Shown here: positions 1-64,000 of the stretch, piece by piece
How the letters are laid out: each line of letters begins with the position of its first letter
Position numbering within the stretch: the first letter of the stretch is position 1
Assembly: GCF_001194135.2 (NCBI RefSeq)
Contig: NC_068982.1
Span: 5,405,858-5,469,857, forward strand
Direction of reading: 5' to 3'
DNA: 64,000 nucleotides
From: Octopus bimaculoides
Lineage: Eukaryota
Position numbers and translations under genes: made by a program
The notes under the pieces: generated by a model
What the model was told of the DNA's origin: nothing
Seen by the model: only the letters and a program-made list of their open reading frames with translations
The model's database searches: none

Positions 1-59
1 GCATTTGGTTTTTTTCTCTTTTTCCAGGGTGGTAAAGATTCTGCTAGCTCGCCACTTTG

Positions 60-935
60 GGGTCAGTTTTAACATTAAGGGTAGTGAAGGCAGCAAGCTT
101 CTTTTGCCCATGCTGGGCAACATGCTCAGCAGCATTTTCTCCGACTTTACATTCTGGGTTCAAATGCTACCAAGGTCAACTGTCTTTCATCCTTTCGGGG
201 TCAATGAAATAAATCCCAGTTGAATCTTGGGGTCGATCTAATAGACTTACCCCCTTCCCCAAAATTGCTGGTGTTTTGCCAAAACTTGAAACCAATATTA
301 AGGGTGGTGAAGACGGCAGGCTGGCAGGATTGCTAGCATTCTGGGCAAAATGTTTGGTGGCACTTCATCGATTTCAAGGTCAAATAAGTATGAGTTGAGC
401 ACTGGGGCTAATGCAATCAACTGGCCCCTCCCCAAACACTGAAGGTCTCATGCCAAAATTTGAAATCAATATTAATGATAGGTGGTGAGCTGGCAGAATT
501 GTTAGCACACCGGGGCGAAATGCTCAGAGGTATTTTGTCTGTCTTTACGTTCTGAGTTCAAATTCCGCCGAGGTTGACTTTGCCTTTCATCCTTTCGGGG
601 TCGATAAATTAAGTACCAGTTGTGTACTGAGGTTGATCTAATCAACTGGCCCCCCTCCACCAAAATTTTGGGCCCTGTGCCTAGAATAGAAAAGAATATT
701 TGTTATCCTAAAGGTGGTGAGCTGGCAGAAATGTTAGCATGCCGGGCAAAATGCTTAGTGGTATTTCATCTGTCTTTACGTTCTGAGTTCAAATTCCACT
801 GAAGTCAACTTTGCCTTTAACCCTTTCAGGGTCGATTAAATAAGTACCAGTTATGCACTGGGGTCAATGTAAATCAACTTAATCCTTTTGTCTGTCCCCT
901 CTGTGTTTAGCCCCTGTGGGCAATAAAGAAATAAG
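60..935 (+). mobile_element. Four tandem copies of a tRNA-derived SINE with a Nin/Deu-like central domain
   Basis: Repeated GAGCTGGCAGAA...GAGTTCAAATTCCGCCGAGG...GCCTTTCATCCTTTCGGGGTCGATAAATTAAGTACCAG. Other copies at about 4260, 9230, 10110, 14460, 19070-19910, 55700-56130, 59440-59860 and 61950-62170. Confidence 0.85.
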
Positions 936-1149
936 TATTAAGGATAGTGAAAGACAAGATCAACAGAGTGACAAACAAAATTCTTTGTGGTAATTATTTA
1001 CCGATCTTATGTTCTCTGTCCAAATGCTGCTAATGTTAACTTTACCATATCACTACTTGGAACCTAAGGCAAGTGACTTCTACTGGTCTTGGACCAACCA
1101 AAAAGCCTTTTGAGTAGTTTTGGTAAACAGAAACTGAAAGAAACCCTTC

Positions 1150-1186
<37 letters not shown>

Positions 1187-2002
1187 AACCCCACCATATT
1201 TGACAACCTGTGTTCGTGTGTTTATGTCCCTGTCACTTAGCAGTTTGGCAAAATTCACCAATAGAATAAGTACCAGGCTTAAAAAAAAGTACTGGGGGCA
1301 ATTCATTCAACCAAAAGTTCTACAAGGTGGTGCCCCAGCATGGCCACCATCTGATGAATGAAACAAGTAAAAGATAATCAATAAAAAGAGTCCTAACGAA
1401 GCACTGAGGTCAATTTAATCAACCGTTTCCTCCCATCAAACCTTTTACTGTGATACCAGCACCAGCACCAGAGGGGTTGTCTTAATTCAGGCAAGTCAAA
1501 AGCTTCAGCATCATGTTATGCGTTCATTCCCAGCCACCAAAGAGGTTGTCTTATCCCCACATTGTCTCAAAAGTTCATTCCTTTCTTCTTAACACAGCCG
1601 GGTGGAAAGACAACCAGAGTAAAAAGGAGACAGAAGAAAGGGGTGAGAGAAGAAAAGGTGACAGATGGGAGAGTAATGAAGGGGTACCAGAGCAAGAGAA
1701 TAACAGAAGACAGAGATGCAGTTCATTGTTGTGGACGGCTGAGACATTGTATAGATGAACAATGATTTGTTGGTGTCTTGTCAAATCTGAAATCCACTCC
1801 TTGTACTCCAAGAGTACAAAGAGGAGCTTCTGATCTCCAGGGAACTCAGTTATGCTGTGGAGCAACCTCTTACACTTCTGAACATGTCTCAACCAAGTCA
1901 GCTCGAGTTTAGTGCAACAAAATGTCTATGAACAGCTGGAAGCCTACCACGGGTTCAGAAACCAAAGCCAGGCTACATTAATTAACAGAAGAATCAACTT
2001 AC

Positions 2003-2141
2003 TTGCATATTATACTGTGCTGGAGCTTCTTTCATTGGTAAACAGTTCTGATTATAATAAATGATCAGGAAACTTAATGTTGCCGTAATCACCGATACTA
2101 AGATGGTTTCTAGCACCTGACAAATTTTATTTTTGATATAT
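2003..2141 (-). CDS. CLCN7: CLC-7 exon YIKNKICQVLETILVSVITATLSFLIIYYNQNCLPMKEAPAQYNMQ (last exon found in this window)
   Basis: 139 nt, phase 2-0; CTTTGTAG acceptor, CAA|GTAAGT donor; matches human [24 protein letters not shown]. Remaining transmembrane and CBS exons must lie left of position 1. Confidence 0.95.
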
Positions 2142-3199
2142 CTACAAAGAAAACAAAGGGGAGAAGAACACAGGGGAAATAATGACATTTTAATTACGAT
2201 TTCACATTTTGTTTCAGTCATTTTGACTGTGGCCATGCTAGAGCACCACCTTTAGTCGAACAAATCGACCCCAGGACGTTCTTTGTAAGCCTAGTACTTA
2301 TTCTACCATTCTCTTTTGCTGAACTGCTAGGTTAGGGAGATGTAAATACCTCAACATTAGTTGCCAAGTGATGGTGTGGGGGGACAAACACAGACACAAA
2401 TACATGAGGAGACCCCCTTCGCTAATGAATGACCATGGGATTGCACCTAGAAAGTTACCCTCCGAGGCTCAAGTCTGGGCAAGGTTGTTTGTGGAAGGCC
2501 AGCAGTTGCCCATGCAATGCCAGCCCCCTCTCTCCACACCACTGATGTTATCCAAGGGAAAGGCAAAGGGGCCGATACAGCTTGGCACCATTGATGTTGC
2601 AATTCATTTCTACAGCTGAGTGAACTGGAGCAACGTGAAATAAAGTGTCTTGCTCAAGAACACAACACGCAGTCATGTCCGGGAATTGAACTCACTAACT
2701 CCCAATTGTAAGCTCAATGCTCTAACCACTGAGCCATACGCCTTCACATATACATACATATATATACTATTAAACCTTTCTTTTGAGATAATGAGGCTGT
2801 AACGGAGAAGTGCTTGGAATGAGTCCAAGACAAAGGATAATTGAAGAAGTAAACTCAGAAATAAAGTTTAGGTCAATCAGCAAAATCCCAAATGGAAAAC
2901 AGAGATGTAAAGTTTTTAAAATATTTAAAAAAGTACATATACATTAATCCATATTAATACAGATCAATACATATCTATATATATAAAAGCATAACATATA
3001 AATATATAAATAAAAACATAAATTAAAAGAATGTAAAAATATGCGAGATATAAATATGGTGAATGCAAATGAAAGAGGACACATTAACAGGAATAGAGAT
3101 TGAAGATAAAATGATAAACTACTTCTAGAAAACGATACAACATCATCATCATCATCATCGTTTAACGTCCGCTTTCCATGCTAGCATGGGTTACAGATC

Positions 3200-3560
3200 A
3201 AAGAGCAAAACCTACATTACTAGAACAGATAATTAAGGATAAAGTCCTGTTATTAGAGGAAGTCCATTCGACAGCCATTACTGGAGTACATTTTCAGTCA
3301 GGTAAAACGTTCAAACGGTTAGCTCATCTTTGTATGTAATGTTCCCTTCATCAGGAAGATGTCCTCCGTAATGAATTACATTGCAAAATGATCCAATACA
3401 TGCTCTGCAAACAACTTGTACATGCAAGTGCTTCCAGTCGAGAACTCCGCATACTGGAAGCCAGCAAGTGTATGGGGTCATCAGGAGAGAATGTGCACTA
3501 TTTCAGGGCCTACCTCTCGACAGCATCAATGCACACTGGCCCCACTCACTGATATGAGGC
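3200..3560 (+). mobile_element. Possible Ty3/gypsy integrase zinc-finger remnant
   Basis: About 120 codons with one stop: LLEEVHSTAITGVHFQSGKTFKRLAH...EDV...HCK, resembling the HHCC region (H...GH.G..KT...L....W....DV...C..C). Confidence 0.4.
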
Positions 3561-5620
3561 CCTGCTTGCTAGATCAACTGGTTATCAAATAAAGCTCAAT
3601 ATTCTTCTAACCATCGTTCATCGTCTCTTTTTAACCAAATCCAGTGGCTAGCCTTCTCCACTGTAGTTTGGATATCGGTCACGGTGGTATTTACTTTACA
3701 ATGGTATTTAGGCTTCTATAAGTTTTATAGGTCCATATGTAAATGAGATGAGAATTTACAATGGAGTGGTCCAAATAAAAGTTTATGAGTGCAAATAAAT
3801 CAAGCTGCTTAACATATTTTCTAACACATGGTCATGGTTTCAAACCACAATCAAGTGAGTCTATTTTTATAAGTTATTAAAAAAGTAGAAACTAATTTAT
3901 GATTGCATGAAGGAATGGCATCTGAAAACTTGTTAATACATTTGAGTTATACAGTTTAAGGATCAAATATGATGTACACCTGTTAGAATTTGCCCCATAA
4001 GAAGGGGCCTCGGCAATTATGGACCGTCAGAAGTTGTAGTTCAATATATATATATACATACATACATATATATGTGATAGGTTTCTTTCAGTTTCTGTCT
4101 ACCAAATCCATTCACAAGGCTTTGCTTGGCCCAAGGCTATGGTAGAAGTCACTTGCCCAAGGTGCCATGCAGTGGGACTGAACCAGGACCATGTGGTTGG
4201 GAAGCAAGCTTCTTACCACACAGCCAGTCCAGTGCCTATTGTTGATCACATCAACTCCAGCATTCAACTGGTTCTTATTTTATAGCCCCTGAAAGGATGA
4301 AAGGCAAATTCAACCTCAGTGGGATTTGAACTCACAACATAAAAACGGATCAAATGCTGCCAAGCATTTAAATTAGCGTGCTAACAGTTCTGCTAGCTCG
4401 CTGCCTTTATGAAAGTTTTAATAATACTAAAAGTTTTAGAAACAAATATTTAAGTATATATTTTGTTTCCATGAGAACCTGGAACCCTGTGGTTGGGAAG
4501 CAAGCTTCTGACCAGACAGTCAGGCCTGCGCCTATGCCAGTGACGTATTCTACATTCCCAACATCTTGTGTGCTTCATTGAACACAAGATCAAAATTTGA
4601 TCGTGTGCTCAAAAGAAATTAACTTAGGTAGGCTAAAGAAAAAGTTAAACATATTTTCCTTCTACTTTGAATACTAGTTACCTGAAATGACTCCTACTCA
4701 ACACAAGCCAACACACACACATATAAAACTGGCACTGTCGGTTATGATGACGAGGGTTCCAGTTGATCCAATCAATGGAACAGCCTGCTTAGGAAATTAA
4801 TGTACAAGTGGCTGAGTGCTCCACAGTCATGCGTATCCCTTAACTTATTTCTCAAGGGATTCAGCATGACACAGAATGTGACATGGCTGGCCTACTGAAT
4901 TACAGGTACAACTCACTAAAGCCAGGTGAGTAAACTGGCACAGCGTGACACAAAGTGTCTTGCTCAAAGACAAAATGAACTCTAGAGAATCAAGCTCATG
5001 ACCTTACAACCATGAGCAGAATACCCTAACCACCAAGCCATGCACCTTCACCAAACACACACTCAATGAATAGCATCAACTTTGGTTATAAAATGGCCAA
5101 ATCAAAATGTTTGATGATTTAGACATATATAAATAAGTCTTTGAATAGGAAAGAAGCCAAGTCTTTGGTAGGCATTATGACCCTAGGGCTTCAGATAAAC
5201 GCCTGTTAGATTAATAATCGGCAGTGTACTTTCATATATAAATATATATGTGTGTATATATGTATGTATATATTGCCTTTAGGAGATTGCTGATGAAAAT
5301 AGAAATGTAAAATATGGATCTTGGAGACATGGACAGTGCAGTAAAGATGTTAGGTGTGTAAATACAGCTCAAAGTCAGATATTTGGCAGGCAGTTTGGAC
5401 AAATTAAAAGAAAAAAAGGGAGAAAGAAATTCTTCTTTTCTTACTTTCTTAATTACAACACGTGTGTACTTTTAAGTGAGATTGGCCGATTCTATACACA
5501 TGCGTGAATGTGTGCACATGTATATATATGTATTCAAATACGAATGCATTTATTTTGTAGATAATTTTGTTACTATCTGTAATAATTGAACTGTGTGTCA
5601 ATCTACCATATATGGACAGG

Positions 5621-5668
<48 letters not shown>

Positions 5669-6620
5669 TAATTATGCAATTATGAGACTGAGTTCAATTC
5701 AGTTGTGTAGCACCGGGGATGAGTGCCTTCTACTATAAAATTATATATATATATATATATATATATNNNNNNNNNNNNNNNNNNNNNNNNNNNNNNNNNN
5801 NNNNNNNNNNNNNNNNNNNNNNNNNNNNNNNNNNNNNNNNNNNNNNNNNNNNNNNNNNNNNNNNNNNNNNNNNNNNNNNNNNNNNNNNNNNNNNNNNNNN
5901 NNNNNNNNNNNNNNNNNNNNNNNNNNNNNNNNNNNNNNNNNNNNNNNNNNNNNNNNNNNNNNNNNNNNNNNNNNNNNNNNNNNNNNNNNNNNNNNNNNNN
6001 NNNNNNNNNNNNNNNNNNNNNNNNNNNNNNNNNNNNNNNNNNNNNNNNNNNNNNNNNNNNNNNNNNNNNNNNNNNNNNNNNNNNNNNNNNNNNNNNNNNN
6101 NNNNNNNNNNNNNNNNNNATATAATAGTTGCAGGAGTGGCTGTGTAGTAAGTAGCTTGCTTACCAACCACACGGTTGCTGGTTCAGTCCCACTGCATGGC
6201 AGCTTGGCCAAGTGTGTTCTACTATAGCCTCTGGCCAACTAAAGCTTTGTGAGTGGATTCGGTAGGCAGAAACTGAAAGAAGCCTGTTGTGTGTGTATAT
6301 ATATGTGTGTGTGTGTATGTGTGTGTGTGTGTGTGTGCATGCGTGTGTGTGGGTGGGAGTGTTTGACCCCCCCCACCATCACTTGACAACCAACATTGGT
6401 GTGTTTACATCCCCATAACTTAGCAGTTTGGCAAAAGAGATCGATAGAATAAGTACTAAGCTTACAAAGAATAAGTCCTGGGGTTGATTTGATTGGCTGA
6501 AGGTGGTGCTCCAGCATGGCCACAATCAAATGACTAACAAATAAAAGTAAAGAATACTGTAGCATTAAAAACTATATATACATACACACACACGCACACA
6601 CATATATATATATATATTAA

Positions 6621-6907
6621 AATTAACAGAATGAGATAAAAATCCAAGGCTGTGAAAGATTTCAGAACATTTATAAATATAATGGAACTGCAGATACAAT
6701 ATCCATGCATATCTCATGTCTGTTTTCATTCCTCCACTTCACTCTTTATTTCATATCTTCTCTCGAGTAACTATTGCTTAACCATTTTCTCACACCGTCT
6801 CTGATGAAGGGATATATTGAATATTTTGGAAACAGCTGTAAGACCTTCTCTTTATAAATGTTCTGAAATCCTTCACAGCCTTGGGTTTTTACCTCATTCT
6901 GTTAATT
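6621..6907 (+). mobile_element. Penelope-style short element with hammerhead motif (family H2)
   Basis: 6621-6677 is the reverse complement of 6851-6907; core GTCT-CTGATGA...GAAA-CAGCTG-TA-AGAC at 6797-6844. Confidence 0.7.
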
Positions 6908-7013
6908 TTTTTATATATACACATGCTGATACATGACCTACGTTGGACTCATCATTCGCATAATCACTGAGTGTGGAGCTTAATTATAGTCTGTTCATAG
7001 CACTTACTCAATA

Positions 7014-8110
7014 TTACCTGACACCTTTGCGCATTATCAATTCCTCTCTTGTACTCTCCATCATCACATCAACCACTATTGCAAACAGCAATGGTGATAA
7101 CACAGATCCCTGATGCACACCAACTTTCACCACAAACTCCTCCGACAGCTCCGATCCAATTCTAACCCTTATCATTGGCCCCTCATATAGTGAAGGCAAC
7201 TTCGTCACTGCCCTCACTATTACCCCTATTACACCTCTCTTCCTCAATGCCCATTCAATCACCTTCCTTGGAACCCTATCAAATGCCTTCTCCAGATCAA
7301 CGAAGCACATGTACAATTCCTTCTCCTTATCTTGGTATTCCTCTTGCAATCTCCTTACAATGAACACTGCATCTATTGTCCCCCTTCCTGGTATAAAACC
7401 AAATTGCATCTCATCCACCCCTTTTTGAATTCTCCTCTCCAATACCCTTTCCACTATCTTCATTGCATGCTCCAATAACTTCACTCCCTTATACGCCCTA
7501 CAACTCATTACATTCCCCTTCCCCTTGAAATTCGGTACCACCCCACTTAGTGCCCAATCATCTGGCATTCCCCTTCCATCCAGTACACCCTGGCAAATCT
7601 CCATCATCACAACAATCCCTATCTCTCCATTTGCAGTTATCATTTCCACACTTACTTCTGATGGACCAGCTGCCTTTCCTGTTTTCATTTCCTTCATTGC
7701 CTCCACTACTTCTTCCTGACTAACCCTCTCCACTGGCCCCTACACCACAGCAACTTCCATACTCTGATCCTATTCATTCACCTCGTTCATAATTCCTTCC
7801 ATATGCTCCTTCCAAACTCTTTCCCTGTCCTTCTCGCTAAAATTCAACCTTCCATCACTCTCCCTCAACATCTCTTCCATCTTTTTGCATTAATAAACCT
7901 AAACACTCTGTCTGGGTTCTCATCCAGCCCACTCAACCTCTCCTCAGCCTCCTTCCTCACAGATCTCGCAGCCACCCTCTTTGCACGATTCTTCACATTA
8001 TTATACCTGGCTTTCATTTGCTCAGTCCTATTATTACATAAAGCTTTGTGCGCCTCCGTCTTCCTCACTATCGCATCCCTCACCTCCTCATTCCAACACC
8101 ACATATCTCT
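7014..8110 (-). mobile_element. RTE-clade LINE fragment (linker plus reverse transcriptase N-terminal half)
   Basis: ORF 7014-7733: GKAAGPS, KGKG, QFGFIPGRGTIDAVF, FVDLEKAFDRVPR, GVHQGSVLSPLLF; the upstream part (WCWNEEVRDAI...) is in another frame. Confidence 0.95.
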
Positions 8111-11100
8111 GATCCTTCCACACACACACACACACACACACACATAGTAATCCCACAACTATCGCGGATCTTACGTTCCCAAACCTCCAACGATAGGTGA
8201 AAATCCACAAAGTAGAAACAGTACTGTTTGTATTTTCTTTTTTATTTTTATAATTTGTATATATTTATTTTATCATAAATGCAAAACGACACCACAGAGG
8301 AATCGACCTAAGCTTAAATAATAAACCACAATAGGTGAACCGTGATATGGCGAAGGATTACTGTAGTTGCAAAACAAAAGCAGTAACATGAAAGAGTGCA
8401 AAGGACTATTTAAGTTGTTACAATATGAACACGATTCTCTTTCCTCCACTGATGAAACTTGAGTTGCAACGAAAACATATTTTATGGCTGGGGTAAACTT
8501 TATTTATTTCAATATTATAAATTTTCTGTTGCATTTAGTGTCTATATGTCCTACCATGTAAATTAAATTGCATTATTTAAACTCTGCTTTAGGATATACA
8601 GTGTGGTGTTTCTTATGTGTTAAGCTGACAACCTAATGATTTATAAGAATGGCCTTTTGTTATGTTCTGTCTGTTCACAGAGATGCCATGTAAACTGTTT
8701 GGTAAGAGTTGTCTGCTTTCTATATAGTCTTAGAGTTCAGTATAATCTACCTCTTTGTCATGGATTATAGAGTTTTGAAATTAAAAATGTCACTCCTGAA
8801 AAAGTCTCTCAACTTCTGGATTTCAACTTGTATGACTATTTAATTTAGTTTGGTATAGTGAAGAATTAATACTTTGTAAATAAATGAAGTCAATAGACTT
8901 AGATTATGGTGACAAAAGTAAGCATTATTTAGGAAAAAATTTATAAATGTAGGTAAAGAAAAGACTAAAATATTGTTTAAAAACTGCATAAAAATAAAAT
9001 AATGAACAAAACTGAAAAATAATGGAATAGGTTTAAGAAATTGAATTTTAGTTAAAACACACACACACAATGGGCTTCTTTCTGTGAACCAAATATACTC
9101 ACAAGGCTTTCATTGGCATAGGGTTATGAAAGAAGACACTTGCCTAAGGTGCCATGCAGTGGGACTGAACCTGGAACCATGTGGTTGGGAAGCAAGCTTC
9201 TTACCACACAGCCACGCCGGCACCTAGTGCTCAGCTGATACTTATTTTATCAACTCGAAAAGCATGGAAGGCAAAGCTAACTTCGGCAGAATTTGAACTC
9301 AGAATGTAAAGATGGACGAAATGCCACTCTGCCTTTTCTCTGACACGGTAACGATCCTGCCAGGTCGAATGATTGAAAATATCGAAAAGGATTTTTGATT
9401 GCTTAGACTTTGAAATGTTCATTAAAAAAAAATGCTTAAAAATTTCTTTGAAAATCTATAAAGATAAATTTTACAAGTATTAAAATGTCTTATTAAAGCA
9501 TCTAATTAATTTCTTTAACGAAATAAATTAAAGTATTTGTAATTCTAAATATAGATTTTAGTCCTTCTTTATGTCTGTCCGCCATTCAACTAATAATTTC
9601 AAGAATGGCTTTTTATTTTGTTTGTAACTCACTTTTTAAAAATATCAGAAAATTATTCCCTTCATCTTCTGTAAAAATCCATTTCTATAAACACTAGCTC
9701 CTGTAACAAATTCTTTCTATATTTTTCTTTCAGACTTACATGAACCATCCTGCCAGTTTAGTTGCTAATGACCTGAACGTTACAAGGATGTACTAGTTTG
9801 TTTACCAGGAAATGGTCTCTGGTTATCAGAAATATGACCTGATATAATTGATCTACAATTATCCTACGTAAATCACAGATAAGCTTATTATTTTATCTTA
9901 ATTTCAATTACGAAAACTGATAAACTTTGTCAAAACAACAGTTTGTAGTTACCAGCTTTTTAATAAATAAACTACAAAACCTGAACACATTTACCTCCAT
10001 TCTCTTTTTTTTCTCTCTCTCGCAAACTTAAAGCTGTGTCTGTCCATTCTGTCCATTACTTTTTTGCTTTACCTTCATAAAACTCATTGGAATTTGAATA
10101 TCACAAACACGTTAATGTGCCAGGAAAGATGCTTCATGGCATTTTGTTCATCCTTACGTTCTGATCTCAAATACTGCCAAAGTCAACTTTACTTTTCATT
10201 CTTTCTGGGTCATTAAAATAGGTACCAGTCATGTACTGGGTTGATGTAATTGACTTATTCATCATCATCGTCGTTTAACGTCCGCTTTCCATGCTGGCAT
10301 GGGTTGGACGATTTGACTGAGGACTGGTGAAACCAGATGGCTACACCAGGCTCCAATCTAATCTAGCAAAGTTTCTACAGCTGGATGCCCTTCCTAACAC
10401 CAACCAATCAGAGAGTGTAGTGGGTGCTTTTACGTGCCACTGGCACGAGGGCCAGTCAGGTGGTACTGGCAACGGCCACGCTCAAAATGGTGTATTTTAT
10501 GTGCCACTGCCAAGGGAGCCAGTCCAGGGGCACTGGCACAATCTTGCTTGAATGTCTTTACACATGCCACCGGCACAAGTGCCAAGAAGGTGACGCTGGG
10601 CACAGGTGCCATCACCCTTCTTTGAAATTGCTGGCCTTGTGTCAAAATTTGAAATCAATATTACAGACATGAAAGAACATCTTGGCAATTACTCTTTTTC
10701 TCTCAGCATTCCTACAATAACCTTAAATGTGAAAACCTTAATAGGAATTTAAAGACCTTGCCTCTAGGAATTTTCCATTTCTAAATTATAGATTCAACAA
10801 ATAACACCCTAATTTTCCAATCATTTAATAATACTGTATGGCTGAAACAAGCAATTGTAATTCTCAGTGATTTAACATCCTCTACTTTAATAGAGACAAA
10901 CGAGTTAATTAACCTTTTCAATACATTATAAGTTATAGCTGCTTGAATTATAATTGAGTTTCATGCTAATTATTATTCAAGTGATTAAAACAGTAAAGCA
11001 ACATCACAAGATATACCATGAGCAAAAATGTTTACAAACACATTGAAATACGATTTGCCAACAGTGCATCAAGATTGGATTGGCTGCCAAAAACCTAAGA

Positions 11101-12591
11101 TAAGGAACCCACACATTTGATTGTCATGAGGAGAGTATATGACATTTTCATCTCTTCACAAGCAAACCTTGTTTTCGTTTTCAGTACCCCACACACACAC
11201 ATACATATATNNNNNNNNNNNNNNNNNNNNNNNNNNNNNNNNNNNNNNNNNNNNATTATATTAAATATATATTATATATTTATTTATTGTAAGCAAGAAA
11301 AATGATCAATAAAGTTTTGAAGTTGAATGTTTTTTTTTTTACGGATATGTACTTGCATAGCAAGTAACCTGATCTGAGATCATGTGCTGAAACAAAAACA
11401 ATTGCAGCGTGGAAGGTGTTTATAAGCCATTTAGGAAACACACTAAAACTGTTAGATTCACTTCAACATTTAAATCTAATTTGTCAAAATATTTTCATTG
11501 CTTTGAAACCATGGAGCCAGTCAGGGGGCACTGGCATCGACCACGTTCGGATGGTGCATTTTATGTGCCACCAGCACAGGGAGCCAATCAGAGGGCACTG
11601 GCATTGGCTACATTTGGATGCCCTTCCTAACGCCAACCACTTCAAGAGTGTAGTGGGTGTTTTTATGTGCCACAGGTATGGGAGCCAGTCAGGGGGCACT
11701 GACATCGATCACGAGAAGGAAAAACAAATGCCTGGGCACAGGTGAAGCAGTTTGTTTAAAAATCCTGTGGTTCCAGGCTCAGTACTCCTGTACACAACAG
11801 CTTAGCCTTGGACCAACTTAAGCACTATGGAATCAGTCAAAGAGCTTACTTTCATCGGAATGACTTCTGTTGAAAACAATAACTTGAATATAACTGATTT
11901 TGATTGGAGGACTAAGATTCGCCCACTCTCCATATGGCATCTATCCCAGTTTGACTGAAAATCATTTCAGGTGCATGAAGCCAGCAGCTTGCAGATTGCG
12001 TTTTAATGATTATCATGAAATCAACCAAATATGAAACGTTTACCAGTTTTGAAAGTAAGGTCCTCAACTAAGGTGCCCCATAAAATACAAGATAGAAGGT
12101 AACTCAATATTTTCAGCTGAGCTAAAAGTTCTTTGCACACAAAATGAAAAAGGTAGTGTTGTCAGTAGACTGTGGCCATGCAGGGGCACTGCCTTGAAGA
12201 ATTCTTAGTCGAATGAATTGACTCCAGCACTTAGTTTTTTTTAAGCCTGGTACTTATTATATCAATCTGTTTTACTGAACTGCTAAGTTAAGGGGCATAT
12301 AAACACACCAATATCAATTGTCAAGTGGTGGTTGGGGACAGAGAGAGGTGCACACACACACACACACACACACATACAATGGGTTTCTTTCAGCTTCTGT
12401 CTACCAAATCCACTCACAAGTCTTTGGTTGGCCTATGACTATAGTAGAAGACACTCACCAAAAATATCACTCAGTGGGACAGAACTCAGAGCAATGTGGT
12501 TGGGAAGCAAGCTTCTTACCACACAGCCACACCTGGGCCTAATTTGCTAGTAAAAAGGACATTAAAAAACAAGAAAATCAAGTGTACTTAC

Positions 12592-12652
12592 TTTTGACGA
12601 AATATCGTCAATCTATGATTGATACTATTGAACAGGGAACCTAGTAATCCAC
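12592..12652 (-). CDS. CLCN7: CLC-7 exon (G)GLLGSLFNSINHRLTIFRQ(K)
   Basis: 61 nt, phase 1-2; TTTGCAG acceptor, GTAAGT donor; matches human [20 protein letters not shown]. Confidence 0.96.
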
Positions 12653-13745
12653 CTGCAAATGGGAGAAAAGAAAAATAGGGGACATTTTATTTCAACATTA
12701 TCAAACAGTGATTTTGAAGTTTCAGTTTTTAAAGTCAGGTATCCTCTCAAACATTAGTAATTTTCAGCGATGAGGATTAGTTAAGCCAATGAGGGAGTCC
12801 CCGTGTGGATGAAATAGCAATCAAATCTCACTTAAATCATACAAAATTATTTTTGAAAATGATGGTCACATTGTACAATGTAGTATTGGATCATCATCAT
12901 TTAATGTCAATTTTCCATGTTGGCTTGAGTTTGACAGGAGTTGGCAAACCAGAGTGCTGCATTAGCCTCTAATTGTCTATTTTGGCAAGGTTTCTATGGC
13001 TGGATGTCCTTCCTAACACCAGCCATCTTACAGTACTCTGGGTGCTTTTAATGTGGCACCAGCACAGTTGTTACTTATGTGACACTATACTGCTAATATT
13101 TCTAAGAAACCCATTGTAACAAATGTTGTTGTACAACAAATATTGTATAAAATTTTAATGTATGAACAGAATGACTGATGCTAATCGTCATCATTGTCGT
13201 TTAACATCCGCCTTCCATGCTGGCATGGGTTAGACGATTTGACTGAGGACTGGCAAGCCAGAAGGCTGCACCAGGTTCCAATCTGATTTGGCAAGGTTTC
13301 TACAGCTAGATGCCCTTCCTAACAGCAACCACTCCAAGTGTATAGTGGGGGCTTTTTACATGCCACCAGCACGGGAGCCAGTCAGGTGGCACTGGTATCG
13401 GCCACGCTCAAATGCCAGAGGTTGGCTAATGTGTGAGATTAATTTCCAGGTGACTAAGTATTCAAATCACATTTCCACTATATACACTGTTCTGATTTTA
13501 AGTAAAGCATGTACCTACTTTAATATATTTGCACGAAAATCAAGTTTCACTTTCACTTTATAATTAAGAATTCAGCAGTAGGAATAATGGTGTACAGCTG
13601 TAAAAATAATTGTGCCAACAATATGCAACAATGAAAATTTTTAGAAACTATGCCAACTAGACAAGTAAGGAAAAAATAAAATATATAAATAGGCCTTCAA
13701 AAACCAACCCAAAGCAAAATATTAATTTTGAAGTATTCAATTTAA

Positions 13746-13966
13746 CCCTTTCAATACCAACCCACCTGAAACCAGCTCTGGCTCTGTAGTACAAATGTCT
13801 TGTTTTCATAAGTTTTGAATTAAAATCTTCCACCAAACCTTAGTCACAATTTATGTTCCTAACACTAGCTTAATGATAACTAAGTTATTTTACTAAATTC
13901 TTTGTTATATTTAAAGTAATTGAAAGAAACACAGAGCATCTCAAAATAAATACAGTAATGAAAGGG
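13746..13966. mobile_element. piggyBac-type MITE (second copy 31738-31953)
   Basis: TTAA|CCCTTTC ... GAAAGGG|TTAA; near-identical inverted copy at 31738-31953. Confidence 0.85.
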
Positions 13967-14105
13967 TTAAATATTGCACTAAATAAAGCAGGTTCATAAT
14001 CATATGTAATAAAATATTAAGCACGTGTTTTATTACATTAACTCTGAGTTTTTTCTGAATTAAGTTAAATCTTAGACTTCTGTAATACAAAATAACTACA
14101 GCTTA

Positions 14106-14141
<36 letters not shown>

Positions 14142-14187
14142 CATTAATAATGCATAAAGAAATGAAAACGGATGCAGCTTGTATTAA

Positions 14188-14432
14188 CCCATTTGTGCCG
14201 AAATTTTTCTAGAGAATGAAATTGCCTGAAAATTCAAAGATACTACTGTTTTGACCTAAATAGCAACTGTAAAAAATTTAATTGAAATCCGTTAGATACA
14301 GACTTTATACACATTAAGAACATGTTTCACTCTTTGATACAGATCATACACAAATCACAATTTGTATCAAGTATTTGTTTTATACCCTTGTAAATTAAGG
14401 GTCAGTTTAAACAGACAATTAGCATAAATGGG
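14188..14432. mobile_element. piggyBac-type MITE, different family
   Basis: TTAA|CCCATTT ... AAATGGG|TTAA. Confidence 0.75.
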
Positions 14433-14699
14433 TTAAGAAGTTATGAGCGTATATATTATATGAGCTGGTAGAATCATTAGCTTAACGGTATTTCATTAGT
14501 CTTCACATTCAAATTCCACCAAAGTCAATTTTGTCTTTCATACTTTTGGGGATTGATGAAATAAGTACCAGCTGAATACTAAGGTCGAAATTGCTGGCTT
14601 TGTGCCAAAATTTGAAATCAATATATGTGAATTTAATAAAATGCATTTTATTGTAAAACATAACAGTTGATCTTCAGGTCAAACAGTAACTTTTGTTTT

Positions 14700-15141
14700 C
14701 AGAGATGAGGAACTATGTACATTATTTACATTTGACAGATATTTGTCCTCATCTTGTTTGTTGTTAACACAATGTTTCAGCTGATATACCCTCTAGCCTT
14801 CAATCAGGTGTCTTGGGGGAAGGGTCCACAAGGTTCAGTCCTCAGCCCCCTCCTATTTATCATAGTCCTCCAGGCAATAACAGAGGAATTCAAGACAGGA
14901 TGCCCCTGGGAGCTCCTCTATGCTGATGACCTTGCTCTAATTGCTGAGTCACTGCTAGAACTGGAGACAAAGTTTAGGGTATGGAAGCAAGGTCTAGAAT
15001 CGAAGGGCCTTAGAGTCAACCTAGCTAAAACCAAAGTCCTAATAAGTAGGAAGGTAGACAAACCACAAACCCCTTCAGGTAGATGGCCCATTATGTTAAC
15101 AACAAACAAGATGAGGATAAATATCCGTCAAATGTAAATAA
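14700..15141. mobile_element. Inverted H1 tails enclosing an RTE-type reverse transcriptase fragment
   Basis: About 14822-15090 (+) encodes QGSVLSPLLFIIVLQAITEEFKTGCPWELLYADDLALIAES...RVNLAKTKV with no stop; flanked by H1 tails in opposite orientations. Confidence 0.85.
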
Positions 15142-15182
15142 CTTATCTATAATGAATTAATCTAGATAATGAATATACTCAC

Positions 15183-15237
15183 CAACTACTCCCATCAATA
15201 TAAAAATTACTAATTCCTGGCCAGAGTAATAATTAAA
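15183..15237 (-). CDS. CLCN7: CLC-7 exon FNYYSGQELVIFILMGVV(G)
   Basis: 55 nt, phase 0-1; long poly-T acceptor ending GCAG, G|GTGAGT donor; matches human EIPVFIAMGVVG. Confidence 0.95.
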
Positions 15238-15499
15238 CTGCAAAAAAAGAAAAAGAAAAAAAAAAAGAAAAACACAGAAGGGTTAATAAATTGCATGTAA
15301 GCATGGATGTGTAGTAGAGAAGTTTGTCTGACAACCATATCGGTCTAGGTTCAATCCAAATGCACAGCAGCTCAGGTAAGTGTCTTCTGCCGCTGTTCTG
15401 GATTGTCCAATACTTTGCAAATGTAATTTGGCAGAAACTGTATTAAAGTTTGTGTGCATGTATGTGTGTGTGTATGCGCATGTGTGTGGATGGATAGAT

Positions 15500-15810
15500 A
15501 AATTCATGGCTAAGTGGTGAGGTTGTTTGGCTGATAACTGTAAGGTCATGAGTTCGATTCCCGGCAATGCGCTGTGTCCTTGAGCAAGACACTTCATTTC
15601 GCATTGCTCCAGTTCACTCAGCTGGCAAAAGTGAGTAGTACCTGTAATTCAATGGGCCAGTTTTGTCACATTCAGTGTCATGCTGAATCTCCCCTGAGAA
15701 CTACGTTAAGGATACACATGTCTGTGGAGTACTCAGCCACTTGCACGCTAATTTCACAAGCAGGATGACCCTTTGATTGATCAAATCAAGTGGAACCTGT
15801 ATCGTAACTG
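15500..15810 (+). mobile_element. tRNA-derived SINE with TGTGTCCTTGAGCAAGACACTT core (relatives at about 2470-2750, 4730-5050, 16955-17180)
   Basis: Head with GAGTTCGATTCCCGGC B box; shared 3' part CTCAGCCACTTGCACG...GAACC. Confidence 0.75.
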
Positions 15811-16027
15811 ATGGAGTCCCAGTCACATAATGCAAAAAGAACCAAAATGTAATGATGAGGAATCAATTCAGATTCTTAATCATGCACACACACACGCATA
15901 CACCATCATCATCATTTAGCACCTGCTCTCCAAGCTAGCATGGGTTAGACAGTCTGACTAGAACTGATAATCTGGAGAGCTGCAACCAGGTTCCAGTCCG
16001 ATATATCAGACTGGGTAGGTCTAATGT

Positions 16028-16068
<41 letters not shown>

Positions 16069-16243
16069 NNNNNNNNNNNNNNNNNNNNNNNNNNNNNNNN
16101 NNNNNNNNNNNNNNNNNNNNNNNNNNNNNNNNNNNNNNNNNNNNNNNNNNNNNNNNNNNNNNNNNNNNNNNNNNNNNNNNNNNNNNNNNNNNNNNNNNNN
16201 NNNNNNNNNNNNNNNNNNNNNNNNNNNNNNNNNNNNNNNNNNN

Positions 16244-16275
<32 letters not shown>

Positions 16276-16294
16276 GCATAGATATATAATTCTA

Positions 16295-16951
16295 CGAGGG
16301 GATCTCAAAAATTATCTGCAATTTAACCTTAACATATCTTTATATTTGTCACACTGCTTTCTGCACATGTGTGCTTATAGTTGGTGCTATTGTGGTCACG
16401 TGATCAAAGTTTGAGCTTGATGGCACCATTTTCCTTTCTGGCTTTACAGTGTAAGCATGGCCACTTCACTAGTAATGTGCACCAAAGAAGAACAAAGAGC
16501 AGGGATCTGAGAGATGGTAATGATGAACCGGTTCACCATTACCATCTCTTGAGCTTGCTGAATCTTCTAGTCAGTGGTGTCCTGCTCCCTCTTTATGTGT
16601 CACACTTGTCCAACCATTTTTAAACTTCTCGATCCACTCATACACATTTCTACATGGTAGAACACTGTCCCCGTATTGTGCTAAAAGCCTCCAATGAATT
16701 TCAACACCTGACACACCTTCCGACCAGAGAAATCAGATCACTACTCTTTGTTCTTCTTTGGTGCAGATTGCTAGTGGAATGGCCATGCTTACACTGGAAA
16801 GCGAGAGAGAAAATGGCACAATCAGGCTCAAACTTTGACCACGTGACCACAATAGTACCAACTAAAGGCACACACACACACAGAAGGCAGTGTGACAATA
16901 ATAAAGATAGGTTACAGCTAAAAAGTTTGGATAATTTTTGAATTACCCTCA
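16295..16951. mobile_element. Mariner-derived foldback MITE
   Basis: TA|CGAGGG ... CCCTCA|TA ends; about 230-bp imperfect inverted arms each containing CTKEEQR, a transposase N-terminus remnant. Confidence 0.85.
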
Positions 16952-18112
16952 TATATCATGGCACTCTGTCGTTTACGACGACGAGAGTCCCAGTTGATCC
17001 GATCAATGAAACAGCTTGCTCATGAAATTAACTTGCAAGTGGTTGAGCACTCCACAGACACATGTACCCTTAACGTAGTTCTCGGGGATATTCAGTGTGA
17101 CACAGAGTGTGACAAGGCTGGCCCTTTGAAATACAGGCACAACAGAAACAGGAAGAAAGAGTAAGAGAAAGTTGTCAATGAATTGCTGCCATAGGTTTTA
17201 GTCAAGGATGTCAACCCCAGAACTTATTTTAGACTAGTATCAGTTTTAGCAATGTCCAAAAATACAAGACGTGTCCAAACCACACAAGCATGGAAAAAGC
17301 AAACATAAAATGTTGATGATGATGATGATATCAATCCACTTCTGACCATCTCTGGCTCTGAAATGAACCTTCTCGTTTTAAAATGTCCATTCTTCAGACT
17401 TCTCACCATAATTTTATGAAAAAGCCACTTTGTGTTCTGAATGACAATTTGATAGGGTTAGGGTTAGGGGAAAAGCAAGTTGTTTAACTGACCCTTTCTA
17501 CATTCCTTGTGTTTTATCTTCAATTTGCTTCAGTCATTAGACTGCGGCCATGCTGGGGCACCGCCTTGAAGAATTTTTAGTCAAATGAATTGACCCCACA
17601 GTTGTTTTTCTTTTTTGAAGCCAGGTACTTATTCTATCGATCTCTTTTGCTGAACTGCTAAGTTATGGGGATGTAAACACACCAACACCGGTTGTCAAAC
17701 AGGGGACAAACACAGACACAAAGACACACACGTGCATGATGGGCTTCTTTCACTTTCTGTCTAAAAAGTCTACTCACAAGGCTTTGGTTGGCCTAAGGCT
17801 ATAACAGAAAACACTTGCCCAAGGTGTTGTGCAGTGGGACTGAACCCAGAACCATGAGGTTGGGAAGCAAACTTCTTACCACTGAGCCACACCTTGATTA
17901 TTTTCAAAACAAAATGAAACACAGGCAGTATATATTGTTAGGATTATGATAAAGAAATGTGTAGGAATAACAACAACAGGTCTCAAAATTTCGTATAAAA
18001 ATTTGCTAACCTGTAGAAGGAGTTCACCTATCGTAACAGGAAATTAGGTAAAAAATCTAAGTTAGAAGGAAAAGAAAATTCAAAAAAAAAAAAACAAAAA
18101 AATGATACTTAC

Positions 18113-18223
18113 AGTAAATTTTCCAAAATTTATTAAACCTGGATATGTCAACTCCCAAGGATGGAATTTTATATAACTTCGGACTATATTAAGTGTAAAT
18201 GTTGATATCATTGAACAGAAAAA
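18113..18223 (-). CDS. CLCN7: CLC-7 exon [37 protein letters not shown]
   Basis: Matches human [12 protein letters not shown]...PGLINFG; 111 nt; TTTTTCCAG acceptor, GTAAGT donor. Confidence 0.97.
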
Positions 18224-19984
18224 CTGGAAAAAGAAAATTATATATAAAAGTGTGTGTGATGGCATTTGAATTGAAAAGGAGAGAACTTTATAATCTTAAT
18301 ACATGAATGTATAGAATGGTATTGCAGTTAAGGTGTTGGAATCCTAACCACCTGGTCGTTAGTTCAAAAAATTACTTCACCTGTTATATTGTGCTTTTGA
18401 GCAGGGCACATAACAATCAGTCCCAGCTTCCCTGATGGACAGGAAGGCTCCTGTTTTTTTTACTTCAAAGTCGAACAGGTTACTGTTAAGAGCATCCAAC
18501 TTGAAACACAACTGCACAAGCAAATTTAATTTTCAATAGGAAATTTAATAGGAAAGGAGATGCAAATGTTTACAAGGGTTATACAGCAATGAAACTCTGC
18601 AGGCTCTGCCCTCTTGGTCATGAAAAGAAATTTCAAAACAAATAGTAAGACTGTAGGAAAAATGAAGAAAGGTGAATGGTGTGTCAACCAGTGAAAATTG
18701 ATAAAGTAATTGTGACTGGGCATTGTTCTAGGTCTGCAGATCATTTGATACATATATCTGAGAACCAACCTGCTAACAGAAGCATAGAGTAGACACCTTC
18801 TCGTGGCCAGTGATGCGTAAAAAATGTCATGGCAAACCACCTTTTGCTATGTTCCATGAACTGGTAACATTCCTTGCTGATCAGAAAATATGATGCCAGA
18901 ATGCTGTATTTTGTCCCTCTGCAGCTGGAGGATTAAAGACCTACGATAGAAATGAAATGCAAAAGACCTAGAGCCTTGTTTCATGCAAACACAACAGACT
19001 ATGTCAGAGTTTGTGTTAAGTCACAGTCTGGTTGGAAACGATGTCTATCATATTATTATTATTATTATTCTTTTCTACTCTTGGCATATGGCCTGAAATT
19101 TTTGGGGAGGAGGCCAGTCGATTAGATCAACCCCAGTACGCAACTGGTACTTAATTTATCGACCCCGATAGGATGAAAGGCAAAGTTGACCTCGGCGGAA
19201 TTTGAACTCAGAGCATAAAGACAGACGAAATACCACTCAACATTTTACCCGGCGTGCTAACGTTTCTGCCAGCTCGCTGCCTTATCATATTATTATTAAC
19301 CACAAAATTATTAACCATCAGCCAACAACCACCTTGAGTAACTTTTTGAGCTCCAAGTGTCTAACACGTACACAGATTACAAGGTAAATGTCCAAACGAG
19401 AATAGTAGTGACATATACACATGAATATAGACAACATTAGTTTGAAATTTTGGCAGAGGGCCAGTAATTTGAGGGAGAGGAGTTAAGTTGATTACATCAA
19501 TCCCCAGTGTTCAACTGGTACTTATTTTATCAACCCTGAAAGGACGAAAGGCAAAGTTGACCTTGGTGGAATTTGAGCTTAGAATGTAAAAACGGGCAAA
19601 ATGTCATTAAGCGTTTTGCCCAGCTGGCAGAACTGTCAACAGGCAAAATGCCTTTATATTGAGACAATGTAATCTGGAATCATAAAGCAGGGAGATGGCA
19701 GAATCAGAAACATGGTGGACAAAATGCTTAGCAGCATTTCTTCCAACTTTACATTCTGAGTTCAAATGCCACTAGGGTCAACTTTGTCTTTCCTTCTTTC
19801 ATGGTCAATAAAATAAGTACCAGTTGAGCACTGGGGGAGGGGATGGGTCGATATAATTGACTTATCCACTTCCCTGAAACTGCTGGCCTTGTGCCATGAT
19901 TTGAAATCAATTTTATGTGGAATCATGTGATCACACAAATACTTGAAAAATCACATTTATACAACTACAAGTTCACACACCAAC

Positions 19985-20340
19985 ACACAGAATCACATGT
20001 TCACATAACAACATAGAGAGTCACATGTTCATATAACATAGGGAGTCACATGTTCACATAACAGCATAGAGAAGTCGTATTCAGGCAACATAGGGAGTCA
20101 CATATTCACACAACAGAGGGAATCCCCTGTTCACACAACACAGGGAACCTCCTATTCACACAGCATAGGGAATCCCCTGTTCACACAACACAAGGAATCC
20201 CCTGTCTACACAACACAGGGAATCTCCTGTTCACACAACACAGGGAATCTCCTGTTCACACAACACAGGGAATCTCCTGTTCACACAACACAGGGAATCT
20301 CCTGTTCACACAACACAGGGAATCCCCTGTTCACACAAAA
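19985..20340. repeat. 25-bp minisatellite (CAGGGAATCTCCTGTTCACACAACA)n
   Basis: About 14 units, homogeneous at the right end and degenerate at the left. Confidence 0.9.
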
Positions 20341-20418
20341 ACACTTGATATCACACGCAACGAACAATGAACCAGAACTGACAAAAACTAGAGTCTAGAA
20401 AGCAAAGTGGTAACTAAC

Positions 20419-20577
20419 AATTTTCCACGTAAGGGCCTGGTTCCAGAAGCTAGCACCTTCCTCCAAGCTGAAGAGAACACCACCAACGGGGGCACCAAAA
20501 GCAGCAGCTACACCTGCAGCAGCACCTCCTGACACAAAATCTCTCTTCTCAGTATCTGTACGGAAGAATTCAAATAC
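20419..20577 (-). CDS. CLCN7: CLC-7 exon with proton glutamate ([53 protein letters not shown])
   Basis: Near-identical to human [47 protein letters not shown]; 159 nt; ATTTACAG acceptor, GTTAGT donor. With the gating E this implies an antiporter rather than a channel. Confidence 0.98.
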
Positions 20578-21231
20578 CTGTAAATAGAAGAAGAAAAGAC
20601 AACAGGTTAATTAATCAAGGTTTTGTTGTCATCAAGAAAAACATAAAGAGACTTTTGTAATACAAAGCGTCAGAGGAACGACAGAATGTGACGAGAGAAG
20701 CTGAAAATTTGAGAAGTCCCTTATAGTCATTTTCACTTGTAAAATTCTTTACATAAAGCTTTAAGAATCAAAATTAATATTAAAGAAATAACTTCTTTGA
20801 AATAAGTATTATAATAAGGATTTAAAATATAGGGAACAGTGCCAGAAACTTAACAAGTGGGAACACTGAAATCTAACGATGACTTTGTTCTCTTTTTAGG
20901 AATACTTTTCCTGTCATCAGTCCATCATGGCATGAGCTGCATGAACTTGTTGGTGAGTCAGGTCAGCTCTTTTGAAGCTCTCTTTACAGATGGTCATCTT
21001 TAGTAGATAAAAGCTTGAACTTTTATGACGCTTTTGGAGTCTCAGGAGAACAAACTTGAAATTCTGAGAAACCTAAAATCTCCAATCTGATCTGGCAAGG
21101 TTTCTACAGCTAGATGCCTTTCCTAACACTAACCACTCAGAGAGTATAGTGGGTGCTTTTTACATGCCACTGGCATGAGGGCCAGTCAGGCAGTACTGGC
21201 ATCGACCATGGATCCATCTTGGGTTATGGGC

Positions 21232-21465
21232 TTTGTGCTTCTTAGGGAAATGTTAACCCACATCTGGCCAAAATTTTCTACTTCTTTTTTTTATGGTCAT
21301 AACAAGCAGATCTAGTCTTTCACACCTACTTTACAATGTCATTCTAAAAATAAACAACCATATCATTAAAACCTCAAAGCTACAAGATAATGCACGATTA
21401 ATACAAAACAATATGAATAGATAAGCTTTACATTTAGCAGAATAATCTGAATGCTAAAGGGTTAA
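21232..21465. mobile_element. piggyBac-type MITE family (relatives at about 24050-24270, 35918-36130, 36340-36450, 37050-37160)
   Basis: Shared CTGAATGCTAAAGGGTTAA / TTAACCCTTCAGCATTCAG termini and internal CCTACAATGTCATTCTAAAAA. Confidence 0.7.
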
Positions 21466-21491
21466 GCAAAAAAATAAATTGAAGTACTTAC

Positions 21492-21575
21492 ATTTAAATC
21501 AAATCGAAGTGATGATGATCTGCCTTGTGATATTCCTGCAGCAACAACTGCCCCTGAATGAATCATGGGACCTTC
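21492..21575 (-). CDS. CLCN7: CLC-7 exon with gating glutamate ([28 protein letters not shown])
   Basis: GK|EGP motif spans the junction; 84 nt; CCTCCAG acceptor, GTAAGT donor. Confidence 0.98.
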
Positions 21576-21917
21576 CTGGAGGAGTGGATGTGCAAATATT
21601 CATTAAGTTATGTATGCAAAAACATTATACACGGGTGTAGGTGAATGTATGTGTATATCAATGTATGCATATGAGAGTGTGCATGTGTGTGTGTTCATTG
21701 TTTAACGTCCATTTTCCATGCTGGCATGGGTTGGACGGTTTGACTGAGGTCTGGCAAGCCAGAAGGCTGCACCAGGCTCCAATCTGATCTGGCAATGTTT
21801 CTACAGTTGGATGCCCTTCCTATCACCAACCAGTCTGAGAGTGTAGTGGGTGCTTTTTACGTGCCACCAGCACAGGAGCCAGTTGGTAGGGTGTGTATAT
21901 ACATGTAAATATGTGTA

Positions 21918-22813
21918 CAAAGTGGTATCAGAAAGTTCTTGGACTAGTTCTGTAGTTCACAGACAGATGGCACCACACAACTGCATGTACTGTGAGAGTT
22001 AGCAGTGACCTTCATGCGGCAGTGTGCCAAGTGACATCACTGTGTTTACTTCACAGGTTGTGAAATTTGTGTTATTTCGTGATCCTGTGTATGCCGTAGT
22101 CTGCTATTTTGTAATGGACAGGAAATTGGAACAAAGAGCTAACGTGAAATTTTGCATCAGATTAGGGAACTACAGAAACATTGAGCATGCTATGGTGATG
22201 AGGCAATGGGTCATATACAAGGTGTCAAGTGGTACAGAGGTTTCAAGAGTGGAAGAACATCCCTGGAAGATGATGAGGCAATCTGGAAGACCTGTCGTGA
22301 GTGAGTGCCACACCTGGAAATGCAGAGAAAATTCATCAGCTTGTGCAGGAGGATCGTCAGAGGACAATCGACAACGTTTTGAAGCATTTGAGGGAGGACA
22401 TTTGGTGCAAGTGACCAGATCTGTGGATCGTGAAGAATCGGGTCCTCCACGATGACAATGCACCCTGACACTGAACGCTCCTCACTCGTGAGTCTCTCAC
22501 CAAAAATAACAGGGTATCCCTTCCACACTCACCCTATTCACCCAATTTAGCATCTGCAGACTTCCATCTCTTCCCCACAATGAAAATGCAGCTCAAAAGG
22601 TTGCCGTTTTAACACCATTGCCGAGATCAGGTGCGAACTGCAGAATGTCCTGGACTTACAGAAAGCGACTTCCAGGCTGGATTCCAAAAATGGCAGGAAC
22701 GCTGGGACCAGTGTATTGTTGTGCAAGGTGGCTATTTTGAAGGAGATGATGTTAAAACGTAAGTTATTTTTTAGTAAACATAAGTAATCCAGGAACTTTT
22801 TGATGCCACTTTA
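21918..22813 (+). mobile_element. Internally deleted mariner transposon
   Basis: About 28-bp TIRs (CAAAGTGGTATCAGAAAGTTCTTGGA vs reverse TAAAGTGGCATCAAAAAGTTCCTGGA), TA flanks, transposase remnants MDRKLEQRANVKFCIRLG, GRTSLEDDE and HPYSPNLASADFHLF. Confidence 0.9.
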
Positions 22814-23386
22814 TATATAGGTGAGTGTGTAGTGTAAGTCTATTTATAAAGTTTCATGACACAAAAGCACTGACCTAAGTTATGGAAGGCTTGAATTTCC
22901 TTATTTTCAGTGCTTTCAACATTTGAAATACACACAGTAATGTTCAATGGAGTGGATATTAACCTTAGGTTAACAAAGTAAGGGAGACAATTCTAAATGT
23001 TTTCCACATTATTACACTTCATCAGTAGAAGGTTAGCCTTCACCATTCCTTCCTGTCATTGTTGTTATTTGTTCTTTACTTTGCACGAGTGTGTGTAGTA
23101 CAAAAAAAATCAAAAAATCTAATGATGCTAGGAAATGAGTTTATTTGATGATTAAATTAGGAAGAGATACTGACCAGGTGTTTAAGTAATAAAAAGGTGG
23201 GTTTGATTATTTTCAGGATTGTCAACAACAGAAATAACCAGAGCAAGATATGGCACCAGCATGAGTGCTTTTTACACGGAAACTACAAACATGTAAGCCT
23301 TTGCGTGCATGCATGTGGACACAGACACACACACAGAAAGGCTACATGCATGTAAAATAAGAATATTGTAAAATTCAGTGCCTTAC

Positions 23387-23530
23387 CTTTCCAACAGCCA
23401 AACCTCCTGCCACAGCACACACCACGCCAAACACTTTCACCACTAATGTCTTCAGGCGTACGACTCTAGGAACTTTTACTCCATTTAGGAAACATTTGAT
23501 TTGGGGGATCCCACTTCCAGATGCAACAGG
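23387..23530 (-). CDS. CLCN7: CLC-7 exon with GSGIP motif ([48 protein letters not shown])
   Basis: Diagnostic GSGIP anion-binding motif; 144 nt; CTTTTGTAG acceptor, AAG|GTAAGG donor. Confidence 0.98.
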
Positions 23531-26500
23531 CTACAAAAGAAAATCAATACATTAAAAGTGGCAGATCAGTTTGAAACTTAAGATAATTGTTTAGCATTCA
23601 TGTGGTTCTAAGTTACATCCAACTCTGTGGGATCTTGCACAACTTTCGTCCACGAAAACCTAAGAGCAAAACATGAGGAGTGAAATTTGATAGACAGAAA
23701 TTGTGCTGAAGCCAATACATAGAAGAATTGTCTTCTGCTTTGGTTGTCTCCCTTTATAGCCATTTTACTGTCTTTCTTCCTTGATATCTTTCCACCAATA
23801 TTCATCATCATCATCGTTTAACATCTGCTTTCCATGATAGCATGGGTTGGACGATTTGACTGAGGACTGGTGAACCAGATTGCTACACCAGGCTCCAATC
23901 TGTTTCTCCAGTTTCCTAAACACTACTATTCTGCTTGGTTTTAATTATGAGACCTCTTTCAAGGATACAGTCAACAACATCAACGCTAGTACTTGACTCA
24001 TTTTGTGGACAGAGGAAAAACGAAAGCCAAAGTTGAGATAGAGTCAGATTTAACCCTTCAGCATTCAGATTATTCTATCAAATCTAATCCTTATTTATTC
24101 CCATTGTTTTGAGTTAATCCTGCTTTATTTCATGATTTTGAGATTTCGATGATGTGATTGTTTATTTTTAAAATGACATTGTAGGATAGGTGTGAAAGAC
24201 TAGATCTGGCCAGGTTGAACAGAAAATAGGTAGAATATTTTGCCTTGATATGACCAGATTAAATGCTAATGCTGTGGTTCTCAACTGGGGCACATATGAC
24301 CCTTGGGGGTCCATATAAAATTTTGCTGTTAAAATTATGTCCAATAAAGTGGTTATTCTTCTAGAATACACAAAATTTTTTTAGTTTTTTTTTTTATACA
24401 ATTCCTAATAATTTTATTGTGTCTGGGGAGAGTCGTTCTGTTTTAATGCCTTATTAACACATTGAAGGCAGTGCTCCAGCATGGCTGCAGTCAGAATGAC
24501 TGACACAGGTAAAAGAACATAATTAAGGGATCAGCAACAGTTGCTTCACCACATACCGAAGTTCAGAAATAGCAGCTAAAGTGCTGATTTTCTGCGGTAT
24601 TGCTTGTGACGCACATGGTAATTCTCGAGGAGGGATAAGAACTGGCTGGCCTATGTAGGTTCGGAGATGGTTTCATATTGTGCTGATGCACGATGTCGCT
24701 CGGTCGTGCATGCACACTTGCCAGCATCGTCGAATTTGCAAAACTGGAATATCATACTGATGAGGAAATGAAAAGTCTTTACTTTTCTAAGCCAGAAACG
24801 CGTATATAAGTAACTAAGACTAGTTTAGTTTGTTATTTNNNNNNNNNNNNNNNNNNNNNNNNNNNNNNNNNNNNNNNNNNNNNNNNNNNNNNNNNNNNNN
24901 NNNNNNNNNNNNNNNNNNNNNNNNNNNNNNNNNNNNNNNNNNNNNNNNNNNNNNNNNNNNNNNNNNNNNNNNNNNNNNNNNNNNNNNNNNNNNNNNNNNN
25001 NNNNNNNNNNNNNNNNNNNNNNNNNNNNNNNNNNNNNNNNNNNNNNNNNNNNNNNNNNNNNNNNNNNNNNNNNNNNNNNNNNNNNNNNNNNNNNNNNNNN
25101 NNNNNNNNNNNNNNNNNNNNNNNNNNNNNNNNNNNNNNNNNNNNNNNNNNNNNNNNNNNNNNNNNNNNNNNNNNNNNNNNNNNNNNNNNNNNNNNNNNNN
25201 NNNNNNNNNNNNNNNNNNNNNNNNNNNNNNNNNNNNNNNNNNNNNNNNNNNNNNNNNNNNNNNNNNNNNNNNNNNNNNNNNNNNNNNNNNNNNNNNNNNN
25301 NNNNNNNNNNNNNNNNNNNNNNNNNNNNNNNNNNNNNNNNNNNNNNNNNNNNNNNNNNNNNNNNNNNNNNNNNNNNNNNNNNNNNNNNNNNNNNNNNNNN
25401 NNNNNNNNNNNNNNNNNNNNNNNNNNNNNNNNNNNNNNNNNNNNNNNNNNNNNNNNNNNNNNNNNNNNNNNNNNNNNNNNNNNNNNNNNNNNNNNNNNNN
25501 NNNNNNNNNNNNNNNNNNNNNNNNNNNNNNNNNNNNNNNNNNNNNNNNNNNNNNNNNNNNNNNNNNNNNNNNNNNNNNNNNNNNNNNNNNNNNNNNNNNN
25601 NNNNNNNNNNNNNNNNNNNNNNNNNNNNNATATATATATATATATACCCTTTTAGGTTGGGGGGTTCTGAAAAGGGTCTCAGGGAGTAGTGTCTCTGCCT
25701 TCCTGAGCTAGTTTTACATTACATTTGTTAAAATTTGTGGTAGAGGCCTTGGTCTCGGGACCACTCATGTCTAGAAACTGAGGTTGGGGGTAACCAAGGG
25801 CATGGTCCCTGTAGAAAACCCAGCTCCAAAAAAAGCCTCATGATAGCAAGGGTGAATGGGCACCAGCCAGCCTAAAGACTGAGGTGGGCTACCCCTGTCT
25901 ACCTCGGTTGCTATGGCATTTGAAGTAGATCTGGCCACCCCCGTTAACAGGGACAAAACCCAGATTTAAAACACTGGATAATGATGATGATGTATATACC
26001 TTTTTAATTGTTTCTATTACTTGACTGTGGCTATGCTGGAGCACCACCTTTAATCAAACAAATCAACCCCAGGACTTATTCTTTGTAAGCCTAGTACTTA
26101 TTCTATTGGTTTCATTTGCCAAACTGCTAAATTATGGAGATGTAAACACACCAACATCAGTTGTCAAGTGGTGGGAACACAGACACAAATACACATATAC
26201 ATACAACAGGCTTCTTTCAGTTTCCATCTACCAAATCCACTCACATGGATTTGGTATCATGAAGTGGGACTGAACCAGGAACCATGTGGTTGGAAGCAAG
26301 ATTCTTACCATACAGCCACTCCTGTCGTACGTGTGTGTGTGTATATATATATATNNNNNNNNNNNNNNNNNNNNNNNNNNNNNNNNNNNNNNNNNNNNNN
26401 NNNNNNNNNNNNNNNNNNNNNNNNNNNNNNNNNNNNNNNNNNNNNNNNNNNNNNNNNNNNNNNNNNNNNNNNNNNNNNNNNNNNNNNNNNNNNNNNNNNN

Positions 26501-26890
26501 NNNNNNNNNNNNNNNNNNNNNNNNNNNNNNNNNNNNNNNNNNNNNNNNNNNNNNNNNNNNNNNNNNNNNNNNNNNNNNNNNNNNNNNNNNNNNNNNNNNN
26601 NNNNNNNNNNNNNNNNNNNNNNNNNNNNNNNNNNNNNNNNNNNNNNNNNNNNNNNNNNNNNNNNNNNNNNNNNNNNNNNNNNNNNNNNNNNNNNNNNNNN
26701 NNNNNNNNNNNNNATACACATACAACAGACTTCTTTCAGTTTCGATCTGCCAAACCCACCCGCGAGGCTTTGGTTGGGCCGAGGCTATAGTAGAGGACAC
26801 TTTCCCAAGGTGCCACGCAATGGGACTGAATCCGGAACTATGTGGCTAGTAAGCAAGCTTCTTACCACATAGCCACGCCTGTTGTGTGCA

Positions 26891-26929
<39 letters not shown>

Positions 26930-28113
26930 GTAATATAATATGTGACAATTATCTGTAATATGTGTGTATGTATGTCTATCTCTTCTCTATTCCTCACATT
27001 TCTTGTTTTTCATGTTTTTTATGCTTTTCTCTCCCTTCCCACTCCTGCAGCCCAACCCTATTCTTAATACCCTTCCCACTGAATCATTGCTATCCTGTTG
27101 CCCGCCACTCTCCTCTATATACCCAGGTTTCACCAGTTATTGCATTCCTCACCCCTTCTTTGCATTCCTGTGAATTTCCTATTTCTTTACTAATGCACCC
27201 TTGGCAATACCATGTTCTTCGTTTTTTTTGTTTGTTTGTTTTTTTGTCTTTATTGGTGTACACATTTCCTAGCTTTCTTACAAAGGGGTCTAATGCTCTT
27301 AGCTTAGACTTTTTTGGGGACAACCAGATCGAACCATACCATCCCATTTATATTCTCATCCTCATACTTTGAGGGTATGCCCTGCTGCATCGCCACCATC
27401 TCTCTTTTTCTCACTCTCTTTCACCTTTGCTCACTTCCACTGCCACCCCTTCTCTCTCTCTTCCATCTGGGGTAACCATGTATCACCTCTAACAGAAAGA
27501 CACCCATTTCTGTCCCTCTGTTACACCCTAACCTCTCATCACCGGGCACAAGGCCACCGTCTCCAATACACACCCCACTTCTCAAAGGATCTTTGTTTTG
27601 AGAGTCACTCAGTGACCCCACTGGTGCTGGTGCCACAAAAAAGCTTCCTAGTCCATACTGTAAAGTGGTTGGCAATAAGGAAGGGCATCCAGCCATACAA
27701 GAATCATGTCCAAACAAACCCCACTGGGGCTGGTGCCACATAAAAAGCTCTCGGTTCACTCTGTAAAATGGTTGGCATTAGGAAGGAGAAAGAGAAAGCC
27801 AGGTGTAAAAACTATACCAAAACACAAAAATGGAACCTGGGGCAGTCTTCTGGTTTGCCAGTTCCTGTCAAACTATCTAACCCATGCCAGCATGGAAAAC
27901 AGATGCTAAATGATGCCGATGAGATTATATATATATATGTGTGTATATGTAAATATATAAAAACAAAAAGATAAAGAGAGCAAAGGTAAGGTTGAAGAAT
28001 TTTATGGATAGAATCTTACAGCTGTTTCTGGGAAGATCCAGTACTTCCCTTCATCGGAGACAGAAAAATAAAGTAATCTATTATTATATCCATAGGCGGA
28101 TATTTTTAGTATG

Positions 28114-28152
<39 letters not shown>

Positions 28153-28599
28153 GTGCACATGCAAACACAAACACATGCACACACAAACACAAACACATGC
28201 ATTAGGAAGGGCAGCCAAAAGTAGACGCCATGCCAATAGAAACAAATGGAGGCCTGGTGCAGCTCTTTGGTTTGCCAATTCCTGTTGAACAGTCTGACCC
28301 ATGCCAGCATGGAAAATGGTCATTAAATAATGATTAGGATAATGATGATGATGATTATAATATATTTGCTTCCCAACCACATGGTTCTGGGTTCAGTCCC
28401 ACTGTGTGGAACCTTGGGCAAGTATCTTCTACTATAGCCTCAAGCCAACCAAAGCCTTGGGAGTGGATTTCGTAGACAGAAACTGAAAGAAGTCTATCAT
28501 GTGTGTATGTTTCTGTCCCTGTAACTCAGTGGTTCAGCATAAGAGATTGACAGAATAAGTACCACACTTAAAAAGAATTACATGGCACAAACAGGGGTG

Positions 28600-28840
28600 T
28601 TTTTTATGTGACAGCGGCACTGTCACCAGTTCTTCACTTACACGGCACTGTCACCAGTTCTTTTACATGGCACCGTCACCAGGTCTTTTACGCGGCACCA
28701 TCACCAGTTCTTTTATGCGGCACTGTCACCAGTTCTTCTTTTATGCGGCACCATCGCCAGTTCTTTTATGCGGCACCGTCACCAGTTCTTCTTTTATGTG
28801 GCACCATCACCAGTTCTTGACGTGGCACTGTCACCGTTGT
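28600..28840. repeat. 25-28-bp tandem repeat (GGCACYRTCACCAGTTCT(TCT)TTTATGC)n
   Basis: About 8 units seen directly. Confidence 0.85.
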
Positions 28841-29175
28841 TTTTTGCAATGGCAGCATGGGTACCTATTTTGTGGCTCCAGCATGGCTGCCTATTATGTG
28901 GCTCCAGCATGGGTGCTTTTTTTTACATGGCACCAGTGGAACAAAAATACTTACTTGCAAAACCTGCATTGGTTGGTAGCAAGAAGGGGCCTTTATCTGA
29001 AGAACATTGCCTGAAGAAGTCTTGATCGACCCATGTCAGAACGGAAAGAGATGTAAAATGCAATGACGAGAGTGGTGATGATGAGCATCCGTCCACTAAG
29101 AATTTTCTGCTTCCTCATCATACAACCTACATACAAAAGCAATATAAATTAGGAATAATGCAAGAATAGACTTAC

Positions 29176-29285
29176 AGCAAAAATGACTGTTGCTATGGAT
29201 CCCAGAGCACTGAAGCCTGCATTGAATGCAATCCAAATTAAAAATGTAATCCCCAGGCAGTTCTGTCTGTTGCACATATTAAAAT
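29176..29285 (-). CDS. CLCN7: CLC-7 exon, helix C (YFNMCNRQNCLGITFLIWIAFNAGFSALGSIATVIFA)
   Basis: 110 nt, phase 1-0, ACAG acceptor, GCT|GTAAGT donor; aligns to human [23 protein letters not shown]. Confidence 0.93.
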
Positions 29286-29337
29286 CTGTTTTGTGAGTTA
29301 AGGTGACACAGAAGAAAAGGTAAACAATAAACATTAT

Positions 29338-29444
29338 ACAGTTCTATATTTAAGAGATGAGGAATTATTTGACGGGCATATGGCATTGTGGTTAAGAGCC
29401 CGGGCTACTAACCCCAAGATTCCAAGTTCGATTCCAGGCAGTGA

Positions 29445-29476
<32 letters not shown>

Positions 29477-30090
29477 TCGAAAAATACCTTAGGAATGAGA
29501 ACCCAGGCTCGAAACTTTCCCAAAATACCTGATGAAGGCTGGAGGGTATATCAGCTGAAACACTGTGTTAACAACAGAACCATATTCGATGACTGTCACC
29601 TGTGCCAGTGGAGCACTAACAGCACCATCTGAGCATGATCATTGCCAGAGCAGCTGTCTGGCTTCCATATCAGTGGCACGTAAATAGCACCATTTGAGCG
29701 TGATCGTTACCAAACATCGCCTTACTAGCACTTGTGCCGGTCGCACATTAGAAAACATTCGAGTGAAGTCGTTGTCAGTGCCGCTGGATTGGCTCCTGTG
29801 CAAGTGGCATGTAAAAGAACACCATTTTGAGCGTGGCCATTGCCAGTACCAACTGACTGGCCCTCGTGCCGGTGGCACGTAAAAGCACTCACTACACTCT
29901 TGGAGTGGTTGGTGTTAGGAAGGGCATCCAGCTGTAGAAACTCTGCCAGATCAGATTGGAGCCTGGTGCAGCCATCCGGTTCACCAGTCCTTAGTCAAAT
30001 CATCCAACCCATACTAGCATGGAAAGCGGACGTTAAACGATGATGATGATGAGGACAAATATCCGTTAAATGTAAATAATGTAAATAAAC
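29338..30090 (+). mobile_element. Family H1 SINE copy interrupted by a (GAT)n-tailed SINE
   Basis: Inverted tail 29338-29369, head from 29374, hammerhead core CTGATGA at 29529-29535 with mutated triplet; the tail resumes GATGAGGACAAATATCCG at about 30048. Confidence 0.75.
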
Positions 30091-30124
30091 ATTATATTTA
30101 GCATGAAAGAGGAAGTCTCTACAT

Positions 30125-30493
30125 CCGTGGTTCTAAACTGGGGTTTATATGACACCCTGGTAGTCCATAGAAGAGTTTTGGGTGTCCAAGTTAGTATTTT
30201 GGGGGTTCATTTTGCTTTGATGTAGTGCAAAAAGCGACTTGGTTTCTTTCTTTAATTTTTTATGTAGTTAAACACGTTTCCGGTCATTGAAACCCAGAGT
30301 CTCTTGGAGAGAGTGGCTTTTGCAGACCTGCACAAGAGAACATGTGAAAAACAAAATAAGAATTTTGAGAGAAGTGTTTATGAAGTGAGTTTCTAAACAT
30401 CAAACGAAAATGGGGGTCTACCAGAAAAAAAAAAAAAAAAAAAACAGTAATCAAAAACAAAAACAGTAATCAAAATATGGTTGAGAACCACTG
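30125..30493. mobile_element. hAT/Charlie-type MITE
   Basis: CCGTGGTTCTAAAC ... GTTGAGAACCACTG termini; 8-bp TSD CTCTACAT/CTTTACAT. Confidence 0.75.
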
Positions 30494-31531
30494 CTTTACA
30501 TGGTAGCCTGACATGTTGGAAACAGCAGCCAAATTGCCTTCAAATCATATTTTACTGTAGTGGAGAATGTAACGGAAATACTGTAGGACGGGCTTGACTG
30601 AAACACTTTACCTTATATATGCTCAATGGTTTACGGCTGCTTCTGATGTCGGTGGTTTTGGTAATTTTAATTCAAGACAGTTAAAAGAAAGAATAAAAAT
30701 TCTTTGAACAGGCACAGGCATGGCTGTGTGGAAAGAAGCTTGCTTCCCAGTTACATGGTTCTAGGTTCAATCCCATTGCATGGAACTTTGTGAAAGGATT
30801 TGGGAGATGGAAACTGAAAGAAGCTTGTGTGTGTGTGTGTGTGTGTGTTTGACTTCACCACTGCTTGACAACTAATGTTGGTGTGTTTACATCCCCATTC
30901 AGCAAAGGGGACCAATAGAAAATCAAGTACTTGGGTCCGTTCATTCAAGTGAAGCATTTAAGGCAGTGCCCCAGCATGGCCACAGTCTAATGACAAAGAA
31001 AGATAAATGATAAAAAAAAATCACAGGCAGTCATAGCAGTGGAGTCAAGATGTCATTTAACATCCGCTTTCTGTGCTGGCATGGGTTGGAAGGTTTGACT
31101 GAGGACTGGTGAGCCAGAAGGCTGCACCAGGCTCCAATCTGATCTGGCAGAGTTTCTACAGCTGGATGCCCTTCCTACCGCCAACCACTCAGAGAGTGTA
31201 GTGAGTGCTTTTACGTGCCACTGGCATGGGAGCCAGTCAGGAGGCACTGACATTGACCACTTTTGGATGGTGCTTTTTATGTGCCACCAGAACGGGGGCC
31301 AGTCAGGGGATACTGGCATCGACCATGTTCGGATGCTGCTTTTTACGTGCCACCAGCACAGGGAGCCAGCCAGGCAACACTAGCATCGACCTGTTAAGAT
31401 AAGTAACAGACTGGAGACTGGAAAAAGTGCTGGAAGGCTCTGCCCCAGTATGGCCACATTTCAATGACTGAAATCCGTAAGAGAAGGAAAAGAATAAAAA
31501 CATTATGGCAATTGCAATTGAAAAAGGATAC

Positions 31532-31664
31532 AATGTTTGATCTGATAGAATTTGAAGCCTGCTACCGTTGTCACTCCATAATCTATGAGACAAGCTATGA
31601 GCCCCGTAAGGACTCCAATTGAAAACATTACAAACCATCGCACCATACCAATGTAAATGTTTTT
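31532..31664 (-). CDS. CLCN7: CLC-7 exon, helix B (KNIYIGMVRWFVMFSIGVLTGLIACLIDYGVTTVAGFKFYQIKH)
   Basis: Aligns to human [35 protein letters not shown]; 133 nt; TTACAG acceptor, GTATCC donor (phase 1). Confidence 0.95.
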
Positions 31665-32062
31665 CTGTAAAAAAGAAAACAACAACAACAATGAAACAAA
31701 TAAAATAGAAAGACAACACAGTACAGAGAATATTTAATCCTTTCGTTACTGTATTTGGAGATACTCAGTGTTTCTATCAATCATTTCAGATATAACAAAG
31801 AATTCAGTTAAATAACTTTGTTATCATTAAACTAGTGTTAGGAACATAAATTGTGACTAAGGTTTGGTGGAAGATTTTAATTTAAAACTTATGAAAACAA
31901 GACATTTGTACTCAGAGCCAGAACTGGTTTCAGCTGGGTTGGTAACGAAAGGGTTAAAAGAAACAGATTGATTATAATTGCTGATTATAATTACTAACAT
32001 TTATAAAGGTGACAAGTTATTTGTAAATCTCACAACAAGAGATATTCAGCGAGAGTACTTTG

Positions 32063-32339
32063 GAGTAAAGGTTGTTTGCCAACATAACATGGCAGTCCTG
32101 GTTTAGGACGAATGTTGTTGTAATTTAGCCCCAGGAGACATGGTCTCCAGCTGGCTATATGACATGAGCTGTGTCCTTATATTTTCGAACAAGGGGGTGC
32201 TATATTTTCTTGTTTGAAAATATAAGGACACAGATCGTGTCGTATAGCCAGCTGGAGACCATGTCTCCTGGGGTTAAATTACAGCAACATTCATCCTAAA
32301 CCAGGACTGCCATGCTATGTTGGTAAACAATCTTTACTC
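32063..32339. repeat. Near-perfect palindrome (foldback); second copy 32826-33153
   Basis: GAGTAAAGGTTGTTTGCCAACATAACATGGCAGTCCTGG... is mirrored by ...CCAGGACTGCCATGCTATGTTGGTAAACAATCTTTACTC; arms about 130 bp. Confidence 0.9.
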
Positions 32340-32471
32340 TGCAGCAGTTTTGTTGGCATAAGTAGTGTTGATAGATCTGTCTTGGAAAACGAGGAGTGCT
32401 GTGAAGAAGTGAGATTTGAAACCAGATTAGCCAGAAGCTGAAAAGAGGATTCACTTCCAGAAGTAACTTAC

Positions 32472-32537
32472 CCATTTTGTTCTGTCAATCAGTTCCTTTT
32501 CATAAATGCTGTTTTCAACCGGGTCATAATCTAAACT
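32472..32537 (-). CDS. CLCN7: CLC-7 exon SLDYDPVENSIYEKELIDRTKW
   Basis: Conserved SLDYD..EN motif, 66 nt, AAG acceptor, TGG|GTAAGT donor. Confidence 0.93.
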
Positions 32538-33394
32538 CTTGAAATTGAAAATAAAAGAAAGAAAATAAAGAAAATTTCGAATCTTTTATGGCATTTAATT
32601 GTTTCTTCTGAGCAGATTTAATCAGTTATTGAAATTAAATATTATGAAAACATTTAGTCAAAAATTCTATTTTCTTAGTTCTAAACACCTTCGTTGTAAG
32701 TAATTCCCACACCCCTAACACTGAACGGATAAAAATAATTTACTGAAATATTATCACAATATAATTCCTTAGAAAATTGCTATTTCTAAATCTCACAATG
32801 AGAGATATTCAGCAACAGTATTTTGGAGTAAAGATTGTTTGCCAACATAACATGGCAGTCCTGGTTTAGGATGAATGTTGCTGTAATTTAGTCACAGGAG
32901 ACATTGTTTCCAACTGGCTATACAACACGATCTGTGTCCTTATATTTTCGAACAAGGGAATGTAGCACCCCCACTCAGCTCAAAACAATATCTGTGTATC
33001 GTGATTTCCGAGTTATTTCCCTTCATCAGCACAGAATAATTGTTTGGCTAGAGGTGGCGCTGCCAAATTCCCTGATCTATAAATTAGAATAAATTACAGC
33101 AACATTTGTCCTGAACCAGGACTGCCATGTTATGTTGGCAAATAATCTTTACTGCAATATAATTCCTGTTCAATGAACTGGACAAAAAGATGAAACAATC
33201 GTCAATGGAGTAATGAACTACTAACTGGCAGGTCAAACAATTCTACACTGTTCGTAGCTGCCAAGAAATAAGTAGCAGATCTTCTGAAAGTACCACTTGC
33301 AAGTAATTAGAGCCATGACTAATATCACATACATCACTAATCTACTTGAGATTAAACGCTGCTTAGTTCCATATAAAACATTGCTATATTATTT

Positions 33395-33760
33395 ACATTA
33401 TTTACATTCGACGGATATTTGTCCTCATCTTGTTTGTTGTTAACACGACGTTTCGGCTGATATACCCTCCAGCCTTCATCAGGTGTCTTGGGGAAATTTC
33501 AAACCTGAATTCTCATTCCTAAGGTACTTTTCGATGTTATTATTATTACTATTATCATTATTCAGGTCACTGCCTGGAATCGAACTCAGAAACTTGGGGT
33601 TAGTAGCCTGCACTCTTAACCACTACGCCATATCCCCATGATGAAGGCAGGAGGGTATATCAGCCGACACATTGTGTTAACAACAAACAAGATGAGGACA
33701 AATATCCGTCAAATGTAAATAATGTACATAATTCCTCATCTCTTAAATATAGAACTGTAA
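33395..33760 (-). mobile_element. tRNA-headed SINE with hammerhead tail plus inverted tail copy (family H1)
   Basis: tRNA-like head (A box TGGCGTAGTGG, B box GAGTTCGATTC), (AAT)n spacer, hammerhead, tail ...GTCCTCATCTTGTTTG; the opposite-orientation tail is at about 33638-33758. Confidence 0.8.
33442..33487 (-). ncRNA. Minimal type I hammerhead ribozyme motif, core intact
   Basis: Minus strand reads GACAC-CUGAUGA-A-GGCUG(GAGGGUAUAU)CAGCC-GAAA-C-GUC/GUGUU. Stem I GACAC:GUGUU, stem II 5 bp, loopless palindromic ACGU stem III, GUC triplet. Confidence 0.75.
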
Positions 33761-34182
33761 AACATTGCTAAGTGCAATAACCATATGATATTTTGTTAAA
33801 TATAAATATATATACACATAAGTGCAAGCATGGTATGTGGTAAGAAGTTTGCTTCCTAACCACATGGGTGGCACCTTGGGCAAGTGTCTTCTACTATAGA
33901 TTCAAGTCAATCAAAGCCTTGTGACAGAAACTGAAAGAAGCTGATCATATATGTGTGTGTATGTGTGAGTGCGTTTGTATTTGTCCCCTACCACGACTTG
34001 ACAACTGGTGTTGGTTTGTTTACATCTATGTATCCGAGCAGTATGGAAAAGAGACTTATGTACCAGACTTTAAAAAAAACAAAAAAACAAGCACTGGGGT
34101 TGATTTGTTTGACTAAAATTCTTCAAGGCATGGTTGCAGTTTAATGATTGAACCAAAAGATTAAAGATAAAAGCAATAATAC

Positions 34183-34248
34183 CTCATAAAGATTGCTGAG
34201 ACAAGTATTTTCAACCCCTTCCTGAATAATTTCTGTGTATTGATCCCC
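34183..34248 (-). CDS. CLCN7: CLC-7 exon GDQYTEIIQEGVENTCLSNLYE
   Basis: Acceptor (T)nAG, donor GAG|GTATTA, 66 nt, phase 0-0. It ends LSNLYE, matching human LLSLKYE immediately before SLDYD. Confidence 0.85.
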
Positions 34249-34459
34249 CTAAAAAAAAAAAAAAGAAAAGGAATTCAGTTAAACATTTATTTATAACATA
34301 CATTCAATAAAAATTCCAACTGGTATTCACTATTGTACAACTAATTGTTCTATATTGTTATGAAGTCCCTTGGTGCCAGAACACTTGGCAGGATTATGGA
34401 TTACCATTGGTTGGATTTTATAATCAACTGAATTTACTTAGAAACTGAGATGTGTCTTG

Positions 34460-34690
34460 TTACTTGTATGATTTGGGAGAGCCAGCTCATATTGTTTGGC
34501 CACGTTGCTCGATTTGTTGGGTGACCACATGCCACATGGTGATGTCGGATGAGGAGGTATCTTGTGGAGATGGGGACTGACTGGAACTCTGCTCCACAAG
34601 CTGCCCAGGAGGACCCAGGAATATACCAACAAACAGTGAATGCAATAACATGCTACAAAGGCGCATGCCCTCACACCACACCTGACCAGT
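34460..34690 (+). mobile_element. LINE 3' remnant
   Basis: WESQLILFGHVARF...RRYLVEMG...ACPHT resembles the C-terminus of RTE/RTEX-type ORF2. Confidence 0.55.
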
Positions 34691-37489
34691 TATGTTAATT
34701 ATGGATAATAGGGTTGCATGGGGTCATAAGAAATTTGTGTTCGTGTATACTGGCCTAGAACAGCTTAAAATTATCATTGTTTAACGTCCTCCTTCCATGC
34801 TGGCATGGGTTGGATGGTTTGATAGGAGCTGGCCAGACAGAAGCCTCCTGCACCAAACTTCTGTGTCTATTTTGGCACAGGTTTTATGGCCGAGTGCCCT
34901 CCGTAACACCAACCTCTCCGCAGAATGGGCTGAGTGCTTTTTACATGGCACCAGCACAGGTGAGGTCAGTTTTGGCATGGTTTTTACAGCTGGATGCCCT
35001 TCCAGATGCCAACCACTTTACAGGGTGGACTGGATGCTTTTTAAGTGGCACCTGCATTGGAAGGGTCACCAAGGAACTTGTTAGACAAGGAATCTTTGGT
35101 AGGGGAGGGGGCATTGGAGAAGGTGATCTTGTGCCAGATGATGAAAGGTTAGAGTGTGAAAGACAGACAGAAATAGATGTCTTGCTGTAGAGGAAGTACA
35201 TGGTTACTCAGTCAGAGAGAGAGGGAGAGGGGGAGAGAGGGGGGGGAGAAAGAAAGGGAAATTGTGTTAACAAGAAAGAGGACAGACACGGGTGTGCTGC
35301 TGTAAAGGAGATACAAGTTTACCTAGCCAGTGGAGAAGAATGCTATTACAAAGTATAGACAAAATGACATTATAAGGTAACGACTACCAAAGTGTAGAAT
35401 ACATTGAAGATTGGAAGAGGACTTCTTGGGATTATGGTTTACAACGATTTTCACACTTGAGAAGTTACTATATATTCAATTATGCCAGAGATGAATCAAA
35501 CTTGTGTTTAACAATAATTTTACTGCGGTCTCTGACAGATTTAGTATTCGGTTTCAAAGACATATGAAATGAGATGAGAATTGTAGATTCAATTTATTTT
35601 TACTAAGTCTGGTTACTTTGATGAAATAGAATGGCTTGGAATAACAAAAGAGGAGGCTGAAGATGGCATTACAGATTACTGGAGAAAATTTCATTGCATC
35701 TCAGCAAAACTCAGTGAATGAATAAGACCATACACATTGAAAGAACAGCCAGGAAAACCAGTGAAGATATTACAAATTTCCATGGTGAGCAGGAGGAATT
35801 AAATGGATAATTTGCAGAAGAGACTTTTTAGAGAAGCTTTTTGCCAAAGAACAAACAGGAAAACTGATTGAAAGCAGTTTTCCATAGTTTTGTCTTATGT
35901 CACAGCTGAGAAAACCTTTAACCCTTCAGCAGTTAAACTGGTCATATCCAGCCCAAATATTCTGCGTGATTTATGGTCAAACTGGCCAGATCCAACCACT
36001 TACACCTACCCTACAATGTCATTCTAAAAATAAGCAATCACATCAAAATTTCAAAACCATGAGATAATGCATGATTAATTGAAATAAATAAGTATTGCAA
36101 TTGACAGAGGAATCTGAATGCTTAACGGTCAAATCGAAGGCGCCACTTGTACAGTTCAAGTGGAAGAGTCCAATACCAGAATTATGGACAGCATGACTAT
36201 GACTAGCTGTAATTGTTAGGCGGTTGTGGTGGGGAAATTCTAAAAGTTTAGTGCTTTCAAAGTGAGTGCCACAGTGACTGAGAGCAAAGCTTGTGAGTAC
36301 CACACAAAATAAATGTGGAGAGACACAGGAAAAGTAGCTTAACTGTTTAGCATTTTAAACCAGTCATATCCAGCCCAAATATTCTACCCACGTTAAGTTC
36401 AAACCAGCCAGGTTTGACCCCCATACATCTCTACAATGTCACTCTAAAAATATAGAATTTGGATGAGGTTAGCTTGTGTAAAGAATTGCCAATCTCTAAC
36501 TGCGGAGGGAACCTGTGGAAGAGGTAGACACAGGAAGACATGGGATAAGGTGGTGAAGCATGATTTTTGAACTTTGGTCCTCACAGAGGCAATGTCCAGT
36601 GACCAAGACCTTTGGTGATATGCTGTGCTTGAGAAGACCTGTCAAGCCAAGTGAAATTGTAGTCAAGGGTGATGTTGGTGTCCCGTAACAGGCACATAAA
36701 AAGCACCTTTTGAGCATTGGACCTCATGGAGGCAAAGTGGCTGATGCTGGTGGCACATGAAAAGCTCCTTTCAAGTGTTGGGCCCATGGAAGCAATGACC
36801 AAGACCTTTGGCATTATGTCATGCTTGAGAAGAGGACCCATCAAGCCAAGTAAAATCGCAGTCGTAGCAGATACTGGTGACATGTAAAAGCACCCATTAC
36901 ACTCTCAGAGGGGTTGGCATTAGGAAGGGCATCCAACCATAGAAAGCATACCAAATCAGACTGGAGTCTGGTGCAGCCTTCCAGCCCATCAGCCCTGGTC
37001 AAACTGTCCAACCCATGCCAGCATGGACAACGGGCATTAAATGTTGATGATGATCATCACCAAAATCTAAAAGCTACGAGAAAAGACACAATTACTTTGA
37101 AACAATGGGAATAAATAAGTGTTACATTTGAGAGAGGAATCTGAATGCTAAGGGGTTACAGAGATGCTTTTCTGTCGGTGAACGAAAAAGAATAACATGT
37201 AAACCAAGAATGGTCAGAATTTAATTGATTTGGCAACTAAACCAATAACAGCAGCTGTCAAGGTTTTGTTGACAATGTAAGAATGCTATCGATAATTTTA
37301 GAGGTGTTTCAAACTAATGTGACCTTTTGATCTAATTTTAATTTTATTTTATCTTTTGTATGTTTTCTTAATAGGTCATTACAACTGAATCGTTTCATTT
37401 AAAGTACTTTCTTTATCCAAACCAAAATATCTTCTCATAAATATCTTTGCTATATGTATCTATCCATCATTTCACATTATGTTATTTAT

Positions 37490-37915
37490 CATCGTTTAAC
37501 ATCCGCTTTCCATGCTAGCATGGGTTGAACGATTTGACTGGGGACTGGTGAACCAGATGGCTACACCAGACTCCAATCTAATTTGACAGTGTTTCTACAG
37601 CTGGATGCCCTTCCTAATGCCAACCACTCTGAGAATGTAGTGGGTGCTTTTTACGTGCCACCGGCACGAGGGCCAGTCTGGCAGTACTGGCAACAGCCAA
37701 GCTCAAATGGTGTTTTTTTATGTGCCACCTGCACAGGAGTCAGTCCGATGTTTTGTTGACATGCCACCGGCACAAGTGCCAGCAAGGCGAAGCTGGAAAC
37801 GATCGCGCTCAAATGGTGCTTTTTACGTGCCACCAGCACAGGAGTGAGACTGCTGCTCTGGCAGTGATTCTGCTTGGATGGTGCTGTTAGCGCTCCACTG
37901 GTACGGGTGCCAAGA
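37490..37915 (-). mobile_element. Abundant (GAT)n-tailed SINE with AGGAAGGGCATCC core and modular 60-bp units (representative)
   Basis: CATCATCATCGTTTAACGTCCGCTTTCCATGCTAGCATGGG... recurs at about 10260, 11500, 13190, 21085, 21700, 29600, 31050, 34770, 36480, 38995, 40145, 43490 and 44617. Confidence 0.85.
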
Positions 37916-38426
37916 AAATTCAGAAACTCTGCTTAAACCCCTTCCTTAACAAATTTCTGTTGAAATACTCTGCCTTTGTTTCAGAGGATTTAGAGAATAA
38001 TGACAGATTTAGTAAAAATACCATCATCATTATTAAGCCGATGTTTAGAACATAAATTAATGTGAAAATTTGATGGTAGGCTTTGATTTAAACCCTTTTA
38101 AAATCAGAAGTTTGTATTACAAAGCCAGTCACAGATGGGATGGTATGAAAAGAATGCCATTGCAACAAAATTCTCTTTCAAAGGTCGTATTCTATTCAGA
38201 CTTGTGGTAAGCAAGGAAAGAGTTTAGACATTTTAACAAAAGATTTAGGTCAACTATCAAAAGAGAAAGTTGTTCCCTGTTGATTTCGTTGTATTTTAAA
38301 AGGAAATGTAACTTTCAACACACACACACAGACTTCTAATTTTACTGTGGGTTATTTTAGTCCAATGCCAGCATGGAAAACGGATGTTAAATGATAATGT
38401 GAATAGAAGCATTATTAGCTGCTTAC

Positions 38427-38447
38427 AGACACATCCATAACAAAATT
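38427..38447 (-). CDS. CLCN7: Candidate 21-nt CLC-7 microexon (NFVMDVS)
   Basis: Strong acceptor TTTTTCTGTTCTGCATCTTGTTCAG, donor TCT|GTAAGC, phase 0-0, in frame between the flanking exons. No homology support. Confidence 0.45.
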
Positions 38448-39317
38448 CTGAACAAGATGCAGAACAGAAAAAGTTTGCTGCAAAACTGTCTTTTAGTTCC
38501 TTAATTGCATCAAGAGGCACAGGCATGATTGTGTGCTAAGAAGCTTGCATTCCAACCACATGGTCTTGGGTTCAATACCACTGCATAACACCTTGGGCAG
38601 GTGTATTCTACTATAACCTCAGGCTGACCAATGCCTTGTAAGTGGATTTGGTAGACGGAAACTGAAAGAAGCCTGTCACATACGTGTATGTATGTGTGTG
38701 TCCCACCATTGCTTGATAACAGGTGTTGATGTGTTTACTTAGCAGCTCGGCAAGAGAGGCAGGTACAATAAATACCTGGCTTAAAAAAAAAACACAAGTC
38801 CCGGGGTCGATTCGTTCAACTAAAACTCCTTCAAAGGAGTGCCCTAGCATGGCCACAGTCTAATGATGGAAACAAAAGATAATGTAACAAAGTTATGAGC
38901 TGGACGCAAAACAGATAAAGCTACTGCAATATTCTTTCAGTTTCTTAATACCATTAAGACATTCAAGAGAGAACAGAAAATACCTGATCATCATCATCAT
39001 CATTTAGCGTCCATGTTCCATGCTAGCATGGGTGGGATGGTACCACAAGAGCCGGCCAGGCCAAAACCTGCACCAGGCACCTGTGATTGTTTTGGCAAGA
39101 TTTTTACAGCTGGATGGCCTTCCTGACGCCAACCGTGTGGACTGGGTGCTTTTGAGTGGCACCTGCACTGACAGGGTCGCCAAGTACTTGCAAGACAAAA
39201 ACTTAATAGGGGAGGAGGCATTGGAGGAGGTGATCTTGTGTTGGATGAGGAAAAGGTTGTAGCGAGACAGATAGAAGTGTCTTGGTGGAGAGGAAGTACA
39301 AGATTACCTGGCCAGTG

Positions 39318-39638
39318 TATACATACATACACATATATATAAATGTATATACACACACATATATACAAACATACATATAAATATATACACACACACATAA
39401 ATATATACACACACATATATACACATACATACATATAAATATATACACACATATATATATACACACAAATACATATAAATATATACACACAAACATATAT
39501 ATACATACATATATACACACATATATACATATGCACACATACATATATATATACACACACACACACACACAGATATATACACACAAACATATATATACAT
39601 ACATATATACACACATATATACATATGCACACATACAT

Positions 39639-39687
<49 letters not shown>

Positions 39688-39870
39688 AATACACACACAC
39701 AGATATATACATACAGATATACACACACATATATATACACAAACATATATACACATATAAACACACATATATACACAAATACATACACACACATATACAC
39801 ACATATGCATACACATGTATCCATATGCATACACACATATATACATATGGATACACATATACACACACAA
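39318..39870. repeat. Compound (CA)/(TA)/(TACA) microsatellite (similar tract 53775-54008)
   Basis: Seen directly; source of the spurious YI/CV-rich ORFs. Confidence 0.95.
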
Positions 39871-41304
39871 AAATATACCCAAAACAGGCTGCTGAAATTT
39901 CAGCTAATTCTTGGCTATTTTGAATGAAGCCAATGTTCAAATCCAGTTTCTTGAAATGTTTAGAAACTGAAATCGCAAGTAGCCGTCTCAGTCCACGAAG
40001 AACCAAACAGCATTTTGCCTTCTCTCAAAATCTGACTTCTAAACCAAAGTGCATCACACCAAACTTATTGTTCTTCAGAGTATGAGTCAGTGCCATGTAA
40101 TGAAAACAATGTTGCCTGAGTCACTTAATTAGAACCCAATGCACTGTGAAGTGGTTGGCATTAAGAATGGCATCTAGTTATGGAAACCAAGCCAAAACAG
40201 ACAACTGGAGTCTGTGGAACCTGGTGCAGTTCTCTGGTTTGCCAGCTCCTATCAAACCATCCAACACAAACCAGTATGGAAACGGATGTATGATAATGAT
40301 AATGATGATGATTAAGCTCATTAGAGCAAAGTTTGCATATTTTCATCATGAATCCTTTTATTATCTCCATATGTCATTACATTATCAGAGTAATGTGCTA
40401 CTTTTTTCAAGTCCTTAAGTTCTTCCGTGTCATATTAAAAATTACCACTATTTGTCACTCCAATAATTAATCACAAAAATTAGTTTAATTTATTATTTAC
40501 TTCCACAGTTGTAAAATGCTGATCTCGAAGAGGTAAAGTCACTTGATAAGCCAGACAAAGGTCAGTAATAATGAGATGAAGATTTCCATGAATTTGACAG
40601 AGAAAAAAAAATGCTAATGAGTCAGTTGGAAAGTACATCTATTAATAGTAAATACATAGTCAACCGAACAATTTAACAATACCGTGAGGGTTCTAAAGTT
40701 ATAATTATTTCCTCAGCCAGCAATTATTTCAAATTTAATGGACTCATCGTCTTCAAAAGATCAACTCTGAGAGGAATAAAACATGGCTATGGTTTCTATA
40801 GAAATCAATAAGCTGGACTCGGTGAATATTTGAAGTTTTGTAAAATAGATGATTAAGTCCTGAAGTTTATAGTAGATACAAGCATAGAGTAGGGGCTTCA
40901 CTTGTAGATACAACCTAATGCGATTGAAATAGTAATAAGATTCATGAGATGACAGAATCATATTTTCCACAGGCAATAAAAACTTCAGTCACCAGAGAGT
41001 AATTGTTTGTTTCAACGTTTGGAATGTTTTCCTGTTCTTTTAAGCATTTCCATTAACAGATAAATGTGAGTAGGATTTAATGCCAAGTTTTTAGGAGGTC
41101 GTTGTGAGTGAAAGACGATTCATTACCATTGATTGTGTCCATTACAGATCAAAAAATTTTTGCTGAGATGCTTGCTATTACAATTAAGTTTTATATACTT
41201 TTGGAAAATGTCTTTAATCTTACAATTAAGACTTCGTTTATCAACAGTAAGATATTCTTTGTGACAATCTTTGAAATAAGTTTTTGTCAATCTGAACTGA
41301 ATTT

Positions 41305-41567
41305 ACATTATTTACATTTGGCAGATATTTGTCCTTATCTTGTTTGTTGTTAACACGTTTCAGCTGATATACCCTCCAGGTGTCTTGGGGAAATTTTGAA
41401 CCTGGGTTCTCATTCCTAAGGTGTTTTTTGATATTATTATTATTATTCAAGTCACTGCCTGGAATCAAACTCGGAATCTTGGGGTTAGTAGCCCACGCTC
41501 TTAACCACTACGCCATATGCCCGTGTAAATAATGTACATAATTCCTCATCTCTTAAATATAGAACTG
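41305..41567 (-). mobile_element. Family H1 SINE copy with deleted ribozyme core
   Basis: Same head and tail as 33395-33760; CCTTCATCAG is lost between CAG microhomologies; inverted tail at 41524-41567. Confidence 0.8.
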
Positions 41568-42120
41568 AATTGAATTTATCTTAAAAAAGCAACATCTCAG
41601 TCTATTGCTCAATCAATCACTCAATATCTCCCTGCATTATTCAGTGCTCCAAGCTTTGATCAGCATCACTGAGTACTGAGCATCAAAATAACCAACTTAA
41701 AACTTCCTCCTCCTCCTCCTCCTAAATTACTGGCCTTGAGCCAACATTTGAAACCAATATACACATTATTTAAATTTGAGCTTCTATTGGTAGCTAATAG
41801 AAACTCAAATCTAAATACTGTGTGCATGTGTGTGTGTGTGTATTAAATGAGGATATATTTTCACTGTCGGCGTTTTCTGTATGTCGCCTGCTCATTTTTT
41901 TTTCATGTTTCTTTTATAATTCAATTTTTTTTAGTCCGTTAGGATGTGTGGTTTGTGCCTGAGGAATCTGAGTTTTCTCAACATATGAAACTATTAGTAG
42001 CGCTTTAATACATGTATTGTGATCTTCAAATAATATTTATCTCTCACCAGATGGAGTACTGTTTTTGTTGAATTTTCTATCACAGATCAGTACATTTTAT
42101 ATATATACACACACACACAC

Positions 42121-43175
42121 TGATGTGAAGTCATGTATTGAAAACTGATAAGGAGGATACAGGAGGCGGTCGAAAAAGCCAGCTTCTATATATGGCTGAA
42201 GCGGGAAGACCGAATATGGCTTGAAAGTCATAACAAGTCTAGGTGAGACAGGCTGACAGTGAAGTGGCTTCGAGCCCTCCATTGTCAGTTAAAGTTCAGA
42301 CAGTGTCATGTGACAACTTGCTGGTGCTGCCTACTGGACCCTAGCAGCGGGAAATTTAGACAGTGTCACGTGACAACTAGCTGGGGCTGCCTGCTGGAGC
42401 CTAGCAGCAGATATAAAAAGGGGAACTTGACACGACGATCAGTCGGACGCTGACACTTGTTGATGCTGCATCGAAGAGGCCAGGGAATAGAAGAAAGAAG
42501 ACATGCACCCAACACCAGAGCTGAAGACACCTCCGAAAGGGGGTGGCCCCGCCACGTCAAAACGGTAGAGGAGTAGGGGCCGAAACCGGATGTGGTTCCT
42601 CCTGATGATGTCTTCAGCTAACTGGATCCTATAAAGGAGCTGTTGTGGTAGCAGACCACGAAACATGGTTGAAATTCCCCTTCCTATATATGAATTATAA
42701 ATAAAATATATATATATATATATATATATNNNNNNNNNNNNNNNNNNNNNNNNNNNNNNNNNNNNNNNNNNNNNNNNNNNNNNNNNNNNNNNNNNNNNNN
42801 NNNNNNNNNNNNNNNNNNNNNNNNNNNNNNNNNNNNNNNNNNNNNNNNNNNNNNNNNNNNNNNNNNNNNNNNNNNNNNNNNNNNNAATAACCATAGCGAG
42901 GGACATTCCACAGTTGAATTAGAACAGTCACAAACAGCGAAAGAAGACATGCACCCAACACCAGAGCTGAAGACACCTCCGAAAGGGGGTGGCCCCGCCA
43001 CGTCAAAACGGTAGAGGAGTAGGGGCCGAAACCGGATGTGGTTCCTCCTGATGATGTCTTCAGCTAACTGGATCCTATAAAGGAGCTGTTGTGGTAGCAG
43101 ACCACGAAACATGGTTGAAATTCCCCTTCCTATATATGAATTATAAATAAAATATATATATATATATATATATAT
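42121..43175 (+). mobile_element. CpG-rich retroelement terminus (Penelope pLTR-like or LTR) with promoter, duplicated across a gap
   Basis: 60-bp tandem repeat, TATAAAAAG 42412-42420, TCAGTC 42439-42444; 42494-42729 is repeated at 42940-43175; ends in (TA)n. Confidence 0.6.
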
Positions 43176-43218
43176 AGGCATATATATACATACATATATG
43201 TACATACTGACATATATA

Positions 43219-43299
<81 letters not shown>

Positions 43300-43806
43300 A
43301 TATATGGGTACAGGATGTCACACTACGTGAACAACATGAAATCCGAAATATGAAAAACAACATGGAATACGAAGACAATTTTTTTTTTTGCGAACAACGA
43401 GAGAAACAAATGGAAAACAAGACAAACAACATAAAGAGCGACCCTTGTTTACATATTGTGACGTCCTGTACCCATATATGCATATAGTAAAAGCACCCAC
43501 TACACTCTCTGAGTGGTTGGCGTTAGGAAGGGCATCCAGCTGTAAAAACTCTGCCAAATCAGACTGGAGCCTGGTGTTGCCATCCGGTTTCACCAGTCCT
43601 CAGTCAAATCGTCCAACCCATGCTAGCATGGAAAGCGGACGTTAAACGATGATGATGATGATATATATACATATGTCAGTATGTACATATATGTATGTAT
43701 ATATGCCTATACATATATATATTTTATCTATATTATATGATTTAACGCCATGCACCCATTTCCAAGTANNNNNNNNNNACCCATTTCCAAGTAAGTTTAT
43801 CTTATC

Positions 43807-43860
<54 letters not shown>

Positions 43861-44479
43861 CAATATATATATATATACGCACACATGCTCATTATGACAA
43901 ACTTATTATCATACACTCTCTCTTTGCTCCCAGCGGAGGCCTGTCAGTGTCCAGCTGGACATCTCTTCAAGTATGTCTGCCTGTAATGGATTCAATGATT
44001 GATGATGATAGCAATTCGTCATAAGTAACATCTGCATGTTTCTACAGTCAAACATTTTTTTTCTTCTTCTTAGATCATGAAACAAACTTCAAACTACCCA
44101 CTCATTCTTTTCCTTATCAATCTGGAAAGATTATTGAAATGCTAGAGCAGAATTATGTAGATGCGTGCCATGAGGCAGAAGATGAGATGGAGACGAACCT
44201 GAATTAGACTCCTCAATGGTAAGTACGAAAGTTCGAATTTTTCTGAGTAGCTAGCAGTGGCAGTGTGGGTGGGGGAAGCATACAACTGGCAGAGAAACGG
44301 GCAGATACACACATACACACACACATGTATAAATATACATACGGAGGGGTCAAAGTGTGTAATAGAATAAGTATAGACAAAATATGAATGATATAATGTC
44401 AACTCCACATGTGCTTCACAATTTGGATTGTGAAGATAAGCAGGACTGATTCTATGAAGCACTATTGTAACTACCTGAA

Positions 44480-46500
44480 TGATGAATGACAATGGCATCA
44501 TCATGACTGGTGACTTCAGTGGATATGTTGGCATTATGAAGGATTCTATCGAAGCTATGACTTCCATTTGATAAATGAAGAGAGAACAAGGTTCCTGAAT
44601 TTCCGTGACAGCAATCATCATCATCATCATCATTTAACGTCCGCTTTCCATGCTAGCATGGGTTGGACGACTTGACTGAGGACTGGTGAAACCAGATGGC
44701 AACACCAGGCTCCAATCTAAATTTGGCAGAGTTTCTACAGTTGGATGCCCTTCCTAACACCAACCACTCATGTCTTGACAATTTGCTACACTAACTGCAA
44801 GAAGTCAACCGGATCATCATCGACCAATCAAGTGAACACACAAGCTGGATAGACTTCTCTGCAGGAAATAATGACAGTCAGATCGTTTGCGGATGCTAAG
44901 TTCTTCTTTCTCAGAGAAAGTTACGAATTAGGAATTCTGAAGTAAAAGCTAGACAAACTCAGAAACAAAACAGTTTGAAGAAGGAAGACATGGAAGTTAA
45001 AAAAGCCATTGAACGATCAGAAATTAAGAGAATTTAGTTGAAGCATATCCCAGAAGGGAAGAGAAGATGGAAATATAATAGAGAACAATTAGAAGTTTTC
45101 TTATTTGGGGAATCTCTGTTGTGAGCTATAGACCAGATCTGTGGCTGGGTTAAGGTTATCACCAGATGGAGAGTGACTTGGTGCCAGAGTAGTACTAGAA
45201 ATAGAGCCATGAAAGCCAAGAGATAAAGTATGGAAAGAGTGAAAGAAAGGAAACAGCAGAGAAATACACCAAGTAACTAGATGTATGTAGCATAGAAAGA
45301 AGTAGAAAGTAAGAGGGGCACCAATGCTCTATGGGAAGATGATCCCTCAGAATAGACAGCCGAGTAGTTCAAGAAGGCGTCATACCTAATGACTGGATAA
45401 CTACACAGATATCAAACTATTAAATCAGGTCATGAAAGTAATGGGAAAAAAATATCAGATTAGTGGGAGAAGCAGCCTAGATGAGATGCAGTTTGACCGA
45501 GGGCTAGAGCAAAGTGTAGACAGCAAGGTGAGAGCCAGTAATGAGTACAGCGACAAATTTAGCATGCAGGTAGGAGTTACTCGGGTTCTCAGTTCCGTTC
45601 TACTTACCATGGTTCTCCAGACATTAGAAATTTAAGGCTGGCTGTCTGTGAGAACTCTTAATTTGAGTGATCTTGTTCTTATAGCTAAATCTGTAACAGA
45701 ATTACAAGAAATTTCAGATAAGGCCTCAAGTAAACTTAGCAATGAGTAAAGTAAATAGGAAAGGAGACAGGATTTTGCTTAGTATCAGGGAAACGGCTCT
45801 GCTCCGAGTACATTGAAGGAATGGGTAGAATTTTCATACATTATAAATATGAGAGCATAAGAGGTGTAATGGAACCATAGGCAGACTGACAGAAAAAGTA
45901 GACTCTTGTGACAGATGTACAGAAGTACTAAGCATTAAAAGTACACAGAAAACAGATTGTCTCAGATGTCTGGAATGCTCTCTATCAGTTGAACGTTTCT
46001 GTTACCCCGGTAACATAATTTGCAGTAACCAGAGTAAAAGTAGATTGAAGAAAATCAAGAGTTGTTACTTCTGCTGGCAACAAAAGATTTCCTTACCAGA
46101 GTGGTGCTTGTATACAAACTGCAATGCTGCATGAAGGCCCCAAAATGTACAAGATTTGAGAAGACTAAGAAGAAGAGATGAAAATGTTCCAGTGGAGGGC
46201 AATATTTATGTCCATGAATGATAGAAATGAGTAAAGATAAAAATTGGGTACCAAAGGAATTGGATGGAGTCTGGAAGAGAGAAGATTCAGCTGGTTTGAG
46301 CCTGTGATGCACATGGAGGATAGCACATAGATAAAAGAATGTGCAACGTATTGAAAGTGAATGGAACGCATGGAACTGGAAAATTGATGGAAAATTTGGA
46401 CAAAGTGGTGAAAACCGACCTCAAGATGATACATATCACACTGCATGGCATGAGAGAAGCCCCAATCAGCCATGTAAAATGGGTTTGATCAAACATTAAA
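44480..46500 (+). mobile_element. Decayed RTE-clade LINE (APE endonuclease to RT), interrupted by a SINE at about 44617-44770
   Basis: IIMTGDFSGYVG (APE motif) near 44500; VRASNEYSDKFSMQVGV near 45530 parallels RT domain text; many stops and deletions. Confidence 0.75.
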
Positions 46501-47393
46501 ACGGGCAGTGGTGGAGGCTGGGAAGCATATCCACCCATGACACTTTGTCCCAACTACTTTTATCTCTTTCCAGTTCCACCCAATCATTCTCTCCTTCCTC
46601 TTTTGTAAAATATGAGTAGTCATGTAGCTTCTCTGCAGCAGGAAACTTGTTCCACTTTGGCCCCTTCTCTCATTCATTATCTGCTCATTTCTTTGGCATC
46701 ATGAAAAAAGCACCCAGTATACACTGTAAAGGTGGTTAGCATTAGGAAGAGCACCCATCCATAGAAACTATGCCAGAGCAGTCAGTGGAGCATGATGTGG
46801 CCCTTGCACCCATAGCATGCTGTCAGACCACACAACCCCCCAAGCCAACAAGGAATATGGATGTTAAATGATATGATGATACATTTAGAACTTGGCTCCC
46901 CAGTTGACTCCACTCCATCATCCTCACTACTCTATTACCCTTTCTTTCATAGTAACCGTTGACAAGGCTCTTTCTCCACCCCCATCTGTTTAATTATCAC
47001 TATCACTCTGCCCGCCCCCACTAACACTGACTTTTGTTACTTCCTCCACTACCACCCCCTTAAACAATAAAGCTCTTCCTCTCATCACATTTAATTTCTC
47101 TTACCTAAAGGCATGCCTGTCTCTCCTGTAGGGACTCCTTAAGTCTAGTAAATTACAAGGGGACCTCACTAATGCTACCAGAGAGAATGCAGGACTGAAA
47201 GGGCTCTTAGAACTTGCCAAAAGCAAGACAACTTCTATAATGGTGCTGCCATGAAACAATACACCCAGCACACACTGTAAAGTGGTTGGTATTAGGAAGG
47301 TTAGAAACTATGCCAAAACTGACACATCAGAACAAGACCTGGGTCTCCAACCTGCCAGACCCTTTGAACTGTCTAATGCCTTTTCTATATTTT

Positions 47394-47740
47394 TGAGATG
47401 AGGAATTCTGTACATTATTTACAATTGACAGAGAGGTGTCCTCATTTTCTTTGTTGTAACCACAATGTTCCTCTGTGGTACTCTCCAGCCTTCATCAGGT
47501 GGAGCATGGGCTACTAACCCTCAGATTCTAAGTTCAATTCTGAGCTGGGACTTGAAAAATAATAACAGAAAAATAACATCAGCAACATACCTAAGGAATG
47601 AGAACAGTGTACCCTGTTAGTCAAATAAAGGGTTGGGATCGAAATTCCACCAGAACACCTGATGAAGGGTAGAGAATACATCAGCCGAAACGTGATAACA
47701 ATTGAGGTGAGGACACCTCTCCGTCCGTTGTAAATAATGT
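47394..47740 (+). mobile_element. Diverged family H1 SINE copy
   Basis: Inverted tail with CCAGCCTTCATCAGGT, truncated head GGGCTACTAACCC, core CTGATGA 47659-47665 ... CAGCCGAAA 47682-47690. Confidence 0.7.
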
Positions 47741-48126
47741 ATAATGCTTGTCAGTTTGAAAAACCTGACATAAAACAATGATGATGGTATACATGTGTTT
47801 GTGAGTGAATACATGTACATGCAGGAGTAAGCTTCATTACCAGCCACATGGTTCCGGGTTCAGTTACACTGCATAGCACCTAGGACAAGTGTCTTCTACT
47901 ATAGCCTTGGGCCGACCAAAGCCTTGTGAATGGATTTGGTAGATGGAAACTGAAAGAAGCCCATCATATATATGTATGTGTATGTATATATATATATATN
48001 NNNNNNNNNNNNNNNNNNNNNNNNNNNNNNNNNNNNNNNNNNNNNNNNNNNNNNNNNNNNNNNNNNNNNNNNNNNNNNNNNNNNNNNNNNNNNNNNNNNN
48101 NNNNNNNNNNNNNNNNNNNNNNNNNN

Positions 48127-48162
<36 letters not shown>

Positions 48163-48927
48163 TGTGTGTCTATGTTTGTCACCCCCTACCATTGCTTGAC
48201 AACCGATGTTGGAGTGTTTACAGCCCCGTAACTTAGCGGTTCGGCAAAACAGACCGATTAGAATAAGTACTAGGCTTACAAAGAATAAGTCCCGGGGTCG
48301 ATTTGTTCGACTAAAGGTGGTGCTCCAGCATGGGGGCAGTCAAATGATTGAAACGAACAAAAGAACATGTGTGTTTATGTATCCGCATACTCGAATGGGT
48401 CATCTCCACCAATTTGGCCTCATCAAATCTACATCCTTGTACCCCTCCTGCCCCTTTGCCCTCCTCTTTCACTTACTGCTCATCCTCCGATTCACTGTAT
48501 TATGTTACCAATGTCAGTAAAATTGGTAGTGCCTGGCACTCCTTGTCATCATCCACCCTCCACTCTTTGTCATCGCTCCCTCTTGCCAGAGCAGCCACTT
48601 ACATTTACCAATGTCTACCTTTATTACTATCCATTGTTCTCCAGCACCCCTGATTCAACCATCGGCCTCTTGCTAACTTCACTCACCCTCTGAGTCACTT
48701 GCTTAGAGTAAACCAACACATCACATAGTGAGGACTCTTTAGTTATATGAAATACAAGGCAACCTCACTAGTGTTAGGGCTCAGAATACTTTGTAAAGTG
48801 GGAGGCACACGAGCAGAGAAAATATAGGACCATGATGATTATTGTTGAGAACAGGACGACCTCGCTAATGCCTTGATAAAAACCATATCAATTCCTTCAG
48901 CTACCATTCTAAAACCAGTGACATCTT

Positions 48928-48978
<51 letters not shown>

Positions 48979-49777
48979 GTGTGTAAATATCAATCCTTGT
49001 CTAGGCTGTCATCAATGTTTGTTTTAGAAATGAGATAGAAATTGTTGACGTCAAACAATTTACAGATTAGCGGGAACACACGATAATTTTTTTCCGTCCC
49101 GTGATGTATATTGTTTCCAGAAATAAACCACTCAAACTAGATAGATTAATTAAATAATGAATTGATTATTTAAAAATGCTACTGCGATTGAGGTCACGGG
49201 TAAAATATCCAAGAAGGTTTATCATGAAAGCAAAAGTGTCCCCTAATTCTTTTCTTTTTAATTCGATTTAATATTCCAGGAAAACTAAACTGAATTAANN
49301 NNNNNNNNNNNNNNNNNNNNNNNNNNNNNNNNNNNNNNNNNNNNNNNNNNNNNNNNNNNNNNNNNNNNNNNNNNNNNNNNNNNNNNNNNNNNNNNNNNNN
49401 NNNNNNNNNNNNNNNNNNNNNNNNNNNNNNNNNNNNNNNNNNNNNNTGAAACGAAAGCAAAATGAGAAACCTGCTGCAAAATGAAAATTAAAAATTGTTA
49501 TATTTTAAGTCTTAAAATTTTATAACAGTTTTAATACGATATAAACATCGAAAACAACTTTGACGAGGTTTTAAGTTACATTTAGATTTGAGCTTGTGGT
49601 AAACTTATATAGAACTTGGAAAGTTTTACTGAAACATGCACTTAATGGGAAACATTTATTTTGAGAGGGGACCGCAAAAGTAACCAGTATGCGAATGACA
49701 TCGCCAGTTGGCAGACGGAACTAGAAAGGAGTGTCAGCACAATCCCTGGGTTCTAGAGCAAAGGAGAAAATATAAGC

Positions 49778-49810
<33 letters not shown>

Positions 49811-49993
49811 CATACAAAAATACAATAAACAGAATCTGTTGAATTTAATGGCAGTCATGACACCGAGTAAACAACTAAAAATAAACAACGGAGAAAAAAA
49901 TTTCTACTGATGTTGATTTAATCAAGATACACTTGATTAGGCAGATCATAGATCAAAATAATTCCAGCCGCACCTGTGACCATTCAACTAGAC

Positions 49994-50269
49994 CCGTGGT
50001 GCCCAAACTTTTAGGGGGTGCCGTCCCCCTGACACCCAGGCTACATTCCTAGCGCCTTCACCCCAAGTAACCATCACAAACGTAGACCTCTTTCTGAAGC
50101 AAATTCAACAACCTAATAAACCCATTATTTTGTTGTTTTTACATGAATCATTAGCCTAACATTGCCCCTCGTTTTACATGAATTGCTATCCCATTATCGC
50201 CCTCTTGGAACTTTCCAATGCCCCCCAAGGGCGGGGTGTGTGCAATACCGCCCACTTTGAGAACCACTG
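49994..50269. mobile_element. hAT/Charlie-type MITE
   Basis: CCGTGGTGCCCAAA ... TTTGAGAACCACTG termini; 8-bp TSD AACTAGAC/AACTTGAC. Confidence 0.75.
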
Positions 50270-51600
50270 AACTTGACTATTTAACGAGGTTTTACTTATT
50301 TAATTTACAAGACGGTACAACGTGATTTTGGAACAGAACAGGCGACGTCGTTTTGTTTCCTGAATAATTATTAACAATTGTGAAAATAATGTTAAAAGCC
50401 ATTAATTATTGTTTCAAAGAGAACTTCTGAAAATGTCTTCGATAAGAAATCCTCAAAGGAATTAATTGAAACTTGAAATTGCTATGCAGTTTCATGCAAA
50501 ACTAATTTCTTCGAGCTAACGAAAGGGCTTCTAAGAACATGTTAGAGGTAGTAGCCGAATCTCCCGCAAATTACATCCTGTTATCTCGAAAAAACAAAAC
50601 AAAACGGGAACTCATTGTATAATGCTATATACGCAATGCTCGAGAAGCCGACGAGGTGGTCATGATTCGAATACCTACGATCATAGGTTTAAACAACTCC
50701 TTTCTCTGAGCTGGTATGCATTTATGAACATACCGTCAAATTTCATAATTTTCATATAATAATGAGCTCACTGTAGACGATGCTCAACTATAAAGAAGAC
50801 TACCATTTATTTAACATTGCTGTCCCTGATCAAGCAGAAATATGATGAAAGGCATTTCAGCAGTGACCATCCAGATATATTTAAAACTACACTTTCGTAT
50901 ATTCCTTTACTATAGGCTTTGTTTGGCTGCTATTTCTAGCATACCACACGACCACGTTGTGTGAAGAGGAAAAGAAAACGTAAATATATTTTGGAGCACC
51001 TGTTTCCTTTGGAGCATACCATAGTCATGATCGGTATTTGACCACCGAAGATGCAAGGTGTGATCGTGGTTCCGAAGTTTGTGTAGCTTAGTTTTAAAGT
51101 TATTCAGCCCCATGTCAGTCCTTGTAGCGCAGGCTTGTGGTCTACGCATTCTAATCATTGTCAACCTGTCTTTTCTATAACCTCAGAATCATATTATCCA
51201 ACGTATTGTTATTTGATGTATAATTTGAATGGGACTTCCCTGGTATTTCTAGCTGCCACACACAGGATCTTTCATTAACTGACGTTTTAAGTTGATGTGA
51301 CCGTAAATGAATGCACCAAACAGTATGAATAGTTTAACTGTAACATCGTTTTTTTTTTTTGTTTCTTGAACTTTAGCAGCAAGGGTATTTTTCTTTCAAT
51401 CAACATAAACACAAAGAGATACAAACAAGAAAAGAAACAGGTCTATACAATCAATTATTTTAAACAAAGAATAAGTGAAAATAGTCGGATATGGGTGTAG
51501 CTGGTGGTTTATGTTGAACAAACTCAAAAAGTTTGGAAGCAAATTGAGTAATAAATCTGATTACATAAGACTGAACAGGTACGTGTATGTTTCCACTAAC

Positions 51601-51690
51601 CTCAGGGCCACGGTCACGTCTATCGTCGGTTGAATATCGGCGATGGTATGCTCCAAGTAAAGGGGCAGTTTCTGACCGTCTTCTATTCAT
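51601..51690 (-). CDS. CLCN7: CLC-7 chloride/proton exchanger, first coding exon (MNRRRSETAPLLGAYHRRYSTDDRRDRGPE)
   Basis: ATG at 51690, phase-0 donor GAG|GTTAGT at 51600. ETAPLL is a [DE]XXXL[LI] lysosomal sorting motif like the EAAPLL motif of human ClC-7. A polypyrimidine acceptor (...CAATTTTAG at 51700-51701) lies 9 nt upstream of the ATG. Confidence 0.8.
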
Positions 51691-51699
51691 TTCTTCTCG

Positions 51700-51835
51700 C
51701 TAAAATTGTTGAGAAACAAAGCAGAAAAAATAAATAAATGACAACTGTTAAAAGCGTAAAATAAAATTGGCAAAACAATCATATCCGTATAGAGAGGAGA
51801 ATTGATAGCGACATTATTTCGATTAACAAAATTAC
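51700..51835 (-). other. Probable 136-nt intron in the CLCN7 5' UTR
   Basis: Donor AAG|GTAATT at 51835 and acceptor TTTTAG at 51700-51701 with a long T-rich tract. Inference from splice signals only. Confidence 0.45.
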
Positions 51836-52164
51836 CTTTTCGTTTTGTTTTCTTCTAACTTTTTGCCTTTTTAGTTTTGATTAAATAAGATATAACAAAT
51901 CAATCGATTAGTGATTGCTTCGATGAGAATGCTGTTTTTCTTTTCTTGCATAGTTTTACTTCATGATATTTTCCACACCAGACACAATTTCATTAACATA
52001 GTAAAAAGTAAAAGATGTTTCTCTGTGTTGAAACTGCTGATGACAAAACAATATTTCAACCGGTGGATTTTTTTCTTTTTTTCCCTAAGAAATTCCCAAG
52101 AACAGAATGAAATGACAAAACACCAGAATTAATGACACTGTTTCGATAGAGGTAATTCTAGGGT

Positions 52165-52205
52165 GTCACATGACGAGCATATTCTAACTAAAATAGTCAC
52201 ATGAA
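52165..52205. promoter_or_regulatory. Paired CLEAR/M-box E-boxes (GTCACATGAC 52165-52174; GTCACATGAA 52196-52205) in the presumed CLCN7 promoter
   Basis: Two TCACATGA cores 31 bp apart, about 0.5 kb upstream of the ATG in a CpG-containing non-repeat stretch. Confidence 0.6.
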
Positions 52206-53419
52206 AATATTATCATCATCGTTCCTGAACCTTTACGAACGACTGAACGAATAGGTTTCGACTAAAATGTAATTCTGTTCCTGCTTGATTAAAGAACTGG
52301 TGGTAGTAGGGGCGAGGAATTACTTTAATCAGGAGTCGCTCAACAAATAATATAGAATCAACGAAACGAAATAACAATCCGATTTTTAGGAAAACATAGT
52401 GTAGCTTTGTGACAAAGCTTAGTAACGTGCATCTGTAATTAATTACTTTTTCGAACCGATACCAGGAAACAGTTTTGCTTTTACTCATTCACTCTGATGC
52501 GATAAAAGACAAATACAATCTCGACAGTTTGACTTCGGAAGGTAGAACCGAACTAAATGCTACTAAATATTTTAAAAAAGAAATCACTGTTGTTACAAAT
52601 ATTTATTCCAATGCTACCGTTTCTACATCGACCTAAGAACCAAATAAAAGCAAAGTTTTGTTGCTATTTTCAGATCATTCCGGAGAGAATATGTATTTAC
52701 GTCGATGCTTTGGTAATAACCGGATCTTTCAAAGTACAGTAAAAAAAAAAAAAAACCGTCAATTTTGAATAATTTGTTATTTATTTTATTTCACGCAAGT
52801 TTCAAATAGCTTCGAAATTATTTCTGACTATATAGCTTGTTGCCCGACTTGGTTTCAAAACCTTAACACTGTAATTAACTCCTAATTGGAGTGTTGATGA
52901 CAATACAAGGAAGACGTTTGCTCTACTCCACCTCATCCCCTCTTCTCCTCACACATTTTAGCTCTAATCAAAATTATCCCTCCATAAANNNNNNNNNNNN
53001 NNNNNNNNNNNNNNNNNNNNNNNNNNNNNNNNNNNNNNNNNNNNNNNNNNNNNNNNNNNNNNNNNNNNNNNNNNNNNNNNNNNNNNNNNNNNNNNNNNNN
53101 NNNNNNNNNNNNNNNNNNNNNNNNNNNNNNNNNNNNNNTTCACAACAATATCCGATGTCTCTTATACTATCCAGACTTTTTTTTCTTTTAAATGGGAGGC
53201 AAGTTGAAAATTCTCGTCGATCCCCACAGTGACCAGTAATAAAATTGCAGGAAAAAAAAGTTGCAGTAACAAAGTAACAATTTTGGCCAGGAAAAAAGTC
53301 ACAGTTAATTTATGAGATCCAGACATCCCCCCCCCCGCCTCCAGGACAAAAACCCCTGTGACTATTTCCTGTGAATTTATTACCGTAACTTTTTTTTTTT
53401 TACCTGAATTCGATCCCAC

Positions 53420-53760
53420 GGTGTGGCACCTCGGGCAAGTTTCTTCTATAGCCTCCAGACGGCCAAAGCCGTATGAATCGATTTGGTAGATGGGAACTGA
53501 AAGAAGCTCGTTGTGTGTGTGTGTGTGTATACACACATATGTTTGTGCGTGTCTGTGTCTGTTTGTTCCCACTCGCTGCTTGATGACTGGAGCTTGTGTG
53601 TTTACGTTCCCGTAACCTAGCGGTTCGGCTAAAGAGACCGATAGCATAATACCAGTCTCTAAAAAATACAAAAAGAACTGGGGTGGTTTAGTTCTACTAA
53701 AAAAAAAAAAATCAAAGGCGGTGCCCCAGCATGGCCGCAATCTAATGAGTGAAACAAGTC
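53420..53760 (+). mobile_element. Abundant SINE with internal (CA/TA)n tract (representative CpG-rich copy)
   Basis: GGCACCTCGGGCAAGT...CCAAAGCC...GAAACTGAAAGAAG-microsatellite-...CAGCATGGCCGCA. Copies throughout, e.g. about 1050, 2210, 4070, 6130, 9060, 12160, 17540, 26020, 28370, 30710, 33830, 38520, 47830, 54010-55100 and 62740. Confidence 0.85.
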
Positions 53761-54594
53761 AAATTAAATACATAAGCACACACACACACACATATATACA
53801 CACATATATATGCACACATATATACACATATATATGCACACATACATACACACACATATATGCACACACACGCATACATATATACTCATACACACACACA
53901 TATATACACACATACATATATACATACACACACACACATATATACACACATTTATACACACACTCATACGTACATACACATTAACATACGTATGTGTGTG
54001 TATACACATGCGAAGGCGCAGGCGTGCCTGTGATAAGTTTATTGCCCAGCCAGATGGTTCCGGGTTTTCTGCTTATAGCCTCAGGCTGACCAAAGCCTTT
54101 TGAGTGGGGTTGTTAGACAGACACTGAAAGACCATTGTGTGTGTGTGTGTCTGTGTCTCCCCCAACACCACCACCACCACTACTGCTTGACAACTGGTGT
54201 TGGTGTGTTTACATCCCCATAACTTAGTGGTTCGGCAAAAGAAACCGGTAGAATAAGTATCAGGCTTAAAAAATAAGTACATGGATCGATTCATTCAACT
54301 TAACATTGAAGGCAATGCCCCAGCATGGCCAGAGTAATGACTGAAACAAGTAAAAGATAAAATATATATGGGCGCAGGAGTGGCTCCTGCGATAAGAAGC
54401 TTGCTTACCAACCACATGATCCTGGGTTCAGTTCCATTGCGTGACACTTCGGGCAAGTGTCCTCTACTACAGCCTCGAGCCGACCAAAGCCTTGTGAGTG
54501 GATTTGGTAGACGGAAACTGAAAAAAGCCCACCCTATCTATCTATCTATCTATCTATCTATATATATATATATATATATATATACCGGAGTAAG

Positions 54595-54756
54595 CACATG
54601 AAATGTGCAACAAGGTGGAAAAAAGAGTACTCAAATACCAGAGGTAGAGTAATATGCTTTATTTAAATTCTAACAAAACTGTCCGATGAACGGGAACGTG
54701 AAACTCAGAGTAACGGGTTTTTTTGTTATATTTCTGCTGCTTTTAAATAAAGTAAA
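54595..54756 (+). mobile_element. Penelope-style short element with variant hammerhead motif (family H3)
   Basis: CTGT-CCGATGA-ACG(GGAA)CGT-GAAA-CTC(A)GAG-TA-ACGG at 54679-54716; inserted at a (TA)n run; short inverted GCTTTATTTAAA/TTTAAATAAAG. Confidence 0.6.
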
Positions 54757-54845
54757 GGTTCATGAACTCATCGATGAAACTTATTTTAATTTTTAATAAA
54801 TTGATTTTAATTGAGTTTTTACTTGTAATTTGGGATTTTTATCCC

Positions 54846-54897
<52 letters not shown>

Positions 54898-57800
54898 TTT
54901 GTATTTGTGTGTTTGTCCCCTATCATCGCTTGACAACCGATGTTAGTGTGTTTACGTTCCTGTAACATAGCGGTTCACTAAAAGAACCCAGTAGAATAAG
55001 TACTAGGCTTACAAATAAGTCCTGGGGTCGATTTGTTCGACTAAAGTCGGTGCTCCAGCATGGCCACAGTCAAATGACTGAAACAAGTAAAAGAATAAAG
55101 AAATATATGGTGGTGGGGTGGGTGGATGAAATAAGGTGTTTTTACTGCATTTTTGACGAAGAGGAAAAAATGTTTTACAAATGTTCACCACCTTACAAAA
55201 ACTATACCAAACGACCTTCTCTAAATGCATTGAAAACTACGACAGAACACCATTTTAGAAAATTATTACCGTTCTCCTTGAACAAGTTTACCTGGAACAA
55301 AATGAGTAGAAGGTAAATTTGCCGCTTCAATTCTCCAGAATTACATTTGAAGACAGACTTATACACATCAATATCTATCCTTTGACATCAGAAAGATCAG
55401 AAATGCAACACAAATTTTAAATATCTTGGTCAAATGAAAGAGCAGCATGAAAAAATGACACATGGTACGAAATTAACGAAACTCGACAAAGGTAAAAATT
55501 CAAAATATTCTATATAGCATCTTCATGACCTGCTGCAGTGTCTCTCTTCCTGATATATTTACGCACCAAACGGTTAAAGAGAAGAAATTGTTGAAATTAG
55601 TTATTACTCATTTTGTGCCATTTAAGACATTTTGTGAAAATTGTAAATTATCAAATTAGACATTGGTGTGGGGAAAAATTGAGAAAAACAAAGAAAAGAA
55701 TATTCTTTTCTGCTCAAGGTATAAGGCCCGGAATTTTGTGGAAGGGTGCCAATCGATTAGATCGACGCAACTGGTACTTAATTTATTGACCACGAAAGGA
55801 TGAAAAGGAAAGCCGACCTCGGCGGAATTTGAACTCAGAACATAAAGACAGACGAAATATCACTAAGCATTTCGCCTGGCGTGCTAACGTTTCTGCCAGC
55901 TTACCGCCTTTAATATTCTTTTCTACTCTAGGGACAAGGCCCGAAATTTTGGGGGAGGGTGCCAGTTGATTAGACCGACCTCAGTACGCAACTGGCACTT
56001 AATTTATCGACCAGGAAAGGTTGAAAAGCAAAGTCAACCTCGGCGGAATTTGAACTCAGAACGTAAAGACAGACGAAATACCGCTAAGCATTTCGCCCGG
56101 CGTGCTAACGTTTCTACCAGTTCGCCGCCTTCAGAGAAAAAGAATATTGATGGTTAAACACCAAAAATTATCCGGATAGTTTATTACCAACCTCAGTTAC
56201 AATTGGATCAAAGTTGAGCAAAAATTTCTTGGAGAAATAAAAGCACATGTCACCTGACTGTTTCGAAATTTGTCAATTCCAACAACAGCTATGCTCACCA
56301 ATTTTTACTCCCAAAGATGATGCACCGATATAAATTGGTGATGCAATACTTGCAGAGTAATGATTTCAAATAGGAGGGAGAAAAGAACAAGAAAACGGAA
56401 TTATTCGTTTTGCCCCAGTTGCCAATTTTGCCCTGCCTCAAATACAAATAGCTAAAACACAAACAACAAAAGTACAAGAGACGTTCTCTGTGAATATTAT
56501 TAGGTTGATCCAAAAGGAAAGAATAAATTATGACGTTTCGGACATAATACTTCTTAAGGTATGGCGCTGTGGAATATTTTTGTTGCAGTTATTATTTTTT
56601 GTGTTGTTTAATACACAAGTGTGTGGTTACAGAGTTTGGCTACCATTTCTAATTGACCGAACGAACTCAGATTCTGTTCGGGAAGTAGTAGTAGTAGTAG
56701 TAGCAGTACAGAAGAATGCGATGGAACAGCAAGTTGCTGCATCCACCATTTATTGGCGATTCCCTGCTCCTGGCGCATGACACCTTTCCACCATTCAAGC
56801 GACAACCCTCCAACCCATGGGTTTGTTTGGGTAGTTGTTGCTGGTGAGGGTTTTACGAGGGTGGAGTGCAAATCCTACCTGAACCTCTTTTAGTCGCCTT
56901 TTACGACACAGAGGAAACGTTAGGTTTATTCTTTGGTATGATGGTTCCCGCACAACACTAGAAATTATACACTTTTTTTAAGGCTTTTAAATAGGAGAAC
57001 AAAGTGACAACACAAAGAATAATTTTTATTGTACAAAACAAATCTTGTATGACAAAAGTTGGCCGCAGCATGGAGTGAATAAAAATATTCAACTGCAGCC
57101 ACCAAAGTAGTTAAACTTAGACAAAGTGAAAGTAGTTTGGTAAACATAAATGGCCTAATTTTTTTTAAGGGTTCACAATTCATTGATCACTCATCGAAGA
57201 AAACGTACCCAACTTCTTTTCTACATTAACAGCATACAATCATAGCTTTTATATAAAGCAGCCAATACATTAGAGGGTTGCCTAATTTGGATATCTGTGA
57301 TTAAATAATATTTGAAGCACAGCCATTGGAGTAAAAAGAACAAATGAATTATTACAAAGCCTAGCTGTGGCTGAAGTAAAATGAATGTAGACACCGTCTT
57401 TCTATGCTTTTGATGTACAGGAAAAGGAGCGGGGTATCTCCTAATGGACCGTTCAGAATCTGGTTATCGTTTCTTATTAGCCATTATTTTCTTTCCATAA
57501 AATGTCCACTTTCGTTGGCCATTTTATGGAAAAATAAAAACGATATAGAAAGGATATTCCAAGGAACTACAATTCTCAGTCGAAGTTTGTTGCGAGGAAA
57601 CTGCAGGAATGATGCGAAACCAAAAGTGCATTGGACAGAAACATTATTAAACTTGCTAGGTCAGCCAAAATAATTGGTTGCAACGGAATAATGCGCCTAA
57701 ACTAAGCAGTTGAAGAGTGTGGATAAATGAGTCTGTCGCTTGAGTGGTTTGTGTGTGTCGGATGATACGTGGTGATAACTGGTTGAGTTGAATGAAAATA

Positions 57801-60800
57801 GGTTTCATGGGCTGCATAAAGGAGTAATTGAATAACACCCACGAAAAGATTTTATTCTCGCACACATTAAGTCAAAACTATGTTAGTCTTTGACAACTAA
57901 CAACAGCAATAATGACATCCTGCGAGAGAAGAGAATGGAAAACCGCGCTGCATTAGAAGTTGTTACTTATAAGAGACATTGAAGGAATGTTTAGCTCAGT
58001 CTGTCCAAGAACCTGGAGACGTCTACGCAAACATCTGGAACTGTTTGATGTGGGAAAGATGGATCTAACATATCGCTCAACATTCTGCCTGGCATGGGGT
58101 GAGACATGTGAAGGAGTTGGCCACTCTCAATGCTCTGCAAAATGTGTAGACGCCAAAAGCGGCTCTTCCATCGAGCACAAAAAGAAGGTTCTGGAAGAGT
58201 GAATCCCACAATGGTTTAATGCTGGTTGGTTGCTTAATAGACTGGTCACGCGAAACTACTGGGATAGATTTTGATGTATGACCACCTTTATTGAAAACTT
58301 CGTTTAAAAATGCCACCCCCTTTTTTCCTGAAAGTTATGAAGAAGCAAAGGTGACTTCTATGCGAATTTTCCGAAACTCCTCTCCCCACCCACAGCAAAA
58401 CTTTTCCTCAATAAATTCTGATATAACGGTAATCTACACCGTCTGAATGGTATTTGTTGAGAATTTCATTAAACAAATCCATTTTTCTGGAATTATGAAG
58501 TAAACAAAGTCGGTGGGACGGGGTGGGACGGGGTGGGCTGTGGTGGTGGGGGTGGGGGCTTACGTATGCCCAGTGTATTGTTGATACTAGTTTTATCAAC
58601 TCTGAAGAAACGAAAATTACTTTAAAGTGGAATTTGGACTCAGTAGAATAAGCGATTACTAATCACTCGATCATAACCCATCTACGGCAACAAATTAGAG
58701 AAACACAAAGATTTTCAAAAATGTAGTGGATCGGATTGCTCTCGTAGGTAGTTTTAAATATTATGTAGCACAAATTATATATATAAAAATTATATATGAA
58801 AAGAAAAAAAATGATTAAAAAAAAAAATTTAAGCCGACACTCGGACCCAGTCCGACAACTATTGTAACAAAATTAAGCAGCTGACAGAGCTGATCTCTGC
58901 TCAGATGATGTAGAATTGATTGATACAGAATGTATTAGCAGCATTTTATAATTAGTAAAAGAAATTACTATTATTGTAGCTTACAAGAAATAATAATGGT
59001 AATAATATTTATTATAAATCAACTCTGTTCTTTCCGTAAAGAAGTTAGTTCATAAACAGTATAGAGAAATGACTCATAAATGCAGTTCCGCACAAACCCC
59101 GTGAGTTAATATTCGTTTCGGCAAAGCCATGTCAAGATTTCACTCTCCCCTATTGAATCTTGAGAATTACTTCCTCTTAGTTTCGGGAAACGATTGTAAA
59201 ATGATTTATATTTCTAATGAACATCGATAATACAGAAGATTTTGATGTTGCTAATCAGACAATGATATTAATTCTCTTCTCCACCACGTATTGTTTAAGT
59301 CGGCTTAGAACTAGCTTTAGAATGTACTGTCGTCAATTTATATTTGAATTGAAAGGATGAAAGTGTTTTAAAGATCGGAAATATCCAACTGTAAAGGCGG
59401 AAATATTTCATTTTTTCTTCTTTTTCGTTATTATTGTTAAGTTGGCGAGCTGGCAGAATCGTTAGCACTCCAGGCAAAATGTCTAGCAGCATTTTGTCCG
59501 TCTTTACGTTCCGAGTTCAAATGCTGCTGAGGTCGACTTTACATTCATCCTTTTTCATCGATAAAAGAAGTACCAGTTGAGTACCGATGACAATGAAATC
59601 GACTTTGTCCCCACTTACGACATTTCAGGCCTTGTGCCAATAGCAGAATGGATTATTGAGCTGGCAGAATCGTTGGCACGCCGGACGAAATGCTTAGAGA
59701 TATTTCGATCCTCGCTACGTTCTTACTTCAAATTCCGCCGAGGTCAACTTTGCTTTTCATCCTTTCGGAGTCGATAAATTAAGTACCAGTTACGCACTGG
59801 GTCGATGTAATCTAGTAGTCCCCTCCCCCAAATTTCAGGCCTTGTGTCTTTAGTAGAAAGGATTATTATTATTATTATTATTATGTTTGTTACAGAGGAT
59901 ATTTTGTTATCGTTCAAGATGGCAGGCTGTAATCAGAAGTTTTATATACATGGGCGATGTTGGTGTGTGTTTACACATTCGCATTGTCGTTTTCATCTAA
60001 TTCGGAACCTCTCTATTTTAGCTTTCAGTTTATCTGAGACCCTTAATTCTCCGTTATCTTTGTCTGTCATTAGCTAGGCCTGTAAGGCCTGTAACTGCGT
60101 ACATTTGTGAGTTTTCCTTGTTTCTAAATAATTCTGACTAATGACCTGGTTACCAGCAGGTAGATTATCTTGTATGACTTCTGAGCTTTTATACAGCGGA
60201 CAATATATTGACTAATACAGCATTCATTGTTTTTATGGTTTGTGAAAAGATTTCCGTTTTCTCCTTTTGGTTGAACACACCTCTTAAAGACAAACGAAAA
60301 CCTCTCACTTGAATAACATACCTGTAGTTTGTCATTGGCTCTCTATAGATATTCATCTTTTCTCCAATTTAGATATGTAGCTAACCTCTACAGTTGTGCT
60401 TAATCTTTTATCCTTCCCCTTAAAAATAATATCTTTGCAGTGGGTTGCTGTTTTATTGGAATGTTCCACAAATATTTCCTCATTTTTAAATGTATGGATA
60501 CATTTTGGTGTTTGATATAACCATCAGGAGAATTCTTTATGTGAATAATTTTAGCAACAATCTTATATCTCATGAGAAGATTGTACTTTGCAGATGTTTT
60601 TTGGACTGCTGCTGCTGTGGATGTTATCTTCCACTGTGGCACAACCGACATTCATTACAGATAAATAAACAAACAACCAAATAAATAAGCGTGCCATTAA
60701 AGTGAACCGTACTGGAAGATTCAAAGAGCAGAGATTCTGCTTTGAAAATTTTGTGAAAATTGGTTGAAAAAGTGAACAAAGGGAGAGAACAGCGTTTGCG

Positions 60801-61269
60801 TTTAGATTTTCTCCTCAAGAATTACCAACCAAATGCAGTGAATTTCAAATTGTTTCTACATCTTACTTTTCTCGGTAAGATACACGCCAAGTCTCAATCA
60901 ATAACGCTGGTACAGTTACGAATATAAAACTGGAGTGAAACGAGTTAAATTTATACGACCCGAACCAACGAAGAGAAAACTGAACATTAAATCTATTATG
61001 TCCGTAATATTTGTTTAATGGGGGGAAACACGGCTGGCTTACTGAGTTTCCGATCAGTTTCATTACTTGATTCTAACAAAGTTCTTTATGGAGAAGAGAA
61101 TATGATTTCATTGTTTCCCAACTTTTCTCTTCATTTCGTATCAATACTAATGTTCTCAATCATTTGTTCGAGTTCGCCATCAGATTTTGGAATTTACATA
61201 ATTTTTCGTCTCTACAGCAAATTTGTATCTACACACACCAGAACAGAGATTCCACAAACTTTTGCAATA

Positions 61270-61537
61270 ATAATAATAATAATAATAATAATAACCTTAT
61301 TTAGGGACCTTTTGAGTGGGATGGGCTACTCGACCTGAAGAAAATTCTAATTGGGCCCCACCTGCGAGGTCATGCGCTGTTTATCTTGATATGAGATCAC
61401 CATGTGGCGCACATACGGTTGTGATGCATGTGCCTGGTGTACCCTTATCATCTGTGTAGTCATGATGGGTATAATGGGCTTCGAATATTTGTACGCCAGT
61501 GTCACTTTAATGGCATGCTCTGCTCTCTCACTCAATA

Positions 61538-61570
<33 letters not shown>

Positions 61571-61580
61571 ATAATAATAA
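61270..61580. mobile_element. About 240-bp non-coding element inserted between (AAT)n and (ACT)n/(AAT)n runs
   Basis: GC-richer unique body sharply bounded by trinucleotide microsatellites. Confidence 0.5.
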
Positions 61581-63349
61581 TAAACTTATTGTATACAGTG
61601 TTCAGGTGCACTAAAGGCGAATGAACAGAATAATGCACTGGAAGGGAACAGTAAATAACTCGCTAATAACATCGCCTTTTCTTCTTCAACTGAAAAGGAA
61701 ATTTAAATGAATTTTTTTTGTCTTATGTCATAAAGTAATAAATACACGCACTGATTCAATATCACTTTATTGTTTGTCAATCGGTTAAACTAACTTAAAT
61801 CTAACCAACTAACTTATCGATCATCTGTTTAATATGCTGGTTAAACAGTCAATCAGTTTAACCAACGCATTCAACAAACGATCAATTCGTTGGTTCGTTA
61901 TTTAACCGATTGACTAACAAAGAAGCGATATTGAACCAGTGCATATGTCATTCTTTTCTCTTCTAGGCACAAGGCCCGAAATATTTTGGGGAGGGGGGGC
62001 AGTTAATTAAATCGACTCCAGTACGCAACTGGGACTTAATTTATCGATCCCGAAAGTTGAAAGGCAAAGTCGACCTCGGTTGAATTTGAACTGAGAACGT
62101 AGCGACGGGCGAACTACCGCTAAGCACTTCGCCCGGCGTGCTAACCACTCTGCCAGCTCACCGCCCTTATATGTTATTATGGCATAATGATCCTCTCAAG
62201 ACGCACGAAAAAGATTTGTCTCAACACACGAATTCACATCAAGAATTTTGCAAACCAAAACACAAAAGCGAAGTTAAAAGTATTAAAGCAATTTAGCGCA
62301 AAATGCAATACAAGGGAGAGAATTCATGTCAGTTTGATAGAATATTTTTAACTCCTTTCACTTAGAGTTGACTGATAGGTTTTAATTGTCTATTAGTAGT
62401 GTTTCATTAGTTACACCTACAAAAGAATTGATGTCAAGGGACGACATGCCATTACAGTAAAAAGAAAAAACAACAAAAACACTACAAAAAGAAAAAGAAA
62501 AAAAAGCTCTAAATAAATCCCGCTATGCCATTGTTATTTCATGCAGGTCATTCGATCTTCGAGACATAGGAACCAAATCTCCCTCAAACCACACCGGAAC
62601 TTCTTTAACACGACACAGCATAATGTAGTCTTTGCTACTGTTCGCCTTTGAAAATTGTTTAGTTACAGATAAATCTGACCTGATCTGATTATAGGCCTAT
62701 CGGATTAGTGTTGGCCGCGATCTAATCTCTTATCTTTTACTTGTTTCAGTCATTGGACAGCGGCCATGCTGGGGCATCTCCTTAAAGGGTTTAGTCGAGC
62801 TTATATCGATCCCAGTACTGATTTTTTAAAGCTCTGTATTTATGCTATTGGTTTGTTTTGCCGAACCGCTAGGTTTCGGCACACATAAACAAACCAGCAC
62901 CGGTTGTAAATCGGTGGTGAGAGGGAACAAGCATAAAAACACACACGACGGGCTTTCAGTTTTCTTTTTCCAAATCTACTCACAAATCTTTGGTCGGCCC
63001 AGGGTTATAATAGAAGACACTTAACCAAGATGTAACGCAGTGCGACTGAACTTAAAAACGTATGGTTGGGATGCAAACTTCTTACCACACAGCTACGCCT
63101 GCATCATTTACTCTCACTTCATCGTCACGCGTCCATTTACTTTCATCGATAACCTTCCATATTCTCCGATTGTCAAATTGTATAATAACACAGCTTCTAT
63201 CATTTGGTTCTCCTCAAGGGGAGATATTTTTATCGGTTTTTAACCCAGGCATTTTACTCTGCTTTCTCAACCGTCTAAGAAAGTTGTTGAAAACCACCTA
63301 GGAAAACAAACTCCTTTCTCTGCTAAACCTTAACACGCTGCTGGCGAGA

Positions 63350-63780
63350 GTGGAAATCAAATAGGAAGGCTACCTTGTTCGAATGCCTGACACGCGAATC
63401 CTGAAGAAACTGTTTTCCAGCGAAGTGGTGAAAAGCAAGGTGGACAGAAAAAAACCCTCTTTAAGGATACACTCAAAGCCTCAATAAGAGCTTTTGAAAC
63501 CAACCCAGATACCTAGGAAACGCAAGCGCAGGACCGACCTGTTCAGCGAAGGTGCACCAACCGACATGCCACCTCCTACGAACAAAACAGAAAACGCCAA
63601 TTACGCAAGTTCAGAGCCGATTCCTTGTCTCCTGTCCCAACAGAGTAATAGTGTCCGACCGGCGACGGAAACTTCAGAGCACTTATCGGACCAATTGGTG
63701 ACAGCCGGACACACCTTGCTCCGTCTTCTTCCGTGTGATATTCTTGGTTATCATCGACGACAACAACTGACGAACCAATA
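63350..63780 (+). mobile_element. RTE-BovB-like LINE 3' end
   Basis: RMPDTRILKKLF, KDTLKAS, and C-terminal CPTGDGNFRALIGPIGDSRTH, a degenerate form of the CxxC..FR.RIGL.SH.RTH terminus; frameshifted. Confidence 0.75.
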
Positions 63781-64000
63781 TCACGGATTTTTTTTTTAAT
63801 AAATGGTGAGTTATCTCCCTTGCAACACCACAGCATATAAATGGCCATCTAGTGGAATGTTGTGGAAGAGGATTTCTTGTCACGTGGTTCTCCGTAGAAC
63901 AGCAGAAAATCAGATATTGATACCGAGACGTTTACTATGATATCCCTTAATCTACGGACTATTTCCAGGATGACAGTCACGTAGGTCATTACTATTTCAT

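What the first reader, a model, noticed from the sequence alone, without database searches (positions are those of the whole stretch)
33442..33487. One intact hammerhead lies on the CLCN7 sense strand inside an intron
Seen: GACAC-CUGAUGA-A-GGCUG-loop-CAGCC-GAAA-C-GUC-GUGUU on the minus strand, between the exons at 34183 and 32537; predicted cleavage follows 33447. The six sister motifs are damaged: ACU triplet at 29529, GACA at about 33665, an insertion at about 14800, a deletion at about 41375, GUG at 47659 and a partial copy at about 47480. Established: a loopless palindromic stem III (ACGU) of this kind generally needs a dimeric arrangement to cleave. Inference: monomeric pre-mRNA should be largely spared, while tandem or trans pairing could cut it. 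Decay of the sister copies could be neutral or selected.
Basis: partly seen in the sequence, partly recalled or inferred. Interest (0 to 1): 0.7.

Follow-up and report, generated by a model that had tools for sequence, protein, structure and literature searches.

The report
Transposon-borne minimal hammerhead in CLCN7 intron
The intact hammerhead motif is real and lies on the sense strand of a CLC-7 intron, but it is the standard ribozyme module of a repeated SINE-like retroelement with Penelope-type insertion marks, and its own inverted partner arm should lock it into a long hairpin, so it is most likely inert for the host gene.

Summary
At 33487..33442 (minus) the sequence reads GACAC-CUGAUGA-A-GGCUG-loop-CAGCC-GAAA-C-GUC|GUGUU. 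It is the only match to a minimal-hammerhead descriptor in the window (0 of 300 simulated sequences had any). It lies in the sense strand of the 1645-nt intron between CLC-7-like exons ending at 34183 and starting at 32537.

It is not specific to this gene. It matches the "min-HHR" class of Penelope-like elements (PLEs): an extra nucleotide between A9 and G10.1, a G10.1-C11.1 pair, and a loopless palindromic ACGU helix III. It sits in a ~250-nt SINE-like element with a tRNA-type A/B-box head. All five insertions in the window carry marks that the literature describes as particular to PLEs: an inverted 5'-truncated copy, a 31-nt "tail" at one end only, and 8-13-bp target duplications.

In this copy the inverted arm is 94 nt long and 93.6% complementary to the ribozyme. 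Folding the sense RNA buries the ribozyme in a hairpin (-182 kcal/mol); forming helices I and II costs about 50 kcal/mol. No competent dimer partner exists in the window. Sister decay looks neutral. New member of a known kind; low to moderate interest.

The parts
33442..33487 (-). Intact minimal type I hammerhead. Helix I is GACAC/GUGUU. The core is CUGAUGA with an extra A before G10.1. Helix II is GGCUG(G)/(U)CAGCC. Then GAA, A15.1-C15.2-G16.2-U16.1 with no loop, and C17. Predicted cleavage lies between 33447 and 33446.
   Evidence: features compared with PMC4209133
33387..33638 (-). Full direct copy of the SINE-like element: tRNA-type head, AT-rich (TAA)n stretch, body, hammerhead and 3' tail.
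33576..33630 (-). tRNA-type pol III promoter head. A box TGGCGTAGTGG (33630-33620) and B box GAGTTCGATTCC (33587-33576), with canonical A-to-B spacing of 44 nt. The cloverleaf itself has decayed: no ARAGORN or Rfam tRNA hit.
   Evidence: 5 hits in the window, 0 expected; negative for tRNA models
33389..33446 (-). 3' tail downstream of the cleavage site: AC-rich GUGUUAACAACAAACAAG, then GAUGAGGACAAAUAUCCGUCGAAUGUAAAUAAUGUA(AAUAA). This is the inferred internal start site for reverse transcription.
   Evidence: analogy with PMC11167929
33639..33726 (-). Inverted 5'-truncated copy of the element's 3' end. On the + strand it carries a dead hammerhead, cut off at C3, with GACA and ACAUU. With 6 further bases it forms the 94-nt arm 33639-33732, which is 93.6% complementary to 33388-33481.
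33727..33757 (-). 31-nt 'tail' extension (CAGTTCTATATTTAAGAGATGAGGAATTATG; in hammerhead-sense orientation CATAATTCCTCATCTCTTAAATATAGAACTG). It is present only at the inverted end of each insertion.
   Evidence: PMC8557442, PMC11167929
33758..33770 (.). 5' copy of the target-site duplication, TAGCAATGTTTTA.
33374..33386 (.). 3' copy of the target-site duplication, TAGCAATGTTTTA (13/13 identical).
32538..34182 (-). Host intron of the CLC-7-like gene (GT at 34182, AG at 32539-32538).
29334..30088 (+). Sister insertion: extension, about 3 nt of inverted copy, then a full copy with damaged hammerhead at 29525-29569. An unrelated SINE is nested in its tail (29577-30047). TSD AAACATTATA.
41301..41567 (-). 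Sister insertion: extension, 13-nt inverted copy, then a full copy whose hammerhead lacks CUGAUGAAGG (41384-41352). TSD AAATTCA[A/G]TTCAG.
47383..47744 (+). Older sister insertion: extension, an inverted arm of about 90 nt (dead hammerhead at 47502-47458 on the minus strand), and a 5'-truncated direct copy (47654-47699: GUG, helix II mismatches).
14684..15141 (+). Chimeric sister insertion: extension, inverted arm (dead hammerhead at 14812-14766 on the minus strand), an internal LINE reverse-transcriptase fragment (14817-15089), and the same 3' tail (15090-15141).

Best explanation
The motif is the hammerhead module of a SINE-like non-autonomous retroelement.

Element anatomy, 5' to 3':
- a tRNA-derived pol III promoter head;
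- an AT-rich stretch and a body;
- a Penelope-type minimal hammerhead;
- an AC-rich 3' tail.

Inferred mobilisation. Copies were inserted by the machinery of a Penelope-like element (PLE), which nicks both DNA strands and primes reverse transcription on both. That leaves a full direct copy, an upstream inverted 5'-truncated copy, and a 31-nt 'tail' extension at one end only, all inside one target-site duplication.

Inferred role of the ribozyme. If it has any, it belongs to the element's own RNA. In a transcript that starts at the tRNA-like head, helices I and II are predicted to form. Two such RNAs could then pair through the palindromic ACGU to build a double hammerhead. That would cut 53 nt upstream of the inferred internal RT start site and 84 nt upstream of the end of the extension.

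In the CLC-7 pre-mRNA the copy at 33442-33487 is a passenger and is neutralised twice:
- It cannot close helix III as a monomer (established for this class).
- The inverted arm, transcribed about 157 nt earlier, pairs with everything from U4 to the end of the tail in a 94-bp duplex (shown by folding).

Its intactness is best read as survival by chance in one of seven arms. The most plausible effect on the host is the long intronic double-stranded hairpin, not cleavage.
For: Class identity. Every diagnostic trait of the min-HHR listed in PMC4209133 is present: the core, the nucleotide between A9 and G10.1, G10.1-C11.1, palindromic 15.2-16.2 without a loop, a short helix I and a longer helix II.

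Family membership. BLAST of the locus against the window finds five insertions with seven hammerhead-bearing arms.

Head. The A/B-box pattern with tRNA spacing hits all three complete heads; 0 hits are expected by chance. There is no TTTT run between head and tail in the sequence, so a pol III transcript could run through.

Penelope-type marks.
- The inverted 5'-truncated copy varies from about 3 to about 95 nt.
- The same 31-nt extension is found at the inverted end in 5 of 5 insertions. The sequence at the direct ends diverges from it after AATAATGTA.
- Target duplications of 8-13 bp enclose the whole composite.
[quoted passage not shown] PMC11167929 explains it by cleavage and extension of both strands and two adjacent internal RT start sites.
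- The distance from the cut site to the end of the extension (84 nt) resembles the 85-92 nt computed for Poseidon of Anolis from PMC11167929.

Partners probably available. The window shares repeat families with Octopus bimaculoides, and Penelope elements are reported in octopus genomes (PMC8967140, PMC8557442).

Sequestration.
- The sense RNA 33770..33380 folds at -182.3 kcal/mol, z = -19.
- Enforcing helices I and II gives -131.8, a penalty of 50.5 kcal/mol, and their pair probability in context is 0.
- In a head-to-tail transcript without the arm the pair probabilities are 0.84-0.99.

No partner. All six sisters lack a competent core or cleavage site.

Neutral decay. Substitutions relative to the 33k copy are 13% in the HHR against 12.7% in head and body for the 29k copy, and 15% against 26% for the 47k copy. 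Many changes are CpG to TpG or CpA.
Against: - No autonomous Penelope-like element with the same 3' module was found, and none can be searched for with these tools. The mobilising enzyme is therefore inferred from insertion architecture alone.
- Only seven arms are available. They show no compensatory changes in the helices, so family-level conservation of the ribozyme is untested.
- Nearest-neighbour folding ignores proteins, helicases, co-transcriptional kinetics and RNA editing, any of which could open the hairpin.
- The 33k copy keeps all five CpGs of the hammerhead and tail while losing 3 of 6 candidate CpGs in head and body. This is not significant (Fisher p = 0.46 on the strict set), but it does not prove neutrality either.
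- One copy of the tail lies directly behind a LINE reverse-transcriptase fragment. Taken at face value, that would suggest a LINE partner.
Confidence: 0.78

Rival explanations
1. The intact sense-strand hammerhead is a conditional cutter of CLCN7 pre-mRNA: silent as a monomer, active when a second copy pairs with it in tandem or in trans.
For: The core is intact and the ACGU palindrome permits a double hammerhead. Dimeric and trimeric min-HHR constructs do cleave weakly in vitro (PMC4209133). The family is frequent here (five insertions in 64 kb), so transcripts of other copies could exist in the cell.
Against: - In a double hammerhead, cleavage at this C17 needs the partner's core. All six sisters in the window are damaged and none is in tandem.
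- The designed double-hammerhead fold scores -23.3 kcal/mol, against -30.4 for two monomers and -34.4 for the dimer MFE.
- The inverted arm sequesters the motif at a cost of about 50 kcal/mol.
- For a characterised PLE, no RNA-seq reads started or ended at the hammerhead site (PMC11167929).
Confidence: 0.06
2. The element is an ordinary LINE-dependent SINE. Its 3' tail is shared with the LINE whose reverse-transcriptase fragment sits at 14817-15089, and the hammerhead is an incidental insert.
For: At 15090-15141 the tail ATGTTAACAACAAACAAGATGAGGATAAATATCCGTCAAATGTAAATAA directly follows an RVT_1 open frame. tRNA-headed SINEs normally borrow LINE tails.
Against: - Homologues of that reverse transcriptase continue after ...SGRWP into a PHD-type finger (P0121, P0123, P0162, L007). 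The junction is therefore internal to the LINE, and the piece is a chimera or carries a deletion.
- That same insertion also has the inverted arm and the extension.
- The Octopus bimaculoides locus with a related LINE copy holds no trace of the tail.
- The one-sided extension plus inverted 3' end in 5 of 5 insertions is reported as absent from LINE insertions (PMC8557442).
- Twin priming would invert an internal segment, not duplicate the 3' end.
Confidence: 0.12
3. The locus is a DNA-transposon MITE or foldback element with long terminal inverted repeats that happen to contain a hammerhead-like sequence.
For: 94-nt inverted arms flanked by a direct duplication.
Against: - The inner boundary of the left arm varies from about 3 to about 95 nt between copies, while the outer boundary is fixed.
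- The two outer ends are not symmetrical, because of the 31-nt extension on one side.
- Duplication length varies from 8 to 13 bp.
- The internal part has a pol III head.
Confidence: 0.02
4. The hammerhead is irrelevant to the host. The host-relevant feature of this insertion is the 94-bp intronic double-stranded RNA hairpin, a possible substrate for A-to-I editing or small-RNA production.
For: A very stable predicted hairpin in the sense transcript. The window is probably from an octopus, a lineage known from the literature (my own knowledge, not checked here) for extensive A-to-I editing.
Against: There is no expression, editing or small-RNA data. This is a consequence compatible with the best explanation rather than an alternative origin.
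Confidence: 0.15

Closest known systems
Minimal hammerheads (min-HHR) of metazoan Penelope-like elements (Cervera and De la Pena 2014, PMC4209133; Lunse et al. 2017, cited through PMC6765202)
   Same: Type I topology; the CUGAUGA...GAAA core; an unpaired nucleotide between A9 and G10.1; G10.1-C11.1; helix I of 4-5 bp and a longer helix II; palindromic 15.2-16.2 with no loop III, so a dimer is required. Thousands of dispersed, mostly single and often degenerate copies per genome. Pairs 100-700 bp apart on opposite strands are explicitly reported.
   Different: Here the motif is not in the pLTR of an element with an ORF. It lies in a ~250-nt unit headed by a tRNA-type pol III promoter. No autonomous partner is seen.
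Insertion architecture of Penelope-like elements (Craig et al. 2021, PMC8557442; Frangieh et al. 2024, PMC11167929)
   Same: An inverted 5'-truncated copy next to the 5' end; a 30-40-bp tail at one end only (31 nt here); variable target duplications; the hammerhead a few tens of nucleotides upstream of an AC-rich region and two nearby RT start sites.
   Different: No partial tandem or pLTR and no ORF. The similarity is in architecture, not in tested sequence homology.
Sm-alpha / Sj-alpha SINE-like retroposons of schistosomes (Ferbeyre 1998; Laha 2000; summarised in PMC6765202 and PMC8490949)
   Same: A short non-autonomous element that combines a pol III promoter with a type I hammerhead.
   Different: Sm-alpha carries a canonical hammerhead with loop-loop contacts that cleaves efficiently, and it is typically found in tandem arrays. 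Here the ribozyme is the loopless minimal form and the copies are dispersed. Sequence similarity was not tested.
Animal non-LTR retrozymes (Cervera and De la Pena 2020, PMC7229834; Li et al. 2026 preprint, 10.64898/2026.07.22.740005)
   Same: Non-autonomous, hammerhead-bearing and linked to PLEs. Monomeric copies are scattered through genomes; about 43% of copies overlap introns in Xenopus.
   Different: Retrozymes are defined by tandem repeats that yield circular RNAs. No tandem copy occurs in this window, and a tRNA-type head is not part of their description.
[quoted passage not shown]
   Same: A type I hammerhead on the sense strand of an intron.
   Different: Those are single-copy, deeply conserved, have a stable helix III and match Rfam models. 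This one is a repeat copy with no Rfam match and no evidence of conservation.

Membership tests
Hammerhead ribozyme, minimal PLE type (min-HHR) | Catalytic core C3-U4-G5-A6-N7-G8-A9, G12-A13-A14, A15.1-U16.1, and H17 that is not G | tested here: met
   CUGAUGA ... GAA-A-C-G-U-C; descriptor hit with C3 at 33482 and C17 at 33447
Hammerhead ribozyme, minimal PLE type (min-HHR) | Open helix I (type I) of about 4-5 bp and helix II of at least 4 bp closed by G10.1-C11.1 | tested here: met
   Helix I GACAC/GUGUU is 5 bp, one of them G-U. Helix II GGCUGG/UCAGCC is 5-6 bp.
Hammerhead ribozyme, minimal PLE type (min-HHR) | Unpaired nucleotide between A9 and G10.1 | tested here: met
   CUGAUGA-A-GGCUG; the trait is listed in PMC4209133
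Hammerhead ribozyme, minimal PLE type (min-HHR) | Palindromic 15.2-16.2 with no or a tiny loop III, so that a dimer is needed | tested here: met
   A-C-G-U directly followed by C17
Hammerhead ribozyme, minimal PLE type (min-HHR) | Self-cleavage, as a dimer | not testable with these tools
   Needs in vitro transcription. Thermodynamic modelling places the double hammerhead 7 kcal/mol above two monomers, but it ignores tertiary structure.
Hammerhead ribozyme, minimal PLE type (min-HHR) | Family-level support: covariation in the helices among copies | tested here: inconclusive
   Seven arms only. The changes seen break pairs rather than compensate.
Rfam hammerhead families (Hammerhead_1, _3, _II, HH9, HH10) | Match to the covariance model | tested here: not met
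   No hit at gathering score or at E<=10 on 33200-33900
Element mobilised by a Penelope-like element | Inverted 5'-truncated copy adjacent to the 5' end | tested here: met
   5 of 5 insertions; inverted part about 3, 13, 88, about 90 and about 108 nt
Element mobilised by a Penelope-like element | 30-40-bp tail extension at one end only | tested here: met
   A 31-nt extension at the inverted end in 5 of 5 insertions (diverged in the 14k copy). The sequence at the direct ends diverges from it after AATAATGTA.
Element mobilised by a Penelope-like element | Partial tandem (pLTR) arrangement | tested here: not met
   No head-to-tail copies in the window
Element mobilised by a Penelope-like element | 3' module homologous to an autonomous PLE (RT plus GIY-YIG) of the same genome | not testable with these tools
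   No PLE ORF among the window's long open frames. Pattern scans of the metagenome, genome and viral collections were empty.
tRNA-derived SINE | Internal pol III promoter: A and B boxes at tRNA spacing | tested here: met
   TRGCNNAGTGG-N33-RGTTYRANNCC hits 33630-33576, 41515-41461 and 29381-29435; 0 expected
tRNA-derived SINE | Recognisable tRNA cloverleaf | tested here: not met
   ARAGORN finds none. No Rfam tRNA hit at E<=10.
tRNA-derived SINE | 3' tail shared with a partner LINE | tested here: inconclusive
   The only LINE juxtaposition (15089/15090) is inside the LINE ORF, judged from homologues.
MITE / foldback DNA transposon | Symmetrical terminal inverted repeats and a fixed-length target duplication | tested here: not met
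   Asymmetrical ends, variable arm length, and duplications of 8-13 bp

The most novel reading that the evidence does not exclude
The family may be an undescribed kind of SINE: a pol III (tRNA-type) head fused to the 3' recognition module of a Penelope-like element, minimal hammerhead included, and copied by Penelope machinery rather than by a LINE. If so, it offers a natural experiment. All three inverted arms carry the same catalytically dead ACAUU variant yet were reverse transcribed. That would argue that ribozyme catalysis is dispensable for mobilisation, and that each insertion can be built from two different template RNAs.
Probability: 0.3. Interest if true: 0.55.

Novelty: new member of a known kind. 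Interest (0 to 1): 0.3.

Why it matters
For CLCN7 it probably does not matter. The ribozyme is a passenger, disabled by its own architecture and by its inverted partner.

The value is in the classification. An 'intact intronic ribozyme' that looks striking on its own turns out to be one copy of a retroelement family. The same insertion also supplies the antisense strand that silences it.

For transposon biology the family is a compact example of Penelope-type insertion marks on a SINE-sized, pol III-headed element. A genome-wide census could test two open points: whether Penelope-like elements have SINE-style parasites, and whether their hammerheads need to be catalytically competent.

Tried and rejected
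- Rfam at gathering score on the whole window, and at E<=10 on 33200-33900 and 41280-41580: no hammerhead or tRNA family.
- ARAGORN: no tRNA.
- Exact-pattern scans for the hammerhead or the head in the metagenome collection (twice), the prokaryotic genome collection and the viral collection: all empty.
- A protein-word search with the open frame that runs through the element, meant to recover more copies from public assemblies: no hits.
- A CLC exon search, meant to identify the organism. It returned unnamed exon-sized ORFs. The nearest Logan contigs match only the exon, at 82% nucleotide identity.
- Loci fetched through reverse-transcriptase homologues. The Octopus bimaculoides locus shares other repeats with the window but holds no copy of this element. 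Three ENA loci share nothing with the window, and a short NCBI contig shares only the RT fragment.
- My first shuffle script was killed by the sandbox. It was replaced by Markov simulations.
- A concatenated six-frame search to map all exons was prepared but never submitted, because the locus question did not need it.
- Pfam on six other long open frames, including a suspected mariner remnant at 22009-22452: no hits.
- Considered and rejected: a chance motif, a MITE, L1-style twin priming, a LINE partner, and a domesticated intronic ribozyme. Reasons are under Rival explanations and Membership tests.

Full report
**1. The observation**

I wrote a structural descriptor for a minimal hammerhead. 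It requires:
- CUGANGA and an optional extra base;
- helix II of at least 4 bp, then GAAA;
- complementary 15.2/16.2, U16.1, and a position 17 that is not G;
- helix I of at least 4 bp.

It finds this site and no other on either strand. C3 is at 33482 and C17 at 33447. None of 300 first-order Markov simulations of the window gave a hit.

The gene context is also right.
- The upstream exon ends ...CTT TAT GAG|gt at 34183.
- The next exon begins ag|AGT TTA GAT TAT GAC at 32537.
- The joined translation aligns with human CLC-7 residues 89-160 at E = 8.5e-11.

The motif therefore lies in a 1645-nt intron, in the sense orientation. Rfam 15 reports no hammerhead at the curated thresholds or at E<=10. 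I attribute this to the absent helix III hairpin, by inference.

**2. What kind of hammerhead it is**

The motif has every trait that Cervera and De la Pena (PMC4209133) list for the minimal hammerheads of metazoan Penelope-like elements (PLEs):
- a short helix I and a longer helix II;
- an unpaired nucleotide between A9 and G10.1;
- the G10.1-C11.1 pair;
- a palindromic 15.2-16.2 pair with no loop III.

That paper reports no detectable cleavage by single motifs and weak cleavage by dimers and trimers. It also notes pairs of such motifs 100-700 bp apart on opposite strands, which is the arrangement seen here.

**3. The element around it**

BLAST of the locus against the window shows a repeat family with five insertions and seven hammerhead-bearing arms. 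A complete unit is about 250 nt and consists of:
- a head with A box TGGCGTAGTGG and B box GAGTTCGATTCC at exact tRNA spacing (the pattern hits all three complete heads, none expected by chance);
- an AT-rich (TAA)n stretch and a body;
- the hammerhead;
- a tail: GUGUUAACAACAAACAAGAUGAGGACAAAUAUCCGUCGAAUGUAAAUAAUGUA.

The tRNA cloverleaf itself has decayed. There is no TTTT run between head and tail, so a pol III transcript could cover the ribozyme.

**4. How the copies were inserted**

Each insertion is bounded by a target duplication:
- 33k copy: TAGCAATGTTTTA, 13/13 identical.
- 29-30k copy: AAACATTATA.
- 41k copy: AAATTCA[A/G]TTCAG.
- 47k copy: about 8 bp.

Inside the duplication the order is always the same:
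- first, a 31-nt sequence (CAGTTCTATATTTAAGAGATGAGGAATTATG);
- then an inverted copy of the element's 3' end, of variable length (about 3, 13, 88, about 90 and about 108 nt);
- then the direct copy, which ends at ...AATAATGTA(AAT).

Read in the orientation of the inverted copy, the 31 nt prolong the tail beyond AATAATGTA. At the direct end the sequence diverges from it after AATAATGTA.

This combination is the published signature of PLE insertions: an inverted 5'-truncated copy, a 30-40-bp 'tail' at one end only, and variable duplications. Craig et al. state that it is not seen with non-LTR elements (PMC8557442). Frangieh et al. (PMC11167929) explain it. The Poseidon protein of Anolis cuts and extends both DNA strands and starts reverse transcription at two neighbouring internal sites, and the tail is the stretch between them. 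In that element the start sites lie 85-92 nt downstream of the hammerhead cut site, in an AC-rich region. Here the end of the extension lies 84 nt downstream of the cut site, after an AC-rich stretch.

I therefore infer that the family is copied by a PLE. No such element is in the window. The window shares several repeat families, at 80-90% identity, with an Octopus bimaculoides locus, and Penelope elements are reported in octopus genomes (PMC8967140, PMC8557442).

**5. The LINE alternative**

At 14817-15089 a reverse-transcriptase fragment (Pfam RVT_1) is followed directly by the same tail. That could suggest a LINE partner. However:
- Homologues of this reverse transcriptase read on after ...SGRWP into a PHD-type finger, so the junction lies inside the LINE ORF.
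- The piece is preceded by the usual extension and inverted arm.

I read it as a chimeric insertion. This weakens the LINE-partner explanation but does not abolish it.

**6. Behaviour in the CLC-7 transcript**

In the 33k insertion the inverted arm (33639-33732) is 93.6% complementary to 33388-33481. That span covers the ribozyme from U4 to the end of the tail.
- The sense RNA 33770..33380 folds into a long hairpin at -182.3 kcal/mol (z = -19).
- Forcing helices I and II with an open core gives -131.8 kcal/mol, a penalty of 50.5 kcal/mol.
- In the full context the pair probabilities of those helices are zero.
- In a transcript running only from head to tail they are 0.84-0.99.

The arm is transcribed before the ribozyme, so there is no moment when the ribozyme exists without its complement.

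In a double hammerhead, cleavage at this C17 would use the partner's core. None of the six sisters has a competent core and none is in tandem. The modelled double hammerhead (-23.3 kcal/mol) is less stable than two monomers (-30.4) or the dimer minimum (-34.4), although such models ignore tertiary contacts.

The proposed trans or tandem activation is unlikely.

**7. Decay of the sisters**

Relative to the 33k copy, substitutions are:

| Copy | Head and body | Hammerhead |
|---|---|---|
| 29k | 12.7% | 13% |
| 41k | 11.6% | 3%, plus a 13-nt deletion |
| 47k | 26% | 15% |

- Most disabling changes are CpG to TpG or CpA (CAGCCG to CAGCTG, ACGTCG to ACATTG or ACACTG) or indels.
- Copies antisense to the gene are 0 of 3 intact; sense copies are 1 of 4 intact.
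- The 33k copy itself has lost 3 of 6 candidate CpGs in head and body. Its intact ribozyme is therefore not explained by extreme youth, and the regional difference is not significant.

The pattern fits neutral decay with one survivor. The sample is small.

One oddity remains. All three inverted arms share ACATTG and GTCA where direct copies have ACG... and other bases. This suggests that the arms may be copied from other template RNAs than the direct copy, possibly ones with a dead ribozyme.

**8. Verdict**

- The feature is real, and known in kind: a Penelope-type minimal hammerhead carried by a SINE-like retroelement that happened to land in a CLC-7 intron in the sense orientation.
- It most likely does nothing to the host transcript by cleavage.
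- The long intronic hairpin is the more plausible source of any host effect; this is speculative.
- The pol III head combined with Penelope-type insertion marks is the most interesting aspect. I found no description of such a SINE in the searchable literature, but absence from that library is weak evidence of novelty.

Noticed in passing
window 14684-15141 (+): Chimeric insertion: 31-nt extension, inverted arm of the hammerhead element, an internal fragment of a LINE reverse transcriptase (14817-15089), then the Penelope-type tail. Homologues of the RT continue into a PHD finger, so the RT/tail junction is not a native 3' end. This suggests template switching during insertion.
   Followed up: partly
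window 29577-30047 (+), and at least 10 other sites (e.g. 3155-3184, 10268-10296, 43623-43652, 44627-44655): A second, much more abundant SINE family ending ...CATGGAAAGCGGACGTTAAACGATGATGATGA with a (GAT)n tail. One copy is nested inside the tail of the 29k hammerhead element. The same family is present at 87% identity in an Octopus bimaculoides locus (L003 16103-16469).
   Followed up: partly
window 33666-33676 (+), 47470-47458 (-), 14778-14766 (-): All three inverted arms share the variant ACATTG (and GTCA further on), where the direct copies carry ACG-type sequences. This is hard to explain by independent decay. It hints that the two arms of one insertion come from different template RNAs.
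   Followed up: partly
window 2682-2736 (-) and 15507-15561 (+): Two further tRNA-type A/B-box heads, with sequences different from the hammerhead element's head; presumably other SINE families.
   Followed up: no
window 20086-20338: Tandem array of a 25-nt unit (CAACACAGGGAATCTCCTGTTCACA, about 10 copies, 89% matches), within about 60 nt of the CLC exon-containing open frame 20398-20610.
   Followed up: no
window 7017-7739 (-): A 241-codon open frame of a LINE reverse transcriptase (Pfam RVT_1, E 7.5e-18), cut off within the RT domain. It is a distant relative of the fragment at 14817-15089: 68% identity over a 19-residue conserved RT motif.
   Followed up: partly
window ~5750-6100, 16000-16250, 47950-48100, 49300-49450, 53000-53150, 11200-11250: Runs of N (assembly gaps), most of them flanked by TA/CA-type microsatellites. 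The window comes from a gapped scaffold assembly.
   Followed up: no
window 32299-32484, 32777-32869, 33087-33242 (-): Three copies of another short repeat (translating as ...KI[IV][CY]QH[NS]MAVLV) within and next to the same intron as the hammerhead element.
   Followed up: no
window 51463-51699 (-): Open frame containing ...SETAPLLG..., which resembles (from my own recollection of the human sequence) the N-terminal region of human CLC-7; a possible first coding exon. If so, the copies at 29k, 33k, 41k and 47k all lie within the same gene. Pfam gave no hit.
   Followed up: partly
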